64,000 nucleotides of DNA from the NCBI GenBank assembly GCA_963743915.1, contig CAVURN010000001.1, positions 32,001-96,000 on the forward strand. The letters are read 5' to 3'. Below, one piece after another: positions 1-64,000 of this stretch (its first letter is position 1; every line of letters begins with the position of its first letter). The notes under the pieces are model-generated. The model ran no database searches, was not told the DNA's origin, and saw only the letters and a list, made by a program, of their open reading frames with translations. The translations under genes and the position numbers were made by a program. The DNA comes from an uncultured Actinomycetota bacterium (GTDB lineage Bacteria; Actinomycetota; Actinomycetes; JAHEKZ01).

Positions 1-655
1 ACGCGTGGCCGTGGACGTCGAGCTTCAGCGTGTCGTTCCGGTGGTGAAGGCCCTGGCGTCAGAAGGCGTGGTCGTGAGCATCGACACGATGCGGGCCGAG
101 GTGGCGGGCGCGGCGCTCGATGCGGGGGCGGCCATCGTGAACGACGTGTCGGGGGGCTTGGCGGACCCCGCGATGCTTCCCCTCGTGGCGGCGGCTGGGG
201 TGCCCGTCGTTCTCATGCACTGGCGAGGACACAGCCGAGACATGGACCAGCAGGCTGTCTACCCGCGCGGCGTGGTCGTCGAGGTCGCGGACGAGCTGGC
301 CACGCGGGCGAAGGCGGCGCTCACGGCCGGCGTGGAGGCCGACCGGATCGTGCTCGACCCTGGTCTGGGCTTCGCCAAGGATGCGGACCACAACTGGCAG
401 CTGCTGCGCGACCTGCCGGTGTTGGCCGCGCTCGGCCACCCCCTCCTGGTCGGGGCGTCGCGCAAGCGCTTTCTCGGACTGCTGCTGTCCGACGGTGTCA
501 CGCCGCGGCCGGTGGAGGAGCGTGACGACGCGACGCTGGCACTGTCAGCGCTGGCGGCCGCTGCGGGAGCCTGGTGCGTCCGGGTGCACGATGCGCGCGG
601 CAACGTCGATGCGGTACGCGTGGCCGCGGCGTGGGCCAGGGGGGCGCATGAGTGA
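1..655 (+). CDS. folP: Dihydropteroate synthase (5' truncated by window edge)
   Basis: Motifs SIDT, IVNDVSGG, LMHWRG, LDPGLGF, GASRKRF and RVHD; lies upstream of folB/folK. Confidence 0.96.
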   Translation, partial: RVAVDVELQRVVPVVKALASEGVVVSIDTMRAEVAGAALDAGAAIVNDVSGGLADPAMLPLVAAAGVPVVLMHWRGHSRDMDQQAVYPRGVVVEVADELATRAKAALTAGVEADRIVLDPGLGFAKDADHNWQLLRDLPVLAALGHPLLVGASRKRFLGLLLSDGVTPRPVEERDDATLALSALAAAAGAWCVRVHDARGNVDAVRVAAAWARGAHE

Positions 656-1073
656 CACCGTGATCGACGCAGTCAGATCTGCCAACGAGGAGCTCTACGC
701 GGCCTTCGAGGCCGGTGACCTCGACCGCATGCAGGCGTTGTGGGTCGACGACCTGTGGGGCGCCATGGCCAAGTGCGTGCATCCGGGTGGAGTCTTCATC
801 TCCGGGATCGAGCCGGTGATCCGCTCTTGGGCCCTGGTCATGGCCAACACCGAGAACGTGCAGTTCATCGTCACCGACGTCGAGGTGAACGTGAAGGACG
901 ACTCTGCCGTGGTGACGTGCACCGAGATCATCCTGCGCCCCGGGGAGGGCGACGAGCCATTTGTCTCCAGCCACGCGATGGCCACCAACGGATTCGTCGA
1001 GATCGACGGCCGGTGGCGAATGTGGTTGCACCACGCCTCGCCGGTTCTCGGGCCGCTGGGAGGTCCGACATGA
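648..1073 (+). CDS. NTF2/SnoaL-like domain protein
   Basis: ATG 648 overlaps the folP end; ANEELYAAFEAGDLDRM, CVHPG and WRMWLHHASP are typical of SnoaL_3/NTF2. Confidence 0.85.
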   Translation: MSDTVIDAVRSANEELYAAFEAGDLDRMQALWVDDLWGAMAKCVHPGGVFISGIEPVIRSWALVMANTENVQFIVTDVEVNVKDDSAVVTCTEIILRPGEGDEPFVSSHAMATNGFVEIDGRWRMWLHHASPVLGPLGGPT

Positions 1074-1435
1074 CCGCGTCCGACCGCATCACGCTGCGGG
1101 GCATCAGGGCCTACGGGTACCACGGAGTGCTTGCCGAGGAACGTCAGAGCGGACAGATGTTCGGGGTCGACGTCGAGCTCCTGACCGACGTCCGTGAGGC
1201 AGCAGCGTCTGACGATCTCGAGGCCACGGTCGACTACGCGGCCGTTGCGCGAGAGGTGGTACGCGTGGTCGAGGGCGATCCCTGCAACCTCATCGAGACA
1301 GTGGCGGTGCGGATCGCGGATGCGCTCCTCGTCGTCGGGCGAGTGACCGGGGTCCGCGTGACCGTGCACAAGCCGCAGGCGCCGGTCGGGGTCCCCTTCG
1401 ACGACGTGAGCGTCACCGTGGTGCGTCGACGGTGA
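1070..1435 (+). CDS. folB: Dihydroneopterin aldolase
   Basis: DRITLRGIRAYGYHGV, TVDYA, LIETVA and VHKPQAP motifs; ATGA overlap with previous gene. Confidence 0.95.
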   Translation: MTASDRITLRGIRAYGYHGVLAEERQSGQMFGVDVELLTDVREAAASDDLEATVDYAAVAREVVRVVEGDPCNLIETVAVRIADALLVVGRVTGVRVTVHKPQAPVGVPFDDVSVTVVRRR

Positions 1436-1947
1436 CGGACGGCGGCTCCTCGCTCGTGCGCGCGGCACTCGGACTGGGCTCGAACCTCGGTGATCGTCGC
1501 AGACTGCTGTCGGCCGCGGTCGATTCGCTTCGGCGTGCGCCAGGAGTCGAGGTCGTCGCCGTGTCTTCGCTCGTCGAGTCCGACCCCGTGGGTGGCCCGG
1601 ACCAGCCGGACTTCCTCAACGCTGTCGTCGTGGTGGAGACCAGCCTTGCGCCGCTCGAGCTGCTGGCCCTCGCCCAGCGGTGTGAGCAGGACGCCGCGCG
1701 TGTTCGGGACGAACGCTGGGGGCCGCGCACCTTGGATGTCGACGTACTGGCCTACGACGCGGTCGTGAGCGAGGATCCGGTACTGACGCTCCCGCACCCG
1801 CGGGCCGTCCAGCGAGGTTTCGTGCTGGTGCCGTGGTCCGAGGTCGACCCGACCTTCGAGCTCGCCGGGCGGACCGTGGGGGAGTGGGCGGCTGAGGTGG
1901 GTACGGCCGGCGTCCGGCCGTCCGGGCTCTCGTGGGAGGTGCGGTGA
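1432..1947 (+). CDS. folK: 2-amino-4-hydroxy-6-hydroxymethyldihydropteridine diphosphokinase
   Basis: LGLGSNLGD, FLNAVV, RWGPRTLDVD and LPHPR motifs. Confidence 0.96.
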   Translation: MTDGGSSLVRAALGLGSNLGDRRRLLSAAVDSLRRAPGVEVVAVSSLVESDPVGGPDQPDFLNAVVVVETSLAPLELLALAQRCEQDAARVRDERWGPRTLDVDVLAYDAVVSEDPVLTLPHPRAVQRGFVLVPWSEVDPTFELAGRTVGEWAAEVGTAGVRPSGLSWEVR

Positions 1948-2420
1948 CTCCGACCTCTCTGCGGCTGCTGCTCGTCACCGCCGTCGTCGGCGCGGTGGTC
2001 GGGCTGCTCGGGGCACGGTTCTGGGACCTGCTCACCGGAGCTCCGCCGACCGTTCCCTGGGCGGCACCGGCGGTGCTGGGGCTGATGGCGGCCGGGTTCG
2101 CGATCGCGGCATGGACACTGCGACCGCGGATCGAGCGCCGCGAGGGTCATCGCCCGCTGGACCCCTTTGTGGCCGCACGGACCGCCGTCCTGGCCCTTGC
2201 CGGCTCGCGCGCCGGGGCGGCCGTCACGGGTGTCTATCTGGGATACGCGGCTTTCGTGGTGACCGACCTGAACACCGCCTTCCGCCGTCAGATGCTGCTG
2301 ATCTCGCTCGTCGCCTCCGCCTCCGGGGCCGCCATGGCCGCTGCGGCCCTCTGGTTGGAGCGCATCTGCCGGATCAAGGGGGGCGACGACGACGAGACGG
2401 GTGGGGCCAGCCCGGCCTAG
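1944..2420 (+). CDS. DUF3180-family membrane protein
   Basis: GTGA overlap with folK; four hydrophobic segments; C-terminal LWLERICR; usual position after actinobacterial folK. Confidence 0.8.
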   Translation: MTPTSLRLLLVTAVVGAVVGLLGARFWDLLTGAPPTVPWAAPAVLGLMAAGFAIAAWTLRPRIERREGHRPLDPFVAARTAVLALAGSRAGAAVTGVYLGYAAFVVTDLNTAFRRQMLLISLVASASGAAMAAAALWLERICRIKGGDDDETGGASPA

Positions 2421-2467
2421 CTGGACAATCGCCGACCCGCCTCACCCGATCGGCGTACGCTGGGTCC

Positions 2468-3070
2468 ATGTCTCGTGGACGCCATGCCCTTCCCGAACCC
2501 CCGCGGTCCGATGCGCCACTGCTGCTCCTCGCGCTGATCATCGCTGTGGCCACGGTTGCCGCGGTGTGGGCGATCGACACCGAGTGGGCGGTCCAGGTCG
2601 GCGTGACCGGTGTGGCGCTGCTGGGATTGATGGCCGTGTGGTCGGTCTCCCGCGCCGCGCACGAACAGGCGGAGCGGTTCGCGGCCGAGGCCAACGAGCG
2701 GCGCCGTGAACAGCAGCTGGCGCTGCAGCTCTTGGCGGAGGCGCACTCCGAGCTTGCTGACCTCCGTGCCCGGCAGGTCGAGATGCTGCTCGAGCTGCAG
2801 ACCCTGCGTGACGCCAGCACCGAGCGGACCCTGATGCACGAGCTCCTGCTTCCCCGCGCGCCGGCTCCCGAGCCGGTGTACCCCTCGTTGCAGCTGCCGC
2901 TCGTGCGCGCCGCCTTCGCCGCCGAGCTCACGCCCGAACCCGTGGACAGTCTCCAGCAGACCACCGCCCCGCTGCCCAGTGAGGAGACCAGCGGGGATGA
3001 GCCGCGCCCCCCGCGTCAGCTGCTGGACCTCACAGCCAGCGAGATCGCGCGCCTGCGTCCGGCCAACTGA
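2468..3070 (+). CDS. Hypothetical membrane protein (2 TM + coiled coil + Pro-rich tail)
   Basis: ATG 2468 is 6 nt after TACGCT; two hydrophobic stretches, then an E/Q/R/L-rich heptad region. Confidence 0.7.
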   Translation: MSRGRHALPEPPRSDAPLLLLALIIAVATVAAVWAIDTEWAVQVGVTGVALLGLMAVWSVSRAAHEQAERFAAEANERRREQQLALQLLAEAHSELADLRARQVEMLLELQTLRDASTERTLMHELLLPRAPAPEPVYPSLQLPLVRAAFAAELTPEPVDSLQQTTAPLPSEETSGDEPRPPRQLLDLTASEIARLRPAN

Positions 3071-3153
3071 GGGTCGACCCGAGGTCTGCCGAGCGTCCCG
3101 TTGCGTGACGCGGCTCGGCGCCCGCTGAGCGTTCCCATGGCAGGATCGCCACC

Positions 3154-4299
3154 GTGACCGAGGAGCGGGTGGTGAGCACGGGTGGTGGAGTCGTGGCCAC
3201 CGACATGGTGCTCAACATCGGCCCGCAGCACCCGGCGACACATGGTGTCCTTCGTCTGCGCCTCGTGCTGGACGGTGAGCGGATCGTCACCGCCGAGCCC
3301 GTCATCGGCTACATGCACCGCGGGGCCGAGAAGCTCTTCGAGGTGCGTGACTACCGACAGATCGTCGTGCTCGCCAACCGGCACGACTGGCTTTCGGCCT
3401 TCTCCAATGAGCTCGGCGTGGTGCTTGCCGTCGAGCGCATGCTCGGCATGGAGGTGCCCGTCCGCGCGGTGTGGGCCAGGACCTTGCTCGCCGAGCTCAA
3501 CCGGGCGCTCAACCACCTGATGTTCCTCGGCTCCTACCCGCTCGAGGTCGGTGCCATCACTCCGGTGTTCTACGCGTTCCGCGAGCGCGAGGCGATCCAG
3601 GAGGTCATGGAGGAGATCTCCGGCGGGCGGATGCACTTCATGTTCAACCGCGTCGGAGGGCTCAAGGAGGACCTGCCCAACGGATGGTTGGGGAGGGTGC
3701 GGACTGCGGTGTCCGGTGTGCGGGAGCGTCTGCCGCAGCTGGAGAACCTGGTCTTCGGCAACGAGATCTTCGCGGCCCGCACGCAGGGTGTCGGCGTCCT
3801 CTCCCAGGACCAGGTGCTGCAGTTCGGGCTGTCCGGGCCGATCGCCCGAGCGTCCGGAGTCGACATGGACCTGCGACGGGACGAGCCCTACCTGGCCTAC
3901 GGCGAGCTCCAGCACGTGCTGCGGGTCCCGACCCGCAGCGAGGGCGACTGCTACGCGCGGTTCGAGGTGCTGAGGGAGCAGCTCCATGTGTCGCTGGACC
4001 TTGTGGACGCCTGCGTCGAGACGCTGGAGCGGCTGCCGAGAGGACCGATCAACCAACGTCTCCCGAAGGTGCTCAAGGCCCCGGAGGGGTACACCTACGC
4101 ATGGACCGAGAATCCCCTCGGCCTCAACGGGTACTTCCTGGTCTCGCACGGCGAGAAGACCCCGCATCGCCTGAAGCTGCGCTCGGCGTCCTTCAACAAC
4201 GTCCAGGTGCTGTCGGAGATGCTGCCGGGCCAGCTGGTCGCCGACATGGTGGCCATCCTCGGGTCGATGTTCTTCGTGGTCGGTGACGTCGACAAGTAG
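3154..4299 (+). CDS. nuoD: Standalone NADH-quinone oxidoreductase subunit D homolog (NuoD2-like)
   Basis: [37 protein letters not shown] and GDCYARF; no other nuo genes in the window. Confidence 0.92.
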
Positions 4300-4347
4300 C
4301 GCCAGCGTCACGCGAGGTGTCACTCGGCGGACGGTAGATTTCCGGGC

Positions 4348-4836
4348 ATGAGCAGCGATCCGTTCGTGGCGGAGTCCGGATGGACGCCGGTGAGTCCGCG
4401 TCTGGCCACCGGTCGCCGTCTCGTCGCTGTCGGCGCCACCGTGGTGCTCACGGCACTCGTGGTCACCGCTCTCGTCGTTGCCGACCTCCGCGAGTACGCC
4501 TTCCTGGCGCTGCTGCTCGGGATGGTGGTGCTCGGCTGGCTGTGGTGGCTGATCGGCCGTCAGGTTGCTGCCATCGGCTACGCCGACCGGGCGGACGACC
4601 TGCTCGTCGTCAGCGGCATCATCTTCCGCCGTCTGGTCGTCGTGCCCTACGGGCGCATGCAGCTGGTGGACGTCCGTCGCGGACCGATCGAGCGCTACCT
4701 CGGTCTCGCGACCGTGCAGCTGCACACCGCCGCCGCGACGACCGACGCGACCGTGCCCGGACTCCCACCCGACGAGGCCGGACGCCTCCGCGACCGGTTG
4801 GCGGCGTTGGGCGAGCAACGGAGTGCCGGACTGTGA
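4348..4836 (+). CDS. Bacterial PH-domain membrane protein (YdbS-like)
   Basis: 2 TM segments then VPYGRMQLVDVRRGPIERYLGLATV (bPH_2 pattern). Confidence 0.85.
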   Translation: MSSDPFVAESGWTPVSPRLATGRRLVAVGATVVLTALVVTALVVADLREYAFLALLLGMVVLGWLWWLIGRQVAAIGYADRADDLLVVSGIIFRRLVVVPYGRMQLVDVRRGPIERYLGLATVQLHTAAATTDATVPGLPPDEAGRLRDRLAALGEQRSAGL

Positions 4837-6167
4837 GCGAACCGCGTCGCACGCATCCTGTGACGCCCTTGGTCACCATGGTGCGGGCGGCTCCCGTCCT
4901 GATCATCGGTGTCTTCGTCTTCGGTGGGGGCGAAGCCACGGCACTGCTGGGTGGCCTCGGCACCGCCGGCCTCATCGCGGTCATCCTGCTCGGCGTCGGC
5001 GGCTACGCGTACGTCGCCTGGTCCCGCCTGTCCTTCTGGTTCGACGGCGACGGTGACCTCCGTATCCGCTCCGGGGTGCTCGTCACCAACGAGCGTCGCG
5101 TCCAGCTGACCCGCCTGCAGTCGGTCGACGTCACTCAGCCGCTGCTCGCGCGCCTCTTCGGTCTGGCGGAGGTCCGGCCAGAGGTGGCGGGTGCCTCCAC
5201 CCAAGGCACCAAGCTGCAGTACCTGTCCCTCGAGGACGCCCAGCAGCTGCGTGCCGAGCTCATCGCCCGCGCGGCGGGACTGCGGCACGAGGAGGGCACG
5301 GCGGCCCCCACCGCACCCGAGCGGGTGCTGGTGCAGGTTCCCGCTCCCCACCTGCTGGCGTCGTTGGCGTTGCAGCCGGTGACGGTGCTCCTCGTGGCGC
5401 TGGTACCGGTGACGGTGGCTGTAGCCGGGGTCGCCGGCATCTGGGAGCTCGGCCTCGCCGGACTCTTCCTCGTGGCCACGCCGTTCACCGTCGTCGGTGG
5501 ACAGTTCCTGAACTACTTCGGTTTCACCGTCGCCGAGTCCCCCGACGGCCTGCGGCTGCGCTTCGGCCTCACGTCGCACCGCTCGCAGACGGTCCCCCCC
5601 GGACGCGTGCAGGCCGTGCGCATCGAGCGTCCCCTCATGTGGAAGCCGTGGGGCTGGGTACGGGTCGTGGTGAATGTCGCGGGAACCACGTCGGGCGACG
5701 AGGCTGATGACCGACCGTCGATGGTGCTGCCGGTGGCTCCGCTGCCCGTGGCGCGGGCGGTGCTGCAGCGGGTGCTCCCCGGCATCGACCCCTTCGCCGT
5801 ACCACTCGATCCGGTCCCGACTCAGGCGCGGTGGCGTGCTCCGCTGCAGCACGGCAGGCTCGGGGTCGGTGCGACGCAGGACGTGCTCGTCACCAGGCGC
5901 GGGTGGCTCGTTCCGTCCTGGGACGTCGTCCCGCACGCCCGCACCCAGAGCGTCCGGGTGACCCAGGGTCCGTGGCAGCGGTCGCTCGGCCTTGCCTCGA
6001 TGCACGTCGACTCGACGCCGGGACCGGTGCGGATCACTGCGCTTCACCGGGCCGCCGATGACGCCCGCTCGTTGGCTGCGGCCCAGGCCGACCGGGCTCG
6101 TGCTGCGCGCACCAGCGAGCCGGCGGCTCCGCGGCCGGCACCGGCAGCTCAGCCGGACGCGGGCTGA
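4833..6167 (+). CDS. Multi-bPH-domain membrane protein (YdbT-like)
   Basis: GTGA overlap; three bPH_2-like repeats (RLQSVDVTQPLLARLFG, RVQAVRIERP, RTQSVRVTQGPWQRSLG). Confidence 0.85.
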   Translation: MSEPRRTHPVTPLVTMVRAAPVLIIGVFVFGGGEATALLGGLGTAGLIAVILLGVGGYAYVAWSRLSFWFDGDGDLRIRSGVLVTNERRVQLTRLQSVDVTQPLLARLFGLAEVRPEVAGASTQGTKLQYLSLEDAQQLRAELIARAAGLRHEEGTAAPTAPERVLVQVPAPHLLASLALQPVTVLLVALVPVTVAVAGVAGIWELGLAGLFLVATPFTVVGGQFLNYFGFTVAESPDGLRLRFGLTSHRSQTVPPGRVQAVRIERPLMWKPWGWVRVVVNVAGTTSGDEADDRPSMVLPVAPLPVARAVLQRVLPGIDPFAVPLDPVPTQARWRAPLQHGRLGVGATQDVLVTRRGWLVPSWDVVPHARTQSVRVTQGPWQRSLGLASMHVDSTPGPVRITALHRAADDARSLAAAQADRARAARTSEPAAPRPAPAAQPDAG

Positions 6168-6208
6168 CTGAGCTGCCGGCGTCGAACGGCGTCACCGTCG
6201 ATGAACCT

Positions 6209-6261
6209 CGAGAGTGGAGACTTGTGCCGACGAGACCGGCACAAGCTTCCACTGATCTTGA
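6209..6261. repeat. REP-like palindromic element, copy 1 (possible bidirectional terminator)
   Basis: Imperfect inverted repeat AGTGGAgaCTTGTGCCG-7nt-CGGCACAAGctTCCACT between convergent genes; 33/44 nt identical to the reverse complement of 52354-52397. Confidence 0.65.
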
Positions 6262-6268
6262 TCGGCTT

Positions 6269-8833
6269 TCATGGCTGAGTGAACTGCCGGCGTCGCACGG
6301 CCTTGTCGAGCGCATCGACGCCGAGCAGCACCAGGGGTGCCGCGACCGCCACGAGCCATCCCACCGCAGTCGGCGGTGCCTGCCCGAGGATGTCGGCCAG
6401 TGGAGGTACGAACACCATGGCCAGGGCGATTCCGAGAGCGACCAGCACCGCCCAGACGAGAGTGGGGTTCGTGCGCCACCCGAGGTGCCGGATCGTCAAG
6501 GTGCTGCTTCGACAGGCGAACGCATTGCCCATCTGTCCGGTCACGACGGTGATGAAGTAGGCACCGGACGCCTGGGTGAGAAGGGTGGCGTCCAAGGTCG
6601 CTCCCCACGTCCACCCTCCACCGATCAGCACCAGGACGAAGGCCGCCATGGCCACCAATGACTCGGTCGGACCCAGCAGTCCGAAGGCCCGCCAGGCGAC
6701 TGTGCCGTTGAGCAGCCGACCGGACACCGGTGGCCTCTGCATGACCCGCCCGTGCGGGTGCTCACCACCGAGTGCCACGGCAGTCAGGGTGTCCGTCGCG
6801 AGGTCGAGCGCGATGATCTGCAGCACGCCCAGGGCCAGGGGGAATGATCCCCCGGAGACTGCCCAGACCAGCAGCGGGAAGAGCTCGGCCACGTTGTCGG
6901 TGAGGTGGTAGGTGAGGAAGCGGCGGACGTTCAGGAACGTGCCGCGTCCCTGCTCGACGGTTGCGACAATGGTGGTGAAGTCATCGTCGAGCAGCACCAG
7001 GTCCGACGCCTCACGTGCGACGTCGCTTCCGCTCTCGCCCATGGCGACGCCGATGTCCGCCTCCTGCAGTGCCGGGCCGTCGTTGACCCCGTCGCCGGTC
7101 ATCGCGACCACATGTCCACGCAGCTGGAGTGCGCGGGCGATGGCCAGCTTCTGCTCGGGTGCGACCCGCGCGATCACCACGCCGTCGTGATCGATCAGCT
7201 CAGCCAGCTCGTCATCGTCGTCCGGCAGGTCGTCACCGACGAGGACCCGACCGTCACCGATCGTCAGGCCGACCTGGTCGGCAACCGCCGCTGCCGTCAC
7301 CGGGTGGTCGCCGGTGACCATGGCGACTCTGATGCCCGCTGCCCGACAGTCCTGCAACGCCTGCCGGGCGGCGGGACGGGCGGGGTCGGAGAGGCCCACG
7401 AGCCCCAGCAGGGTCAGCGAACGCTCGGCGTCCTCCGCTGAGTCGGGAGCAGTGTCGCTGTAGGTCCGCGAGGCGATGGCGAGCACCCGGAGACCATGGG
7501 CAGCCATCGCGTGGACGGCGTCCTGCGCCGTCTTCGTGTCCTCGAGGCACAGAGGGAGCACCGTGTCCGCCGCGCCCTTGACGAGTACCTGGCCGTCGCT
7601 GAGCACCGACATCCGACGACGTCGGGGGTCGAAGGGGAAGAGACGTGCCGGCGGATGAGGTTCGGTGAGGTTGAGTCGCAGCACCAGCGCGTCGAGGGCG
7701 GCCTCCATGGGGTCGCCCTGTGACACCCAGGCTCCGTGCTCCTGCACGACGCGGCCGTTCGAGCAGGCACGGGCAGCGAGCGCCACGGACGCGGCGGCTG
7801 ATCGCGCGGAGTCGGGCCCGGTGATGTTCGCCGACGGCCCGTAGCCCTCACCCTCCAGGTTCAGGATGCCCTCAGGCGTCCACACCTGGACGACCTGCAT
7901 CTGGTTGCGCGTCAGCGTTCCGGTCTTGTCCGTGCAGATGAAGGTGACCGATCCCAGCGTCTCCACCGACTCGAGGTGTCGGACCACGGCGTGCCTCTTG
8001 GCGATGCGTTGGGCGCCCAGGGCGAGCGACAAGGTCACGGTGGGCAGCAACGCCTCCGGAACGAGAGCAACCGAGACTCCGATCGCGAACGTGGCGGCGT
8101 CCTGGAAGTCGATGTTGCCCACCAGCGAGACGACGAGGAACGCCAGCCCGGTCGAGATCGCGATGATCGAGATCACCCGGACGACCCGTCGCATCTCGCC
8201 TTCCAGAGGGCTGGTCGGGCGCTCCACCGACCGGGTGAGCTCGGTGATCCCCGCCAGCCGGGTGGAGGTGCCCACCGCAGTGATGCGCATCAGGGCCTCG
8301 CCCTGTTCGACGAAGGTGCCCCCCGTCAGTGGCGCGCCCACGTCGACGGTGACCGGGACGCTCTCACCAGTGATGAGCGAGGTGTTGACCTGGAGTGCCT
8401 GCGCCTGGACTGCGACGCCGTCGGCGGGAATCCGGTCGCCCGCGCTGAGGACGGCGATGTCGTCGACCACCAGGTCGGCGGCGGCGATCTCGCGCTGTTC
8501 GCCGTGTCGACGCACGAGGACCAGCCGCGGGACGAGGTCCTGCATGGCAGCAGCCGCCCGCTCGGCGCGACGCTCCTGGGCGAAGGCGAAGAGTGCGTTG
8601 ATGACGACCACCAGCGCGATGGCGACGGCCAGCTCGGGCAGCCCCGCAACGACCGAGAGCGCGGAGGCCACCCACAGGAGCAGAGCGAAGAAGTGGGTGA
8701 GCTCGCCGAGCAGACGCCTCCAGGCGGGCGTCGGCGTGGGGGGCGGCAGCCGGTTGTCCCCGAAACGAGCCCGGCGGTCCTCGACCTCCTGGTCGGACAG
8801 ACCGAGCAGCATCTCGCCGTGGGTAAGCGCCAC
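6269..8833 (-). CDS. Cation-transporting P-type ATPase (type II)
   Basis: TGES, DKTGTLT, KGA, TGD and GDGVND motifs; start uncertain (GTG 8833 is 6 nt after CACAGT; alternatives 8863 and 8812). Confidence 0.93.
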   Translation of the reverse strand: MALTHGEMLLGLSDQEVEDRRARFGDNRLPPPTPTPAWRRLLGELTHFFALLLWVASALSVVAGLPELAVAIALVVVINALFAFAQERRAERAAAAMQDLVPRLVLVRRHGEQREIAAADLVVDDIAVLSAGDRIPADGVAVQAQALQVNTSLITGESVPVTVDVGAPLTGGTFVEQGEALMRITAVGTSTRLAGITELTRSVERPTSPLEGEMRRVVRVISIIAISTGLAFLVVSLVGNIDFQDAATFAIGVSVALVPEALLPTVTLSLALGAQRIAKRHAVVRHLESVETLGSVTFICTDKTGTLTRNQMQVVQVWTPEGILNLEGEGYGPSANITGPDSARSAAASVALAARACSNGRVVQEHGAWVSQGDPMEAALDALVLRLNLTEPHPPARLFPFDPRRRRMSVLSDGQVLVKGAADTVLPLCLEDTKTAQDAVHAMAAHGLRVLAIASRTYSDTAPDSAEDAERSLTLLGLVGLSDPARPAARQALQDCRAAGIRVAMVTGDHPVTAAAVADQVGLTIGDGRVLVGDDLPDDDDELAELIDHDGVVIARVAPEQKLAIARALQLRGHVVAMTGDGVNDGPALQEADIGVAMGESGSDVAREASDLVLLDDDFTTIVATVEQGRGTFLNVRRFLTYHLTDNVAELFPLLVWAVSGGSFPLALGVLQIIALDLATDTLTAVALGGEHPHGRVMQRPPVSGRLLNGTVAWRAFGLLGPTESLVAMAAFVLVLIGGGWTWGATLDATLLTQASGAYFITVVTGQMGNAFACRSSTLTIRHLGWRTNPTLVWAVLVALGIALAMVFVPPLADILGQAPPTAVGWLVAVAAPLVLLGVDALDKAVRRRQFTQP

Positions 8834-8912
8834 GAGGACACTGTGCTGCGACGGAGGCCCCACGACCAGGGGCTTCCGACTGAAAGGGGTGGCGCGGGGC
8901 CGGGCAACACCC

Positions 8913-9905
8913 TCACGTCAGCGTCAGTGCGCAGCCTCTGGTCTGGAGCAGCCACCAGAAGCCGCCGAGGGATCCGGCGTCGCGCAGCTCGGCGATCTCG
9001 CCGAGTCGGGACAGCTCGCGGACGTACGTCGCTGGGTCCTGGTGAGCCAGCTCGCGGGCGGGCGCTGTGCCGCTCAGCCCCAGGGCATCCAGTGCTTCGC
9101 GTTGTCGGAGCACCGTCGTGGACTCCGCTCCGGCCCGGCGACCTGCCTCGGCGCACGCATCGACTGCCACGTGTGCGGTGATGTCGCATGTGCCGTCCGG
9201 AACCGGCGGCACCTGGCGCCCGAGACGGTAGCCGGCCAGTGTTCCGCCGTTGAAGGCGCCGGACCGCCGTTCGTCGGCCTGGTGTCCGTAGTCGACGGCG
9301 AGGGCGACGCCGCCCGCGAGGCGCCGGACCACGTCGGCCCATGCCTCGTCCCGGCGGAGGCCCACCTCGCACCGGTCGCCGTCCGCGAGCCCGGGCCACC
9401 ACTCGGCGAGCCACGCGCGCTGGGCAGGAGTCGCAGGCTCGCCGAGCACCTCGTCCCCGGTCCGCGGCTCGACGAGCACCTGGCGGAGCTGCCCGCTGTC
9501 GACCTGGACGACGTCGCACGCGAGGTTGTCCAGCCACTCGTTGGCGATCACCAGCCCGGTGACCGACCGGGGCGGCTCCGCTGTCCACTCGATGGTGTTC
9601 GGGAGCGATGGTGGTCGACCCCGAAGGTCGACGGCGGTGGCGCACGAGCGTGCCCGCAGGTCGGGTGGAAGGTGATCGAGGACGCCTGCCAGAAGCCGGC
9701 CGTCGCCCGCCCCGACGTCGACGAGATCGAAGCGGGGCGGGTGACGCAGGGACTCGTCGACGCGCTGCGCCAGGACCGCGATCACCTCCGCGAAGACCCC
9801 CGAGGCGCTGGTGCTGGTGCGAAAGTGGCTCGCCGGTCGTTGGTGCCGGTAGAAGCCGTCAGGCCCATAGAGGGCCGCTTCCATGGCATCCGACCATCCG
9901 CGCAC
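8913..9905 (-). CDS. SAM-dependent methyltransferase, MidA/NDUFAF7 family
   Basis: ALYGPDGFY, HFRTS, DVGAGDG, IANEWLDNL, VDYG and DITAHV match MidA-family motifs. Confidence 0.85.
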   Translation of the reverse strand: MRGWSDAMEAALYGPDGFYRHQRPASHFRTSTSASGVFAEVIAVLAQRVDESLRHPPRFDLVDVGAGDGRLLAGVLDHLPPDLRARSCATAVDLRGRPPSLPNTIEWTAEPPRSVTGLVIANEWLDNLACDVVQVDSGQLRQVLVEPRTGDEVLGEPATPAQRAWLAEWWPGLADGDRCEVGLRRDEAWADVVRRLAGGVALAVDYGHQADERRSGAFNGGTLAGYRLGRQVPPVPDGTCDITAHVAVDACAEAGRRAGAESTTVLRQREALDALGLSGTAPARELAHQDPATYVRELSRLGEIAELRDAGSLGGFWWLLQTRGCALTLT

Positions 9906-9985
9906 ACCGCGACGCTAGCGAAGCCGCCGTGGACCGGCTCTGGTGGCCGAGCCCACTGCCGCCTCGCCGCTGCTCGTGGTGCCCG

Positions 9986-12900
9986 TCAGGGTGCGACGGT
10001 CACAGACTTGCTGAGCTGTGTCGCCCTGTTCCACCCGTCGGTGACCGTCAGCGTGACCGTGTACGTGCCACCCGCCGCATACGTCTTCGACGGGTAGGCG
10101 GTGGTCGCGGTGGTCCCGTCCCCGAAGGCCCACGAGTAGCGGAGCTGGTTTCCCTCGGGGTCGTTCGTCCCGCTGCTGTCCATCGCGCAGACCAGACCGG
10201 TGCAGTTCGCGTTGAACTGGACCGTGGGTGCCTGGTTGCCGGGCGGCTCGGTCAGCGTGACCGAGCGGGTGGTCGTGGCCGACTTGCCCCAGCCGTCGGT
10301 CGCCGTCAGCGTGATCGTGTAGGTGCCGGGCACGGCGTAGATGTGGCTGGACCCCGCACCGGTGGTGGCTGCCGTCCCGTCGCCCCAGTTCCACGAGTAG
10401 CTGATCACGTCACCGGTGTTCGGGTCGACCGTCCCCGCACTCGTCACGCCGCAGAGCAGCTCGAGGCAGTTCGTCGTGAACGTCGGACTCGGAGCCGCGT
10501 TGCCCGAGGGCTCGGCGATCGTCACCGGCAGTGTCGTGGTCGCGGTGACGCCCCACTCGTCCCGGACCGTCAGCACGACGGTGAACGTGCCGGGGGCGGT
10601 GTACCGCTTGATCGGAACGGATCCACTGGCCGATCCCTGGCCGGTGCCGAAGTTCCACGAGTACGTCAGGGTGCTCGGGTTCTCGTCCGTGGACGTGCGG
10701 GCGTCGAAGCTGCACACGTTCTCGGCGCACGAGACGGTGGCGTTCGCCACGGGAGCCGCATTCGCGGGTCGGGTGACGGTGACGCCGGTTGCCACGCGGC
10801 TTGCCCCGATCTGGTCGTTCTGGTCGGTGGCCCGGACCTCCACCCGGTAGGTCCCGTCGGGAATCACCGGGGTGGTGTACGAGTAGTTCGACCCAGGGCT
10901 CCCCGGGCTGTTGAGGAACGCTGAGCGCCAGCTCGGGCGAGGTGCTGGTGAAGGAGCCCGAAGAGCTCATGTAGCGCCCCGCCGAGTCGACCACGGCGAC
11001 CTCGACCCGGGCGATGCTGAGGTCGTCCTCGGCCCGTCCGGAGACCTGGATGCGGCCGTCGGTGAAGGACGAGCCGTCGACGGGCTGGCCGAGAGTCACC
11101 TCGAAGCCAGGTGCCGCGTCACCGGGGAAGTACAGGTAGCGACCGGTGGCACCGCTGGTCGACGGGTCCTGCTGGCCCGCGGTGTCGATGGCGCGGGCGG
11201 TCACCCGGTAGTCACCCTTGCTCGGAAGGGTCAGCGACAGCGACCAGTTGGTGCTCGTCGCATTCGGGTTCGCCAACGTGGCGTCGAGGGTGGCGGCACC
11301 TGAAGCGAGGGTGCCGTTGGGCTGGACGTACCGCCCGCTGTCGTCGTCGAAGATCGAGACCTTGACCGAGGCGACACCCTTGTCGTCGGTGGCCGTGCCG
11401 TTGAGGTCGAGCTGAGCGCTCGGCAGGGACGGCTGACCGGTGCCCGGAAGGGTGATCAACCCGTTGGGGTAGGCGTCGCCCGGAACCTGGGCGTTGACCG
11501 TGAGCGATCCGCGGCTCGATCCCGATGTCGTCAGGCCGACCTCGTCGGTGGCCTGGACGGTGAACGAGTACCGGCCGGGGCTGAGGTTGAACGGCGTCGT
11601 GTACGACCAGTTGTAGCTCGTTCCGGACAGTCCTGGTGGTGAGATGCGGTGGTATCCGGCAATGACGTCGGTGCCCCACGTCCCGTCGGCACCGAGGTTC
11701 TGGCCGGTGCTGGTGTTCCGCAGGGTGATCTCGACGTTCCGGAGCCCATCGCTGTCGAACGCGGTGCCCGAGAAGGTCATGGGCGATCCCGGTGCCACGT
11801 CCACGGTCGGCGTCGACGCGGGTGGCGTCATGACGGTCGGCTGCTGGATGGTGACGACCGGCGGCACCGTGCTCGAGCTGATGAGGAAGTCCCGGACGGC
11901 ACTGCGCAGGTCGGACTGTCCGGCCGTGTCGATCGCGGTCGCACTGGCGCGCCACTCACCCTCTGAGGGCAGGGAGACCTCGTACGACCAGGTGGCGCTG
12001 GTGGCACCCACGACGTCGGGCAGACCTCGGAAGGTGTTGAAGATCGGTGCGACCGAACCGTCGTCCTGCAGGTACTCGCCGTTGCTGCGGAACCAGTAGG
12101 TGAGCGCGCTGACCCCGTGGTCGTCGTTGGCCGTGCCCGTCATGGTGAAGGTGGTCGACGACTGGAGGCTGCCCGGACCGCTGATGTTGGTGGTGGGGGT
12201 CTGGTCGTCGAAGCTGAACGTCTCCATCGTCTTCAGCGCCTTGGACGGGTCGGACCCGCCACCGACGGCGAAGGCCTTGGCCCTGATCAGCAGCGGACGA
12301 CTGCCGGTCAGGTTCAGCCCGAGGGACCAGGGGCGGACGCCGTTGGCGGCGGTGCCCAGCGTGGTGAGAATGGTGTTGCTGCTGCCCCAGGTGGTCAAGT
12401 TGTCCTGCAGCCAGCGGCCTGAGCTCTTGTCCCGGATCTCGACCTGCACGCGAGAGACGCCGTTCGGTGCCTTCGCGGTCCCCTGGATCGAGAAGGGAGT
12501 CCCGGCCGGGACGACGCGCCCCTCGATGGGGGTGTCGATCGTGGTGTCGATGGCGGTGGCCGCCGGTGCGGTGTTGAAGTCGTAGAACGCGACGCGCCCC
12601 GTGGTGACGCCGCCCTGCTTGCCACCATCGGCGCCGACGAAGAGTCCGCGCGGAGTGGTCTCCATGGCCTTCGCACCCTCGAACGAGTTCGACCCCGGGT
12701 TCCACTCGAGCGCGGTGCCCGTCGCAGGGTCGAGGGCGCCGAGGTGGTCGCGACGGACCACCTGGTCGCCGAGGCCGTAGCCGGAGAGCCCCTGGCCCGT
12801 TCCGTAGCCCACGTTGTCGAGGCCCGGCCAGGGGACGTTCGCCGTCGGCGACTCGTTCCAGGAGAAGTGTCCACCGATGTAGATGGCCGCCTCGGTGATG

Positions 12901-13934
12901 GCCACCGAGTAGATGCTGTCGAAGGCGCGCGACACCCAGATCGGTTCGACGAAGTCGCCGCCGTTGACCGGGAAGGCGATCGCCGTGTCGTTGATCGGGG
13001 GGCGGTCTCCACCCGAACCGCTGGTCACGACGAAGTACTCGTCGTTCGGTGCGATGTCCGCGCCGTAGATGCGCTGGATGCCGCCGACCTCGGGCAGGTA
13101 CTGGTCCCAGATCCGGCTGCGCCACGGGAGCAGCTGCTTGGTCGAGGTGCTGATGAAGGCGACGCCGAGGCGGTCCTGTCCGTTGATCTGTCGGCCGGTG
13201 TGGACGACCATCAGCTTCGCATCGTCGTGCGTGAGTTCCAGCTGCTGGACGGTGAGTGCGCCGCCGACTCCGATGCCACCGGACAGGTTGTTGGTGAAGC
13301 CGGTGTCGACGACTCCGGTGGCGGCGTTCACCGCCGCCAGCCCACTGCGGTCGACGCCGTTGATCTTGGTGAAGCGACCACCGACGTAGAGCGTCGAGTT
13401 CGTGGCCGCCAGGGCCGTGGCGGCGTTGTTGGTGTTGGCGGTGAAGCCGAACCCGGCCACAGGTGCACCGGTCGTGAGGTTGAGGCTGGCGACCTTGCGC
13501 CGGGTGGTGCCGCCGACGGTGTTGAAGGTTCCCGCGACGAAGAGCTTGGTGCCGTCCGGTGATGCCTCGACCGCGCTGACGCCACCGTCGAACGTGGGAC
13601 GGAAGGTGGAGTCGAAGGCACCCGTCACGTAGTTGTACGACGCCAGGGAACGCTGGTTGACGACCGTCCCATTGGCGGTGAGCGAGGTGAAGGAGCCGGC
13701 GATGAACACCCGGTTGCCGACGACCTCCATGTCCCAGATCTCACCGTTGTTGATGCGCGGCAGATTGTTGCGCGGCACAGCTGGCACCAGCGTGGCGTGG
13801 TTCGGCTTCGGTTGCGCGGCCAGCGCCGACGAACCATGGAGCACGGCTGCCGCCGTACCCAGTCCCACAGGCACGGCGAGCGAGGTGGCCAGGGCGGCGA
13901 CGATCAGGGGAACAGCGCGACGACGGACCTGCAT
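9986..13934 (-). CDS. Large secreted protein: beta-propeller + Ig-like repeats + 3 PKD domains (one +1 frameshift near 10936, probably sequencing error)
   Basis: Signal peptide MQVRRRAVPLIVAAL; repeats VFIAGSFT/LFVAGTFN/LYVGGRFT; GTAxDDxGV Ig repeats; YSWxFGDG PKD motifs; removing one base restores SPSWRSAFLNSPG and joins both ORFs (about 1315 aa). Confidence 0.82.
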
Positions 13935-14156
13935 GTGACGCCTTTCGGAGATGGCCACGCCACAGGAGGGCTCCCCCCTGGCCGGTTGTGCACGTGCAGT
14001 GTCGCAAATGGTGACGGGCAACGTCATGCGACATCCCCGAAGTCGCCCTGCTCGACTACCGAGGGTCATCACCGTGTGCCATCCGGGTGACGGCGCTGCT
14101 GAGAGGTTTGGGGTGAAGGCCCGAAATGCGGTGAAGGCTGCCGGTGAGGGACCGAC

Positions 14157-14162
14157 TAGGCT
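14157..14162 (+). promoter_or_regulatory. Probable -10 element (TAGGCT) of the pantothenate operon
   Basis: TANNNT hexamer about 45 nt upstream of GTG 14207. Confidence 0.5.
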
Positions 14163-14173
14163 GAACCGACCCT

Positions 14174-14201
14174 CGTCCGGTACCCCGCAAGGACTGGAAC
14201 G
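14174..14201 (+). promoter_or_regulatory. 5'-leader hairpin of the pan operon (candidate cis-regulatory RNA)
   Basis: CGTCCGGT-ACC-CC GCAA GG-ACTGGAACG: GNRA-capped stem with bulges, ending 5 nt before the start codon. Confidence 0.5.
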
Positions 14202-14206
14202 CCTTC

Positions 14207-15121
14207 GTGACCTCCGCACCCTCACCTGACGTCCCGGCTCGACCGGGACGGCTGACCGTCGGCGTGATCAGCGCCGGCAGGGTGGGCGCGGTCCTCGGTG
14301 CCGCACTGGCCAGGGTCGGGCACCGCGTGGTGGCCGTCGCCGCAGTCTCCGACGCCTCGCGTTCGCGTGCCGAGGCGCTGCTGCCCGAGGCGGTGGTCGT
14401 CCCACCGCCTGAGGTCTGCGCAGGGGCCGAGCTTGTCGTGCTGGCCGTGCCGGACGACCAGCTGCCGGGACTGGTCGAAGGGCTCGCAGCGGTGGAGGCG
14501 TGGCGGCCCGGGCAGATCGTGGTGCACACCAGCGGCCGTTTCGGCATCGGCGTCCTCGGGCCCGCCCAGCGCGCGGGTGCTGTGCCCCTGGCCCTGCACC
14601 CGGTGATGACCTTCACCGGCACCTCCCTTGACGTCGACCGGCTGGTGGGCGCGACGTTCGGGGTGACCGCCCCGGCCGGGTTCCTCCCCATCGCCGATGC
14701 CCTTGTCATGGAGATGGAGGCCGAGCCGGTGCACGTCGACGAAGGCGCGCGGCTGCTGTACCACGCAGCGCTGGCGCACGCGTCGAACCATCTGGTGACG
14801 CTGATCGCCTCCAGTGCTGAGCTGCTCAGGGCTGCCGGCATCGACGACCCGCGACCGGTGCTCGAGCCCCTCACCGGTGCTGCTCTGGACAACGCCCTCC
14901 GGCTGGGTGACCACGCCTTGACCGGCCCGGTGGTGCGTGGCGACGCGGAGACGGTCGCTCGCCACATCGACGAGATCGGCAACGTGTCGCCACAGACCGC
15001 CGACCTGTACGTCGCCATGGCCAGGGTCACGGCGCGACGCGCGGTCGACGCCGGTGTGCTGCGTCCGGCAGACGGGGACGCGGTGCTCGAGGCCATCGAA
15101 TCCACTCAGGGGGAGCGATGA
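14207..15121 (+). CDS. Rossmann-like + DUF2520 protein (PanG-like ketopantoate reductase candidate)
   Basis: VGVISAGRVG, LAVPDD, HTSG, LHPVMTF, YHAAL..ASN and LTGPVVRGD; coupled to panC. Confidence 0.85.
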   Translation: MTSAPSPDVPARPGRLTVGVISAGRVGAVLGAALARVGHRVVAVAAVSDASRSRAEALLPEAVVVPPPEVCAGAELVVLAVPDDQLPGLVEGLAAVEAWRPGQIVVHTSGRFGIGVLGPAQRAGAVPLALHPVMTFTGTSLDVDRLVGATFGVTAPAGFLPIADALVMEMEAEPVHVDEGARLLYHAALAHASNHLVTLIASSAELLRAAGIDDPRPVLEPLTGAALDNALRLGDHALTGPVVRGDAETVARHIDEIGNVSPQTADLYVAMARVTARRAVDAGVLRPADGDAVLEAIESTQGER

Positions 15122-15972
15122 CCGACGTCGCGCGCACCCGGGCCGAGCTGGCCGCCGCGCGTGCCCAGTGGACGGCGCAGGGCGCGTCCGTGGCGGTCGT
15201 GATGACCATGGGTGCGCTGCACGGCGGTCACGCGGAGCTGATCCGTCGGGCTCGCGCCCGCGACGATCGCGTCATCGTCACCGATTTCCTCAACCCTCTG
15301 CAGTTCGCTCCCGGCGAGGACCTCGACAAGTACCCGCGCACCTTCGCTGCCGACTTCGCGCTCAGCTCCGCCGAGGGGGTCGACCTGCTGTTCGCCCCCG
15401 GTCCGTCGGAGGTGTACCCGGAGGGCGACCCGCTCGTGCGCGTCGGTGCAGGATCGGTGGGCGACATCCTCGAAGGTCAGTCCCGTCCGGGCCATTTCGA
15501 CGGAGTGCTGACCGTCGTCGGCAAGCTGCTGCACCTGACCGCGCCGCACCGCGCGTACTTCGGCCAGAAGGACGCGCAGCAGCTCTGGCTGATCGCACGC
15601 ATGGTGCGAGACCTCGACTTCGACGTCGAGATCGTCGAGGTGCCGACCGTGCGCGACGCGGACGGCCTTGCCCTGTCCAGTCGCAACATCTACCTCTCCG
15701 ACGCCGACCGTCGCTCGGCGCTGACGCTGCACGCTGCTCTTGAGGCTGGCGAGAAGGCGGCCGGCTCAGGACGCGAGGCAGTCCTCAGCGCGGCGCGGGG
15801 TGTCCTGGCCGATGGCTCCATTCGCGCCGACTACGTCGAGCTCGTGGATCCGTCCACCTTCGGGTCGCTGGGCGCGCAGGGAGGCGCAGCGATTCTGGTG
15901 CTGGCTGCCCACGTGGGTTCGACGCGCCTGATCGACAACGTCCGGATGACCGTCGCACCGAGCGAAGGGTGA
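15118..15972 (+). CDS. panC: Pantoate-beta-alanine ligase
   Basis: TMGALHGGH, FLNPLQF, RPGHFDGV, FGQKDAQQ, GLALSSRN and RLIDN. Confidence 0.97.
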   Translation: MTDVARTRAELAAARAQWTAQGASVAVVMTMGALHGGHAELIRRARARDDRVIVTDFLNPLQFAPGEDLDKYPRTFAADFALSSAEGVDLLFAPGPSEVYPEGDPLVRVGAGSVGDILEGQSRPGHFDGVLTVVGKLLHLTAPHRAYFGQKDAQQLWLIARMVRDLDFDVEIVEVPTVRDADGLALSSRNIYLSDADRRSALTLHAALEAGEKAAGSGREAVLSAARGVLADGSIRADYVELVDPSTFGSLGAQGGAAILVLAAHVGSTRLIDNVRMTVAPSEG

Positions 15973-15979
15973 CCACCTG

Positions 15980-16756
15980 ATGCTGCTGACCATCGATATC
16001 GGCAACACCCAGACGGTGCTTGGGCTATTCGAAGGGGACGAGCTCGACCACACGTGGCGCATCGCCACCTACGACACGCGAACCGCCGACGAGCTGGCCG
16101 TGCTCATCACCTCGTTGCTGGCGCAGCATGAAGGTGGCGTGAAGGTGACCGGCATCGCGTTGTGCTCGACGGTGCCGGCCGCTCTACACGAGATGCGGCA
16201 GATGTGCACCCGGTTCTACGGGGACCTTCCGGTCGTCGTCGTCGAGCCAGGAGTCCGCACCGGAGTCCCCATCCTGACCGACAACCCGAAGGAGGTCGGC
16301 AGCGACCGGATCGTCAACGCGCTGGCAGCGGCGACGCACTTCGGTGGTCCGGCGATCGTCGTCGACTTCGGAACAGCAACGACGTTCGACGCCGTGAGTG
16401 CCAAGGGTGAGTACCTCGGTGGGGCCATCGCCCCAGGGATCGAGATCTCGGTCGAGGCGCTGGGAGCGCGGGGTGCGCAGCTGCGCAAGGTCGAGTTGGC
16501 CAGACCCCGGTCCGTCGTCGGACGCAACACGGTCGAGGCGTTGCAGTCGGGCATCCTCTACGGCTTCGCCGGCCAGGTCGACGGGATCGTGCACCGCATG
16601 GCGTCGGAGCTGTCGGACGACCCGGCCTCGGTCACGGTGATCGCCACGGGCGGGCTGGCCCCGATGGTGATCAACGAGACCGAAGCAGTCGATCAGCACG
16701 ACCCATGGTTGACCCTTCGCGGTCTGAAGCTGGTCTTCGAGCGCAACGCAGACTGA
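15980..16756 (+). CDS. coaX: Type III pantothenate kinase
   Basis: IDIGNT, VGSDR, VDFGTATT, GGAIAPG and IATGG. Confidence 0.96.
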   Translation: MLLTIDIGNTQTVLGLFEGDELDHTWRIATYDTRTADELAVLITSLLAQHEGGVKVTGIALCSTVPAALHEMRQMCTRFYGDLPVVVVEPGVRTGVPILTDNPKEVGSDRIVNALAAATHFGGPAIVVDFGTATTFDAVSAKGEYLGGAIAPGIEISVEALGARGAQLRKVELARPRSVVGRNTVEALQSGILYGFAGQVDGIVHRMASELSDDPASVTVIATGGLAPMVINETEAVDQHDPWLTLRGLKLVFERNAD

Positions 16757-16766
16757 TCGTTTCTCG

Positions 16767-17504
16767 CTACGCCAACCTTCCGCGTACGAAGGACGTGATG
16801 TAGGGCAGCTCGAGGTGCGTGAGCTGCTCCGGCGGCAGCTGGTCCCGGATGGCGGCCTCGGCTGCAGCCAGGAGCTCCGTCCGCCGCTCGTTCAGGAAGA
16901 CGTGGGACCACGACTCCACGACCCCGAGCAGGTGCGCCAGGTCCATCGACTGCGGGTTCGGGAACTCTCGAGACACAACGTCTGTGAACCGCGGCGCCAG
17001 ATCCGGGTCGGGCTCGCCGTGGGTCAGCGACCAGCGTGCCTCGCCACCCGTCACCCGGGTGAGTGCGTCCACCCAGGGAACCCGGTCGTCGAGCACATTC
17101 CAGAGCAGGCCGAGTGCCCCGTCCGGCACCAGCACGCGGGCCATCTCGTCCAGCGCTGCAGGTGCATCGAACCAGTGGAAGGCCTGACCGACGATGACGG
17201 CGTCCACGCTTGCGTCGGGGAGGGGGATCTGCTCGGCGCTGCCGACGTGCACCTCGACCTCCGCCTGGTGACGCAGGACAGCGATCATCTGCTCGTCCGG
17301 CTCGACGGCAACCACGTCGTGTCCGAGCTCGACCAGGCTGCGCGTGAGGCGTCCGGTGCCGGCCGCGAGGTCGAGCACCCGCAGCGGATCGCGGCCCAGG
17401 ACCCACTCGATGCCTTCGGCCGGGTATCCGGGTCGAAAGCGGTCGTAGTCGCGGGCGATGCTGCCGAACGATTGTCGACGCTCGTCGTAGGACGGTTCTG
17501 CCAT
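16767..17504 (-). CDS. Class I SAM-dependent methyltransferase
   Basis: SFGSIARDYDRFRPGYP, VLDLAAGTG and GQAFHWFD; ATG 6 nt after CACGAT. Confidence 0.9.
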   Translation of the reverse strand: MAEPSYDERRQSFGSIARDYDRFRPGYPAEGIEWVLGRDPLRVLDLAAGTGRLTRSLVELGHDVVAVEPDEQMIAVLRHQAEVEVHVGSAEQIPLPDASVDAVIVGQAFHWFDAPAALDEMARVLVPDGALGLLWNVLDDRVPWVDALTRVTGGEARWSLTHGEPDPDLAPRFTDVVSREFPNPQSMDLAHLLGVVESWSHVFLNERRTELLAAAEAAIRDQLPPEQLTHLELPYITSFVRGRLA

Positions 17505-17552
17505 CGAGCCATCGTGCCTTGCGCCTGGCTGCCGTCGGTAGCCTTGCCTGCC

Positions 17553-19061
17553 ATGACGAGTGAACCGCCGGCTGACGCGTCCTACTCCGAGCAGGAGCGG
17601 ATCCGACGGGGCAAGCTCGCCCGGATGCGTGCGGAGGGCCGTGACCCCTTCGCATTCGGCTACCCGCGGACCTCCGACGTCGCGACGCTGCGTGCGGACT
17701 ACCCGGACCTCGCACCGGACACCAGCACCGGCGACACCGTGGGAGTCACCGGACGCGTCGTGCTGAACCGGGTCAGCGGGAAGATCATCTTTGCCACGCT
17801 TCGCGAGGCCGGTGGAGACCTGCAGATCATGCTCACTCTCGACGGGAGTGGTGCCGACCTCCTCGAACGGTGGAAGGACGACGTCGACCTCGGTGACCAT
17901 GTCGGCGTGACCGGCGAGGTCATCACGTCCAGACGTGGTGAGCTCAGCGTGCTGGCGTCCGACTTCGCGATCACCAGCAAGTGCCTCCATCCGCTCCCGG
18001 AGAAGCACGCCGGGCTGTCCGACCCCGAGGCCCGGGTGCGTCAGCGCTACGTCGACCTGATCGTGCGACAGGAGGCGCGCGACATGGTCTACCTGCGGTC
18101 GGCGCTGGTTCGGTCGCTGCGGTCCACGCTGCACGAAGCCGGGTTCATCGAGGTCGAGACGCCGATGCTCCAGGTGATGCATGGTGGCGCCAACGCCCGG
18201 CCGTTCGTGACCCACATCAACGCCTATGACATGCCGCTGTACCTGCGGATCGCACCCGAGCTGTACCTGAAGCGGCTGCTGGTCGGGGGCGTCGAGAAGG
18301 TCTTCGAGATCAACCGCAACTTCCGCAACGAGGGCGCGGACTCCACCCACAACCCCGAGTTCACGATGCTCGAGATGTACGAGGCGTACGGCGACTACGA
18401 CACCATGCGGGTGCTCACGCAACGGCTCGTCCAGAACGCAGCCATCGACGTCTTCGGCGAGCCGGTGGCGCGTCGTGTCCAGTCGGACGGTTCGGTGCAG
18501 GAGGTCGACCTGTCGGGTGACTGGCCGGTCAGGACGATGATCGGGGCGCTGTCTGAGGCGCTCGGCGACGAGGTCGGGCTCGACACACCGGTCGAGAAGC
18601 TGCGCGCCTACTGCGCGCAGTTCGAGATCGAGGAACCGGCGGACGCCTCGGTGGGAATGCTGCTCGAGGAGCTTTACGTGGAACTTGTCGAGAGCAGGAC
18701 GACCGCACCGGTGTTCTACAAGGACTTCCCGAAGGAGAACGCTCCCCTCACCCGCGTCCACCGCGACGACCCCCGGTTGACCGAGAAGTGGGACCTCGTG
18801 GGTTGGGGTGCGGAGATGGGCACGGGATACTCCGAGCTGATCGATCCGCTCGACCAGCGGGAACGGTTCGTGCAGCAGGCGACACGTGCCGCGCGCGGGG
18901 ATGCCGAGGCCATGCGTCTCGACGAGGACTTCCTCCGGGCGCTGGAGCACGGGATGCCCCCTGCGGGCGGGCAGGGAATGGGCATCGACCGACTGGTGAT
19001 GACGCTCACCGGTCTCGGCGTCCGGGACACGATTTTGTTCCCGCTGGTGAAGCCCGAGTGA
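17553..19061 (+). CDS. lysS: Lysine-tRNA ligase (class II)
   Basis: OB-fold N-terminus, [37 protein letters not shown] and GMGIDRL. Confidence 0.97.
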
Positions 19062-19558
19062 CGACCGTCGACATCCGTGAGGCGCGCACGTCCGACGTCC
19101 GCGCCATCCGTACGTTGATGGACGCCTACGCAGCCCACCGCATCCTGCTCTCGAAGGCGACGGTCACCCTCTTCGAGGACGTCCAGGAGTTCTACGTCGC
19201 CGAGGCTGACGGCGTCGTCGTCGGTTGCGGCGCGCTCCACGTCCTGTGGGAGGACCTCGCAGAGGTGCGGACGCTCGCGGTCGACGAGCAGCACCGGGGC
19301 CGTGGTATCGGCGACCTGCTGCTCCGCCGGCTGCTCCAGCAGGCACGTCACCTGGGCGTCGCGCGGGTCTTCTGCCTGACCTTCGAGGTGGACTTCTTCT
19401 CTCGGCACGGCTTCACCGAGATCGAGGGCGCACCGGTGTCCCACGACGTCTACGAACAGCTGCTCGAGTCGTACGACGAGGGTGTCGCGGAGTTCCTGGG
19501 ACTCGAACGGGTGAAGCCCAACACCCTGGGCAACGCCCGGATGCTCCTCGTCCTGTGA
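19058..19558 (+). CDS. argA: Short GNAT amino-acid N-acetyltransferase (N-acetylglutamate synthase)
   Basis: GCGALHVLWEDLAEVRTLAV, VFCLTFEVDFF and PNTLGNxRM (actinobacterial short ArgA). Confidence 0.85.
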   Translation: MTTVDIREARTSDVRAIRTLMDAYAAHRILLSKATVTLFEDVQEFYVAEADGVVVGCGALHVLWEDLAEVRTLAVDEQHRGRGIGDLLLRRLLQQARHLGVARVFCLTFEVDFFSRHGFTEIEGAPVSHDVYEQLLESYDEGVAEFLGLERVKPNTLGNARMLLVL

Positions 19559-19634
19559 CCGCGACCGCGGGATGGGTGCGGCGAGCCCTTCGATCAACGA
19601 AGGCGGTGTCACAGGGCACCCCAAGGGGGGAGGG

Positions 19635-20123
19635 TCAGGCGTCGTCTTCGAGGGTCAGCGCCACCAGCTGCTTCTGGTACGCCTTGAGGTCGGGCGGGGA
19701 CTCCTCCCAGGGCTCGACCTGCGTGTAGCCACTGGTCTCGAAGAGCAGGATCGCCTCACTGAGGGCCTCGTAGACCTCGAGCCGGATGAACTCGAACCCT
19801 GCCACGGCGCCCGCACCCTCGAGAGCGGAGAGCAGCCGACGTCCGATGCTCCGGCCCCGCAGGACCTGGTTGACCCAGAGCCGCCGGATCTGACCGATCT
19901 TGGGCTCGACCTGGCGCAGCGACCCACAGCCGACGACGTTGTCGCGGTCGTCGAGTGCGACCACGAAGAAGTTCTTGCCGGAGTCCTCGCGGGCCTCCTG
20001 GGCGACGTCGATCTCGAGCACGTCGGCGCCGACGCGCTCGACCATCTCGTTGAGGAACTGGGTGACCGCCGCCTGGCTGCGCGGGTCGGTGGGATCGAGT
20101 GCCTCGATGCGGACCGATGTCAT
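19635..20123 (-). CDS. GNAT-family acetyltransferase
   Basis: VVGCGSL, IRRLWV..LRGRSIGRRLL and AILLFETSGY; ATG 7 nt after TAGGGT. Confidence 0.85.
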   Translation of the reverse strand: MTSVRIEALDPTDPRSQAAVTQFLNEMVERVGADVLEIDVAQEAREDSGKNFFVVALDDRDNVVGCGSLRQVEPKIGQIRRLWVNQVLRGRSIGRRLLSALEGAGAVAGFEFIRLEVYEALSEAILLFETSGYTQVEPWEESPPDLKAYQKQLVALTLEDDA

Positions 20124-20342
20124 GCCCAGAACCCTATGACCTGGAGACCGCGTCGCCCGCGCAGGGCGCGCCCGGCGGCACGCCTGCCGTGGTGGGCCGG
20201 TCCCGCGGGTGGGTGGAATTCCGCCCGCACCTTTGTGCCACAATTCGTCCATTCCAAGACGTGAATTAGCCACTGGAATGCAAATTCCCATTCTGGCGTG
20301 GCTGATTGCACATTGATCCGAACCGACGAAAGCAGGCGGGAA

Positions 20343-20675
20343 ATGGCGCAGAAAGTCCAGGTCGTGCTCATCGACGACATCGACGGGGGCCCGGCCGACG
20401 AGACCATCCGCTTCGCCCTCGACGGCACCACCTACGACATCGACCTGTCCAGCGGCAACGCGGCGCGACTGCGGGCCGCCCTCGCCGAGTTCGTCGGCCA
20501 CGCCCGTAGGGCCTCGTCGCGTCCGACCGGACGCCGCTCGCGCGCCGGAGCGGGCGGCAGGAGCGCAGAGATCCGGGCGTGGGCGAAGCAGCAGGGGCTG
20601 GCGGTCAACGAGCGTGGACGCATCCCGGCCGAGCTCGCGGCCAAGTTCGACGCTGCCCACCAGGCCGCGCAGTGA
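20343..20675 (+). CDS. lsr2: Nucleoid-associated protein Lsr2
   Basis: MAQKVQVVLIDDIDG, YDIDLS and IRAWAK..G..VNERGRIP. Confidence 0.97.
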   Translation: MAQKVQVVLIDDIDGGPADETIRFALDGTTYDIDLSSGNAARLRAALAEFVGHARRASSRPTGRRSRAGAGGRSAEIRAWAKQQGLAVNERGRIPAELAAKFDAAHQAAQ

Positions 20676-20692
20676 TCGTGGTCAGGGACTTC

Positions 20693-20706
20693 GTTCGCTG
20701 ACGGCG
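20693..20706 (+). promoter_or_regulatory. Putative ClgR operator upstream of clpC
   Basis: GTTCGC-TGACG-GCG matches the Streptomyces ClgR motif GTTCGC-N5-GCG. Confidence 0.65.
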
Positions 20707-20728
20707 TAGGACCACCCGTTCGGGCTAC

Positions 20729-20754
20729 GGAACGCCAGGCCACGAGCCGACGTT
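20729..20754 (+). promoter_or_regulatory. SigR/SigH-type ECF promoter of clpC
   Basis: GGAAC-N18-GTT with exact spacing. Confidence 0.7.
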
Positions 20755-20889
20755 GAAGTGAGAACGTCACTCGGATGCCCCTCGGCTCCGCGTGGAGAAC
20801 TCGCCTGCTGCGCAGCGCGGGCTAGCATCGAACAGGTCGACGTCCGACGGCGATCTGCGACCGAGTACCACCCAGAAGGAGACGCGCAG

Positions 20890-23433
20890 ATGTTCGAGAG
20901 GTTTACCGACCGCGCCCGACGGGTGGTCGTGCTGGCCCAAGAAGAGGCCCGCATGCTCAACCACAACTACATCGGCACCGAGCACATCCTGCTCGGGCTG
21001 ATCCACGAGGGCGAGGGCGTGGCCGCGAAGGCGCTCGAGTCACTCGGGATCTCGCTGGAGGCGGTCCGTCAGCAGGTCGAGGAGATCATCGGCCAGGGAC
21101 AGCAGGCACCCTCGGGGCACATCCCCTTCACGCCCCGCGCCAAGAAGGTGCTCGAGCTCTCACTGCGTGAGGCGCTGCAGCTGGGGCACAACTACATCGG
21201 CACCGAGCACATCCTGCTCGGGCTCATCCGCGAGGGTGAGGGTGTTGCGGCGCAGGTGCTCGTCAAGCTGGGCGCCGACCTCAACCGGGTGCGTCAGCAG
21301 GTGATCCAGCTGCTCTCCGGCTACCAGGGCAAGGAGCCGGCCACGGCGGGCGGACCGCAGGGCGAGAGTGCCCCGTCGTCGTCCCTGGTCCTGGACCAGT
21401 TCGGACGCAACCTCACGCAGGCTGCCCGGGAGAACAAGCTCGACCCGGTCATCGGGCGTGAGAAGGAGATCGAGCGGGTCATGCAGGTGTTGTCCCGCCG
21501 CACCAAGAACAACCCGGTGCTGATCGGTGAGCCCGGAGTCGGCAAGACGGCGGTGGTGGAAGGTCTGGCCCAAGCGATCGTCAAGGGCGAGGTCCCGGAC
21601 ACCCTCGAGAACAAGCAGCTCTACACACTGGACCTCGGCGCCCTCGTCGCGGGCAGCCGCTACCGGGGTGACTTCGAGGAGCGGCTGAAGAAGGTGCTCA
21701 AGGAGATCCGCACACGCGGCGACATCATCTTGTTCATCGACGAGATGCACACGCTCGTCGGTGCCGGCGCGGCCGAAGGTGCCATCGACGCCGCCAGCAT
21801 CCTCAAGCCCATGCTGGCGCGTGGTGAGCTGCAGACGATCGGCGCCACCACGTTGGACGAGTACCGCAAGTACGTCGAGAAGGACGCAGCGCTCGAGCGG
21901 CGGTTCGCCCCGATCCAGGTGGACGCCCCGGACGTGGACATGACGGTCGAGATCCTGCTGGGCCTGCGTGACCGCTATGCAGCGCACCACCGCGTCAACA
22001 TCACCGATGAAGCCATCAAGGCTGCGGCGCGCCTGGCAGATCGCTACATCTCCGACCGTCAGCTGCCCGACAAGGCGATCGACTTGATCGACGAGGCCGG
22101 TTCCCGGCTGCGCATCCGCCGCATGACGGCTCCGCCGGATCTGCGCGAGTACGACGAGCGCATCGGTGACGTCCGCCGTGAGAAGGAGGCGGCGATCGAC
22201 GCCCAGGACTTCGAGAAGGCGGCGTCACTGCGCGACCAGGAGAAGCAGCTGCTGGGTGAGCGCGCCCAACGCGAGCGCGAGTGGCGCAGTGGCGGCATGG
22301 ACACCATGCCGGACGTCGACGAGAAGCTCATCGCCGAGGTCGTCGGTCTCATGACGGGGATTCCCGTGTCGGACCTGTCCGAGGACGACGCCAAGCGCCT
22401 CATGCGCATGGAAGAGGAGCTGCACAAGCGGGTCGTCGGTCAGGAGCAGGCGATCAAGTCGCTGTCGAAGGCGATCCGCCGCACCCGCGCCGGGCTGAAG
22501 GACCCCAAGCGCCCCTCGGGCTCCTTCATCTTCGCCGGACCGTCCGGCGTCGGGAAGACCGAGCTGTCCAAGGCCCTGACCGAGTTCCTGTTCGGCGACG
22601 AGGACGCGCTCATCGCCCTCGACATGAGCGAGTACAGCGAGAAGCACACGGCGTCTCGACTCTTCGGCTCGCCCCCCGGCTACGTCGGGTACGAAGAGGG
22701 TGGCCAGCTGACCGAGAAGGTGCGGCGCAAGCCGTTCTCGGTGGTGCTCTTCGACGAGGTCGAGAAGGCGCACCCGGACATCTTCAACTCGCTGCTGCAG
22801 GTGCTCGAAGAGGGACGCCTCACCGACGCCCAGGGTCGCACGGTGGACTTCAAGAACACCGTGATCATCATGACCACGAACCTCGGCAGCCGTGATGTCT
22901 CCAAGGGCGTCAACCTCGGGTTCGCGGCCAGCGGCGACACCACGACGGCGTACGAGGCCATGAAGTCGAAGGTGCAGCAGGAGCTCAAGCAGAACTTCCG
23001 TCCGGAGTTCCTCAACCGCATCGACGACATCATCGTCTTCCACCAGCTGAGCGAGGAAGAGATCGTCAGCATCGTCGACCTGATGGCGGCCAAACTCGAG
23101 GAGCGCCTGAAGGACAAGGACATGGCGATCGAGCTGACCACCCCGGCCAAGCTGCTGCTCGCGAAGAAGGGCTACGACCCGGTGCTCGGAGCACGGCCGC
23201 TGCGTCGCACCCTGCAGCGCGAGCTCGAGGACCAGCTCTCCGAGCAGATCCTGTTCGGTGAGCTCACCCCCGGCTCGATCGTGGTCGTCGACGTCGAGGG
23301 TGAAGGCGAGTCGGCGACGTTCACCTTCAAGAGCGAGCCCCGCGCCACGCTGCCCGACCACCCTGATCTGACGGCGGTCGAGGCTGCGGGCGAGCTGGGG
23401 GACGCGGGAGCGGCGGCCACCAGCGACGACTAG
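20890..23433 (+). CDS. clpC: ATP-dependent Clp protease ATPase ClpC1
   Basis: [20 protein letters not shown]; two Walker A motifs ([16 protein letters not shown]); UVR domain; SD GAAGGAG. Confidence 0.98.
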
Positions 23434-23444
23434 CTGCTGGCGGC

Positions 23445-24326
23445 TCAGGGCAGCCGGTACGCCCCGGCGGTCCCCTTCACGACCAGACCGTCGGCGAGCA
23501 GGCTGGTCAAGGCTCGGGTCCGCTGGGCGTCGTCGTCCCACGCCGCGTCGAGTGCTTCCTGCGTCACCTGCCCCTCGGCGTCCCGGAGCACAGACAGCAG
23601 CCGTCCACGGCATTGCCGGTCGGTCCCGGCATAGCTCTGGCCACGGCGGGCAGCTCCGTCCCATGCCGGGGACCCGGCTGCGCGCCAGGCGCACCGCGAG
23701 CTGATCGGACACGTGTCACACGCGGGCGCCCGCGCCGTGCACACCAGTGCTCCGAGCTCCATGAACGCGATCGACGCGCGCGCCGCGTCGAGGGGCGACG
23801 ACGGCAGCAGATCCAGGGCGCGCTGACGCTCAGGTGAGGTGACCGTCGCCGAGCGAGGGTGCATGGAGCCGTCGAGCCAGCGGGCGTGCACGCGTCGCAC
23901 GTTGGTGTCGAGCACCGGCTGCCGCTGACCGAAGGCGAACGCCGCGACCGCTGCTGCCGTGTACTCCCCGACGCCAGGAAGCGATCGGAGCTCGGCCACG
24001 TCCGCCGGGACCCGGCCGGAGAAGCGCTCGACGCAGACCTGGGCTGCGGCGTGCAGCCGGAGTGCGCGACGGGGATACCCCAGTCGCCCCCACATGCGTA
24101 CGGCGTCGCCCGGTGCGTCCGCGGCGAGGTCGGCCGGCCGGGGCCAGCGCCGCATCCACGCGTCGTACGCGGGCAGGACGCGGGCCACCGGCGTCTGCTG
24201 CAGCATCACCTCGCTGACCAGGACGCCCCACGGGTCGGGTTCAGACCTCCACGGCAGGGTGCGCGCAGCCGTGTCGTACCAGCGCACGAGTGCGGCGACG
24301 GCAGCGCTGTGGTCGTCCGGGCTCAT
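23445..24326 (-). CDS. mutY: A/G-specific adenine glycosylase
   Basis: LPWR, LVSEVMLQQT, WGRLGYPRRA, LPGVGEYTA, DTNVRRV and the C-x6-C-x2-C-x5-C Fe-S motif. Confidence 0.95.
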   Translation of the reverse strand: MSPDDHSAAVAALVRWYDTAARTLPWRSEPDPWGVLVSEVMLQQTPVARVLPAYDAWMRRWPRPADLAADAPGDAVRMWGRLGYPRRALRLHAAAQVCVERFSGRVPADVAELRSLPGVGEYTAAAVAAFAFGQRQPVLDTNVRRVHARWLDGSMHPRSATVTSPERQRALDLLPSSPLDAARASIAFMELGALVCTARAPACDTCPISSRCAWRAAGSPAWDGAARRGQSYAGTDRQCRGRLLSVLRDAEGQVTQEALDAAWDDDAQRTRALTSLLADGLVVKGTAGAYRLP

Positions 24327-24389
24327 CCTGGCCATCGTGGCATGCCCGCAAACGGCACGCCGATCCGTCGACAGCCCTAGGCTGGCCAC

Positions 24390-25022
24390 GTGGTGCTCCG
24401 TCCTGTCGGCGACCTGCCGGCCAGCGTGTACTGGGTCAGGCGGCTGCTGCTCCTCCTCGTCGTGGTCGTGGTGGTGGCCCTCGGGTGGTGGCTGCTGCCC
24501 TTCGGCGATGACGGCAACGACACCACCACGACCCCGGCCTCGGTGTCCTCGGTGTCACCCACGCCGACGCCCAGCAAGACGAAGTCGCCCAAGCCTGAGC
24601 CGTCGGAGACGCCCACGAAGACCGAGGCCGTCGCACCGGACTGCCCCGACTCTGCGATCGCCGTCACCGTCGAGTCCGATGCCGAGACCTATCCGGCAGG
24701 CCGGTCGCCCAGCTTCACCCTCGCGGTCGAGAACGTCTCGAAGGAGACGTGCACCCGGGACGTGGGACAGTCGGCGAACGAGCTGCGGGTCACCTCCGGC
24801 GGAGCCCAGATCTGGTCCTCCGACGACTGCAACCCCGGTGGCGCCTCGGATCCGTCAGAGCTCGACCCGGGAGACCGCTTCGTCCAGACGGTGCCGTGGC
24901 CGCGTGAGGAGTCCCAGCCGGATTGCCCGACACCGCCGGAGACGGCACCACCGGGGACGTACCAGGTGGTCGCCCGCAACCTCGAGATCCTCAGTGAGCC
25001 GGTGGCCTTCGTGCTGGAGTGA
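24390..25022 (+). CDS. Conserved actinobacterial membrane-anchored protein (mutY-disA locus)
   Basis: RPVGDLPASVYWVRR + TM + P/T linker + Cys-paired Ig-like domain (IWSSDDC, PGTYQV). Confidence 0.85.
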   Translation: MVLRPVGDLPASVYWVRRLLLLLVVVVVVALGWWLLPFGDDGNDTTTTPASVSSVSPTPTPSKTKSPKPEPSETPTKTEAVAPDCPDSAIAVTVESDAETYPAGRSPSFTLAVENVSKETCTRDVGQSANELRVTSGGAQIWSSDDCNPGGASDPSELDPGDRFVQTVPWPREESQPDCPTPPETAPPGTYQVVARNLEILSEPVAFVLE

Positions 25023-25057
25023 CGTTGCCGCGGCGGGCTCGCGGTGATGGGCGCACG

Positions 25058-25084
25058 CTCAAGGTCCGTCCCGTTCCAGACGAC
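25058..25084 (+). promoter_or_regulatory. Possible FliA/WhiG (sigma28)-type promoter of the che cluster
   Basis: CTCA-N17-GACGAC resembles the actinobacterial FliA-family consensus CTCA-N15-17-GCCGAA (4/6 match at -10). Confidence 0.3.
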
Positions 25085-25135
25085 ATCTGTCTGTACATGA
25101 GACGGCGCTCGGTGACGCCGTTGGCGGGAGGACCG

Positions 25136-26359
25136 GTGCCGGCGTCACACGCATCCCACGACACGGGGACGGTGGGGGCTGCACCTCGTGGCGCCCCGGT
25201 GGTGGTCGCGGTCGTGGCCGGCACCCGCACCCGGATCAAGGTGCTTGAGAAGCTGCTCAACCAGCCCGGACTCATCGTCTGCGGCAGCGCCCAGGAGCCG
25301 GTCGCGGCCGAGGAGCTCGTCGTCGCCTCCCAGCCGGCCGCCGTCCTGCTCGATCTCGACCTCTGGAGCGGCGGGTTGGAGGCCATCGAGCGGATCATGG
25401 CGACCCGCGCCACTCCGATCGTGGTCATCGGACCTGCCGCTGAGCACCCGGAGGCCGCCATCGCCGCAGGGGCGGTCGACGTGGTCGGCGCCCTGGACGT
25501 CGCACCGGGCTCCGCCGAGTACTCGACCATGGTGATGCGTCATCTCAAGATCGCCAGTCGGGTCAGGGTGATCACCCATCCCCGCGGCCGGCTTCGTGGA
25601 CGCGGCCTGCGCGGCGCGGCGACGCCACCGATTCCCACCCGCCCGCCCGAGCCCGTCGGCGCCGTCGTCGAACCCGATCAGCCTGGCTCGCGCCCCACGA
25701 ACCTCGCACCGGAACGCGTCCGCCGCCATATGGCGCAGCGACCTCGCACGGTCGCCCCGCGGCAGGGACCATTGGTGGTCGCCATCGGTGCATCCACCGG
25801 CGGGCCGCCGGCACTCGCGACGATCCTCGCCGAGATCCCGCCGGAGCTGCCGGCCGCCGTGGTGGTGGTGCAGCACATGGCGGAGGGATTCGTCGAGGGC
25901 CTGGCCCGCTGGCTCGACGGCGTCTGCCCCTTGCCGGTCGTGGTCGCGGTCGAGGGGGAACGTCTGCAGCCCGGCCAGGTGTATCTGGCGCCGGCCAACC
26001 AGAACCTGGTCGTGCGCCCGGGCTTCCGGGTGGGGCTCACCGACCCCCCTCCCGGCCAGTACCACGTTCCCGGCGTCGACGTCACCTTCCGTTCGGTGGC
26101 GCAGGTGTCGGGGCAGTACGCGGTCGCCGCCCTGCTCACCGGGATGGGACGTGACGGCGCCGCCGGGTTGAAGGTCCTGCGCGACATCGGCGCCTTCACG
26201 ATCGGGCAGGACGAGTCGACGAGCGTGGTGTGGGGCATGCCCGCGGCCGCACAGGAGGTCGACGCGGTCGACCTCGAGCTGCCGCTCCCCGCGATCGGGC
26301 AGGCGATCGTCACGGCCGTCCAGCACGCCGTCGACGATGTGGTGGAGGTCGGGTCGTGA
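25136..26359 (+). CDS. cheB: CheB-type protein-glutamate methylesterase with degenerate N-terminal receiver
   Basis: GASTGG, VQHM, LLTGMGRDG and SVVWGMP; start uncertain (GTG 25136 after GGAGG; the ORF opens at 25019). Confidence 0.92.
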   Translation: MPASHASHDTGTVGAAPRGAPVVVAVVAGTRTRIKVLEKLLNQPGLIVCGSAQEPVAAEELVVASQPAAVLLDLDLWSGGLEAIERIMATRATPIVVIGPAAEHPEAAIAAGAVDVVGALDVAPGSAEYSTMVMRHLKIASRVRVITHPRGRLRGRGLRGAATPPIPTRPPEPVGAVVEPDQPGSRPTNLAPERVRRHMAQRPRTVAPRQGPLVVAIGASTGGPPALATILAEIPPELPAAVVVVQHMAEGFVEGLARWLDGVCPLPVVVAVEGERLQPGQVYLAPANQNLVVRPGFRVGLTDPPPGQYHVPGVDVTFRSVAQVSGQYAVAALLTGMGRDGAAGLKVLRDIGAFTIGQDESTSVVWGMPAAAQEVDAVDLELPLPAIGQAIVTAVQHAVDDVVEVGS

Positions 26360-27826
26360 TCGCCCGGGTCCTCACCGAGGAGGAGTACGAGCGGACGACG
26401 CAGACGCTTGTGCGTCTGGCTGGTCTCGTCTTCGACGTCAGCCGGCGTGGGGCGATCAGTGCGATCCTGCACGAGCGCCTGGAGGCGACCGGTCACCCCT
26501 CCGTGGACTCGTACCTGGCGCACGTCGAGTCATCGTTGGGACTCGAGGAGCGGCAGCAGCTGCTGGACGCGGTGACGATCCAGGAGACGCACTTCTTCCG
26601 CAACCTCCCGCAGATGGAGGCGCTCCGCCGGGACGTGCTTCCCGATCTGCTCAAGCGGAACCGCAGCACGGGGCGTCCGCTGACGATCTGGTCGGCCGGA
26701 TGCTCGACGGGTGAGGAGCCGTACACGCTGGCCATGCTCCTCGTCCAGCTGTTCGAGGAGACCGGTCCGTTCCCCGTTCGCATCGTCGGCACGGACGTGT
26801 CCGCCGCGGCGCTGGACGTGGCACGCGCGGGTGTCTACAGCGGCCGGACGATCCACCTGGCGGAGCCGGGCGCGGTGGACCGGTGGTTCGATGCCCGTCC
26901 GGACGACAGCTTCTCGGTGGCGCAACCGGTTCGTGACCTCGTCGAGTTCCGGCTGCAGAACCTGGTCGCGGACGAGCCGCCGTTCGGGCCCGGTGAGGTC
27001 GACCTGGTCGTGTGCCGCAACGTGACGATCTACTTCGGGCGCGAGACGACCCGTCGCCTGGTCGACGGCTTCCACCGGCTTCTGACGCCAGGGGGCTACC
27101 TGCTGCTCGGCCACGCCGAGACGCTGTGGCAGATCTCCGACTCCTTCAGCCTCGCTTCCGGTCGGCGAGGCGTTCGTCTACCGCAAGGAGGTGCAGGCGT
27201 CGCCCGGCAGAACGCCCTCGGTGCCGGCGGCTGCGCCCGGCGCCGCCCCTCGTCCGACTGCTCCGCGCCGGGTGATGCGCGATGTGCTCCGGGTCCCTGG
27301 TCTGCGGCCGAAGCGTGCGCCGGAGCCCGCACGTCCCGTGGCACCCCCGATCAGCTCGATCCCCTCCCCGCTCGAGGACCTGATCAGAGCGCGCGAGGCG
27401 TTGGCTGCCGGCAGCTACGCCGAAGCCGCGACGCTGGCCGACCGGGCGACCGCGACACACCCTCTGCTCGTCGAGGGCTACATCATCGAAGGCCGTGCGC
27501 TCGCCAACCAGGGGGATGACGACGGTGCCATCGCCGCACTGCGCAAGGCCGTCTTCCTCGACCCCACGGCGGCACATGCTCACTTCCTGCTGGCCACGAC
27601 GCTCTCGCGCGTCGGCGATCCGGCCGGGGCGGCACTGTCGTTCGCCGCCGCTGCCGAGACACTGCCGTCCGCCTCGCCGGAGACGCTGACCGAGCTGCTT
27701 GATGGTCGTGCCGTCTCCGATTTGGTAGACCTGTGTCGTCAGCTCGCCGTCAGCCTGCAGCCGCCACCGAAGCCCTCGGTCGGCGTGGGGACGGTTGCCT
27801 CGGAGATCGGACGGAGATCGGTGTGA
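26356..27826 (+). CDS. cheR: CheR-type methyltransferase with C-terminal TPR (one +1 frameshift near 27155)
   Basis: TIQETHFFRN, IWSAGCSTGEEPY, CRNVTIYF and LLLGHAE; TPR segment ALRKAVFLDPTAAHAHFLLA in the shifted frame. Confidence 0.9.
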
Positions 27827-28236
27827 GCGGCTACATCACGTTCCGCATGAATGGCCGAGACCTCGCCTGTCCGCTGGACGAGGTGCGCGAGGTCGTGCGC
27901 GCGGTGGGCATCGAGCCGCTGCCCGGTACCCGGGCGCCGGTGAGCGGGATGATCGAGCTGCGCAACGACCCGCTGCCTGTGGTCGACCTCCGGTCGGACG
28001 CCTACCCGGGCGAGGAGGGCGACGTCCTCGTCCTCAATCCTGCCGAGGGCGGGATGTACGGCGTCGCCGTGGACCGCGTGCTTGCCGTGGTCAGCGACGA
28101 CGACCTGGTGGCCGACGAGGCGGCGACGCCGGCCGGGCTGCCGCCCTACGTGACCCAGGTCCTCCGGCGGCCGGAGGACAGGGCGCCTGTGATGCTGGTG
28201 GCCCTGCGCGTGCTGGCCGGCCTCGAGGCGTCCTAG
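27823..28236 (+). CDS. cheW: CheW-like coupling protein
   Basis: [34 protein letters not shown] and GVAVDRV; GTGA overlap. Confidence 0.88.
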
Positions 28237-29339
28237 ACGTACCGTTCGAGGATGCTCGACTCCGCGAGCCGGGAGAGCCCCTCGCGCACGGTGCGGGCGC
28301 GTGTCTCGCCGACCCCCTCGACGGTCTGCAGGTCGTCGATGCTGGCCGCCAGCAGCCGCTGCAGGCCACCGAAGCTGTCGACGAGACGGTCGACCACGGT
28401 GCTCGGGAGTCGAGGCACCCGAGCGAGCAGCCGGTACCCGCGAGGGCTGATCGTGAGATCGAGGACATCGGGGTTGCCGGAGTAGCCCAGCGCCTTGGCG
28501 ACGAGGGAGAGGTCGAGCAGCTCGACGTCGGAGAGGTCGTCGAGCTCGCCGAGCACCCGCTCGACGGTGCGCGTGCGGCGTCCTCCCGTGGGCAGGTAGT
28601 CGCGGACCACGAGCTCGCGGTCCGCATCGACCCCGCTGATCAGCTCGACGAGCTGCAGCGCGAGCAGGCGCCCGTCCGAACCGAGCTCGATGACGTACCC
28701 GTCGATCTCGCGGGCGATCCGGCGCACCATCTCGAGGCGTTGGGCGACGACGGCGACGTCGCGGACCGAGACGAGGTCCTCGATCTCGAGGTCGGAGAGC
28801 GTGCCCGACACCTCGTCGAGCCGAAGCTTGTACCGCTCGAGGGTGGCCAGCGCCTGGTTGGCGCGGGAGAGGATGGCGGCGGAGTCCTCGAGGACGTAGC
28901 GCCTTCCTGCGACGTACAGGGCGATGATGTTCATCGACTGGCTCACCGAGATCACCGGGTACCCGGTCTGCTTGGCGACCCGCTCGGCTGTCCGGTGGCG
29001 GGTGCCCATCTCGTCGGAGCTGATGCTGGGGTCGGGCATCAGGTGGACGGCGGCCCGATGGATGGTGGTCGCGTCGTGCCCGAGGATGATCGCGCCGTCC
29101 ATCTTGGCCAGCTCACGCAGCCGAGTGGCCGTGAACTCGACGTCGAGGGTGAAGCCGCCGCTGCACAGCTCCTCGACGTCCTTGTCGTACCCGAGGACGA
29201 AGAGCCCGCCGGTCCGTCCACGGAGGATGCGCTCGAGGCCGTCCCGCAGGGAGGTGCCGGGGGCGACGGTGGCGAGCGTGACGAGCAGCTGCGTCTCGGC
29301 GTCGGCAGCCGCCGTCTTGTCGCTGGACGCCACGTGCAC
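28233..29339 (-). CDS. disA: DNA integrity scanning diadenylate cyclase DisA
   Basis: [13 protein letters not shown]; DGA and RHR catalytic motifs; C-terminal HhH (VEGVG). Confidence 0.97.
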
Positions 29340-29365
29340 TCTCCCCGCTCGGTTGCGACGGGAGT

Positions 29366-30746
29366 CTAGCGGCGCACGACCTCGGCCAGCGCGACAGCCA
29401 GGGCGTCGTGGATGTCGGTCACGGTCGTGACCGACATGCCTTCAGGGACCGGGCCGTCGTAGGCCGGGATGAGCGCGTGCCGGAACCCCAGCCGAGCCGC
29501 TTCGACCAGACGACGGTCGATCCCGGGCACGGACCGGACCTCGCCGGCGAGCCCGATCTCGCCGAACGCCACGAGGTCGCTGGCGAGCGGCCGGTCGAGG
29601 TAGGCGCTGGCGATCGCCATGATGAGCGCCAGGTCGGAGGCCGGCTCCCGCAGCTGCACGCCGCCGACCGTGGCCGCGTAGATCTCCGAGGCGACGAGCG
29701 GGACGCGCGCCCGCCGGGTGAGGACCGCCACCACCATCGCGAGTCGCGAGGAGTCCAGGCCCGAGCTGGTGCGCTTGGGCGTGGTGGCGGCAGAGGGGGA
29801 CACCAGAGCCTGGACCTCGACGACGAGCGGGCGTCGTCCCTCCAGGGTGACGGTGACGCAGGTGCCCGGCACCGGGGTGCTGTGGCGCTGCAGGAACAGC
29901 CCGCTCGGATCGGTGACGCCCTCCACCCCGTGGTCGCTCATCGTGAAGCAGCCGACCTCGTCGGTGGGGCCGTAGCGGTTCTTGGTCGCCCGGCCGAGCC
30001 GCAGGGGGCTGTGCTGCTCGCCCTCGAAGGTGAGGACGACGTCGACGAGGTGCTCGAGCAGGCGGGGGCCGGCGACCGAACCATCCTTGGTGACGTGGCC
30101 GATGAGCACGGTGGCGATGGCGCGCTCCTTGGCGAGGCGGATCAGGGCGCTGGCGACCTCCCGGACCTGCGTGACGCCGCCCGGCGTCCCCTCGACGTCA
30201 GGGGCGGAGACGGTCTGGACCGAGTCGAGCACCAGCAGCCCGGGAGCCACGGTGTCGACCTGACCCAGGACGGCCGCGAGGTCGGTCTCGGCGGCGAGCC
30301 AGAGGTTGGCGTGGACGGCGTTGATGCGGTCGGCGCGGAGGCGCACCTGCGCGGCGGACTCCTCACCGGTGACGTACAGCGTGGTGACCCCTGCGCGCGC
30401 GGAGCGGGCGGCCACGTCGAGCAGCAGGGTGGACTTGCCCACGCCGGGTTCACCGGCGAGCAGGACCACGCCTCCGGCGATGAGCCCGCCGCCGAGGACG
30501 CGGTCGAGCTCGTCGACGCCGGTGCTGCGGGACCGCGCGATGTCGACGTCGACCTCGAGGATGGGACGCGCCGGCGTGCTGACCGGGCCGGCCGTCACCC
30601 CGCGTACCCGCGGACCCGGCCTCGTCGACCGTGCCCCAGGCCTGGCACTCGCCGCACCGGCCGACCCACTTGGTGGTCGTCCAGCCGCACTCGGTGCAGC
30701 GGTAGTCGGCGCGTGCGCGTCGTGCCGGACGCGGGTTGCTGGTCAT
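29366..30746 (-). CDS. radA: DNA repair protein RadA/Sms (one +1 frameshift near 30600)
   Basis: Zn finger [17 protein letters not shown] in ORF 30450-30746; [14 protein letters not shown] and Lon-like tail in ORF 29366-30598; SD AGGAGGAG. Confidence 0.95.
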
Positions 30747-30815
30747 CGGCTCCTCCTCCTGGGTGTCGGTGACGCTACGGGGACCCCCCGACAGCCAGGG
30801 GTGCCGTGCGCGCGG

Positions 30816-31583
30816 CTAGGAGGAGCGACGGGTCCGCTGGGGGTCGGCGGCAGCTGTGGTGGCGGGGTGCGGAGCCGGTTGGTTGCCGGCGGCGAGGCGC
30901 TCCTCGCAGAGCCGTACCAGCTGGGCGTAGGCCGCCTCGCCCATGAGCTCGACCAGCTCGTCGCGGCTGCTCAGGTACACCGGTTCGCGCCCGACGTGCG
31001 CGTCGGTGTTGGCCGTGCAGTACCAGTCGAGGTCGTGACCCCCCGGCCCCCAACCGGGCCGGTCGTACTCGCCGACGGAGATCTCGAGGTACTCGGTGCC
31101 GTCGGGCCGTTCGACGTGGCGGTAGGTGCGCCGGATGGGCAGCTGCCAGCAGACGTCGGGCTTGGTGGTGACGATGCTGATGCCTCGGTCGAGCGCCAGC
31201 TTGTGCAGGGCGCAGCCGGGACCGGCGGCGAACCCGGGACGGTTGAGGAAGATGCACGCCCCGTCGACGACCCGCGTCTTGCGTCCCCCTTCGTCGTCCT
31301 TCTCGGTGATCTTCTCGGCGCCGTGGAACTGCCAGTCGTCCGGTCCGAGCTCCTTGGCCCACTTCTTGACCCGCTTCTCGTCGTCCTTGTCCGAGAAGTG
31401 GGCGCCGAGGGTGCAGCACCCGTCGTCGGGGCGTCCGGCGTAGATGCCCTTGCAGCCCGACCCGTAGATGCAGGTCCAGCTGCTCGTGAGCCAGGTGAGG
31501 TCGCAGCGGAAGACCTGGCCGGTGTCGACGGGATCGGTGAACTCCACCCACACTCTGGGGAAGTCGAGGTTCACTTCAGGCAC
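30816..31583 (-). CDS. Conserved Cys-rich putative Fe-S/Zn protein (DUF3109-like)
   Basis: [33 protein letters not shown] and KPDVCWQLP; divergent from ppx. Confidence 0.85.
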
Positions 31584-31626
31584 GAGGGTCAGCGTACGGC
31601 GCGCGGAGCGGGGTAGCGTCAGCGGC

Positions 31627-32580
31627 ATGGACGGCGGTACGGGCTCAGGCGTGCGGCTCGGCGTCCTCGACGTCGGCTCCAACACCGTCCACCTGCTCGT
31701 GGTCGACGCCCACCACGGGGCGGCACCCCGGTCGGCGTACTCGTACAAGACCGAGCTGCGTCTCGCAGAGTTCCTGGACGCCGATGGCGGCATCGCCCCC
31801 GGGGGCATCGCTGCGCTGACGGAGTTCGTCGGTGAGGCGGCGCGCGTGGCCGAGGAGGTGGGAGCGGAGGAGATGCTGGCCTTCGCGACGTCGGCGATCC
31901 GCGAGGCGTCGAACGGGGAGGGGGTGCTGCGTGCGGTTCGGGCCGCGACCGGGGTCGACCTCGAGGTGCTCTCCGGCGCCGACGAGGCGCGGCTCACCTT
32001 CCTGGCCGTGCGTCGCTGGTACGGCTGGTCGAGCGGTCGCCTGCTGGTGCTGGACATCGGAGGTGGCTCGCTGGAGGTCGCGGTCGGCGACACCGAGGAG
32101 CCCGATGCCGCCTTCTCGCTGCCGCTCGGCGCCGGACGCCTCACGCGAGAGTTCCTGACGGAGGACCCACCCTCATCGGCAGAGGTGAAGCAGCTGCGCA
32201 AGCACGTGCGCACGCTGATCGCCGACCAGCAGGACGTGATCGCGTCGGTTGCCGATGCGGGGCACGTGGTGGGCACGTCGAAGACCTTCCGACAGCTGGC
32301 TCGGCTGACCGGAGCGGCCCCCAGCTCGGCGGGACCCTACGTCCAACGTCTGCTCGACCGGGACGCTCTGTCGGACTGGGTGCCGCGCCTGGCGCGGATG
32401 CCCGCCCGCCACCGCGCCCAGCTCCCGGGGATATCGATCACGCGCGCACCCCAGCTGCTGGCCGGTGCCGTGGTCGCGGAGTCCGTCATGGCGGCGGTGG
32501 ATGCGGTGTCCCTCCAGATCTGCCCCTGGGCCCTGCGCGAGGGAGTGATCCTGCGCCGGCTGGACTGGATGGGCCAATGA
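31627..32580 (+). CDS. ppx: Ppx/GppA exopolyphosphatase
   Basis: [29 protein letters not shown] and WALREG. Confidence 0.93.
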
Positions 32581-33395
32581 ACGGCGTGCGCGTGCCCACG
32601 TCCAAGGTGGTGCTGTCGACGGCGTCGGTCTACCCGGAGTCCACGACGGCGGCGTTCGAGATCGCCGCCAAGCTCGGTTTCGACGGGCTCGAGGTGATGG
32701 TGTCGACGGACGCGGTCAGCCAGGACGTGTCAACGCTGCAGCGTCTCTCGGACTACCACCAGGTGCCTGTGGTCGCGATCCACTCGCCCTGCCTGCTGAT
32801 CACCCAGCGGGTGTGGGGCAGTGAGCCCTGGGGCAAGCTGCGCAGCGCCCGACGAGCCGCAGAGACGCTCGGGGCGGACATCGTGGTCGTGCACCCACCA
32901 TTTCGGTGGCAACGTGAGTACGCGAAGGGCTTCGTGGCCGGCGTGGGCGCCATGAGCGAGGAGACCGACGTCCGGTTCGCGGTCGAGAACATGTTTCCGT
33001 GGCGGGCCCGCAACCGTCAGGTCCAGGCGTACCTGCCGGATCACGACCCCACCGACGAGGACTACAGCGCAGTCACCTTGGACCTCTCGCACACGGCGGT
33101 GTCCGGTGACGATGCCATGGCCATGGCTCGGCTGCTCGGTGGACGCCTCGCGCACGTGCACCTCGGTGACGGGACAGGAGCGGCCCGCGACGAGCACCTG
33201 ATCCCCGGACGCGGGACCCAGCCGTGCGCCGAGCTGTTGGAGCATCTCGCGGCGACGCGCTACACCGGGCACATCGTGCTCGAGGTGAACACCCGCAGAG
33301 CCGCCAACCGGGTGGAGCGGGAAACCGACTTGGCGGAGGCGCTCGCCTTCACCCGACTCAACCTGGCAGTCGCCGAGGTCGCTGATGACCGGTAG
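32577..33395 (+). CDS. Sugar phosphate isomerase/epimerase (TIM barrel) family protein
   Basis: [41 protein letters not shown] and LEV. Confidence 0.88.
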
Positions 33396-33975
33396 AAGTC
33401 CGGGCCGCCGTCCCGGCTCGCAGGACACCAGGGGCCAGATCGTCTCAGCGGCCAGGGCGCAGTTCGGAGCCCGTGGCTACGACGCGACGAGCATGCGGGC
33501 GATCGCCGCGGAGGCGGACGTGGACCCCGCCCTGGTGCACCACTACTTCGGCGGCAAGGAGCAACTCTTCGCTGCGTGCATGCAACTTCCCCTGGACCCC
33601 AGCGTGGAGCTGCCGGACCTCCTCGCGGGTGACCGGGCTGAGATCGGAGCGCGGTTGGTTCGCCTTCAGCTGAGGCTCTGGTCGGAGGAGGGCGGTCGCG
33701 ACAGCATGATGGCGCTGGTGCGCTCCGCGGCGAGCAACGAGCAGGCCGCCGCCATGATGCGGGAGTTCGTCACGAGCGTCCTGCTCGCTCGGCTCAGTCC
33801 CGCCGTGGGCACGGGTGAGGACGCCCCCCTGCGCGCGGCGGGCGCAGCCTCGCAGCTCATCGGGATGGCCTTCGCCCGCTACGTCGTCAAGGTGCCGGCG
33901 CTGGCCGAGGCGTCCGAAGACGAGCTGGTGCGAACCGTCGGTCCTGCGGTGCAGTCCTACTTCATCCCTGCTTGA
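33385..33975 (+). CDS. TetR-family regulator
   Basis: GRRPG..TR..I..AA...F...[28 protein letters not shown]. Confidence 0.93.
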
Positions 33976-34014
33976 CGTTCTCTCGTGTGGGCAGTAATTT
34001 CATCGTGTGGTGAA
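33972..34014 (+). promoter_or_regulatory. Sigma70 promoter (TTGACG-17-TAATTT) with overlapping imperfect palindrome, putative TetR operator
   Basis: -35 at 33972, -10 at 33995; TTCATCgtgtGGTGAA at 33999-34014 covers the leaderless start. Confidence 0.65.
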
Positions 34015-34723
34015 TTCAACGGCGGTCGAGTGCCGCGAGCTGCGTGTGGTCAGGGGCGGCCGTGAGGTGCTGCCGGGAATCACGCTCACGCTCAGGTCGG
34101 GCCGCATCACGGGCATGCTCGGCCCCAGCGGTTCCGGCAAGACCACCTTGATGCGCGCGATCGTGGGCGTCCAGCAGGTCGCTGGTGGTGTCGTGACCGT
34201 GCTCGGGGAGCCCGCGGGCAGCGTCGGCCTCCGTCGACGCGTCGCGTACGTCACGCAGGACGTGTCGGTGTACTCCGACCTCACCGTGCGCCAGAACGTG
34301 CGCTACTTCGCGCGCATCCTGGGGGCGCCCGACACGGACATCGACCGCGTCATCGACCACGTCGGGCTGGCCGAGCACGCCGGTGACCGGGTCGGGAACC
34401 TGTCGGGGGGTGAGCGATCGCGAGCGTCACTGGCGGTGGCACTGCTGGGTCGGCCGCAGCTGCTCGTCCTGGACGAGCCGACGGTGGGGCTCGACCCGGT
34501 CCTGCGCCGTGAGCTCTGGGACCTGTTCGCCGGCCTGGCCGCGACCGGCATCACGCTGCTCGTCTCGAGCCATGTGATGGACGAGGCGTCGCGCTGTGAC
34601 GACCTGATGCTGCTGCGCGACGGCCGACTGCTGGCCCATGACACGGTGGCAACAATCCTCGAACGTACGCACACCTCCGACGTCGAGTCGGCGTTCCTCG
34701 CGTTGGTCGAGCAGGCGCCATGA
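34007..34723 (+). CDS. ABC transporter ATP-binding protein
   Basis: GPSGSGKT, LSGGE, LDEPT and SSH. Confidence 0.95.
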   Translation: MVNSTAVECRELRVVRGGREVLPGITLTLRSGRITGMLGPSGSGKTTLMRAIVGVQQVAGGVVTVLGEPAGSVGLRRRVAYVTQDVSVYSDLTVRQNVRYFARILGAPDTDIDRVIDHVGLAEHAGDRVGNLSGGERSRASLAVALLGRPQLLVLDEPTVGLDPVLRRELWDLFAGLAATGITLLVSSHVMDEASRCDDLMLLRDGRLLAHDTVATILERTHTSDVESAFLALVEQAP

Positions 34724-35451
34724 CGACCACGCGGACTGTGGCGACGGCGCAACGTGTCGTGAACCAGCTGAGGCACGACCACCGCACGGTGGCGCTGATC
34801 CTCGTAGTCCCCTGCGTGCTCATGTCGTTGCTTGCGTGGATGTTGTCGGCCAGCGACTTCGACAGGTACGGCGCACCGCTGTTGGGCATCTTCCCGCTGG
34901 TCGTCATGTTCCTCACGACCTCGGTGACCACGCTTCGCGAGCGGGAGTCCGGCACGTTGGAGCGGCTGCTCTCCATGCCGATCGGCAAGGCGGACTTCGT
35001 GCTGGGCTATGCGCTCGCGTTCGGCGGACTCGCCGTCCTGCAGGCGCTCGTGGTCGCCGGGTTGTCCATGGGGGTGTTGGGACTCGACGTCCTGGCACCG
35101 GCCTGGACCCTGATCCTGGTCGCTGTCGTGAACGCCCTCCTCGGAACGGCGATGGGGCTGTTCGTCAGCGCCTTCGCGAACACCGAGTTCCAGGCGGTGC
35201 AGTTCATGCCCGCCCTGATCCTTCCCCAGCTGCTGCTCTGCGGGATCGTCGTCCCGCGCGACGAGCTGCCGACGCCGCTGCGCCTGCTCTCGGACGTGAT
35301 GCCGATGTCCTACGCCGTCGACGCCACCCGCGAGGTGATGACGCACACGTCCCCCACGGCCACCTTCTGGTGGAGCGTCGCCGTGGTGGCCGGGTTCATG
35401 GCCGTGGGTCTGGGCCTGGGCGCGGCTACGCTGCGTCGCCGGACACCCTGA
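34720..35451 (+). CDS. ABC-2 type permease
   Basis: Six TM segments; RERESGTLERL and TEFQAVQFMP. Confidence 0.92.
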   Translation: MTTTRTVATAQRVVNQLRHDHRTVALILVVPCVLMSLLAWMLSASDFDRYGAPLLGIFPLVVMFLTTSVTTLRERESGTLERLLSMPIGKADFVLGYALAFGGLAVLQALVVAGLSMGVLGLDVLAPAWTLILVAVVNALLGTAMGLFVSAFANTEFQAVQFMPALILPQLLLCGIVVPRDELPTPLRLLSDVMPMSYAVDATREVMTHTSPTATFWWSVAVVAGFMAVGLGLGAATLRRRTP

Positions 35452-35466
35452 TCGCGTAGTCGAACC

Positions 35467-35514
35467 TCAGCCGAACGGGTGGTTCCCCCCTCAACCGATC
35501 ATCCGAACGGCTGA
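35467..35514. promoter_or_regulatory. Two 16-bp palindromic boxes (BldM-like TCAnCCGnnCGGnTGA) upstream of the tad genes
   Basis: TCAGCCGAACGGGTGG (35467) and TCATCCGAACGGCTGA (35499), 32 bp apart. Confidence 0.5.
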
Positions 35515-35565
35515 TGGCGCACGACACTCATGGGGCTCGGGGACGGCTCAACCTGTGGGAGCGTC

Positions 35566-36114
35566 ATGCGTCGTCGAGCAGGCCGGTTCCGCGGCGATGA
35601 AGGTGCGTCGGCCGTCGAGTTCGGACTGCTGCTACCGCTCTTCGTGATGCTGGCCCTGGGCACGATCAGCGCGGGCTTCGCGTTCCACACCTGGCTCAGT
35701 GTCACGCACGGGGCCCAGGAGTCCTCGCGCTTTGCCGCCACGCTCAGCATCGGCGCCGGAGGCGGGAGCACCTCGTCCTGGCTCACGCAGGTATCCCAGC
35801 GTGCATTGTCGGCCGCGAACCTGTTGGTGAGCGCAACCGAGGCACAGCCCGGGACGACGGCCTGTGTGGCGGTGGTGTCACCGACGAACATCCCACCGCT
35901 CAACGCCCACATGACGGTCACCACGGACGGCGCCGGGACGATCCTTCGGTCGGCTGTGCTGAGCGGCCCGTGTCCGAATCTCCCCACGATGACCGGCGAC
36001 TACGTGCAGACCCAGGTGGCCAAGCCGGTCACCTTCAACTACGTCTTCGGTGGAGCTGAGATCGATGTCGCCGGCAAGAGTGTGAGCCGTTTTGAGGCCG
36101 TCTCGCTGTCATGA
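35566..36114 (+). CDS. TadE-like pseudopilin
   Basis: RGDEG|ASAVEFGLLLP prepilin motif and HGAQESSRFA; ATG after GGGAG. Confidence 0.85.
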   Translation: MRRRAGRFRGDEGASAVEFGLLLPLFVMLALGTISAGFAFHTWLSVTHGAQESSRFAATLSIGAGGGSTSSWLTQVSQRALSAANLLVSATEAQPGTTACVAVVSPTNIPPLNAHMTVTTDGAGTILRSAVLSGPCPNLPTMTGDYVQTQVAKPVTFNYVFGGAEIDVAGKSVSRFEAVSLS

Positions 36115-38006
36115 GAGGCCTACGACTGCGTGATGACAGTGGTGCCTACGCCATCCTGTACGGCCTCATGGTTGTCGGCATCGTGCTGCTGGCCGCAACG
36201 GTCGTCGATCTGTCATCCATGCGCGAAGACCGTCGGGCCGAACGCCTGGCAGCCGACGCCGCGGCGACGGCTGGTGCGGTCAAGCTCAACGCCCTGGCCG
36301 GTGTGGCCGACGCGCAAGCAGCCTGTCAGGAGGCATGGCGCTTCCTGAAAGTGAACCTGCCGGGCGCAGCGGAGGCGACGCCGAGCTGCCCGGCCGGGAC
36401 CTTCCCCGCACGCTTCTCCACCTGCCCGACCACGCCCGGATCAGCGACCGCCGCGGCCGGTCCCTGGCAGGTCACCATCAGCTGGCCGGTGCCGGACGAC
36501 CACCCGCTCATGACCGACCCGGACATTTCCGGGCGCGACGGCTACCAACAGCCGATCGACCCCGAGATCGACGGCGCCGATCCCTGCGGACGTCTCGGGG
36601 TCACCGTCGCCCGTGCTCGAGATTTCCTGTTCGCGGGGGTGGGCGGGTTCGCCGGCGCCACCACCACCAACTCCAGCGTCGCCCGTGCCGAGCTCAAGGG
36701 TCAGGTTGCCCTCGAGTTCCCACTCGTGGTGCTCGACCAGCACGGCTGCCAGGTGCTTCTGGCGAGCGGGTCGATGTCTCAGGACGCCACCATCCGGGTC
36801 CTGAACAACGGCATCACTCCCGGACGGATGGCGATGGACACAGCAGCTGACGACCCAGCCAACAGCTCGCCGGGCTGCGGCAACTCCAACCAGTACGCCG
36901 CCATGATCAACGGAGGCGGGAAGATCGTGGCCCTCAACGGGTCCAGCGGCTCACCGGGGGTGTTCCTCTCCCATGCCGCTGACCTGGCGAAGGCCGCAAG
37001 CACCTCTGACATGTGTGCCATGGGAACGGACCCGGGGTCTGTCACACGCGGCATCTGTCCCAGACCCCAGAGCTTCATGATGATCACGCGCAAGTTCTGG
37101 GACTGGCAGTACCACTGCACGACCACGACGACCGAGCCGTTGTCCGCGCCCTGCCCGTACACGGCAACGGTCCCTGACCACGTCACCAGCATCAGAAACA
37201 GCTATCGGGAGGGCGTCTTCGACGCCGCGGCTGCATCCTCCGCGGGGTGGTCGGTCATCTCGGGATCGGAGTGCAACAGCACGACGCCCTACCGTTACTT
37301 CCCTGGCAGTGTCTACGTCGACTGCACCACCTTCAACGTGAACCGGACCACCGTCTTCGGCGGTGGCGGAACCTCGACCGTGGTGTTCAAGGGCGAGGTC
37401 GACATCTCGGGGAACGGCCCCGGGCCGCACTGCCTGGTCTTCAACCAGCCCGTCGGTCCGACGGCGACGCTCGATGCCTCGGGCACCTACCCGTTCTGCA
37501 ACCCCACCAGCTCGACGGTCAACCCGGCGCCGTCCGGACCGATGCTCGTGTACCTGCAGGACGGCAGCCTGGTGCGGCAGAACGCCGACTTCATCTCTGC
37601 GGAGACGACCATCTATCAGGAGGCCGATCCCGCTTTCGGGGCGTCATGGACGCACCAGATCGACCTCGGGGCCGGGACGAGCAGCAACCTGCTCATGACC
37701 GCTCCGACCACGGTGGGTTACAGGTTCCAGAACCTCACGATCTGGTCGGAGAACAGGGCGGGTGTGGACAACCCCGTGTCGCAGGCGAACCAGCTCGGAT
37801 CGCAGAACAAGCTGGCCCTTGAAGGAACCCTCTTCCTCCCCAACGGGCAGACCAACTTCGGCGGCAACCCGACCTACCTCGGCCAGGCCAAGGCGCAGTT
37901 CGTGGCGTGGCGGCTGAGCGTCGCGGGCGGTGGCACGCTCGAGCTCGTGCCGGACCCCAGCCGGACGCTCCCGATCCCCGTGGGCGGAGTTCGACTGATC
38001 CGCTGA
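36111..38006 (+). CDS. TadG-like large Cys-rich pilus-associated protein
   Basis: RDDSG|AY + TM + VVDLS..R..ERLAADAAATAG (Tad domain); long extracellular region ending VRLIR. Confidence 0.78.
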   Translation: MRGLRLRDDSGAYAILYGLMVVGIVLLAATVVDLSSMREDRRAERLAADAAATAGAVKLNALAGVADAQAACQEAWRFLKVNLPGAAEATPSCPAGTFPARFSTCPTTPGSATAAAGPWQVTISWPVPDDHPLMTDPDISGRDGYQQPIDPEIDGADPCGRLGVTVARARDFLFAGVGGFAGATTTNSSVARAELKGQVALEFPLVVLDQHGCQVLLASGSMSQDATIRVLNNGITPGRMAMDTAADDPANSSPGCGNSNQYAAMINGGGKIVALNGSSGSPGVFLSHAADLAKAASTSDMCAMGTDPGSVTRGICPRPQSFMMITRKFWDWQYHCTTTTTEPLSAPCPYTATVPDHVTSIRNSYREGVFDAAAASSAGWSVISGSECNSTTPYRYFPGSVYVDCTTFNVNRTTVFGGGGTSTVVFKGEVDISGNGPGPHCLVFNQPVGPTATLDASGTYPFCNPTSSTVNPAPSGPMLVYLQDGSLVRQNADFISAETTIYQEADPAFGASWTHQIDLGAGTSSNLLMTAPTTVGYRFQNLTIWSENRAGVDNPVSQANQLGSQNKLALEGTLFLPNGQTNFGGNPTYLGQAKAQFVAWRLSVAGGGTLELVPDPSRTLPIPVGGVRLIR

Positions 38007-38024
38007 GACGCCTACGCTGGGCGC

Positions 38025-38954
38025 GTGATCGTTCGTGGAACCATGCTCGCCCTGGCGGCGAGCCAGTCGGTGAAGCGCCTCGTGACCTCGGCACCGGGGG
38101 TGAGCGGTGTCGTCACCCGGTTCGCAGCCGGCGAGGGCGTCGAGGACGCCGTGCGTGCCACTCAGGAGCTCGCCGACGCCGGCTTCCGCGTCACGCTCGA
38201 CTACCTCGGCGAGGACACCCTCGACCGAGAGGCGGCCACCGGCACGACAGAGGCCTACGTCGAGGTCCTGGGACGGCTGGCGGACGCGGGGTTGACCGAG
38301 GGCGCTGAGGTCTCGGTGAAGCTCTCCGCGGTGGGTCAGGCTCTGTCCGGAGACGGACCGGCGGTCTCGACCGACAACGCGCGCCTCATCTGCGAGGCCG
38401 CTGCGAAGGCGGGAACGACGGTCACGCTCGACATGGAGGACCACACCACCACCGACCTGACGCTGCAGACGCTGGGCGAGCTGCGACGAGACTTCCCTGA
38501 CACCGGGGCGGTGCTGCAGGCCTACCTGTACCGGACGGAGGCTGATTGCCGAGACCTCGCGTCCGCCGGCTCACGCATCCGCCTGTGCAAGGGGGCGTAC
38601 GCCGAGCCGGAGAGCGTGGCGTGGCAGGACCGGCACGACGTCGACCTCTCGTACGTGCGTTGCGCGAAGGTCCTGCTCGCCGGCGACGGATACCCGATGT
38701 TCGCCACTCACGACAGCCGGCTCATCTCGATCGTCGAGGCTCTGACCCGCCGGTACGGTCGGGAGCGCGACTCCTACGAGTTCCAGATGCTCTACGGCGT
38801 GCGACGAGACGAGCAGCAGCGACTGATGGTCGCCGGCGAGACGGTCCGCATCTACGTGCCGTACGGCACCGAGTGGTACGGGTATCTCGTGCGACGCATG
38901 GCCGAGCGGCCCGCCAACCTCAGCCTCGGAATCCGTGCCATCCTGGACCGATAG
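38025..38954 (+). CDS. Monofunctional proline dehydrogenase
   Basis: RFAAGE, LDYLGE, SVKLS, LDMED, QAYLYRT, RLCKGAY, ATHD, EFQMLYG and YVPYG..RRMAERP. Confidence 0.95.
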   Translation: MIVRGTMLALAASQSVKRLVTSAPGVSGVVTRFAAGEGVEDAVRATQELADAGFRVTLDYLGEDTLDREAATGTTEAYVEVLGRLADAGLTEGAEVSVKLSAVGQALSGDGPAVSTDNARLICEAAAKAGTTVTLDMEDHTTTDLTLQTLGELRRDFPDTGAVLQAYLYRTEADCRDLASAGSRIRLCKGAYAEPESVAWQDRHDVDLSYVRCAKVLLAGDGYPMFATHDSRLISIVEALTRRYGRERDSYEFQMLYGVRRDEQQRLMVAGETVRIYVPYGTEWYGYLVRRMAERPANLSLGIRAILDR

Positions 38955-38958
38955 TCTT

Positions 38959-39022
38959 CGGCACGCCTTTGGGGTGAGTCGTCCGTGTCCTGACCCGGAG
39001 GAACTTCCCCGAAGAAGTGCCG
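38959..39022. repeat. Long imperfect intergenic hairpin
   Basis: CGGCACgcCTTTGGGG...CCCCGAAGaaGTGCCG between PRODH and proC. Confidence 0.4.
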
Positions 39023-39038
39023 TCAGAAGGAGTGGGCG

Positions 39039-39848
39039 ATGAGCGACCGCGTGGCCATCCTCGGCACCGGAAAGATGGGCGAGGCCCTGCTGTCCGGCAT
39101 GGTGCGGGCCGGACGCCCGGCGTCCGGGCTCGTCGTCACGACGCACGACCCCGCGCGCGAGCAGAAGCTGCGTGACCGGTACGGCGTCGAGGTGACCGAC
39201 AACGTGTCAGCGGTGAAGTCCGCCGACACGGTGCTCATCGCGGTCAAGCCGCAGGACATGGGGGAGCTGCTCGACGAGATCGCGGCCTCGGTGTCAGCGG
39301 ACCAGCTGATCGTGTCGGTGGCTGCCGGCATCACGACCGCGTTCATCGAGCGGCGGATCCCGGTGGACGCCCCCGTGGTGCGCGTCATGTCGAACACCCC
39401 CGTGCTGGTCGACGAGGCCATGAGCGCCCTCTCCGCCGGTTCCCACGCCACCGAGGATCACCTGCGGCGCACCGAGGAGCTGCTGCAGCCCGTGGGGCGC
39501 ACGCTGCGGGTGCCGGAGAACCAGCAGGACGCCGTCACCGCCCTGTCCGGCAGCGGGCCGGCGTACTTCTTCTACCTGGTCGAGGCGATGACCGACGCGG
39601 GGATCCTGCTCGGGCTGCCGCGCTCGGTGGCGCACGACCTCATCGTGCAGACCGCGATCGGAGCGGCGGTGATGCTGCGCGACTCCGGTCAGCCGCCGCA
39701 GTCGCTGCGCGAGGCGGTCATGTCACCGGCCGGCACCACGATCGCGGCGATCCGGGAGATGGAGGACCACAAGGTGCGCGCGGCCTTTCTTGCGGCCCTC
39801 GAGGCAGCGCGCGACCGGAGCCGGGAGCTGGCGTCCGGTCACGAGTGA
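39039..39848 (+). CDS. proC: Pyrroline-5-carboxylate reductase
   Basis: GTGKMG, AVKPQ, SVAAG, RVMSNTP, TALSGSGPAY and SPAGTT. Confidence 0.97.
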   Translation: MSDRVAILGTGKMGEALLSGMVRAGRPASGLVVTTHDPAREQKLRDRYGVEVTDNVSAVKSADTVLIAVKPQDMGELLDEIAASVSADQLIVSVAAGITTAFIERRIPVDAPVVRVMSNTPVLVDEAMSALSAGSHATEDHLRRTEELLQPVGRTLRVPENQQDAVTALSGSGPAYFFYLVEAMTDAGILLGLPRSVAHDLIVQTAIGAAVMLRDSGQPPQSLREAVMSPAGTTIAAIREMEDHKVRAAFLAALEAARDRSRELASGHE

Positions 39849-39851
39849 GCC

Positions 39852-40529
39852 TCAGCCTCGTCCGGCGATCTCCTGCGCGAAGCGGTCGACGTCCTCGATG
39901 CGCCCGGCTGCGGCGATCACCGAGCCGGGGACGATGACCGTGTCACGGTCGGCGTAGGTGAACGCCGCCCCGGGGGCGCGGACGCCGACGACGGTGACCC
40001 CGTAGCGAGCGCGCAGCCCCAGCTCGCCGAGCGCTCCGTCACCCAGAGACTCGGTCACCTCGAGCTTGGCGAGCGCGAAGCCGTCGTCGAACTGGATGTA
40101 GTCGAGCATCGCCCCGGACACCAGATGGGCCACCCGTTCACCCATGTCGGCCTCGGGGTAGACCACGTGATGCGCACCGATCCGCTCCAGGATCCTCCCG
40201 TGGTCACGGGAGATCGCCTTGGCCCAGATCTCCGGCACGCCGAGGTCGGCCAGCAGGCTGGTGGTGAGCACGCTGGACTCGATGTCGGTGCCGATGGCGA
40301 CGACGGCCTGCTCGAACTCGGCAGCACCGATCTGCCGCATCGCTTCCTCGTCGGTGGTGTCGAGCTGGATCGCGTGGGTGAGCCGCTCGGCGTAGTGCTG
40401 GACCCGCTCGGCGGAGGCGTCGACCCCGAGCACCTCGCGACCGCGTCCGACCATGGTGAGGGCCACCGCCGAGCCGAAGCGCCCGAGCCCGACGACGAGG
40501 ACCGGCGACGTGAGACGTCGATCAGCCAA
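39852..40529 (-). CDS. trkA: TrkA/KtrA potassium-uptake NAD-binding subunit
   Basis: VLVVGLGRFG, AVVAIG, WAKA and VVYPE; TTG start overlaps the trkH stop. Confidence 0.92.
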   Translation of the reverse strand: MADRRLTSPVLVVGLGRFGSAVALTMVGRGREVLGVDASAERVQHYAERLTHAIQLDTTDEEAMRQIGAAEFEQAVVAIGTDIESSVLTTSLLADLGVPEIWAKAISRDHGRILERIGAHHVVYPEADMGERVAHLVSGAMLDYIQFDDGFALAKLEVTESLGDGALGELGLRARYGVTVVGVRAPGAAFTYADRDTVIVPGSVIAAAGRIEDVDRFAQEIAGRG

Positions 40530-41880
40530 GGAGAACACGTCCTTCCGGGTACCGGTACCTGGCGTTACTCTGCCGCAGCGCCAGGGCCGTGGCGAGCGTG
40601 ACGGGCCCGACCCGGCCGATGAACATCAAGAGGCCGAGCAGCACCTGTGCGGGCGCGTTCAGGTCTCCTGTCACCCCCGTGCTGAGGCCGCAGGTGGACA
40701 CGGCCGACACCACCTCGAACAGCGCCTGGTCGGTGGTGACATCGCTCAGGGCCAGCAGCCCCAGGGTGCCGGCCACGGAGAGGGCGGCGAAGACCACGAT
40801 CACGATCAAGGCCTGCTGCACCAGCTGCGGGCCGAGCCGGCGACCGCCCACCATGGTGTCGCGATCACCTCTGGCCTGTGCGCGGAGCACGAGCAGCAGC
40901 ACGGCCAGGGTGGTGACCCGGATGCCACCGGCAGTGCTGACCGATCCGCCGCCGATGAACATCAGGATGTCGGTGATCAGCCACGACTCCGGTCGCATGT
41001 CGGCGTAGTTGACGGAGTTGAAACCGGAGGAACGGGGGTTGACGCCTGCGAACCAGGCGTTGAGCAGCCCCTCGCCGGTCGACATCGACCCGAACGTCTT
41101 CGGGTTGGTCCACTCCGAGAGGCCGATGGCAGCCGTTCCGCCGACCAGCAGGAGGCCCGTCATCCAGAGCGTCACGCGGGTGTGCAAGGTCAGTCGTCCA
41201 CGCATCCGGCGGGTGAGCTCATAGAGAACGGGCACACCGATGCCGCCGAGGATCACCGCCAGTGAGATGGGGCCCAGGACGAAGGGGTCATCGGCGAACC
41301 CGACGACGCTGTCACTGAACAAGGCGAAGCCGGCGTTGTTGAAGGCGGTCACGGCGTGGAAGACACCCAGCCAGATCGCCTCGCCCAGCGAGTAGTCGTA
41401 GCCGAGCCACCACCGGATCGTCAGGACGACCGCGATGATCGCCTCCACGCTGAGCGTGAGCACGGCAACCCCTCGGACGATGCGCCCCACCTCGCCGAGC
41501 GCCACGTTGCCGGTCTCGGTCGAGGTGTACAGGCGGGCGCGCAGCCCGAGCCGCCGGAAGACGACGATGGCGACGATCGCGGTGCCCGTGGAGATGCCCA
41601 GACCGCCGAGCTGCACGAGGCCGAGGATCACCGCCTCGCCGAAGGTGGACCAGTACTCGGCAGTGTCCACCGAGCTGAGACCGGTCACGGTGACCGCCGA
41701 GGCCGAGGTGAAGAACGCGGTGGTCAGGTGACTCCCGCCGGGACCGCTCTTCGCGATCGGCAGCAGCAGGAGGATGGTGCCGACGACCACGAGCCCGAGG
41801 AAGGCCGTCGCCACGTAGGTGGCGGGACGGACGAGGCGGGTGATCTGGACCCGACCCGGCCTGCCTTCGCTCCCCGCCAC
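40522..41880 (-). CDS. trkH: TrkH/KtrB potassium-uptake membrane subunit
   Basis: SAVTVTGL, AFNNAGF, PRSSGF, STAGGIR and STCGLS pore-loop motifs; start uncertain (41880-41898). Confidence 0.92.
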   Translation of the reverse strand: MAGSEGRPGRVQITRLVRPATYVATAFLGLVVVGTILLLLPIAKSGPGGSHLTTAFFTSASAVTVTGLSSVDTAEYWSTFGEAVILGLVQLGGLGISTGTAIVAIVVFRRLGLRARLYTSTETGNVALGEVGRIVRGVAVLTLSVEAIIAVVLTIRWWLGYDYSLGEAIWLGVFHAVTAFNNAGFALFSDSVVGFADDPFVLGPISLAVILGGIGVPVLYELTRRMRGRLTLHTRVTLWMTGLLLVGGTAAIGLSEWTNPKTFGSMSTGEGLLNAWFAGVNPRSSGFNSVNYADMRPESWLITDILMFIGGGSVSTAGGIRVTTLAVLLLVLRAQARGDRDTMVGGRRLGPQLVQQALIVIVVFAALSVAGTLGLLALSDVTTDQALFEVVSAVSTCGLSTGVTGDLNAPAQVLLGLLMFIGRVGPVTLATALALRQSNARYRYPEGRVLLG

Positions 41881-41962
41881 GCGGCCTCCCGACCTCACGA
41901 TGCAGCCCCGGCGTGCGAGACCTGAGGGCAAACCTACGATGAAGGCGTGACCCAGCACCGGC

Positions 41963-43300
41963 GTGTCCGCGTGGCCACTCGTCGTGTTGTTCGGCGTCGT
42001 GGCCGGGTCGGCGCTCACCGCGTGCTCGGGCGACGAGGCCCCCGTCATCGAGACCGGAGAGGTCGGAAGGGAGACCGTCGTCGAGCGGGTCGAGGCTCCG
42101 GCGTCGGTCGTGGCCAACGCCTCCGCGGTCGTCACCTCTCCGGCAGACGGTTCCGTGGCTCGGGTCGTGGTGCGCGACGGAGCGACCGTCCGCAAGGGCG
42201 AGGTGTTGTTCGTGGTCGACTCTCCCGAGACACAGCAGCGGCTGGCTCAGGCCGAGGCTGCAGCCGCAGGGGCACCCGCGCCGGTCGACCTGCCGACGGC
42301 CCAAGCCGACAGCTCAGCGACGCAGGCCGCGTCCGACGCCTTCGATCAGGCACGGGACGCCGCCCGGCAGATCCAGGACAAGGATCTCCGACAGCAGGCG
42401 TTGCAGCAGATCGCCCAGGCCGAGGCACAGCTGACAGCGGCGCAGGCGCAGGCGCAGGCCACGGTCGACCAGATCAACTCCAGCATCGCGGCACTGGAGC
42501 GGACGCTCGCCTCGTTCACCGAGGTACAGCAGGCGCAGGTTGCTGCGTCCGTCACGTCCGCCCGTCGCGCGGTCGAGGCCCTGACAGTGCGGGCCCCGAT
42601 CGCCGGACGTGTGGTCTTCGGAGCATCGGCCGGGACGGGCGGCGGCGGTGACCTGTCGGGTCTGGTCGACCAGCTCCCCTCCTCGTTGGCGGGGCAGGCC
42701 GAGTCCCTGCTCGGCGGCGGTGACGCCGGGGACGGATCCGGCAGCAGCACGGGCATCGTCAGTGCGGGCAGCCCGGTGTCCCAGGGTGACCCGGTGCTCA
42801 CCATCACCGACACCTCCGAGCTCACCCTGCGAGCAGAGGTCGACGAGACCGACGTGCTCCTGGTGCGCAGGGGGGTCAAGGCGGACGTCGAGCTGGACGC
42901 GGTACCGGGCGGTACCTACCGCGGCGTGGTGCGCAACGTCGACCTGGCGCCCACCACGTCCGCCCGCGGCGGGGTCAGCTACGTGGTGCGGCTGGCCCTG
43001 GGCGGAGGAACGCTCGTCGACGGGTCGCCCGCGCCCCGTCCGCGTCCGGGGATGTCGGCGGTGGCGTCGCTGCGGGTGTTGACGGCGGAGAACACCGTGG
43101 CGGTCCCGGTCGCCTCGGTCTTCCGGGACGGCGAGCAGGACGCGGTCTGGGTGGTGTCCGACGGGGTCGCTGACGAGCGCATCGTCGTGCTCGGCGCCCA
43201 GGGCGAGGAGTACCTGCAGGTGGTGGACGGACTGTCGGTCGGCGAGACCGTGGTCACCCGCGGCGCCGACCAGGTGGTTGCCGGCGAAGAGCTGCCGTGA
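41963..43300 (+). CDS. Membrane fusion/periplasmic adaptor lipoprotein (MacA-like)
   Basis: Lipobox ALTAC; lipoyl halves SPADGSV and RAPIAGRV; coiled coil; VDETD; true start may be GTG 41947 if another +1 error is present. Confidence 0.85.
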   Translation: MSAWPLVVLFGVVAGSALTACSGDEAPVIETGEVGRETVVERVEAPASVVANASAVVTSPADGSVARVVVRDGATVRKGEVLFVVDSPETQQRLAQAEAAAAGAPAPVDLPTAQADSSATQAASDAFDQARDAARQIQDKDLRQQALQQIAQAEAQLTAAQAQAQATVDQINSSIAALERTLASFTEVQQAQVAASVTSARRAVEALTVRAPIAGRVVFGASAGTGGGGDLSGLVDQLPSSLAGQAESLLGGGDAGDGSGSSTGIVSAGSPVSQGDPVLTITDTSELTLRAEVDETDVLLVRRGVKADVELDAVPGGTYRGVVRNVDLAPTTSARGGVSYVVRLALGGGTLVDGSPAPRPRPGMSAVASLRVLTAENTVAVPVASVFRDGEQDAVWVVSDGVADERIVVLGAQGEEYLQVVDGLSVGETVVTRGADQVVAGEELP

Positions 43301-43998
43301 CGACGCCGGCGCTCGAGGCGGTCGACGTCACGCGCACGTACCAGCTCGGCGGCACCGAGGTGCACGCGCTGCGCGGGGTGTCGCTTCGGATCGCGCCGGG
43401 GGAGTACGCAGCGATCGTCGGACCGTCCGGGTCGGGCAAGTCGACGCTCATGCACCTGCTCGGCCTGCTGGACCGCCCCTCGAGCGGCGTCATCACCGTC
43501 GGGGGGAGTGACGCAACAGCCCTCTCGGACACCGAGCTGGCGGTGCTGCGCAACCAGACGATCGGCTTCGTGTTCCAGTCGTTCCAGCTGCTCTCACGCA
43601 CCTCGGCGCTCGACAACGTGGCCCTGCCGCTGCTCTACCGCGGAGTTCCGAAGGGAGAACGCCGACGCCGAGCGGCCGATGCGCTCGAGGCGGTGGGCCT
43701 CGGTGCGCGAACCGGTCACCGGCCCACCGAGCTCTCCGGTGGCGAGCAGCAGCGCGTCGCCATCGCCCGCGCCCTGGTGGGCGAGCCGGAGCTGCTGCTC
43801 GCCGACGAACCCACGGGCAACCTCGACACCCGCACCGGTGGTGAGGTGATGGAGACCCTGGAGCGTCTCAACCAGGAGCGGGAGGTGGCGGTCGTCCTCG
43901 TCACCCACGACCGCGAGATCGCCGAGCGCTCGCACCGGCAGATCTACATGCGCGACGGCCTGATCGAACGGGACGTGGCGCGTCCGGTGGCGACGTGA
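43297..43998 (+). CDS. ABC ATP-binding protein (MacB/LolD type)
   Basis: [30 protein letters not shown] and ADEPTGNLD. Confidence 0.95.
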
Positions 43999-45179
43999 GG
44001 CTCGCTGAGGCCCTCCGCGTCGCCCTCGACGCACTGCGCGCGAACCGGCTGCGCAGCCTGCTGACGATGCTCGGCGTCATCATCGGCGTCGCCGCCGTGG
44101 TGATCCTGGTGGCCATCGGCAGCGGCGCCAAGCAGGAGGTCGAGTCGCAGGTCGAGGGCCTGGGGTCGAACATCATCTTCGTCTTCCCGGGCAGCGTGGA
44201 GTTCGGCTCGGCGCCGTCGATCAGCCGGCTGCAGCTCGAGGACGTCGAGTACGTCGGACGGGTGGTGGGCAACCCGGAGGCCGTCGCGACGACGGTGTCC
44301 AGCGGTGAGGTCGTGTCGGTGGGCTCGAACGAGATCTTCAGCACGATCGCCGGGACGAACGAGAACGTGCCCAACGTGTTCGCCAGACCGGTGGAGCGTG
44401 GCGAGTACCTGACGGCGACCGATGTCGACACCCGCCGCAGGGTGGCGGTGCTGGGTAGCGGTGCGGCGGACGACCTGTTCGGGGACGTCGAACCGCTCGG
44501 GCGTCAGATCAGCATCGCCGGTGTGCGCTTCCGGGTGATCGGTGTGTTCGCCGAGGTCGGCAGCGCCTTCGGGGTCAGCCGTGACGGCGAGATCCACATC
44601 CCGGTGACGACCGCCCAGCAGCTCTTCGGCGTCGACCGGATCGACGCACTGGCGGTCAAGGCCCCGACCATCGACGACGTGGAACCACTGCGTGCGGAGG
44701 TGCTGGACGCATTGCGGGAGAAGTATCCCGACGAGGAGTTCTCGGCCGTCACGCAGAGCCAGATCCTGGGGACGCTCGGCGAGATCCTCGGGCTGCTCAC
44801 CCTGGTGCTGGCCGCGATCGCCGCCATCTCGCTGCTCGTCGGCGGCGTGGGGGTCAGCAACATCATGCTGGTGTCGGTACGGGAGCGGACCCGCGAGATC
44901 GGGCTCCGCAAGGCGCTCGGAGCCCGACGGCGCGACATCACCCTGCAGTTCCTCATCGAGGCGGTCCTGCTCACCACCGTGGGTGGGGTGATCGGGATGG
45001 GGCTCGGCATCGGCGTCTCGCTGCTCGCCGACGCGGTGTCACCGCTCCCGGCGGTGATCGCCTGGTGGTCACCGGTGCTGGCGTTCAGCGTGTCGGTGGC
45101 CGTCGGCGTCTTCTTCGGCGTCTTCCCCGCGCGACGGGCGGGCCGGCTCGAGCCCGTGGTCGCGCTCCGGACCGAGTGA
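43995..45179 (+). CDS. ABC permease (MacB/FtsX type)
   Basis: RSLLTMLGVIIG, NIMLVSVRERTREIGLRKALGA and PARRA..L.PV.ALR. Confidence 0.95.
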   Translation: MRLAEALRVALDALRANRLRSLLTMLGVIIGVAAVVILVAIGSGAKQEVESQVEGLGSNIIFVFPGSVEFGSAPSISRLQLEDVEYVGRVVGNPEAVATTVSSGEVVSVGSNEIFSTIAGTNENVPNVFARPVERGEYLTATDVDTRRRVAVLGSGAADDLFGDVEPLGRQISIAGVRFRVIGVFAEVGSAFGVSRDGEIHIPVTTAQQLFGVDRIDALAVKAPTIDDVEPLRAEVLDALREKYPDEEFSAVTQSQILGTLGEILGLLTLVLAAIAAISLLVGGVGVSNIMLVSVRERTREIGLRKALGARRRDITLQFLIEAVLLTTVGGVIGMGLGIGVSLLADAVSPLPAVIAWWSPVLAFSVSVAVGVFFGVFPARRAGRLEPVVALRTE

Positions 45180-45202
45180 TGGGGGCCGGTAGCGTGCCCG
45201 TT

Positions 45203-46394
45203 GTGAACGCGCCCGCCCGTGTGTACTGGCACGACGCCATGACGCGCTACGACTTCGGCCCCACCCATCCGATGAATCCGGTGCGCCTCGACCTCACGAT
45301 GCGCCTGGCCGACGCTCTCGGCGTCCTCGAGCACGTCGACGTCACGACGCCCTCAGCCCGCGTCCGAGGGCGAGCTGGGACTGGTCCACACCCCCGACTT
45401 CGTGCACGCGGTCCGCGCCTGCAGCTCGCCGGGGTCGGCGGACGCCCTCGCGGACGGGCAGCGTCACGGACTGGGCACGCCCGACGTGCCGACCTTCTCG
45501 GAGATGCACGACGTCACGGCGCTGATCGTCGGCGCGACGCTGGCGGCGGCGCGTGACGTGTGGGCGGGAGTGACCCCGCACGGCTTCAGCCCCGCTGGCG
45601 GGCTGCACCACGCGATGCCCGACGCGGCCGCCGGGTTCTGCGTCTACAACGACGTCGCCGTCGCCATCGCGGACCTGCTCGACCGCGGCGTCGAGCGCAT
45701 CGCCTACGTCGACATCGACGTGCACCACGGGGACGGCGTCGAGCGTGCGTTCTGGGACGACTCCCGGGTCCTGACCATCTCGGTGCACGAGGGGCCACGC
45801 ACCCTGTACCCGGGCACCGGTGTGGCCACGGACATCGGCGGCCCGACGGCCGAGGGCTGTGCCGTCAACGTCGCCCTGCCGCCGCACACCGAGGACGACG
45901 CGTGGCTGCGCGCCATCCACTCCGTGGTGCCACACCTGCTCGACGCGTTCTCGCCGCAGGTGCTGGTCACGCAGCACGGCTGCGACACGCACTTCCTCGA
46001 CCCGCTGGCCCACCTGGCGCTGAGCATCGACGGCCAGCGGATGGCGGCCGAGGCCCTGCACGGCTGGGCCCATGAGTTCGCCGACGGGCGCTGGATCGCC
46101 ACCGGCGGCGGCGGCTACGCGATCGTCGACGTCGTCCCGCGCACCTGGTCGCTGCTCATGGCGGAGATGGGCGGTGTGCCGATCCCGCCGGACACCCCCG
46201 TGCCCGAGGCGTGGCGGACGTACGTGGGCGAGCGCCTCGGCCGGACCGCCCCGCTGCACATGACCGACGGCGCCCTGCCGACGATGACCGACTGGACCAA
46301 CGGCTACGACCCCGCTGACCCGCTCGACCAGGCGATCCTCGGGACGCGGCGGGCCGTCTTCCCGCACCACGGGCTCGATCCCCTCCGCGACTGA
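45203..46394 (+). CDS. acuC: Acetoin utilization protein AcuC / histone-deacetylase family (one +1 frameshift near 45350-45360)
   Basis: YDFGPTHPMNPVR, GGLHHA, GFCVYND, DIDVHHGDG, QHGCD.H and GGGGY. Confidence 0.92.
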
Positions 46395-46570
46395 CACCGT
46401 GCCCAGGACCGGGCCAAGGGGCCGATCGGGTGACCCCCTGACGGGTGAAGCCCTGTCACGGCAGTTCCCAGCCGTCACATCCGTCACTACGCTGGCCGAA
46501 CGCGTGGGGGGACTCCACGGCTGCCGGAGGGGAAGCCGGTGCCCGCCCGTGCCGTAGGGATCGGTGAACC

Positions 46571-46783
46571 ATGCAGGAGAACGAACCGGAGCAGCCGCCG
46601 CTGACGGCGTCGGCCTTCCTCACCGTGGCCGAGGTGGCCACCCTGATGCGCGTCTCGAAGATGACGGTGTACCGCCTGGTGCACTCCGGCGAGCTGCCGG
46701 CGGTGCGGGTCGGCCGGTCGTTCCGGGTTCCCGAAGAGGCGGTGCGCCGGTACCTGCGTGACTCCTTCGTCGAGGCCGGCTGA
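46571..46783 (+). CDS. Excisionase-like HTH_17 DNA-binding protein (BdtA/Rv0500A-like)
   Basis: FLTVAEVA.LMRVSKMTVYRLVHSGELPAVRVGRSFRV. Confidence 0.92.
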   Translation: MQENEPEQPPLTASAFLTVAEVATLMRVSKMTVYRLVHSGELPAVRVGRSFRVPEEAVRRYLRDSFVEAG

Positions 46784-46886
46784 GCCGCTGGCCGGATTCG
46801 GCCCACCCCCAGGGCTGCCGGTAGGCTGGGCCGCCGGTGGCAGGCTCCGCCGCTGCCCGAACACTCCTGGAGAAAAAGAGCTAACT

Positions 46887-46985
46887 GTGGGTTCTGTCGT
46901 CAAGAAGCGCCGCAAGCGGATGGCCAAGAAGAAGCACCGCAAGCTGCTGCGCAAGACGCGCGTCCAGCGTCGTAACAAGAAGTAG
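46887..46985 (+). CDS. Ribosomal protein bS22 (AURKAIP1/COX24 family)
   Basis: MGSVVKKRRKRMAKKKHRKLLRKTRVQRRNKK. Confidence 0.93.
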   Translation: MGSVVKKRRKRMAKKKHRKLLRKTRVQRRNKK

Positions 46986-47007
46986 CCGCCCCGCATCGGA
47001 GGTCGTC

Positions 47008-48033
47008 ATGCCGCGCGTGGTGCTGGTCACCGGCGTCTCGCGGTACCTCGGCGGCCGGCTGGCGCGACTCCTGGGACAGCACCCTGAGGTCGAGCGGGTC
47101 GTCGGTGTCGACGTGATTCCGCCGCCCGACGACATCGGTGCCGCCGAGTTCGTCCGGGCGGACATTCGCAACCCGGTCATCGCCAAGGTGATCCGCGCGG
47201 CACAGGTCGACACCGTCGTGCACATGAACGTGATCGCCACCCCCGTCGGTGCAGGTGGCCGGTCGGCCATGAAAGAGATCAACGTCATCGGCACGATGCA
47301 GCTGCTCGCGGCGTGCCAGCGTGCCGCGTCGGTGAAGCGGCTGGTGGTGAAGTCCTCGTCCACCGTGTACGGGGTGTCGCCGAAGGACCCGGCCCTCTTC
47401 ACCGAGGACATGGAGGCGGTGCGGCTGCCTCGCGCGGGGTTCGCGAAGGACTCGGTGGAGGTCGAGGCCTACGTCCGGGGGTTCGCGCGGCGACGACCGG
47501 ACGTCGACGTGACCCTGCTCCGGTTCGCCAACATCATGGGGCCGGGCATCGACACCCCGCTCACGCGGTACTTCTCCTTGCCGGTCGTGCCCACCGTGCT
47601 CGGTTTCGACGCACGGGTGCAGCTGACCCACGAGGACGACGCCTTGGCGGCCCTCGAGCGCGGCACCTTCGCCGATCTCCCGGGCACCTACAACGTGGCC
47701 GGCGACGGCGTGATCATGCTCTCGCAGGCGATCGCACGAGCCGGACGCGTCAACCTGCCGCTGCCGCGGCCGTTCGCCTCGGTCACCCGTGACATGCTGC
47801 GGCGCTTCGGCTACATCGACTTCACGTCCGAGCAGATCGAGTTCCTGAAGTACGGGCGCGTCATCGACTCCTCGCGGGCGCGGGAGCGGCTCGGCTTCTC
47901 GCCCACGTACAACACCCGCCAGACGTTCGACGCGTTCCTCCGGGCGCACCCGCTGGGACGCGTGCTCCCCTGGGACGTCAGCACCGAGCCCGACGAGGCC
48001 ACGGTCACGACGATCGGGGGGCAGGCGCGATGA
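47008..48033 (+). CDS. NAD-dependent epimerase/dehydratase (GalE2-like)
   Basis: VLVTGVSRYLG, KEINVIGTMQLL and LGFDARVQ..HEDD. Confidence 0.9.
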   Translation: MPRVVLVTGVSRYLGGRLARLLGQHPEVERVVGVDVIPPPDDIGAAEFVRADIRNPVIAKVIRAAQVDTVVHMNVIATPVGAGGRSAMKEINVIGTMQLLAACQRAASVKRLVVKSSSTVYGVSPKDPALFTEDMEAVRLPRAGFAKDSVEVEAYVRGFARRRPDVDVTLLRFANIMGPGIDTPLTRYFSLPVVPTVLGFDARVQLTHEDDALAALERGTFADLPGTYNVAGDGVIMLSQAIARAGRVNLPLPRPFASVTRDMLRRFGYIDFTSEQIEFLKYGRVIDSSRARERLGFSPTYNTRQTFDAFLRAHPLGRVLPWDVSTEPDEATVTTIGGQAR

Positions 48034-48939
48034 GCGACGCCCAGGTGATTCCGCTCAACCCCGAGGGCGAAGGGCCGCAGGAGCCACGGTCTGCCGTCGT
48101 TCCCCGGAGAGCGCCAGCTCGCTGGTGCCCTGCGGTTCCTGCGCACGCGCGTGGAGGGCAGGTACGAGGTCGACGAGTTCGGCTTCGACCGCCAGCTGAC
48201 CCACGACGTCCTGGTGCCGAGCCTCCGGCCGCTGTACGAGAAGTGGTTCCGGGTGGAGGTCCACGGCATCGAGAACGTCCCCGCCACCGGCGGTGCCCTC
48301 ATCGTGGCCAACCACTCCGGGACGGTCGCCCTCGACTCGCTCATGACCCAGGTGGCGCTGTACGACCACCATCCTCAGCACCGCGAGCTGCGCATGCTCG
48401 GCGCCGACCTCGTCTTCGCGCTGCCGGTGATCGGCATGTTGGCGCGCCGCGCCGGACACACGCTCGCCTGCAACGAGGACGCCGAACGCCTCCTGTCGTC
48501 CGGCGAGCTGGTCGGCGTCTGGCCCGAGGGCTTCAAGGGGATCGGCAAGCCGTACTCCGAGCGCTACCGCCTGCAACGGTTCGGTCGCGGTGGCTTCGTG
48601 TCGGCTGCGCTGCGCGCGCGCGTGCCGATCGTGCCCGTCTCGATCGTCGGCGCCGAGGAGATCTACCCGATCCTCGCCGACGCCAAGCTGCTCGCGCGTG
48701 TGCTCGGACTGCCCTACTTCCCGATCACGCCGACCTTCCCGTGGCTGGGACCGCTCGGGGCGATCCCGCTGCCGAGCAAGTGGCACATCGAGTTCGGCGA
48801 GCCGATCGCCACCGACGTGTTCACCGAGGGTGCGGCCGACGACCCGATGCTGATGTTCAACCTGACCGACCAGGTCCGCGAGACGATCCAGCACACGCTC
48901 TACAAGCTGCTGATGCAGCGCAAGAGCGTCTTCTTCTGA
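48030..48939 (+). CDS. Lysophospholipid acyltransferase family protein (one +1 frameshift near 48060-48105)
   Basis: MSDAQVIPL start, YEVDEFGFD, ANHSG..D, WPEGFKG and FGRGGF. Confidence 0.88.
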
Positions 48940-48952
48940 CCGACGGTCCGGC

Positions 48953-49831
48953 TCAGGTCCGGTGGTGCCGGCGGCTGGACAGGACGCCGGCCGCCACGCC
49001 CGCGGCCGCACCGACGACCAACGCTGAGGGCACGCCGATCTTCGCGGCCTTGCGTCCCGTCCGGTAGTCGTGCACGTGCCACCCCATGGCTTTGGCGTGC
49101 CGGCGCAGCTTGGCATCGGGGTTGATCGCGGTGGGCTGCCCGACCAACGACAGCATCGGGATGTCGTTGGACGAGTCGGAGTAGGCCGCGCACTGGCGAA
49201 GGTCGAGCCCTTCCCGCTCGGCGAGCGCCCGGACCGCCTCCGCCTTCGCCGGCCCGTGCAGTGGAGCGCCGGCGAGGCGTCCGGTGTAGACCCCACCCTC
49301 GATCTCGGACACGGTGCCCAGAGCGCCGGTCAGCTCGAGCTTCGCGGCGATGAGCGACGCCAGCTCAACCGGCGCGGCGGAGACGAGCCACACGCGCTGA
49401 CCCTGTCGCAGGTGCTCGCGGGCCAGGGCGATGGTCTGGTCGTAGAGCTTCTCCTGGATCCGCTCGTCGAAGATCTCGTCCCCCAGGGAGACGACCTCGT
49501 CGACGGTGTGCCCAGCCACGAAGGAGAGGGCGGCGTCGATGGCCGAGGCCATGTCCTCGGTGTCCTCCTTGCCGGCGACGCGGTACTTGGCCTGCTTCCA
49601 GGCGAAGGCCGAGACGTCACTCAGGGTGAAGAACTTGCGCTTGGCGAGTCCACGCGCGAGGTGGAACAACGAGGCACCGCGGACGACCGTGTTGTCGATG
49701 TCGAAGAACGCGGCCGCGTGCCGGTCGAGATGGATCTCCTGGGTGGTCTCGGCGCGCTCCGCAGCTGCCTCACCCGCCACCACTGCCGGCGGTCGCCCGT
49801 CACGCCACGGCAGTCGTCTCTCCGAGCTCAC
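48953..49831 (-). CDS. HAD-IB hydrolase (SerB1-like)
   Basis: AAFFDIDNT, WLVSA, HGPAK, AYSDSSND and INPD. Confidence 0.92.
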   Translation of the reverse strand: MSSERRLPWRDGRPPAVVAGEAAAERAETTQEIHLDRHAAAFFDIDNTVVRGASLFHLARGLAKRKFFTLSDVSAFAWKQAKYRVAGKEDTEDMASAIDAALSFVAGHTVDEVVSLGDEIFDERIQEKLYDQTIALAREHLRQGQRVWLVSAAPVELASLIAAKLELTGALGTVSEIEGGVYTGRLAGAPLHGPAKAEAVRALAEREGLDLRQCAAYSDSSNDIPMLSLVGQPTAINPDAKLRRHAKAMGWHVHDYRTGRKAAKIGVPSALVVGAAAGVAAGVLSSRRHHRT

Positions 49832-49911
49832 CGCACCACCCTAGGCCTGCCGGGTGGGCTCTCTGCCGACCTCGCAGTCCGGCCCATGCCGCTGTGCCAG
49901 ACTCCGACGGT

Positions 49912-51427
49912 GTGAGCACCGCACGGCCCGCGCATCTGGGCGAGTACCTCTCCCGGGCCGCTCGACGGCGCCCGGACCACCCTGCGCTGGTGGTCGGGGC
50001 CCTGAGACTGACCTGGGCCGACGTCGACCAGGCTGCTGACGCCTGCGCCGCGGGCTTGCGAGCGAGGGGCATCCGCCACGGGGACCGCGTCGGACTGTTC
50101 CTCGGGAACCGACCAGAGCTGGTGACGGCGTACTTCGGCATCCTGCGCGCCGGCGCGGTGGTCGTGCCGCTCAACGCGGGCCTCACCGCGCCGGAGATCC
50201 GCCAGCTCGTCGAGATCGCCGGCGTCAGCCTGCTGGTGGTCGACCGCGGAACCGCCGACGTCGCGGCCGCGGCCACGCCAGACGTCCCGTGCGTGGTCGT
50301 CGGGGCAGGGCAGGGCGCTGCCGGCTACGAGGCGCTGCTCTCGGCCGGTGAGGGGGAGTCGGTGCCGGAAGCACCAGGGGATGAGGCGCTGGCGCTGCTG
50401 ATCTTCACCTCGGGCACCTCGGGCGTCCCCAAGGGAGCGATGCTGAGCCATCGTGCCCTGGTGGCGAGCGTCGAGCAGGTGGCGTACACCGCGGTGCCCG
50501 TCGTCACACCCGGACGACGTCGTGCTGATGAACCTGCCGTTGTCGCACGTCTACTCGCTCGCCGGCACGCTCGGTGCCTTGGTGCGGGTGGCGGCGACTG
50601 CTGTGCTCGTCGAAGGCGTCGACCTTGCACGGACCCTGCGGATGGTTCCCGAGTGCGGGATCACGAACGTGCCGGGCGTCCCCGGCATGTGGGCGGCGTG
50701 GGCGGCCGACCCAGCGGCAGCCGACGCCCTCGCGGGCGTGCGGATCGGGTTCAGCGGGTCAGCTCCGCTGCCGGTGGAGGTGCAGGAGGCCGTGCACCAG
50801 GTGACGGGCTGGTACCTCCACGAGGGGTACGGGCTCACCGAGGCGTGTCCGGGGGTCAGCTCGACGGTCGTCTCGGGCGTGGCCAGACCCGGATCGGTCG
50901 GACGTCCACTGCCCGGCGTCGATGTCCGCCTGGTCGACGAGGAGGGCGAGGACGTCGACCCTTCCGACGGGGATCCCGGCGAGATCTTGATCCGCGGCCG
51001 GAACCTCTTCAGCGGCTACTGGCCGGACGGCTCCGGCGGGCCGGACGCCGAGGGGTGGTTCGCAACGGGGGACGTCGCCTACCTCGACGACGACGGCAAC
51101 TTGCACATCGTCGACCGGCGCAATGACGTCGTCATCGTGAGCGGATTCAACGTCTATCCGCATGAGGTCGAGGCGGTCCTCATGCAGCACCCCGACGTGG
51201 CCGAGGCTGCCGCCGTCGGTGTTCCGGACGACCACACCGGCGAAGCGGTCAAGGCCTACGTCGTGCTCCGGGATGAGAAGACGTCAGTGACCGATCTGCA
51301 GGAGCACTGCACCGGCCGGCTCGCGCGGTTCAAGCGACCACGAGAGATCGTGGTGGTCGACGCACTTCCGCACACCGTCATGGGCAAGGTCGTCAGAGGT
51401 CAGCTCGATCACGGTGTCGAGGGATGA
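49912..51427 (+). CDS. Acyl-CoA synthetase / AMP-binding protein (one +1 frameshift near 50509)
   Basis: FTSGTSGVPKG, EGYGLTE, GWFATGD, VSGFNVYP and GKV. Confidence 0.9.
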
Positions 51428-51666
51428 CCACCCCCCGCATCACCCTGCTGAGCAAGCCGGGCTGCCACCTCTGCGACGACGCCCGTGCCGTCGTCGAGCG
51501 CGTGGCGTCCGACCTGGGTGTGGACTGGGAGGAGGTCGACATCACCAGCGATCCGGATCTGCAGGCCAAGTGGTGGGAGCAGATCCCCGTGACGCTGGTC
51601 GACGGCGTCCAGCACGACTACTGGCGGGTCGACGAGCAGCGGCTCCGTTCGGCGCTCGCTCGCTGA
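51424..51666 (+). CDS. Glutaredoxin-like protein (DUF836)
   Basis: KPGCHLCDDA and EQIPVTLVDG..HDYWRV. Confidence 0.92.
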   Translation: MTTPRITLLSKPGCHLCDDARAVVERVASDLGVDWEEVDITSDPDLQAKWWEQIPVTLVDGVQHDYWRVDEQRLRSALAR

Positions 51667-51708
51667 GGCGGGTACGGGGCTCGCAAAGGCACCTGGGACA
51701 GTGGCGGG

Positions 51709-52344
51709 GTGATCGAGATCCCTGACACCCCGGCGGGGCGACGCCGGCACTGGGACGCCAAGTACGCGTCGACCGCTGCCACCGAGGTGAGCTGGTTCCA
51801 GGCCTCTCCGGTGCAGTCCCGCAGGCTGCTGGCCGACTGCGGCGTCGGCCCGCAGCACAGCGTCGTCGATGTCGGGGGTGGTGTCAGCTCGCTGGCTGCG
51901 CAGCTGGTCGAGGACGGCTGGACCGATGTCACAGTGCTGGACGTGTCATCCGAAGCACTGGCAGCGGCGCAGGCTCGGTGCCCCGAGCCGCAGCGGATCC
52001 ACTGGCTCGACGCGGACCTGCTGCAGTGGACGCCGGACCGCGCGTACGACGTCTGGCACGACCGGGCGGTGTTCCACTTCCTGGTCGACGACGCCGACGT
52101 GGTCACCTACCGCCGAACGCTTAGGGAAGCGCTCGCCCCCGGAGGGGTCGCGATCGTGGCCACCTTCGCCGCCGACGGCCCCACCCACTGCTCCGGGCTG
52201 CCCGTCCACCGGTACGACGCCGACGAGCTGGTCGAGGCTCTGGGTCCGGGGCTCACGGTGGTCGAGACGGCCCGCGAGGAGCACCACACACCTTCGGGGT
52301 CGGTCCAGCCCTTCACCTGGGTCGCCCTCCGGCTCGACGGGTGA
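51709..52344 (+). CDS. Class I SAM-dependent methyltransferase
   Basis: HWDAKY..VSWFQ, VDVGGG.S.L, YDVWHDRAVFHFL and GPTHCSGLPV. Confidence 0.88.
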   Translation: MIEIPDTPAGRRRHWDAKYASTAATEVSWFQASPVQSRRLLADCGVGPQHSVVDVGGGVSSLAAQLVEDGWTDVTVLDVSSEALAAAQARCPEPQRIHWLDADLLQWTPDRAYDVWHDRAVFHFLVDDADVVTYRRTLREALAPGGVAIVATFAADGPTHCSGLPVHRYDADELVEALGPGLTVVETAREEHHTPSGSVQPFTWVALRLDG

Positions 52345-52347
52345 GGC

Positions 52348-52400
52348 TCAAGACTGGAAACTTCTGCCGTCGTCGTCGGCCTTTGTTTCCACTCTCGGCG
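52348..52400. repeat. REP-like palindromic element, copy 2
   Basis: TGGAAAC..GCCG-7nt-CGGC..GTTTCCA between convergent genes; inverted copy of the element at 6209. Confidence 0.6.
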
Positions 52401-52413
52401 TGAATGCTGGGCA

Positions 52414-53001
52414 TCAGGGGTCAAGGCGTCTGTCGAGACGCTGGGACAGCTGTGCGAGAGCCCGCTCGGCGGACACCGCGACGGCTGTTTCGGGGTCGAC
52501 GAGAGCCGTCCGCACGGCGGCGACGTGTTCGCCCTCGCCAACCACCCCCAGCGCTGCCACGGCTGCGGAGCGGACACGTGCGATCGGGTCCGCACACAGC
52601 GTGGCCAGGGCGTCCGCCAGCTGACCGATCTCGTGACGGCGAGCGACCTTGGCCGCCATCTCGCGCACCCGCCATGCGGGATCGTCCAGGGCCACACCCA
52701 CGGCGTCCGTCGCCGTCGGAGACCACGAGTGCAGCACGGCCCGAGCGGCCCAGACCCGGGTCCAGTGGACATGCACCGGGTCGGTCAGCTGGTGCCTGGT
52801 CATCAGCTCGGCCGCGTGATGACCGCCGAGCCACAGGATCGAGGGCAGGTCGGGGTCGTCGGGGGCACAGCCAGCGGTCATCAGGTCGGACGCCCAGCGC
52901 GCCACTGCCTCGGCGCCGATCCGGTCGGTGAGGAGTCGCACCCGCGCCGCGGGGGCGAGCGCGATCTCGGCCTCCGTTGGAACTCGATCCGGAGGTGCCA
53001 T
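52414..53001 (-). CDS. HEAT-repeat protein
   Basis: WTRVWAARA, ALDDPAWRVREMAAKV, DPIARVRSAAVAALG and DPETAV; ATG 6 nt after CAGGAT. Confidence 0.82.
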   Translation of the reverse strand: MAPPDRVPTEAEIALAPAARVRLLTDRIGAEAVARWASDLMTAGCAPDDPDLPSILWLGGHHAAELMTRHQLTDPVHVHWTRVWAARAVLHSWSPTATDAVGVALDDPAWRVREMAAKVARRHEIGQLADALATLCADPIARVRSAAVAALGVVGEGEHVAAVRTALVDPETAVAVSAERALAQLSQRLDRRLDP

Positions 53002-53050
53002 GCGGCCATCCTGGACTGTCTCAGATGGTGAGACCAGGTTCCGCGCGACT

Positions 53051-53068
53051 TTGTGCGCTCCTTCACAA
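53051..53068. promoter_or_regulatory. Rex operator (ROP)
   Basis: TTGTGCGCTCCTTCACAA matches TTGTGAA-N4-TTCACAA; lies just upstream of -10 TAACCT (53074) of rex. Confidence 0.85.
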
Positions 53069-53181
53069 GCGCCTAACCTGAGGCGAGCCCGTTCCCCAGC
53101 ACTGGCCCGGCTCGCGCCCAGCGCGACCCCCGGCCCCAGGACCGGGGCCGGGCATGTTCCGTAGCCAGCAGAGGACCCGCC

Positions 53182-53874
53182 GTGACCGACCGCGCCGCCC
53201 AGGGCCGCGACGTCGGCGCGCGCCGGAGCGGGGTGCCGGAGGCCACCGTGGGCCGGCTGCCGCTCTACCACCGGGTCCTCGTCGACCTCTCGGACGCCGG
53301 GGTCTCGACGGTCTCCTCCGACGGCCTGGCCACCGCCGCCGGCGTCAGCCCGGCCAAGCTGCGCAAGGACCTCTCCTTCCTCGGTTCGTACGGCACCCGT
53401 GGCGTGGGCTACGACGTCTCGGTGCTCATCGACCAGATCGGGGCCGAGCTCGGCATCACCTCGGAGTGGCCGGTCGTGATCATCGGCGTCGGCCACCTGG
53501 GCCACGCCCTGGCCAACTACGGCGGCTTCGCGTCGCGGGGATTCCGTCTGGTGGCACTGCTCGACGACGACCCTGCGGTGCTCGGCACCGAGGTGGCCGG
53601 CATCGTGGTCCGGCCCTCGCACGACCTCGGCCTCGTGGCGCGCGCCGAGGGCGCCCTCATCGGCGTCATCGCCACGCCACCGGCGGCGGCACAGCAGGTG
53701 GCCGACGCCCTGGTCTCCTGCGGGGTGCGGAGCATCTTGAACTTCGCGCCGGTCGTGCTCACGGTGCCCACCGACGTCGACGTGCGCAGGGTCGACCTCG
53801 CCAGTGAGCTGCAGATCCTCGCCTTCCACCAGCAGCGGCGCAGCGTCGACGCGATCGAGCAGGTGGCGCGATGA
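53182..53874 (+). CDS. rex: Redox-sensing repressor Rex
   Basis: PEATVGRLPLY, LRKDLS.LGSYGTRGVGY, IGVGHLG.AL.NY and ILNFAP. Confidence 0.97.
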   Translation: MTDRAAQGRDVGARRSGVPEATVGRLPLYHRVLVDLSDAGVSTVSSDGLATAAGVSPAKLRKDLSFLGSYGTRGVGYDVSVLIDQIGAELGITSEWPVVIIGVGHLGHALANYGGFASRGFRLVALLDDDPAVLGTEVAGIVVRPSHDLGLVARAEGALIGVIATPPAAAQQVADALVSCGVRSILNFAPVVLTVPTDVDVRRVDLASELQILAFHQQRRSVDAIEQVAR

Positions 53875-55175
53875 GCCTGATCGCCCTCGGGGTGTCCCAC
53901 CACACCGCGCCCGTCCCGATGCTGGAGCGTCTCACGCTGCCGGCCGACGCCCAGGGCAAGCTGCTGCACGAGCTGCGCGAGAACCCCTCCGTCGGTGAGG
54001 CGATGGTCGTCGCCACCTGCAACCGCGTCGAGGTGTACGTCGACGCGGACAAGTTCCACCCCGCGGTGGACGCAGCGACCGAGGGGCTCTCGCGTGCCAC
54101 CGGCGTCCCGTCGGACGAGCTGGTGCCGCACCTGTACGTGCACTACGAGGACCGGGCGGTCCAGCACCTGTTCTCCGTGGCCAGTGGTCTCGACTCGATG
54201 GTCGTCGGTGAGGCACAGATCCTCGGGCAGGTGCGCCAGTCGTTGCGCGCAGCCCAGGACGAGGGCGCGCTCGGTCGCCAGCTCAACGACCTGGTCCAGA
54301 CCGCGCTACGGGTGGGCAAGCGCGCACACGCCGAGACCGGCATCGACCAGGCAGGAGCGTCGCTCGTGAGCGTCGGTCTCGACCTTGCGGACCGGTCGCT
54401 CGAGGGCCTGGCCGGACGCACCGCTCTCGTGGTGGGCGCGGGCTCCATGGCGGCGCTGGCAGCAGCCACTGCCTCGCGCGCCGGTATGCGGGTGGTCGTC
54501 GTCAACCGCACCCCAGAACGCGCCGCCCAGCTGGCGTCGAAGGTCGACGGTGTCGCGGTGTCCCTCGAACAGCTGGCGGACGCCGTCGTCGACGCCGATC
54601 TCGTCGTGTCCTGCACGGGAGCTCTCGGGCACGTCGTCCCCGCTGACGTCGTCGCCGAGGCTCGCGCCCGCGCCGGTCACTCACCCGTCGTGCTGCTCGA
54701 CCTCGCGATGCCACGCGACATCGATCCCGAGGTGCTGGGCGTCCACGGCGTCACGCTCATCGACCTGGAAGACCTCGGCGCGCTGCTGAGCGACGGTCAG
54801 TACGAGCAGGACGTCGAGGGCGTACGACGCATCGTGGGTGCCGAGGTGCAGAACTACCTGGCGCAGCGCGTGTCCGAGCGGGTGGCCCCGACGGTGGTCG
54901 CCCTGCGGGCCATGGCGTCGGACATCGTGGCGGCCGAGCTGGAGTGGTTCGCAGCACGGCGTCCGGATCTGGCCCCCGCTGACCGCGCGGACGTCGAGCA
55001 GCTGGTTCGGCGAGTGGTCGACAAGCTCATGCACGCACCGACGGTGCGGGTGAAAGAGCTCGCGTCCGAACCAGACGGCGAGGCCTACGCCGAGGCCCTG
55101 CATCGCCTCTTCGACCTCGACCTTCGCACCGTCGAGGCCCTCCGCACGCCGGAGACCAAGGAGGGCGGCCGATGA
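53871..55175 (+). CDS. hemA: Glutamyl-tRNA reductase
   Basis: SHHTAP, ATCNRVE, SGLDSMVVGEAQILGQ, VVGAGSM and DLAMPRD. Confidence 0.97.
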   Translation: MSLIALGVSHHTAPVPMLERLTLPADAQGKLLHELRENPSVGEAMVVATCNRVEVYVDADKFHPAVDAATEGLSRATGVPSDELVPHLYVHYEDRAVQHLFSVASGLDSMVVGEAQILGQVRQSLRAAQDEGALGRQLNDLVQTALRVGKRAHAETGIDQAGASLVSVGLDLADRSLEGLAGRTALVVGAGSMAALAAATASRAGMRVVVVNRTPERAAQLASKVDGVAVSLEQLADAVVDADLVVSCTGALGHVVPADVVAEARARAGHSPVVLLDLAMPRDIDPEVLGVHGVTLIDLEDLGALLSDGQYEQDVEGVRRIVGAEVQNYLAQRVSERVAPTVVALRAMASDIVAAELEWFAARRPDLAPADRADVEQLVRRVVDKLMHAPTVRVKELASEPDGEAYAEALHRLFDLDLRTVEALRTPETKEGGR

Positions 55176-56104
55176 ACGCCCTCCGTCTCGGAACCCGCAA
55201 GAGTGCGCTGGCGCTCGCGCAGTCGACCCTCGTCGCGGACGCCATCCGCTCCGCCACCGGCCGTGAGGTCGAGCTCGTGCACGTGACGACGCAGGGGGAC
55301 GTGTCGCGTGACTCCCTCGCCTCGATCGGCGGCACAGGAGTCTTCGTCAGCGCACTGCGCGACGCACTGCTGATGGGCGAGATCGACGTCGCCGTGCACT
55401 CGCTGAAGGATCTGCCCACCGCCGACCTCCCCGAGCTCGAGCTGATCGCGGTGCCTGAGCGGGCCGACGCGCGGGACGCCCTCGTCGCACGTGAGGGCCA
55501 CACGCTCACCTCCCTGCCTTCGGGGGCGACGGTGGGCACCGGGTCACCCCGTCGCGCTGCCCAGATCAAGGCGTTGCGCCACGACCTCGACGTCGTCGAC
55601 ATCCGCGGCAACGTCGACACCCGGATCGGCCTGGTCGAGTCCGGCGCCGTCGATGCGGTCGTCCTGGCGAAGGCGGGTCTGGAGCGCCTGGGACGGCTGG
55701 ACGCCGTGACCGAGACGATCGATCCCTCGGTCATGCTCCCTGCCCCTGGTCAGGGAGCCCTTGCGGTCGAGGTCGTGCGTGACCTCGCCGGTGACGACCG
55801 GCACGCAGTGCTGCGTGAGCTCGATGACGCCGCCACGCGTGCGGCCGTCACCGCCGAGCGGGCCGTGCTCGCCGCCCTCGAGGCCGGCTGCTCGGCTCCG
55901 GTCGGCGCCCTGGGAACCGTTTCCGAGCTGGGGTTCAGCGAGCCCGAGCTCACCCTGGAGGCGCTCGCCGCCTCGCCGGACGGCTCGTCCGTCGCACGTC
56001 TGTCCATCACCGCGCCTCTGCTCGAGGCCGACGCGGCGGGCCGCCAGCTCGCCGCCCGGTTGCTCGACAGCGGCGTACCCGCCACATCGAGGGAACATCT
56101 GTGA
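55172..56104 (+). CDS. hemC: Hydroxymethylbilane synthase
   Basis: LGTRKSALA, AVHSLKD, RGNVDTR, PAPGQGAL and GCSAPVG. Confidence 0.97.
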   Translation: MNALRLGTRKSALALAQSTLVADAIRSATGREVELVHVTTQGDVSRDSLASIGGTGVFVSALRDALLMGEIDVAVHSLKDLPTADLPELELIAVPERADARDALVAREGHTLTSLPSGATVGTGSPRRAAQIKALRHDLDVVDIRGNVDTRIGLVESGAVDAVVLAKAGLERLGRLDAVTETIDPSVMLPAPGQGALAVEVVRDLAGDDRHAVLRELDDAATRAAVTAERAVLAALEAGCSAPVGALGTVSELGFSEPELTLEALAASPDGSSVARLSITAPLLEADAAGRQLAARLLDSGVPATSREHL

Positions 56105-57715
56105 GTACACGCACGACCAAGAAGAAGCCTGTCGGCAGCGTCGCGTTCGTCGGTGCCGGACCGGGCGACCCCGAGCTGCTCACCCTGCGGGCGGTCGACG
56201 TGCTGCGTCGAGCCGACGTGGTGGTGATCGACCAGGGCGCCTCGCGCGCTGCTGCCGACGCCTACGCGCCGGCCGACGTCGAGGTCGTCGACGCGTCCTG
56301 CGGGCAGGACGGGCAGCCGCTGACGCACGCCGCGCGCGCCAAGCTCGTGACCATGGCGGCCAAGAAGGGCGGCACCGTCGTCCGGCTGATGGACGGTGAC
56401 CCGGCGCTCTTCCACGGCTTCGCCGAAGAGGCGCTGGCGTGCGACAGGAACGGGATCCCGTTCGAGGTCGTGCCCGGCGCGTCAGCGGTCACGGCCGTCC
56501 CGACGTTTGCGGGTGTCCCACTGACCACGGCCAAGACCCGCGCCGTGCACGTGGTCAGCGCCGCAGAGGCCAAGCCCGACTGGTCGGCGAGTGTCGACGC
56601 GCACACCACCGTCGTCGTGCTCGGCGGTGCCGCGCGGATCGGCTGAGGCCGCCTCCGGTCTGATCGCCGCCGGGCGTGATGGCGACACCGAGATCGCGGT
56701 GACGGCGCACGGTTCGGTGACCGAGCAGCGGACGGTCGTGTCCTCCCTGGCGACCGTGGCGAAGGAGCTCAAGGCCGCCAGGCTCGAAGAGCCGATGCTC
56801 GCCGTCGTCGGCGAGGGCGTCGCCCTGCGCGAGCGTCTCTCGTGGTTCGAGTCCAAGCCGCTCTTCGGCTGGCGGGTCCTGGTGCCGCGCACCAAGGAGC
56901 AGGCAGCGTCGCTGTCGGAGCAGCTGCGTCGGTACGGCGCGGTGCCCGTCGAGGTTCCGACCATTTCGGTGGAGCCGCCGCGCACCCCGCAGCAGATGGA
57001 CCGCGCCCTTCACGGACTGGTCTCGGGCCGCTACCAGTGGATCGCCTTCACCTCGGTCAACGCCGTGCGCGCGATCCGCGAGAAGTTCGAGGAGTACGGC
57101 CTCGACGCCCGGGCCTTCGCGGGCATCAAGGTCGCGGCCGTGGGCGAGCAGACCGCTGCGTCGCTGGTGGCCTTCGGCGTCAAGCCCGACCTCGTCCCGA
57201 GCGGTGAGCAGTCCGCTGCCGGGCTGCTGGAGGACTGGCCGGCCTACGACGACGTGTTCGACCCCATCAACCGGGTGTTCCTGCCCCGTGCCGACATCGC
57301 CACCGAGACCCTCGTGGCCGGGCTCATCGAGCTCGGCTGGGAGGTCGAGGACGTCACGGCGTACCGCACGGTGCGAGCTGCGCCCCCCGCGGCAGAGATC
57401 CGCGAGGCGATCAAGACCGGTGGGTTCGACGCCGTCCTCTTCACCTCGTCGAGCACGGTGCGGAACCTGATCGGTATCGCGGGCAAGCCGCACGCCAGCA
57501 CGGTCGTCGCCTGCATCGGCCCGCAGACGGCCAAGACGGCCGAGGAGCACGGCCTGCGGGTCGACGTCCTGGCCGAGAAGCCGTCGGTGGTGGTGCTGGC
57601 CGAGGGTCTCGCCGAGTTCGGTGGGTCCATGCGGCACGCGGCGCTGGAGCACGGCGAGTCCGTGTGGCGTCCGAGCCTGCGCCGTGCGTCCGCGCGCCGC
57701 AAGGCTTCCAAGTAG
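56101..57715 (+). CDS. hemD: Bifunctional uroporphyrinogen-III methyltransferase-like / uroporphyrinogen-III synthase (one +1 frameshift near 56641)
   Basis: GAGPGDPELLT; SWFESKPLFGWRVLVPRTK; AYRTV; FTSSSTV; CIGP.T. Confidence 0.93.
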
Positions 57716-57726
57716 CGAGGTCAGAC

Positions 57727-58709
57727 ATGGCGTTCCCCACCGACCGACCGCGGCGACTGCGCCGTACGGCAGCGCTGCGGCGGTTGGTGGAGGAGACGCG
57801 GTTGCACCCGGCCGACCTCGTGCTGCCGCTCTTCGTGAAGGAAGGCATCGCGGATCCCCAGCCGGTGGCGTCCATGCCGGGGGTGGTGCAGCACACGCTC
57901 GAGTCGCTGCGGAAGGCGGCCACCACCGCGCTCGAGGCGGGGGTCGGAGGGTTGATCCTCTTCGGCATCCCTGATGCCAAGGACGCGCTGGGGTCTCAGG
58001 CGGACGCCGACGACGGCATCGTGCAGCAGGCGCTGCGGGCACTGCGCGCGGACCTCGGTGCCGACGCCGTGCTCATGGCCGACCTCTGCCTGTGCGAGTA
58101 CACCGACCACGGCCACTGCGGCCCGCTCACCGCTGATCGTTCGACCGTCGACAACGACGTCACGCTCGTGCGGTACGCGTCTGTCGCTGTGGCGCAGGTC
58201 GAGGCCGGGGCCGACATCGTCGCGCCCAGCGGGATGATGGACGGTCAGGTCGCCGTCATCCGGGACGCCATCGACGACGGCCGGGTATGCGGACCGGGCG
58301 ATCCTTGCCTACGCCGCCAAGTACGCCTCTGCCTTCTACGGCCCGTTCCGGGACGCAGCCGAGAGCACGCCCGTCTTTCGGCGACCGGCGTGCCTACCAG
58401 ATGGACCCGGCCAACGCCGATGAGGCGCTGCGCGAGGTCTTCGCCGACCTCGAGCAGGGCGCGGACGCCGTCATGGTGAAGCCGGCGGGGCCCTACCTGG
58501 ACATCGTGGAGCGGGTCAGCTCTGCGGTCGACGTCCCGGTCGCGGCGTACCAGGTGAGCGGTGAGTACGCGATGGTCGAGGCCGCGGCGGCCAACGGGTG
58601 GATCGAGCGGGAGCGCGCCATCGTCGAGTCGGTGACCGCCATCAGGCGGGCCGGCGCGCAGACGGTGCTGACCTACTGGGCCACCGAGCTCGCGAACTCC
58701 CTCCGCTGA
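57727..58709 (+). CDS. hemB: Porphobilinogen synthase (two +1 frameshifts near 58280 and 58371)
   Basis: [25 protein letters not shown], restored [20 protein letters not shown] and AYQVSGEY. Confidence 0.95.
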
Positions 58710-58787
58710 CCCCAGGCCCGCCGAGGTTCCCCCTGGGGGTGCTCCAGGCGTGCCGAGTGTCCCTGGGTCGACGTGAAGCCGGCGTCC

Positions 58788-58801
58788 GGGACCAAGGTCC
58801 A
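58788..58801. promoter_or_regulatory. DosR/DevR-like palindrome upstream of the ABC operon
   Basis: GGGAC-CAAG-GTCCA, 23 nt upstream of -10 TACCGT (58825). Confidence 0.35.
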
Positions 58802-58849
58802 CACCGTGGATGCCTGGCGCGCCGTACCGTGGGACAGGGAGGTGCTGCC

Positions 58850-59729
58850 ATGGCTGAACCTGCGATCCGCACCGAGGGGCTGACCAAGCACTTCGGCGAC
58901 GTCGTCGCCCTCGAAGGTCTCTACACTCGAGGTGCAGCAGGGAGAGATCTTCGGCTTCCTCGGTCCCAACGGGGCCGGCAAGAGCACGACCATCCGGCTG
59001 CTGCTGAACCTGATCCGGCCCACCGCCGGAACGGCCTGGATCATGGGCATCCCGGTGGGCGACGTCGCGCAGGCGCACCGGCACGTCACCTACGTCCCTG
59101 GAGACGTGGCCCTGTGGCCGCAGCTCACCGGGGTCGAGACCTTGGAGCTGCTGGGCAACATCTCCGGGCAGGTCGACGCCCCCTTCCGGGACGAGGTGAT
59201 CGAGCGGCTGCAGCTCGACCCGAGCAAGCGGGTCCGCTCCTACTCCAAGGGCAACCGGCAGAAGATCGCGCTGGTGGCCGCGTTCATGACGCGGCCGGAC
59301 GTCCTGCTGCTGGACGAGCCCACGGCGGGACTCGACCCGCTCATGGAGGAGCAGTTCCAGCACCTGGCCCGTGAGGCGTCCGCCCGAGGACAGACGATCT
59401 TCCTGTCCTCCCACATCCTCGATGAGGTCGAGGACCTCTGCCACCGGGTCGGCATCCTCCGCGAGGGTCACCTGATCGAGGTAGCCACCCTGGACCAGCT
59501 GCAGGAGCTGGACACGACCATCTACGACATCGATCTCGAGCCGGGTTCCGTCCTGCCGAACCTGGAGGGCATCGACGGGGTGCTCTCGGCCGAGCCGCAC
59601 GGGGACGGCGTCCGCGTGACGGTGAAGGGATCCCCGTCCGCGCTGCTCCAGGTGCTCGCGCCGGTGTCCGTTCGTCAGCTGCGCACGCACACACCGTCTC
59701 TGGAGGAGATCTTCCTCAGCTACTACTGA
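58850..59729 (+). CDS. ABC-2 ATP-binding protein (one +1 frameshift near 58923)
   Basis: SD GGGAGG; MAEPAIRTEGLTKHFG; GPNGAGKST; YSKGNRQK; LDEPT; SSH. Confidence 0.92.
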
Positions 59730-59741
59730 CAGGAGGCAAGG

Positions 59742-61322
59742 GTGTCCGCGGTACTCCGGCTGTACACCCGGCTGACTCGCCGGGGAGTGCTGCTGCTCGC
59801 CCTGGGCATCGCTGCTTACGTGCTCGTCGAGGCCATCTCGTACGTGCAGACGTATCCGGACGAGGCTTCGCGCCTTCGACTGGCTGAGTTCGGGGATCAA
59901 CCGGCCGTGCGGATGCTGCAGGGCATTCCGCACGCCGTCGAGACCGTGGGTGGGTTCGTGGTCTGGGACGGTGGCTGGTTCATGCAGTCGATCATCGGGG
60001 TGTGGGCGGTCCTCATCACCTCCCGGTTGCTGCGTGGTGAGGAGGACAGTGGCCGGGCCGAGCTGGTCGGCGCCGGCCCGGTTCCTGCGTCGCAGGTGAC
60101 GAACGCGGCCCTGCTCATCGTGCTGGGGGGATGCGTGATCACCGGGCTCGCCGTCTTCGCCGCGATCCTGGTTCCCAGCGAGGACGTCCTCGGTGCCGTG
60201 CTCTTCTCGTTGGGTATGGCCGGCTTCGGCGTGGTGATGGCTGCTGCCACCGCGGTGGCCTCCCAGCTGGTGGCGGTCCGACGTCACGCGGCCGGTCTCG
60301 GCGCTGCGTTCCTGGGTGTCGCGTTCGTGCTGCGGATGATCGCGAACAGTGCTGATGATCGCCTCTGGGTGGGGTGGCTCTCGGCCTATGGGTGGATGGA
60401 TCGACTGCGCCCCTTCGGAGACGACAACATCTGGGTCCTGGGCGTCTACGCCGCAGTCAGTGCCGCCCTGATCGCGCTGGCCCTGTCCCTGCGGGCGCGC
60501 CGAGACCTGGGTGCGGCATTGCTCGCCCGCGACCGCGATGTGCGATCCCGACTGCTGCTGCTGCAGTCACCGATCCGCTTCGCGTGGCGCCTCACGTGGG
60601 GCGTCCTGCTGGCCTGGACGCTGGGCACGGCCGTGTACTCGTTCTTCATGGGCAGCCTGATGAAGGCGATGGGTGAGGTGCTCGCGGACGACCCGGCGTA
60701 CGAGATGTACCTGGAGCTGCTCGGGCTGACCAAGCAGGACGTCACGATCGGCATGGTCGCCTTCATGGCGGTGATCGTGGGCCTGGTCATCAGCCTCTAC
60801 GCGGCCTGGCGGATCGGAGCCGTGCGGGCCGAGGAGGACGCCGAACGCGCCGAGCACCTGCTCACGCGACCGCTCACGCGCGGTCGCTGGCTCGGTGGGC
60901 ATCTGCTGTTGGGCGTGGTCTCGGTGGTGGTGCTCATCGTGGCCAACGGCCTGGCCACCTGGCTCGGGGCGGCGATCACCGATGCCGGCGTCAGTGTCAC
61001 CGATGCGGTCGCCGCCACCGCGAACTCGCTGCCCGTGGTGCTGCTCTTCGGCGGCGTCGCTGTCGCGATGTTCGGGCTGGCTCCTCGGCTCACGATCGCC
61101 GTCCCCGTCGGCGGTGTCGTCGTGTCCTACATCCTGTCGTTCATCGGTCCGGCGCTGGACTTCCCCGGGTGGCTCACCGGACTCTCACCCTTCTACCACC
61201 TGGCGCTGGTGCCGGTTCAGGACTATGCGCTCACGCAGGGACTGGTGATGACCGGGCTGGCCCTGACCGCCACCGGGATCGGCTGGTACGCCTTCGGACG
61301 GCGCGACCTGGTGGGCGCTTGA
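59742..61322 (+). CDS. ABC-2 type exporter permease (duplicated about 12-TM type)
   Basis: Two repeats, RGEEDSGRAEL and RAEEDAERAEHLL; ends FGRRDL. Confidence 0.88.
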   Translation: MSAVLRLYTRLTRRGVLLLALGIAAYVLVEAISYVQTYPDEASRLRLAEFGDQPAVRMLQGIPHAVETVGGFVVWDGGWFMQSIIGVWAVLITSRLLRGEEDSGRAELVGAGPVPASQVTNAALLIVLGGCVITGLAVFAAILVPSEDVLGAVLFSLGMAGFGVVMAAATAVASQLVAVRRHAAGLGAAFLGVAFVLRMIANSADDRLWVGWLSAYGWMDRLRPFGDDNIWVLGVYAAVSAALIALALSLRARRDLGAALLARDRDVRSRLLLLQSPIRFAWRLTWGVLLAWTLGTAVYSFFMGSLMKAMGEVLADDPAYEMYLELLGLTKQDVTIGMVAFMAVIVGLVISLYAAWRIGAVRAEEDAERAEHLLTRPLTRGRWLGGHLLLGVVSVVVLIVANGLATWLGAAITDAGVSVTDAVAATANSLPVVLLFGGVAVAMFGLAPRLTIAVPVGGVVVSYILSFIGPALDFPGWLTGLSPFYHLALVPVQDYALTQGLVMTGLALTATGIGWYAFGRRDLVGA

Positions 61323-61349
61323 CTCTCGGGCTACCCGAGACCCTCTAAT
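61319..61349 (+). promoter_or_regulatory. MerR-type promoter: TTGACT-19bp-TCTAAT with dyad TCTCGGG-cta-CCCGAGA
   Basis: Over-long 19-bp spacer containing a perfect 7-bp inverted repeat (61324-61340). Confidence 0.8.
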
Positions 61350-61356
61350 GGCTGTC

Positions 61357-62206
61357 GTGCAGAGCCCAGAGCAGCAGCCGAACGACTCGGACCTGCTGAG
61401 CATCGGTCATTTCGCCCGCCTCTCCGGCCTGTCGGTAGGGGCGCTCCGCCACTACGACGACGTGGGACTGCTGGCGCCGGCTGAGGTGGACGCCGCGACG
61501 TCCTACCGCCGCTACCGGCGCGGGCAGCTGGAGTCGGCGCGCCTTGCCGCAGTCCTGCGTGAGCTCGAGATGCCGTTGGAGGAGGTCCGGGAAGTCCTGG
61601 CCTGTGACGACCCGAGCGTGCGCAGAGAGCTGCTCATCCGACACCGAACAAGGCTCGAGGCGCGGACAGCTCGCCTCGGACGGATCCTGCACCGCCTGGT
61701 CCACCTCATCGACCCCGGTCACGTCCCGCAGGAGGAAGCCATGTCCGCACCGAGCGACGAGCTCGACCCGCAGTCCCAGAGGGCTCTGGCTGCTGCCCTG
61801 TTCAACCGGGTCTGGGAGCTGTTGGAGAAGTCTGACCGCACTCGGTCGGAGGACGACGAGATGGTCAATGCAGCGCATGCGAGCCGGTACCTGTGGGGTG
61901 GGGTCGGTGACCAGAAGAACTTCGCGATCGGCGACTGGCAGGTCAGCCGGGTCTACTCGGTGTCTCGGTCGAGGCGAACCTGCGATCCACCACGCCCGGC
62001 GATGTCTGGATCATGCCGGTGAGGTCGAGGGAGAGCCGTGGCTGCTGGCATCGGCCTATGAGGCGCTGGCCAGGGCGTACGCAGTGGCCGGCGATCGTGC
62101 GGCGGCCGGCGAATGGAAGATCAAGGCCGAGCAGCGGTTGGAGCAGGTCACCGATGCCGACGACCGTGAGGTCGTCGCCCGGGACATCGGCACCCTGCCG
62201 GTCTAG
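61357..62206 (+). CDS. MerR-family regulator fused to an uncharacterised helical domain (one +1 frameshift near 61963)
   Basis: LSIGHFARLSGLSVGALRHYDDVGLL.P..VD..T.YRRY; C-domain LFNRVWELL..EMVNAAHASRYLW..GDWQVSRVY; leaderless GTG 7 nt after -10. Confidence 0.88.
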
Positions 62207-62263
62207 CGTCGGGCCTGACGCCCGATTCGGCGTGGCCGCCGAGCCCTGCGAGAATCTGACCTC

Positions 62264-63577
62264 GTGACCTACCCGTTCGACGCCCCCGCCTCCGCCGGCC
62301 TCTTCGACCGCGCGCACGTCGTCACCCCCGGTGGCGTCAACTCCCCGGTCCGCGCCTTCCGCGCCGTGGGGGGAACGCCCCGCTTCATGGTGCGCGGTGA
62401 GGGCCCCTACCTCTGGGACGCCGACGACCGCCGTTACGTCGACCTCGTGTGCTCCTGGGGGCCGATGATCCTCGGGCACGCACACCCTGCTGTCCTCGAC
62501 GCCGTGCAGCGCGCCACGTCCCTCGGGTTCTCGTTCGGCACCCCCGGAGTGGCGGAAGTCGAGCTCGCCGAGGAGATCGTCGCGCGCACCCCCGTCGAGC
62601 AGGTGCGGCTGGTCTCCAGTGGCACCGAGGCCACGATGTCCGCCCTCCGACTGGCCCGCGGGTTCACCGGTCGCGCGAAGGTCGTGAAGTTCGCCGGGTG
62701 CTACCACGGCCACGTCGACTCGCTGCTGGTCGCGGCCGGTTCCGGTGTCGCCACCTTCGGTCTGCCCGACACACCGGGCGTCACCCCCGGGACGGCATCA
62801 GACACCATCGTCCTCCCCTACAACGACGTGGCCGCCGTCGAGAAGGTGTTCGCCGAGGCCGGCGACGAGATCGCGTGCGTCATCACCGAAGCTGCCGCGG
62901 CGAACATGGGTGTGGTGCCGCCGCTCCCCGGGTTCAACGCGCGCCTGGCTGATCTCTGCAACCAGCACGGTGCGCTCTTCATCAGCGACGAGGTCATGAC
63001 CGGTTTCCGGGTCAGCCGTTCGGGCTGGTACGGACTCGAGGGCGTTGAGCCCGACCTGGTCACCTTCGGCAAGGTGATGGGTGGTGGGTTGCCGGCAGCG
63101 GCGTTCGGTGGTCGTGCCGACGTGATGTCCCACCTCGCCCCGGAGGGTGCCGTCTACCAGGCGGGCACCCTCGCCGGAAACCCGATCGCCACCGCGGCCG
63201 GCATCGCCACGCTCCGAGCGCTGGACGCCGAGGTCTATGCCACGGTCGACCGGCGCGCGGAGCAGGTCGGCCAGGCGGTGTCCGACGCCCTGGGGACAGC
63301 GGGGGTGACACACCGCCTGCAGCGGGCAGGTTCACTGTTCAGCGTCTTCTTCACCGATGCCCAGGTCGTCGACTACGACGGTGCACGGACCCAAGAGGCG
63401 TACCGCTACCGCGCCTTCTTCCACGCGATGCTCGAGCGCGGCGTCTACCTGCCACCCTCGGCGTTCGAGGCGTGGTTCCTCAGCGCAGCGCATGACGACG
63501 AGGCGATCGCCGTGGTCCTCGACGCGTTGCCCGCTGCTGCCGAGGCAGCGGCGGCCGCTTCACCGGAGCAGCCATGA
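62264..63577 (+). CDS. hemL: Glutamate-1-semialdehyde 2,1-aminomutase
   Basis: [40 protein letters not shown] and YQAGTL.GNP. Confidence 0.97.
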
Positions 63578-64000
63578 GCGAGCTCACGGTGGTCCACCTG
63601 CTGCGTCACGGCGAGGTGCACAACCCAGAAGCGGTGCTCTACGGCCGCCTCCCCGGCTACCAGCTCTCCGAGCTGGGTCGCAAGATGGCGGCGCGGATCG
63701 CTGAGCACCTCGTCGACGCCGACGTCGCCCACGTCGGCGCGTCTCCTCTGGAGAGAGCCCAGGAGACGGCACAGCCGATCGCCGACGCCCATGGCCTGCC
63801 GATCAAGGTCGACGGACGGTTGATCGAGGCCGACAACGTCTTCGAAGGGCTGACTTTCGGTGTCGGCGACGGTGCGCTCTCGCGGCCCCGCCACTGGAAG
63901 CATCTGCGCAACCCGTTCCGGCCCTCATGGGGTGAGCCCTACCGTGCGCAGGCGCTGCGGATGCTCGGTGCCATGGCGACGGCGCGAGACGCCGCGCGCG
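63574..64000 (+). CDS. Histidine phosphatase (phosphoglycerate mutase) family protein, 3' truncated
   Basis: ATGA overlap with hemL; [29 protein letters not shown] and [11 protein letters not shown]. Confidence 0.9.

Follow-up and report, generated by a model that had tools for sequence, protein, structure and literature searches.

The cheB-cheR-cheW trio that lies between mutY and disA in this uncultured actinomycete very probably supplies the adaptation half and an additional coupling protein of one non-flagellar chemosensory pathway of the alternative cellular function (ACF) type that is encoded at two loci. In uncultured actinomycetes the 'kinase-less' trio is no novel type of switch; it is part of a complete two-locus pathway. 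This pathway, for which no flagellar genes were found, seems to be of the ACF type and widespread, occurring in at least nine families of actinomycetes from sediment and soil. A literature search returned no description of this actinomycete system, which is not proof of its being unpublished, and the cultured carrier Longivirga aurantiaca makes the pathway testable.

Gene content of the window

The window is the whole stretch of DNA that was analysed, 64 kb in length (C1:32001-96000). The trio and its borders contain the following features:

23445..24389, minus strand: mutY-like adenine glycosylase with HhH-GPD, HHH and EndIII_4Fe-2S domains; conserved left border of the insertion site
24390..25022, plus strand: conserved 210-aa ORF; weak DUF4232 match (16.6 bits, below cut-off)
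25136..26359, plus strand: cheB methylesterase/deamidase; CheB_methylest (PF01339) 193 bits; degenerate N-terminal receiver
26356..27153 (up to the frameshift), plus strand: catalytic part of cheR, SAM-dependent methyltransferase; CheR (PF01739) 178 bits, profile positions 1-193 of 195
27154, plus strand: extra G that breaks the cheR-TPR frame; gap at this position in 8/8 aligned relatives
27155..27826, plus strand, +1 frame: Pro/Ala-rich linker and TPR domain of CheR; TPR_16, TPR_2 and TPR_14 matches in the ORF 27191-27826
27823..28236, plus strand: cheW, 137 aa; CheW domain 60.7 bits, profile positions 2-127 of 138
28233..29339, minus strand: disA, c-di-AMP synthase with DAC, DisA-linker and HHH domains; convergent; right border of the insertion site
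29366..30598, minus strand: radA-like gene upstream of disA; AAA_25/KaiC-type ATPase and ChlI/Lon_C C-terminal matches

The original prediction described three genes coupled by GTGA overlaps and a cheW stop that overlaps the stop of disA, and both the Pfam profiles and a direct reading bear this out. The overlaps are found at 26356-26359 (cheB/cheR) and at 27823-27826 (TPR ORF/cheW), and the TAG of cheW (28234-28236) shares the palindrome CTAG with the disA stop on the minus strand (28233-28235). The sequence GGGAGGA is located 3 nt upstream of the cheB start codon, GTG at 25136. The Ser/His/Asp site of CheB is intact as predicted: the three residues align to S164/H190/D286 of chain 1a2o and are invariant in 71/71 orthologues. 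The profile search of the window also agreed with the predicted absence of a kinase or receptor from the 64 kb, as Pfam profiles gave no MCPsignal match and no CheW-domain match beyond cheW. With the NCBIfam profiles the matches for CheB, CheR and CheA were all below cut-off and there was none for cheW or the 210-aa ORF. A promoter and terminator scan of positions 23400-29500 returned 0 sites of either kind, a scan that is uninformative for an actinomycete with 70% G+C. The putative name radA for 29366-30598 was chosen from the domain architecture and the position of the gene.

Kinase and receptors elsewhere in the genome

The genome assembly is 90% complete, and the copy numbers given here for CheA, CheB and CheR refer to that assembly. 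It contains a single CheB and a single CheR, and both lie in the window. Across the whole genome we counted nine MCPsignal matches and three CheW domains; only the CheW domain of the window's cheW lies in the window, and this gene is the genome's second coupling protein. Contig C5 carries a cluster with the order cheW, five tandem MCP genes, cheA-REC and a REC-GAF regulator, and four further MCPs are encoded outside this cluster. CheA, CheW and MCPs are thus found in one genome, as in a complete pathway. For the trio the original prediction had left a choice between a split system with partners elsewhere and a stand-alone methylation switch acting on a non-canonical substrate. The cheA/MCP set on C5, joined by the four other MCPs and with no other CheB or CheR in the genome, speaks for the split system, and the proposal of a stand-alone switch fails because a cognate set is present.

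The CheA on C5 has the architecture Hpt-HATPase_c-CheW-REC with a single Hpt domain. It was located via its CheW, Hpt and HATPase_c domains, as the CheA dimerisation domain, Pfam H-kinase_dim (PF02895), had no match in the genome; the NCBIfam profile CheA_Halo aligns, below its cut-off, from ∼70 residues upstream of the ATPase domain. The REC-GAF gene adjoins cheA in 7/7 loci of the same genus with 94-95% identity. When REC-GAF was compared to PDB sequences, all of the 60 matches listed (out of 228) aligned to the receiver part only. No GGDEF domain was found among the ORFs of the C5 cluster that were scanned.

The strict methylation consensus [ST]A[TS]x[EQ]ELAAT occurs 99 residues before the hairpin tip in four out of five tandem MCPs that were read and in three of the remaining four MCPs, and the tandem MCPs also carry looser sites that contain Q. 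By our own length estimate the arm from tip to C-terminus measures ∼129-137 residues or ∼19-20 heptads, a length that suggests the 38H-40H range. A complex prediction in which the TPR part (window:27191-27826) was paired with the C-terminal 60 residues of one tandem MCP returned a score close to zero, which gives no answer and says nothing for or against docking.

Frameshift in cheR-TPR

The original prediction had described the methyltransferase motifs as intact. This holds for the CheR domain with its 178 bits, but not for a single open cheR-TPR frame, which is broken by one surplus base at ∼27154 in comparison to all eight aligned relatives. The CheR frame opens at 26356 and continues out of frame until it meets a stop at 27519, and the TPR part follows in the +1 frame as the ORF 27191-27826. 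In 65 of 69 related loci CheR and TPR share one frame; the relative L016, for instance, has a single ORF of 491 aa with CheR at 76-268 and TPR at 345-423. The G at 27154 is also missing from the contigs of 4/4 independent metagenome runs from four studies, which are ∼99% identical to the window. As the base is missing in eight relatives and in the contigs of four independent runs, the extra G is probably an assembly error. A G insertion of the same kind was encountered in three of the five near-identical MCP tails on C5, in a TC_CT context at CTGTC[G]CTCC sites, and this recurrence points to a systematic error of the assembly.

One such insertion also bears on the C5 cluster itself. A frame of 1335 aa (C5:224095-228102) reads as an MCP-CheA-REC fusion, which we rejected: the extra G in the MCP tail bypasses the stop, and without it the stop TGA of the MCP overlaps the ATG of cheA. 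The CheA frames in relatives measure 740-790 aa. Systematic single-G insertions in the assembly would thus create false frameshifts as well as a false MCP-CheA fusion.

The broken frame could also be taken at face value, with the che block being a decaying remnant in this genome, a block of pseudogenes that has lost its function, its cheR being frameshifted and its CheB receiver degenerate. The 1-nt insertion at 27154 does cost CheR its final conserved strand, with the FVYRK motif, and separates the TPR domain from it. However, the contigs of all four runs without the base, the recurrence of the same insertion in the MCP tails, the invariance of the CheB triad in every orthologue and the fact that the remaining genes of the block are all open make decay highly improbable.

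Conservation across related loci

The neighbourhood of the trio was compared across 79 related loci. In 67 of them mutY adjoins cheB, disA is present in 56, the 210-aa ORF in 57, and mutY, cheB, cheR, cheW and disA occur all together in 50. The trio is convergent with disA, often without a spacer. In 13 of 15 CheB-negative genomes from the class, nothing but, in some, the 210-aa ORF separates mutY from disA, which agrees with the earlier claim that the block was inserted in the mutY-disA locus. The 210-aa ORF lies between mutY and disA in 6/15 of the CheB-negative genomes; it is a neighbour of the che block and not an obligate member.

The comparison of the neighbourhood thus upheld the insertion site, but it did not yield a complete operon at this site in actinomycete-type relatives. 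A tblastn search of the 79 loci with CheA, the MCP cytoplasmic domain, REC-GAF and the second CheW revealed no cheA, MCP or REC-GAF in the 76 actinomycete-type loci, and the few weak matches were to unrelated kinase-like stretches, to the CheB receiver or to the locus' own cheW. Up to 6 kb from cheB, all 76 loci were likewise free of kinase and receptor genes. A complete che operon at this site in relatives was accordingly rejected. Ten loci have larger gaps between cheW and disA. The ORFs with Pfam matches in these gaps are GGDEF, GlnR-type, GT4, ADH, NMO and DUF2071; no che gene was found among the ORFs scanned, and the remaining ORFs have no Pfam match. In three other phyla homologous cheA-REC, cheB and cheR are clustered together; the match to REC-GAF extends over its length in L091 (Brocadiaceae) and covers only its receiver part in L089 (Planctomycetota) and L092 (Acidobacteriota).

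The kinase and the adaptation enzymes are found in the same genomes. The order of the window consists of one family with 20 genomes, of which all 20 have CheA and 19 have CheB, and the only genome lacking CheB is 69% complete. For a wider comparison we used the 30 genomes from other families with the best CheB scores, which cover eight families and 21 genera. An orthologous CheA-REC with 58-71% identity was present in 30/30, a count that is not a statistical test since the genomes are relatives of one another and were selected for their CheB scores. Among the CheB-negative genomes listed (n = 20) such a CheA occurred in none, with weak partial matches of 31-39% identity in three. Where both genes lie on one contig (seven genomes) the distance between CheB and CheA is 247-496 kb. 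The two-locus arrangement is old and common to many related actinomycetes. The cultured strain Longivirga aurantiaca CGMCC 4.7317 shows the order mutY-cheB-cheR-cheW-disA as well (L041); its orthologous CheA is 62% identical and lies ∼330 kb off, provided that C8 is the same contig, and FlhA had no match in this strain.

The absence of a kinase or receptor both from the 64 kb and from the vicinity of cheB in the 76 loci is what one would expect of a reversible glutamate-methylation switch that works on a non-MCP substrate independently of a kinase, and the degenerate CheB receiver would fit such independence of CheA. Against this stand nine MCPs, most of them with consensus methylation sites, and a CheA in the same genome, where the pair in the window is the only CheB and CheR available to serve these receptors. 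As a CheW gene belongs to the block and the co-occurrence with orthologous CheA is strict (30/30 compared to 0/20), we regard a stand-alone switch as extremely unlikely and favour the split pathway.

CheB receiver and proposed working of the pathway

The CheB receiver scored only 26.6 bits with Response_reg (PF00072), for which the Pfam cut-off is 30.2. It keeps the phospho-Asp only: the acidic pair is replaced by AG, the Thr/Ser site by G and the Lys site by G or A. Of 71 aligned sequences, 25 retain the DD pair, and K is retained as well in almost every one of these. The sequences form a series from DD...K in more distant actinomycetes, such as loci labelled Frankiales or Mycobacteriales, and in other phyla to AG...G here, and the phospho-Asp is invariant in the lineage despite the loss of the metal-binding pair and the lysine. 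A receiver without the acidic pair, the Thr/Ser and the Lys renders canonical control of CheB by CheA doubtful, and judging from these residues the feedback is probably weak or absent in this lineage. The graded loss could serve as a natural series for studying the control of CheB in the absence of phosphorylation.

From the gene and domain content, catalytic residues, copy numbers, conservation and co-occurrence we infer the following biochemical steps and cellular output for the split pathway. The membrane-embedded MCPs, bridged by the CheW proteins, would control autophosphorylation of CheA, which would pass its phosphate to its own receiver and to REC-GAF, the putative output. CheR-TPR would methylate Glu residues at the heptad sites of the MCPs. 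CheB would demethylate these sites and deamidate the Gln encoded there, which would reset the sensitivity of the receptors, probably with little or no feedback from CheA to a receiver that has the phospho-acceptor Asp alone.

A bolder reading is that the adaptation enzymes were cut loose from the kinase twice, genetically by their long-fixed place at the mutY-disA junction and biochemically through the CheB receiver. In that case the control of the disA/radA neighbourhood, whatever it may be, would set receptor methylation in place of CheA feedback; DNA-integrity or c-di-AMP signalling by way of convergent transcription is one example. If this were true, a housekeeping checkpoint locus would write the memory of a chemosensory pathway, but we consider this reading very unlikely.

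Class of the pathway

According to PMC3447774, a CheR-TPR with few repeats in clusters that have multidomain response regulators, including GAF fusions, marks the ACF class. The statement of the original prediction that TPR-bearing CheRs are tied to non-flagellar systems agrees with that source. We found the fusion of CheR and TPR as well as a multidomain response regulator. The CheR-TPR, the CheA-REC, the REC-GAF output and the absence of flagellar genes from our findings point to an ACF-type pathway. The profile search of the genome that had been proposed as a check returned MCPs, CheA and type IV pilus-like genes, but not FlhA or flagellin: FHIPEP and Flagellin_N had no match in the 90%-complete genome, which argues against the flagellar (F) class.

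The missing FlhA and flagellin would also suit a Pil-Chp-like pathway of the Tfp class that steers type IV pili. Contig C2 carries a type IV pilus-like locus with PilB-like (MshEN and T2SSE), PilT-like and PilC (T2SSF) genes and proteins with an N-terminal methylation motif, and the CheA has a C-terminal receiver as in CheAs of the Tfp class (PMC10782961). However, the che loci are on C1 and C5 and do not adjoin the pilus genes, and the CheA has one Hpt domain only, whereas CheAs with several Hpt domains predominate in the Tfp class, and ∼93% of such multi-Hpt CheAs fall into the Tfp and ACF classes (PMC10782961). CheR-TPR is tied to ACF clusters in PMC3447774. The output is furthermore a REC-GAF and not a single receiver of the PilG/PilH type. 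A Tfp-class pathway is thus unlikely, though less so than the other alternatives discussed here, and we retain the ACF assignment.

Comparison with known systems

In the Wsp system of Pseudomonas WspC is a CheR-TPR, WspF the CheB, WspB and WspD are two CheW proteins and WspE is a CheA-REC. The pathway described here resembles Wsp in that its CheR carries a short TPR domain and its CheA a C-terminal receiver; a CheB, two couplers of the CheW type and a non-flagellar output are further shared features. It differs from Wsp in its REC-GAF output, where Wsp has the REC-GGDEF cyclase WspR, in being spread over two loci, separated by 247-496 kb, and not gathered in one operon, in its nine receptors with multi-span membrane sensors compared to the one WspA, and in its degenerate CheB receiver.

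The Frz system of Myxococcus xanthus consists of FrzF (CheR-TPR), FrzG (CheB), FrzA and FrzB (two CheW) and FrzE (CheA-CheY). The CheR-TPR, the two CheW paralogues and the hybrid CheA-receiver kinase are common to both. In contrast to the cytoplasmic FrzCD the receptors here are membrane proteins, and no dual-receiver FrzZ was seen. The match of the window's CheW to profile positions 2-127 of 138 gives no obvious sign of a truncation like that of FrzB.

With the ACF pathways of PMC3447774 the system shares the CheR-TPR with few repeats and the multidomain regulators including GAF fusions. ACF systems have been reported for six flagellated actinobacteria, with 40H as the receptor type for ACF (PMC10746217). 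The receptor arms of ∼19-20 heptads are near the 40H type; however, those species are flagellated, whereas no flagellar export gene or flagellin was found here. Unlike in the pathways of both sources, the adaptation genes here have a fixed place at the mutY-disA junction, distant from the kinase.

The single-operon homologues in L091, L089 and L092 have the same parts list, and in L091 cheW, cheA-REC, cheB, REC-GAF and cheR lie within ∼9 kb. These homologues have one cluster instead of two loci, their CheB is only 33-38% identical, and its receiver is a canonical DD...D...K.

Partner genes on a second contig

The whole source assembly (2.92 Mb, 5 contigs, 90% complete) was searched for chemosensory genes. 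It contains one CheB and one CheR, both within the window, together with three CheW domains and nine MCP signalling domains. All nine MCP domains lie outside the window, in agreement with the original observation that the 64 kb hold no receptor. A minus-strand cluster on contig C5 carries cheW and the following genes:

C5:223054-224013 (9054-10013 of region L014), minus strand, REC-GAF response regulator, adjoining cheA
C5:224095-226305, minus strand, cheA-REC kinase of 736 aa (Hpt, HATPase_c, CheW, REC)
C5:227135-235250 (regions L014 and L015), minus strand, five tandem MCP genes

Two readings had been offered for the kinase-less cheB-cheR-cheW trio between mutY and disA, namely a split system with partners elsewhere or a stand-alone methylation switch. 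The genome-wide search had been named beforehand as the refuting test for the switch, and by this test the stand-alone reading is refuted, since a kinase and MCP cluster is present elsewhere in the same genome; the same cluster supplies the partners of a split system. Within the C5 cluster no protein is better conserved than REC-GAF, at 94-95% identity across the genus against 83-84% for CheA.

Conservation of the split

Among 20 genomes of the window's order, which represent one family, CheA was found in all 20 and CheB in 19, the missing one being a 69%-complete genome. Across the class, 301 genomes were sampled and 150 of them gave some CheB match (a count that takes in the unpublished genomes G048, G050, G054 and G270). 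We picked 30 genomes of other families by best CheB score (8 families, 21 genera), and every one of them had a CheA-REC orthologue at 58-71% identity. Such an orthologue was found in 0 of the 20 CheB no-match genomes listed (131 more were unlisted); three of these 20, one being the unpublished G060, had partial CheA matches of 31-39% identity. Where both genes are on one contig (genomes G017, G004, G150, G080, G147, G205 and G076) CheB and CheA are 247-496 kb apart. On these comparisons the two-locus split is conserved. Longivirga aurantiaca has the trio (locus L041) and an orthologous CheA at 62% identity and gave no match to FlhA, and is therefore a possible test organism.

The actinomycete split differs from the arrangement in L091, a locus of a Brocadiaceae MAG, where homologous cheW, cheA-REC, cheB, REC-GAF and cheR form one cluster (307-9484). 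Loci L089 (Planctomycetota MAG) and L092 (Acidobacteriota MAG) have cheA-REC beside cheB; cheR was matched in L092 with no match in L089, and in both the REC-GAF query matched over the receiver part only.

The trio at the mutY-disA junction

The trio and its neighbours lie in a region of 70% G+C.

Features of the window around the trio
20758-23433, clpC (Clp_N, two AAA modules, UVR), left of the trio
23445-24389, minus strand, mutY-like gene, left of the trio
24390-25022, conserved 210-aa ORF, left of the trio
25136-26359, plus strand, cheB (Pfam CheB methylesterase domain, 193 bits)
from 26356, plus strand, cheR (Pfam CheR SAM-binding domain, 178 bits)
27191-27826, plus strand, ORF with the TPR part of CheR (Pfam TPR repeats)
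27823-28236, plus strand, cheW (Pfam CheW domain, 60.7 bits)
28233-29339, minus strand (opposite to the trio), disA (Pfam DisA)
radA-like gene, to the right, on the disA side of the trio
31468-32580, Ppx/GppA phosphatase gene, right of the trio

The Pfam domains confirm the three genes claimed, and the GTGA overlaps joining cheB to cheR and the TPR ORF to cheW were read in the sequence. The cheW stop does overlap the convergent disA stop, both codons sharing the palindrome CTAG, and a GGGAGGA motif stands 3 nt upstream of the GTG at 25136.

Other actinobacteria have the order clpC-mutY-disA-radA, the same as at this locus. When we compared the disA region in 15 published genomes of the class that gave no CheB match, mutY abutted disA in 13 of them (with the 210-aa ORF between in 6), as expected from the claim that the trio is inserted here. 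A CheB scan with one genome per species returned 79 loci, in which neighbouring genes were called by tblastn. cheB was followed by cheR in 77 loci; the TPR part was present in 69, cheW in 66, mutY in 67 and disA in 56, contig ends cutting many loci, and mutY, cheB, cheR, cheW and disA were all present in 50. By record title the loci belong to Actinomycetes, Frankiales, Mycobacteriales, Nanopelagicales, Sporichthyaceae, Jiangellales and Longivirga aurantiaca, which is in culture. Full actinomycete synteny is also seen in L042 and L094, from MAGs labelled Acidobacteria and Bryobacterales, and these contigs may be wrongly binned. Relatives with a complete operon at this site had also been considered; the 76 actinomycete-type loci had no gene for CheA, an MCP or REC-GAF within 6 kb. 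Larger gaps between cheW and disA in relatives were occupied by unrelated genes. Judged by this synteny the position of the trio is old and fixed, and the trio fills a conserved junction. In the relative locus L060, cheW and disA are separated by genes for a GGDEF-domain protein and a regulator of GlnR type (8937-10589, minus strand).

CheB residues and MCP methylation sites

The methylesterase Ser/His/Asp triad is intact as described, aligning to S164, H190 and D286 of 1a2o (which we take to be the residue numbers of its triad) and being invariant in 71/71 sequences. The phospho-acceptor Asp of the CheB receiver is equally invariant (71/71). In the window and 24 further sequences AG stands in place of the receiver's acidic pair; 65/71 have Gly at the Thr/Ser site, and the Lys is absent in the window's nearer relatives. 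DD is kept in 25 sequences, nearly all with K, from more distant actinomycetes and three other phyla; the receivers of L091, L089 and L092 are canonical, unlike that of the window. In the tandem MCPs the site SATIEELAAT stands 99 residues ahead of the hairpin tip, and looser sites containing Q are present as well. A strict site at this distance is also found in three of the four remaining MCPs.

Class of the system

Clusters of the chemosensory class of alternative cellular function (ACF) are marked, according to PMC3447774, by a multidomain regulator and by a CheR-TPR whose repeats are few. The CheA on C5 has one Hpt and one CheW domain. Neither FlhA nor flagellin was found in the 90%-complete genome, and its type IV pilus-like locus (C2:104240-115909, region L110) is unlinked to the che genes. 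The products of this locus are PilB-like (MshEN and T2SSE) and PilT-like ATPases, PilC (T2SSF), a DUF4388 protein and a protein that bears a methylation motif at its N-terminus; T2SSE ATPases number seven in the whole genome. Given the CheR-TPR, the multidomain regulator, the one-Hpt CheA, the lack of a flagellar match and the unlinked pilus locus, the domain and gene content of the two-locus system fits an ACF-like type, under which we file it. A survey centred on flagella reports ACF systems in six actinobacterial species (PMC10746217). Our literature search found no published description of this actinomycete two-locus system.

Single-base insertions in cheR and the MCP genes

The domains and overlaps of cheR(TPR) agree with its description as a coupled gene, but in the window its open frame is broken. 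Read on from the CheR domain, the sequence gives nonsense up to 27519, and the TPR part lies in the +1 frame, with one extra base at about 27154 relative to 8/8 aligned relatives. In the relative L016 cheR-TPR is a single 491-aa ORF (CheR at 76-268, TPR at 345-423). Over 26400-27900 we compared the window with Logan contigs from four studies, one sediment-metagenome run from each. All four lacked one letter at 27154 (depth without it 23.3/23.3, 18.2/20.5, 8.24/8.24 and 8.55/8.55), in pieces ~99% identical to the window. Removing the G at 27154 gives FSLLPVGEAFVYRK, the same text as in the relatives.

The five tandem MCPs differ in their N-terminal multi-span membrane sensor parts and have a common 740-nt 3' half (738-740/740 identical), a pattern suggestive of the signalling module evolving in concert by gene conversion. 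In three of the five MCP tails an extra G gives 'CTGTCGCTCC' in place of 'CTGTCCTCC', changing '...SSSIAQFK...' to '...LLHRPIQNHRR'. Both insertions are of the same form, a G inside TC_CT: 'CCTC[G]CTTCC' at window position 27154 and 'CTGTC[G]CTCC' in the three MCP tails. A systematic assembly error is thus the simplest account of both and probably the correct one.

A 1335-aa 'MCP-CheA'(-REC) open frame was rejected as a fusion, because it arises where the extra G bypasses the stop of the MCP copy preceding cheA. Without this G the MCP stop TGA overlaps the cheA ATG; the CheA frames of relatives measure 740-790 aa. The tandem MCP at C5:233316-235250 has its N-terminus out of frame.
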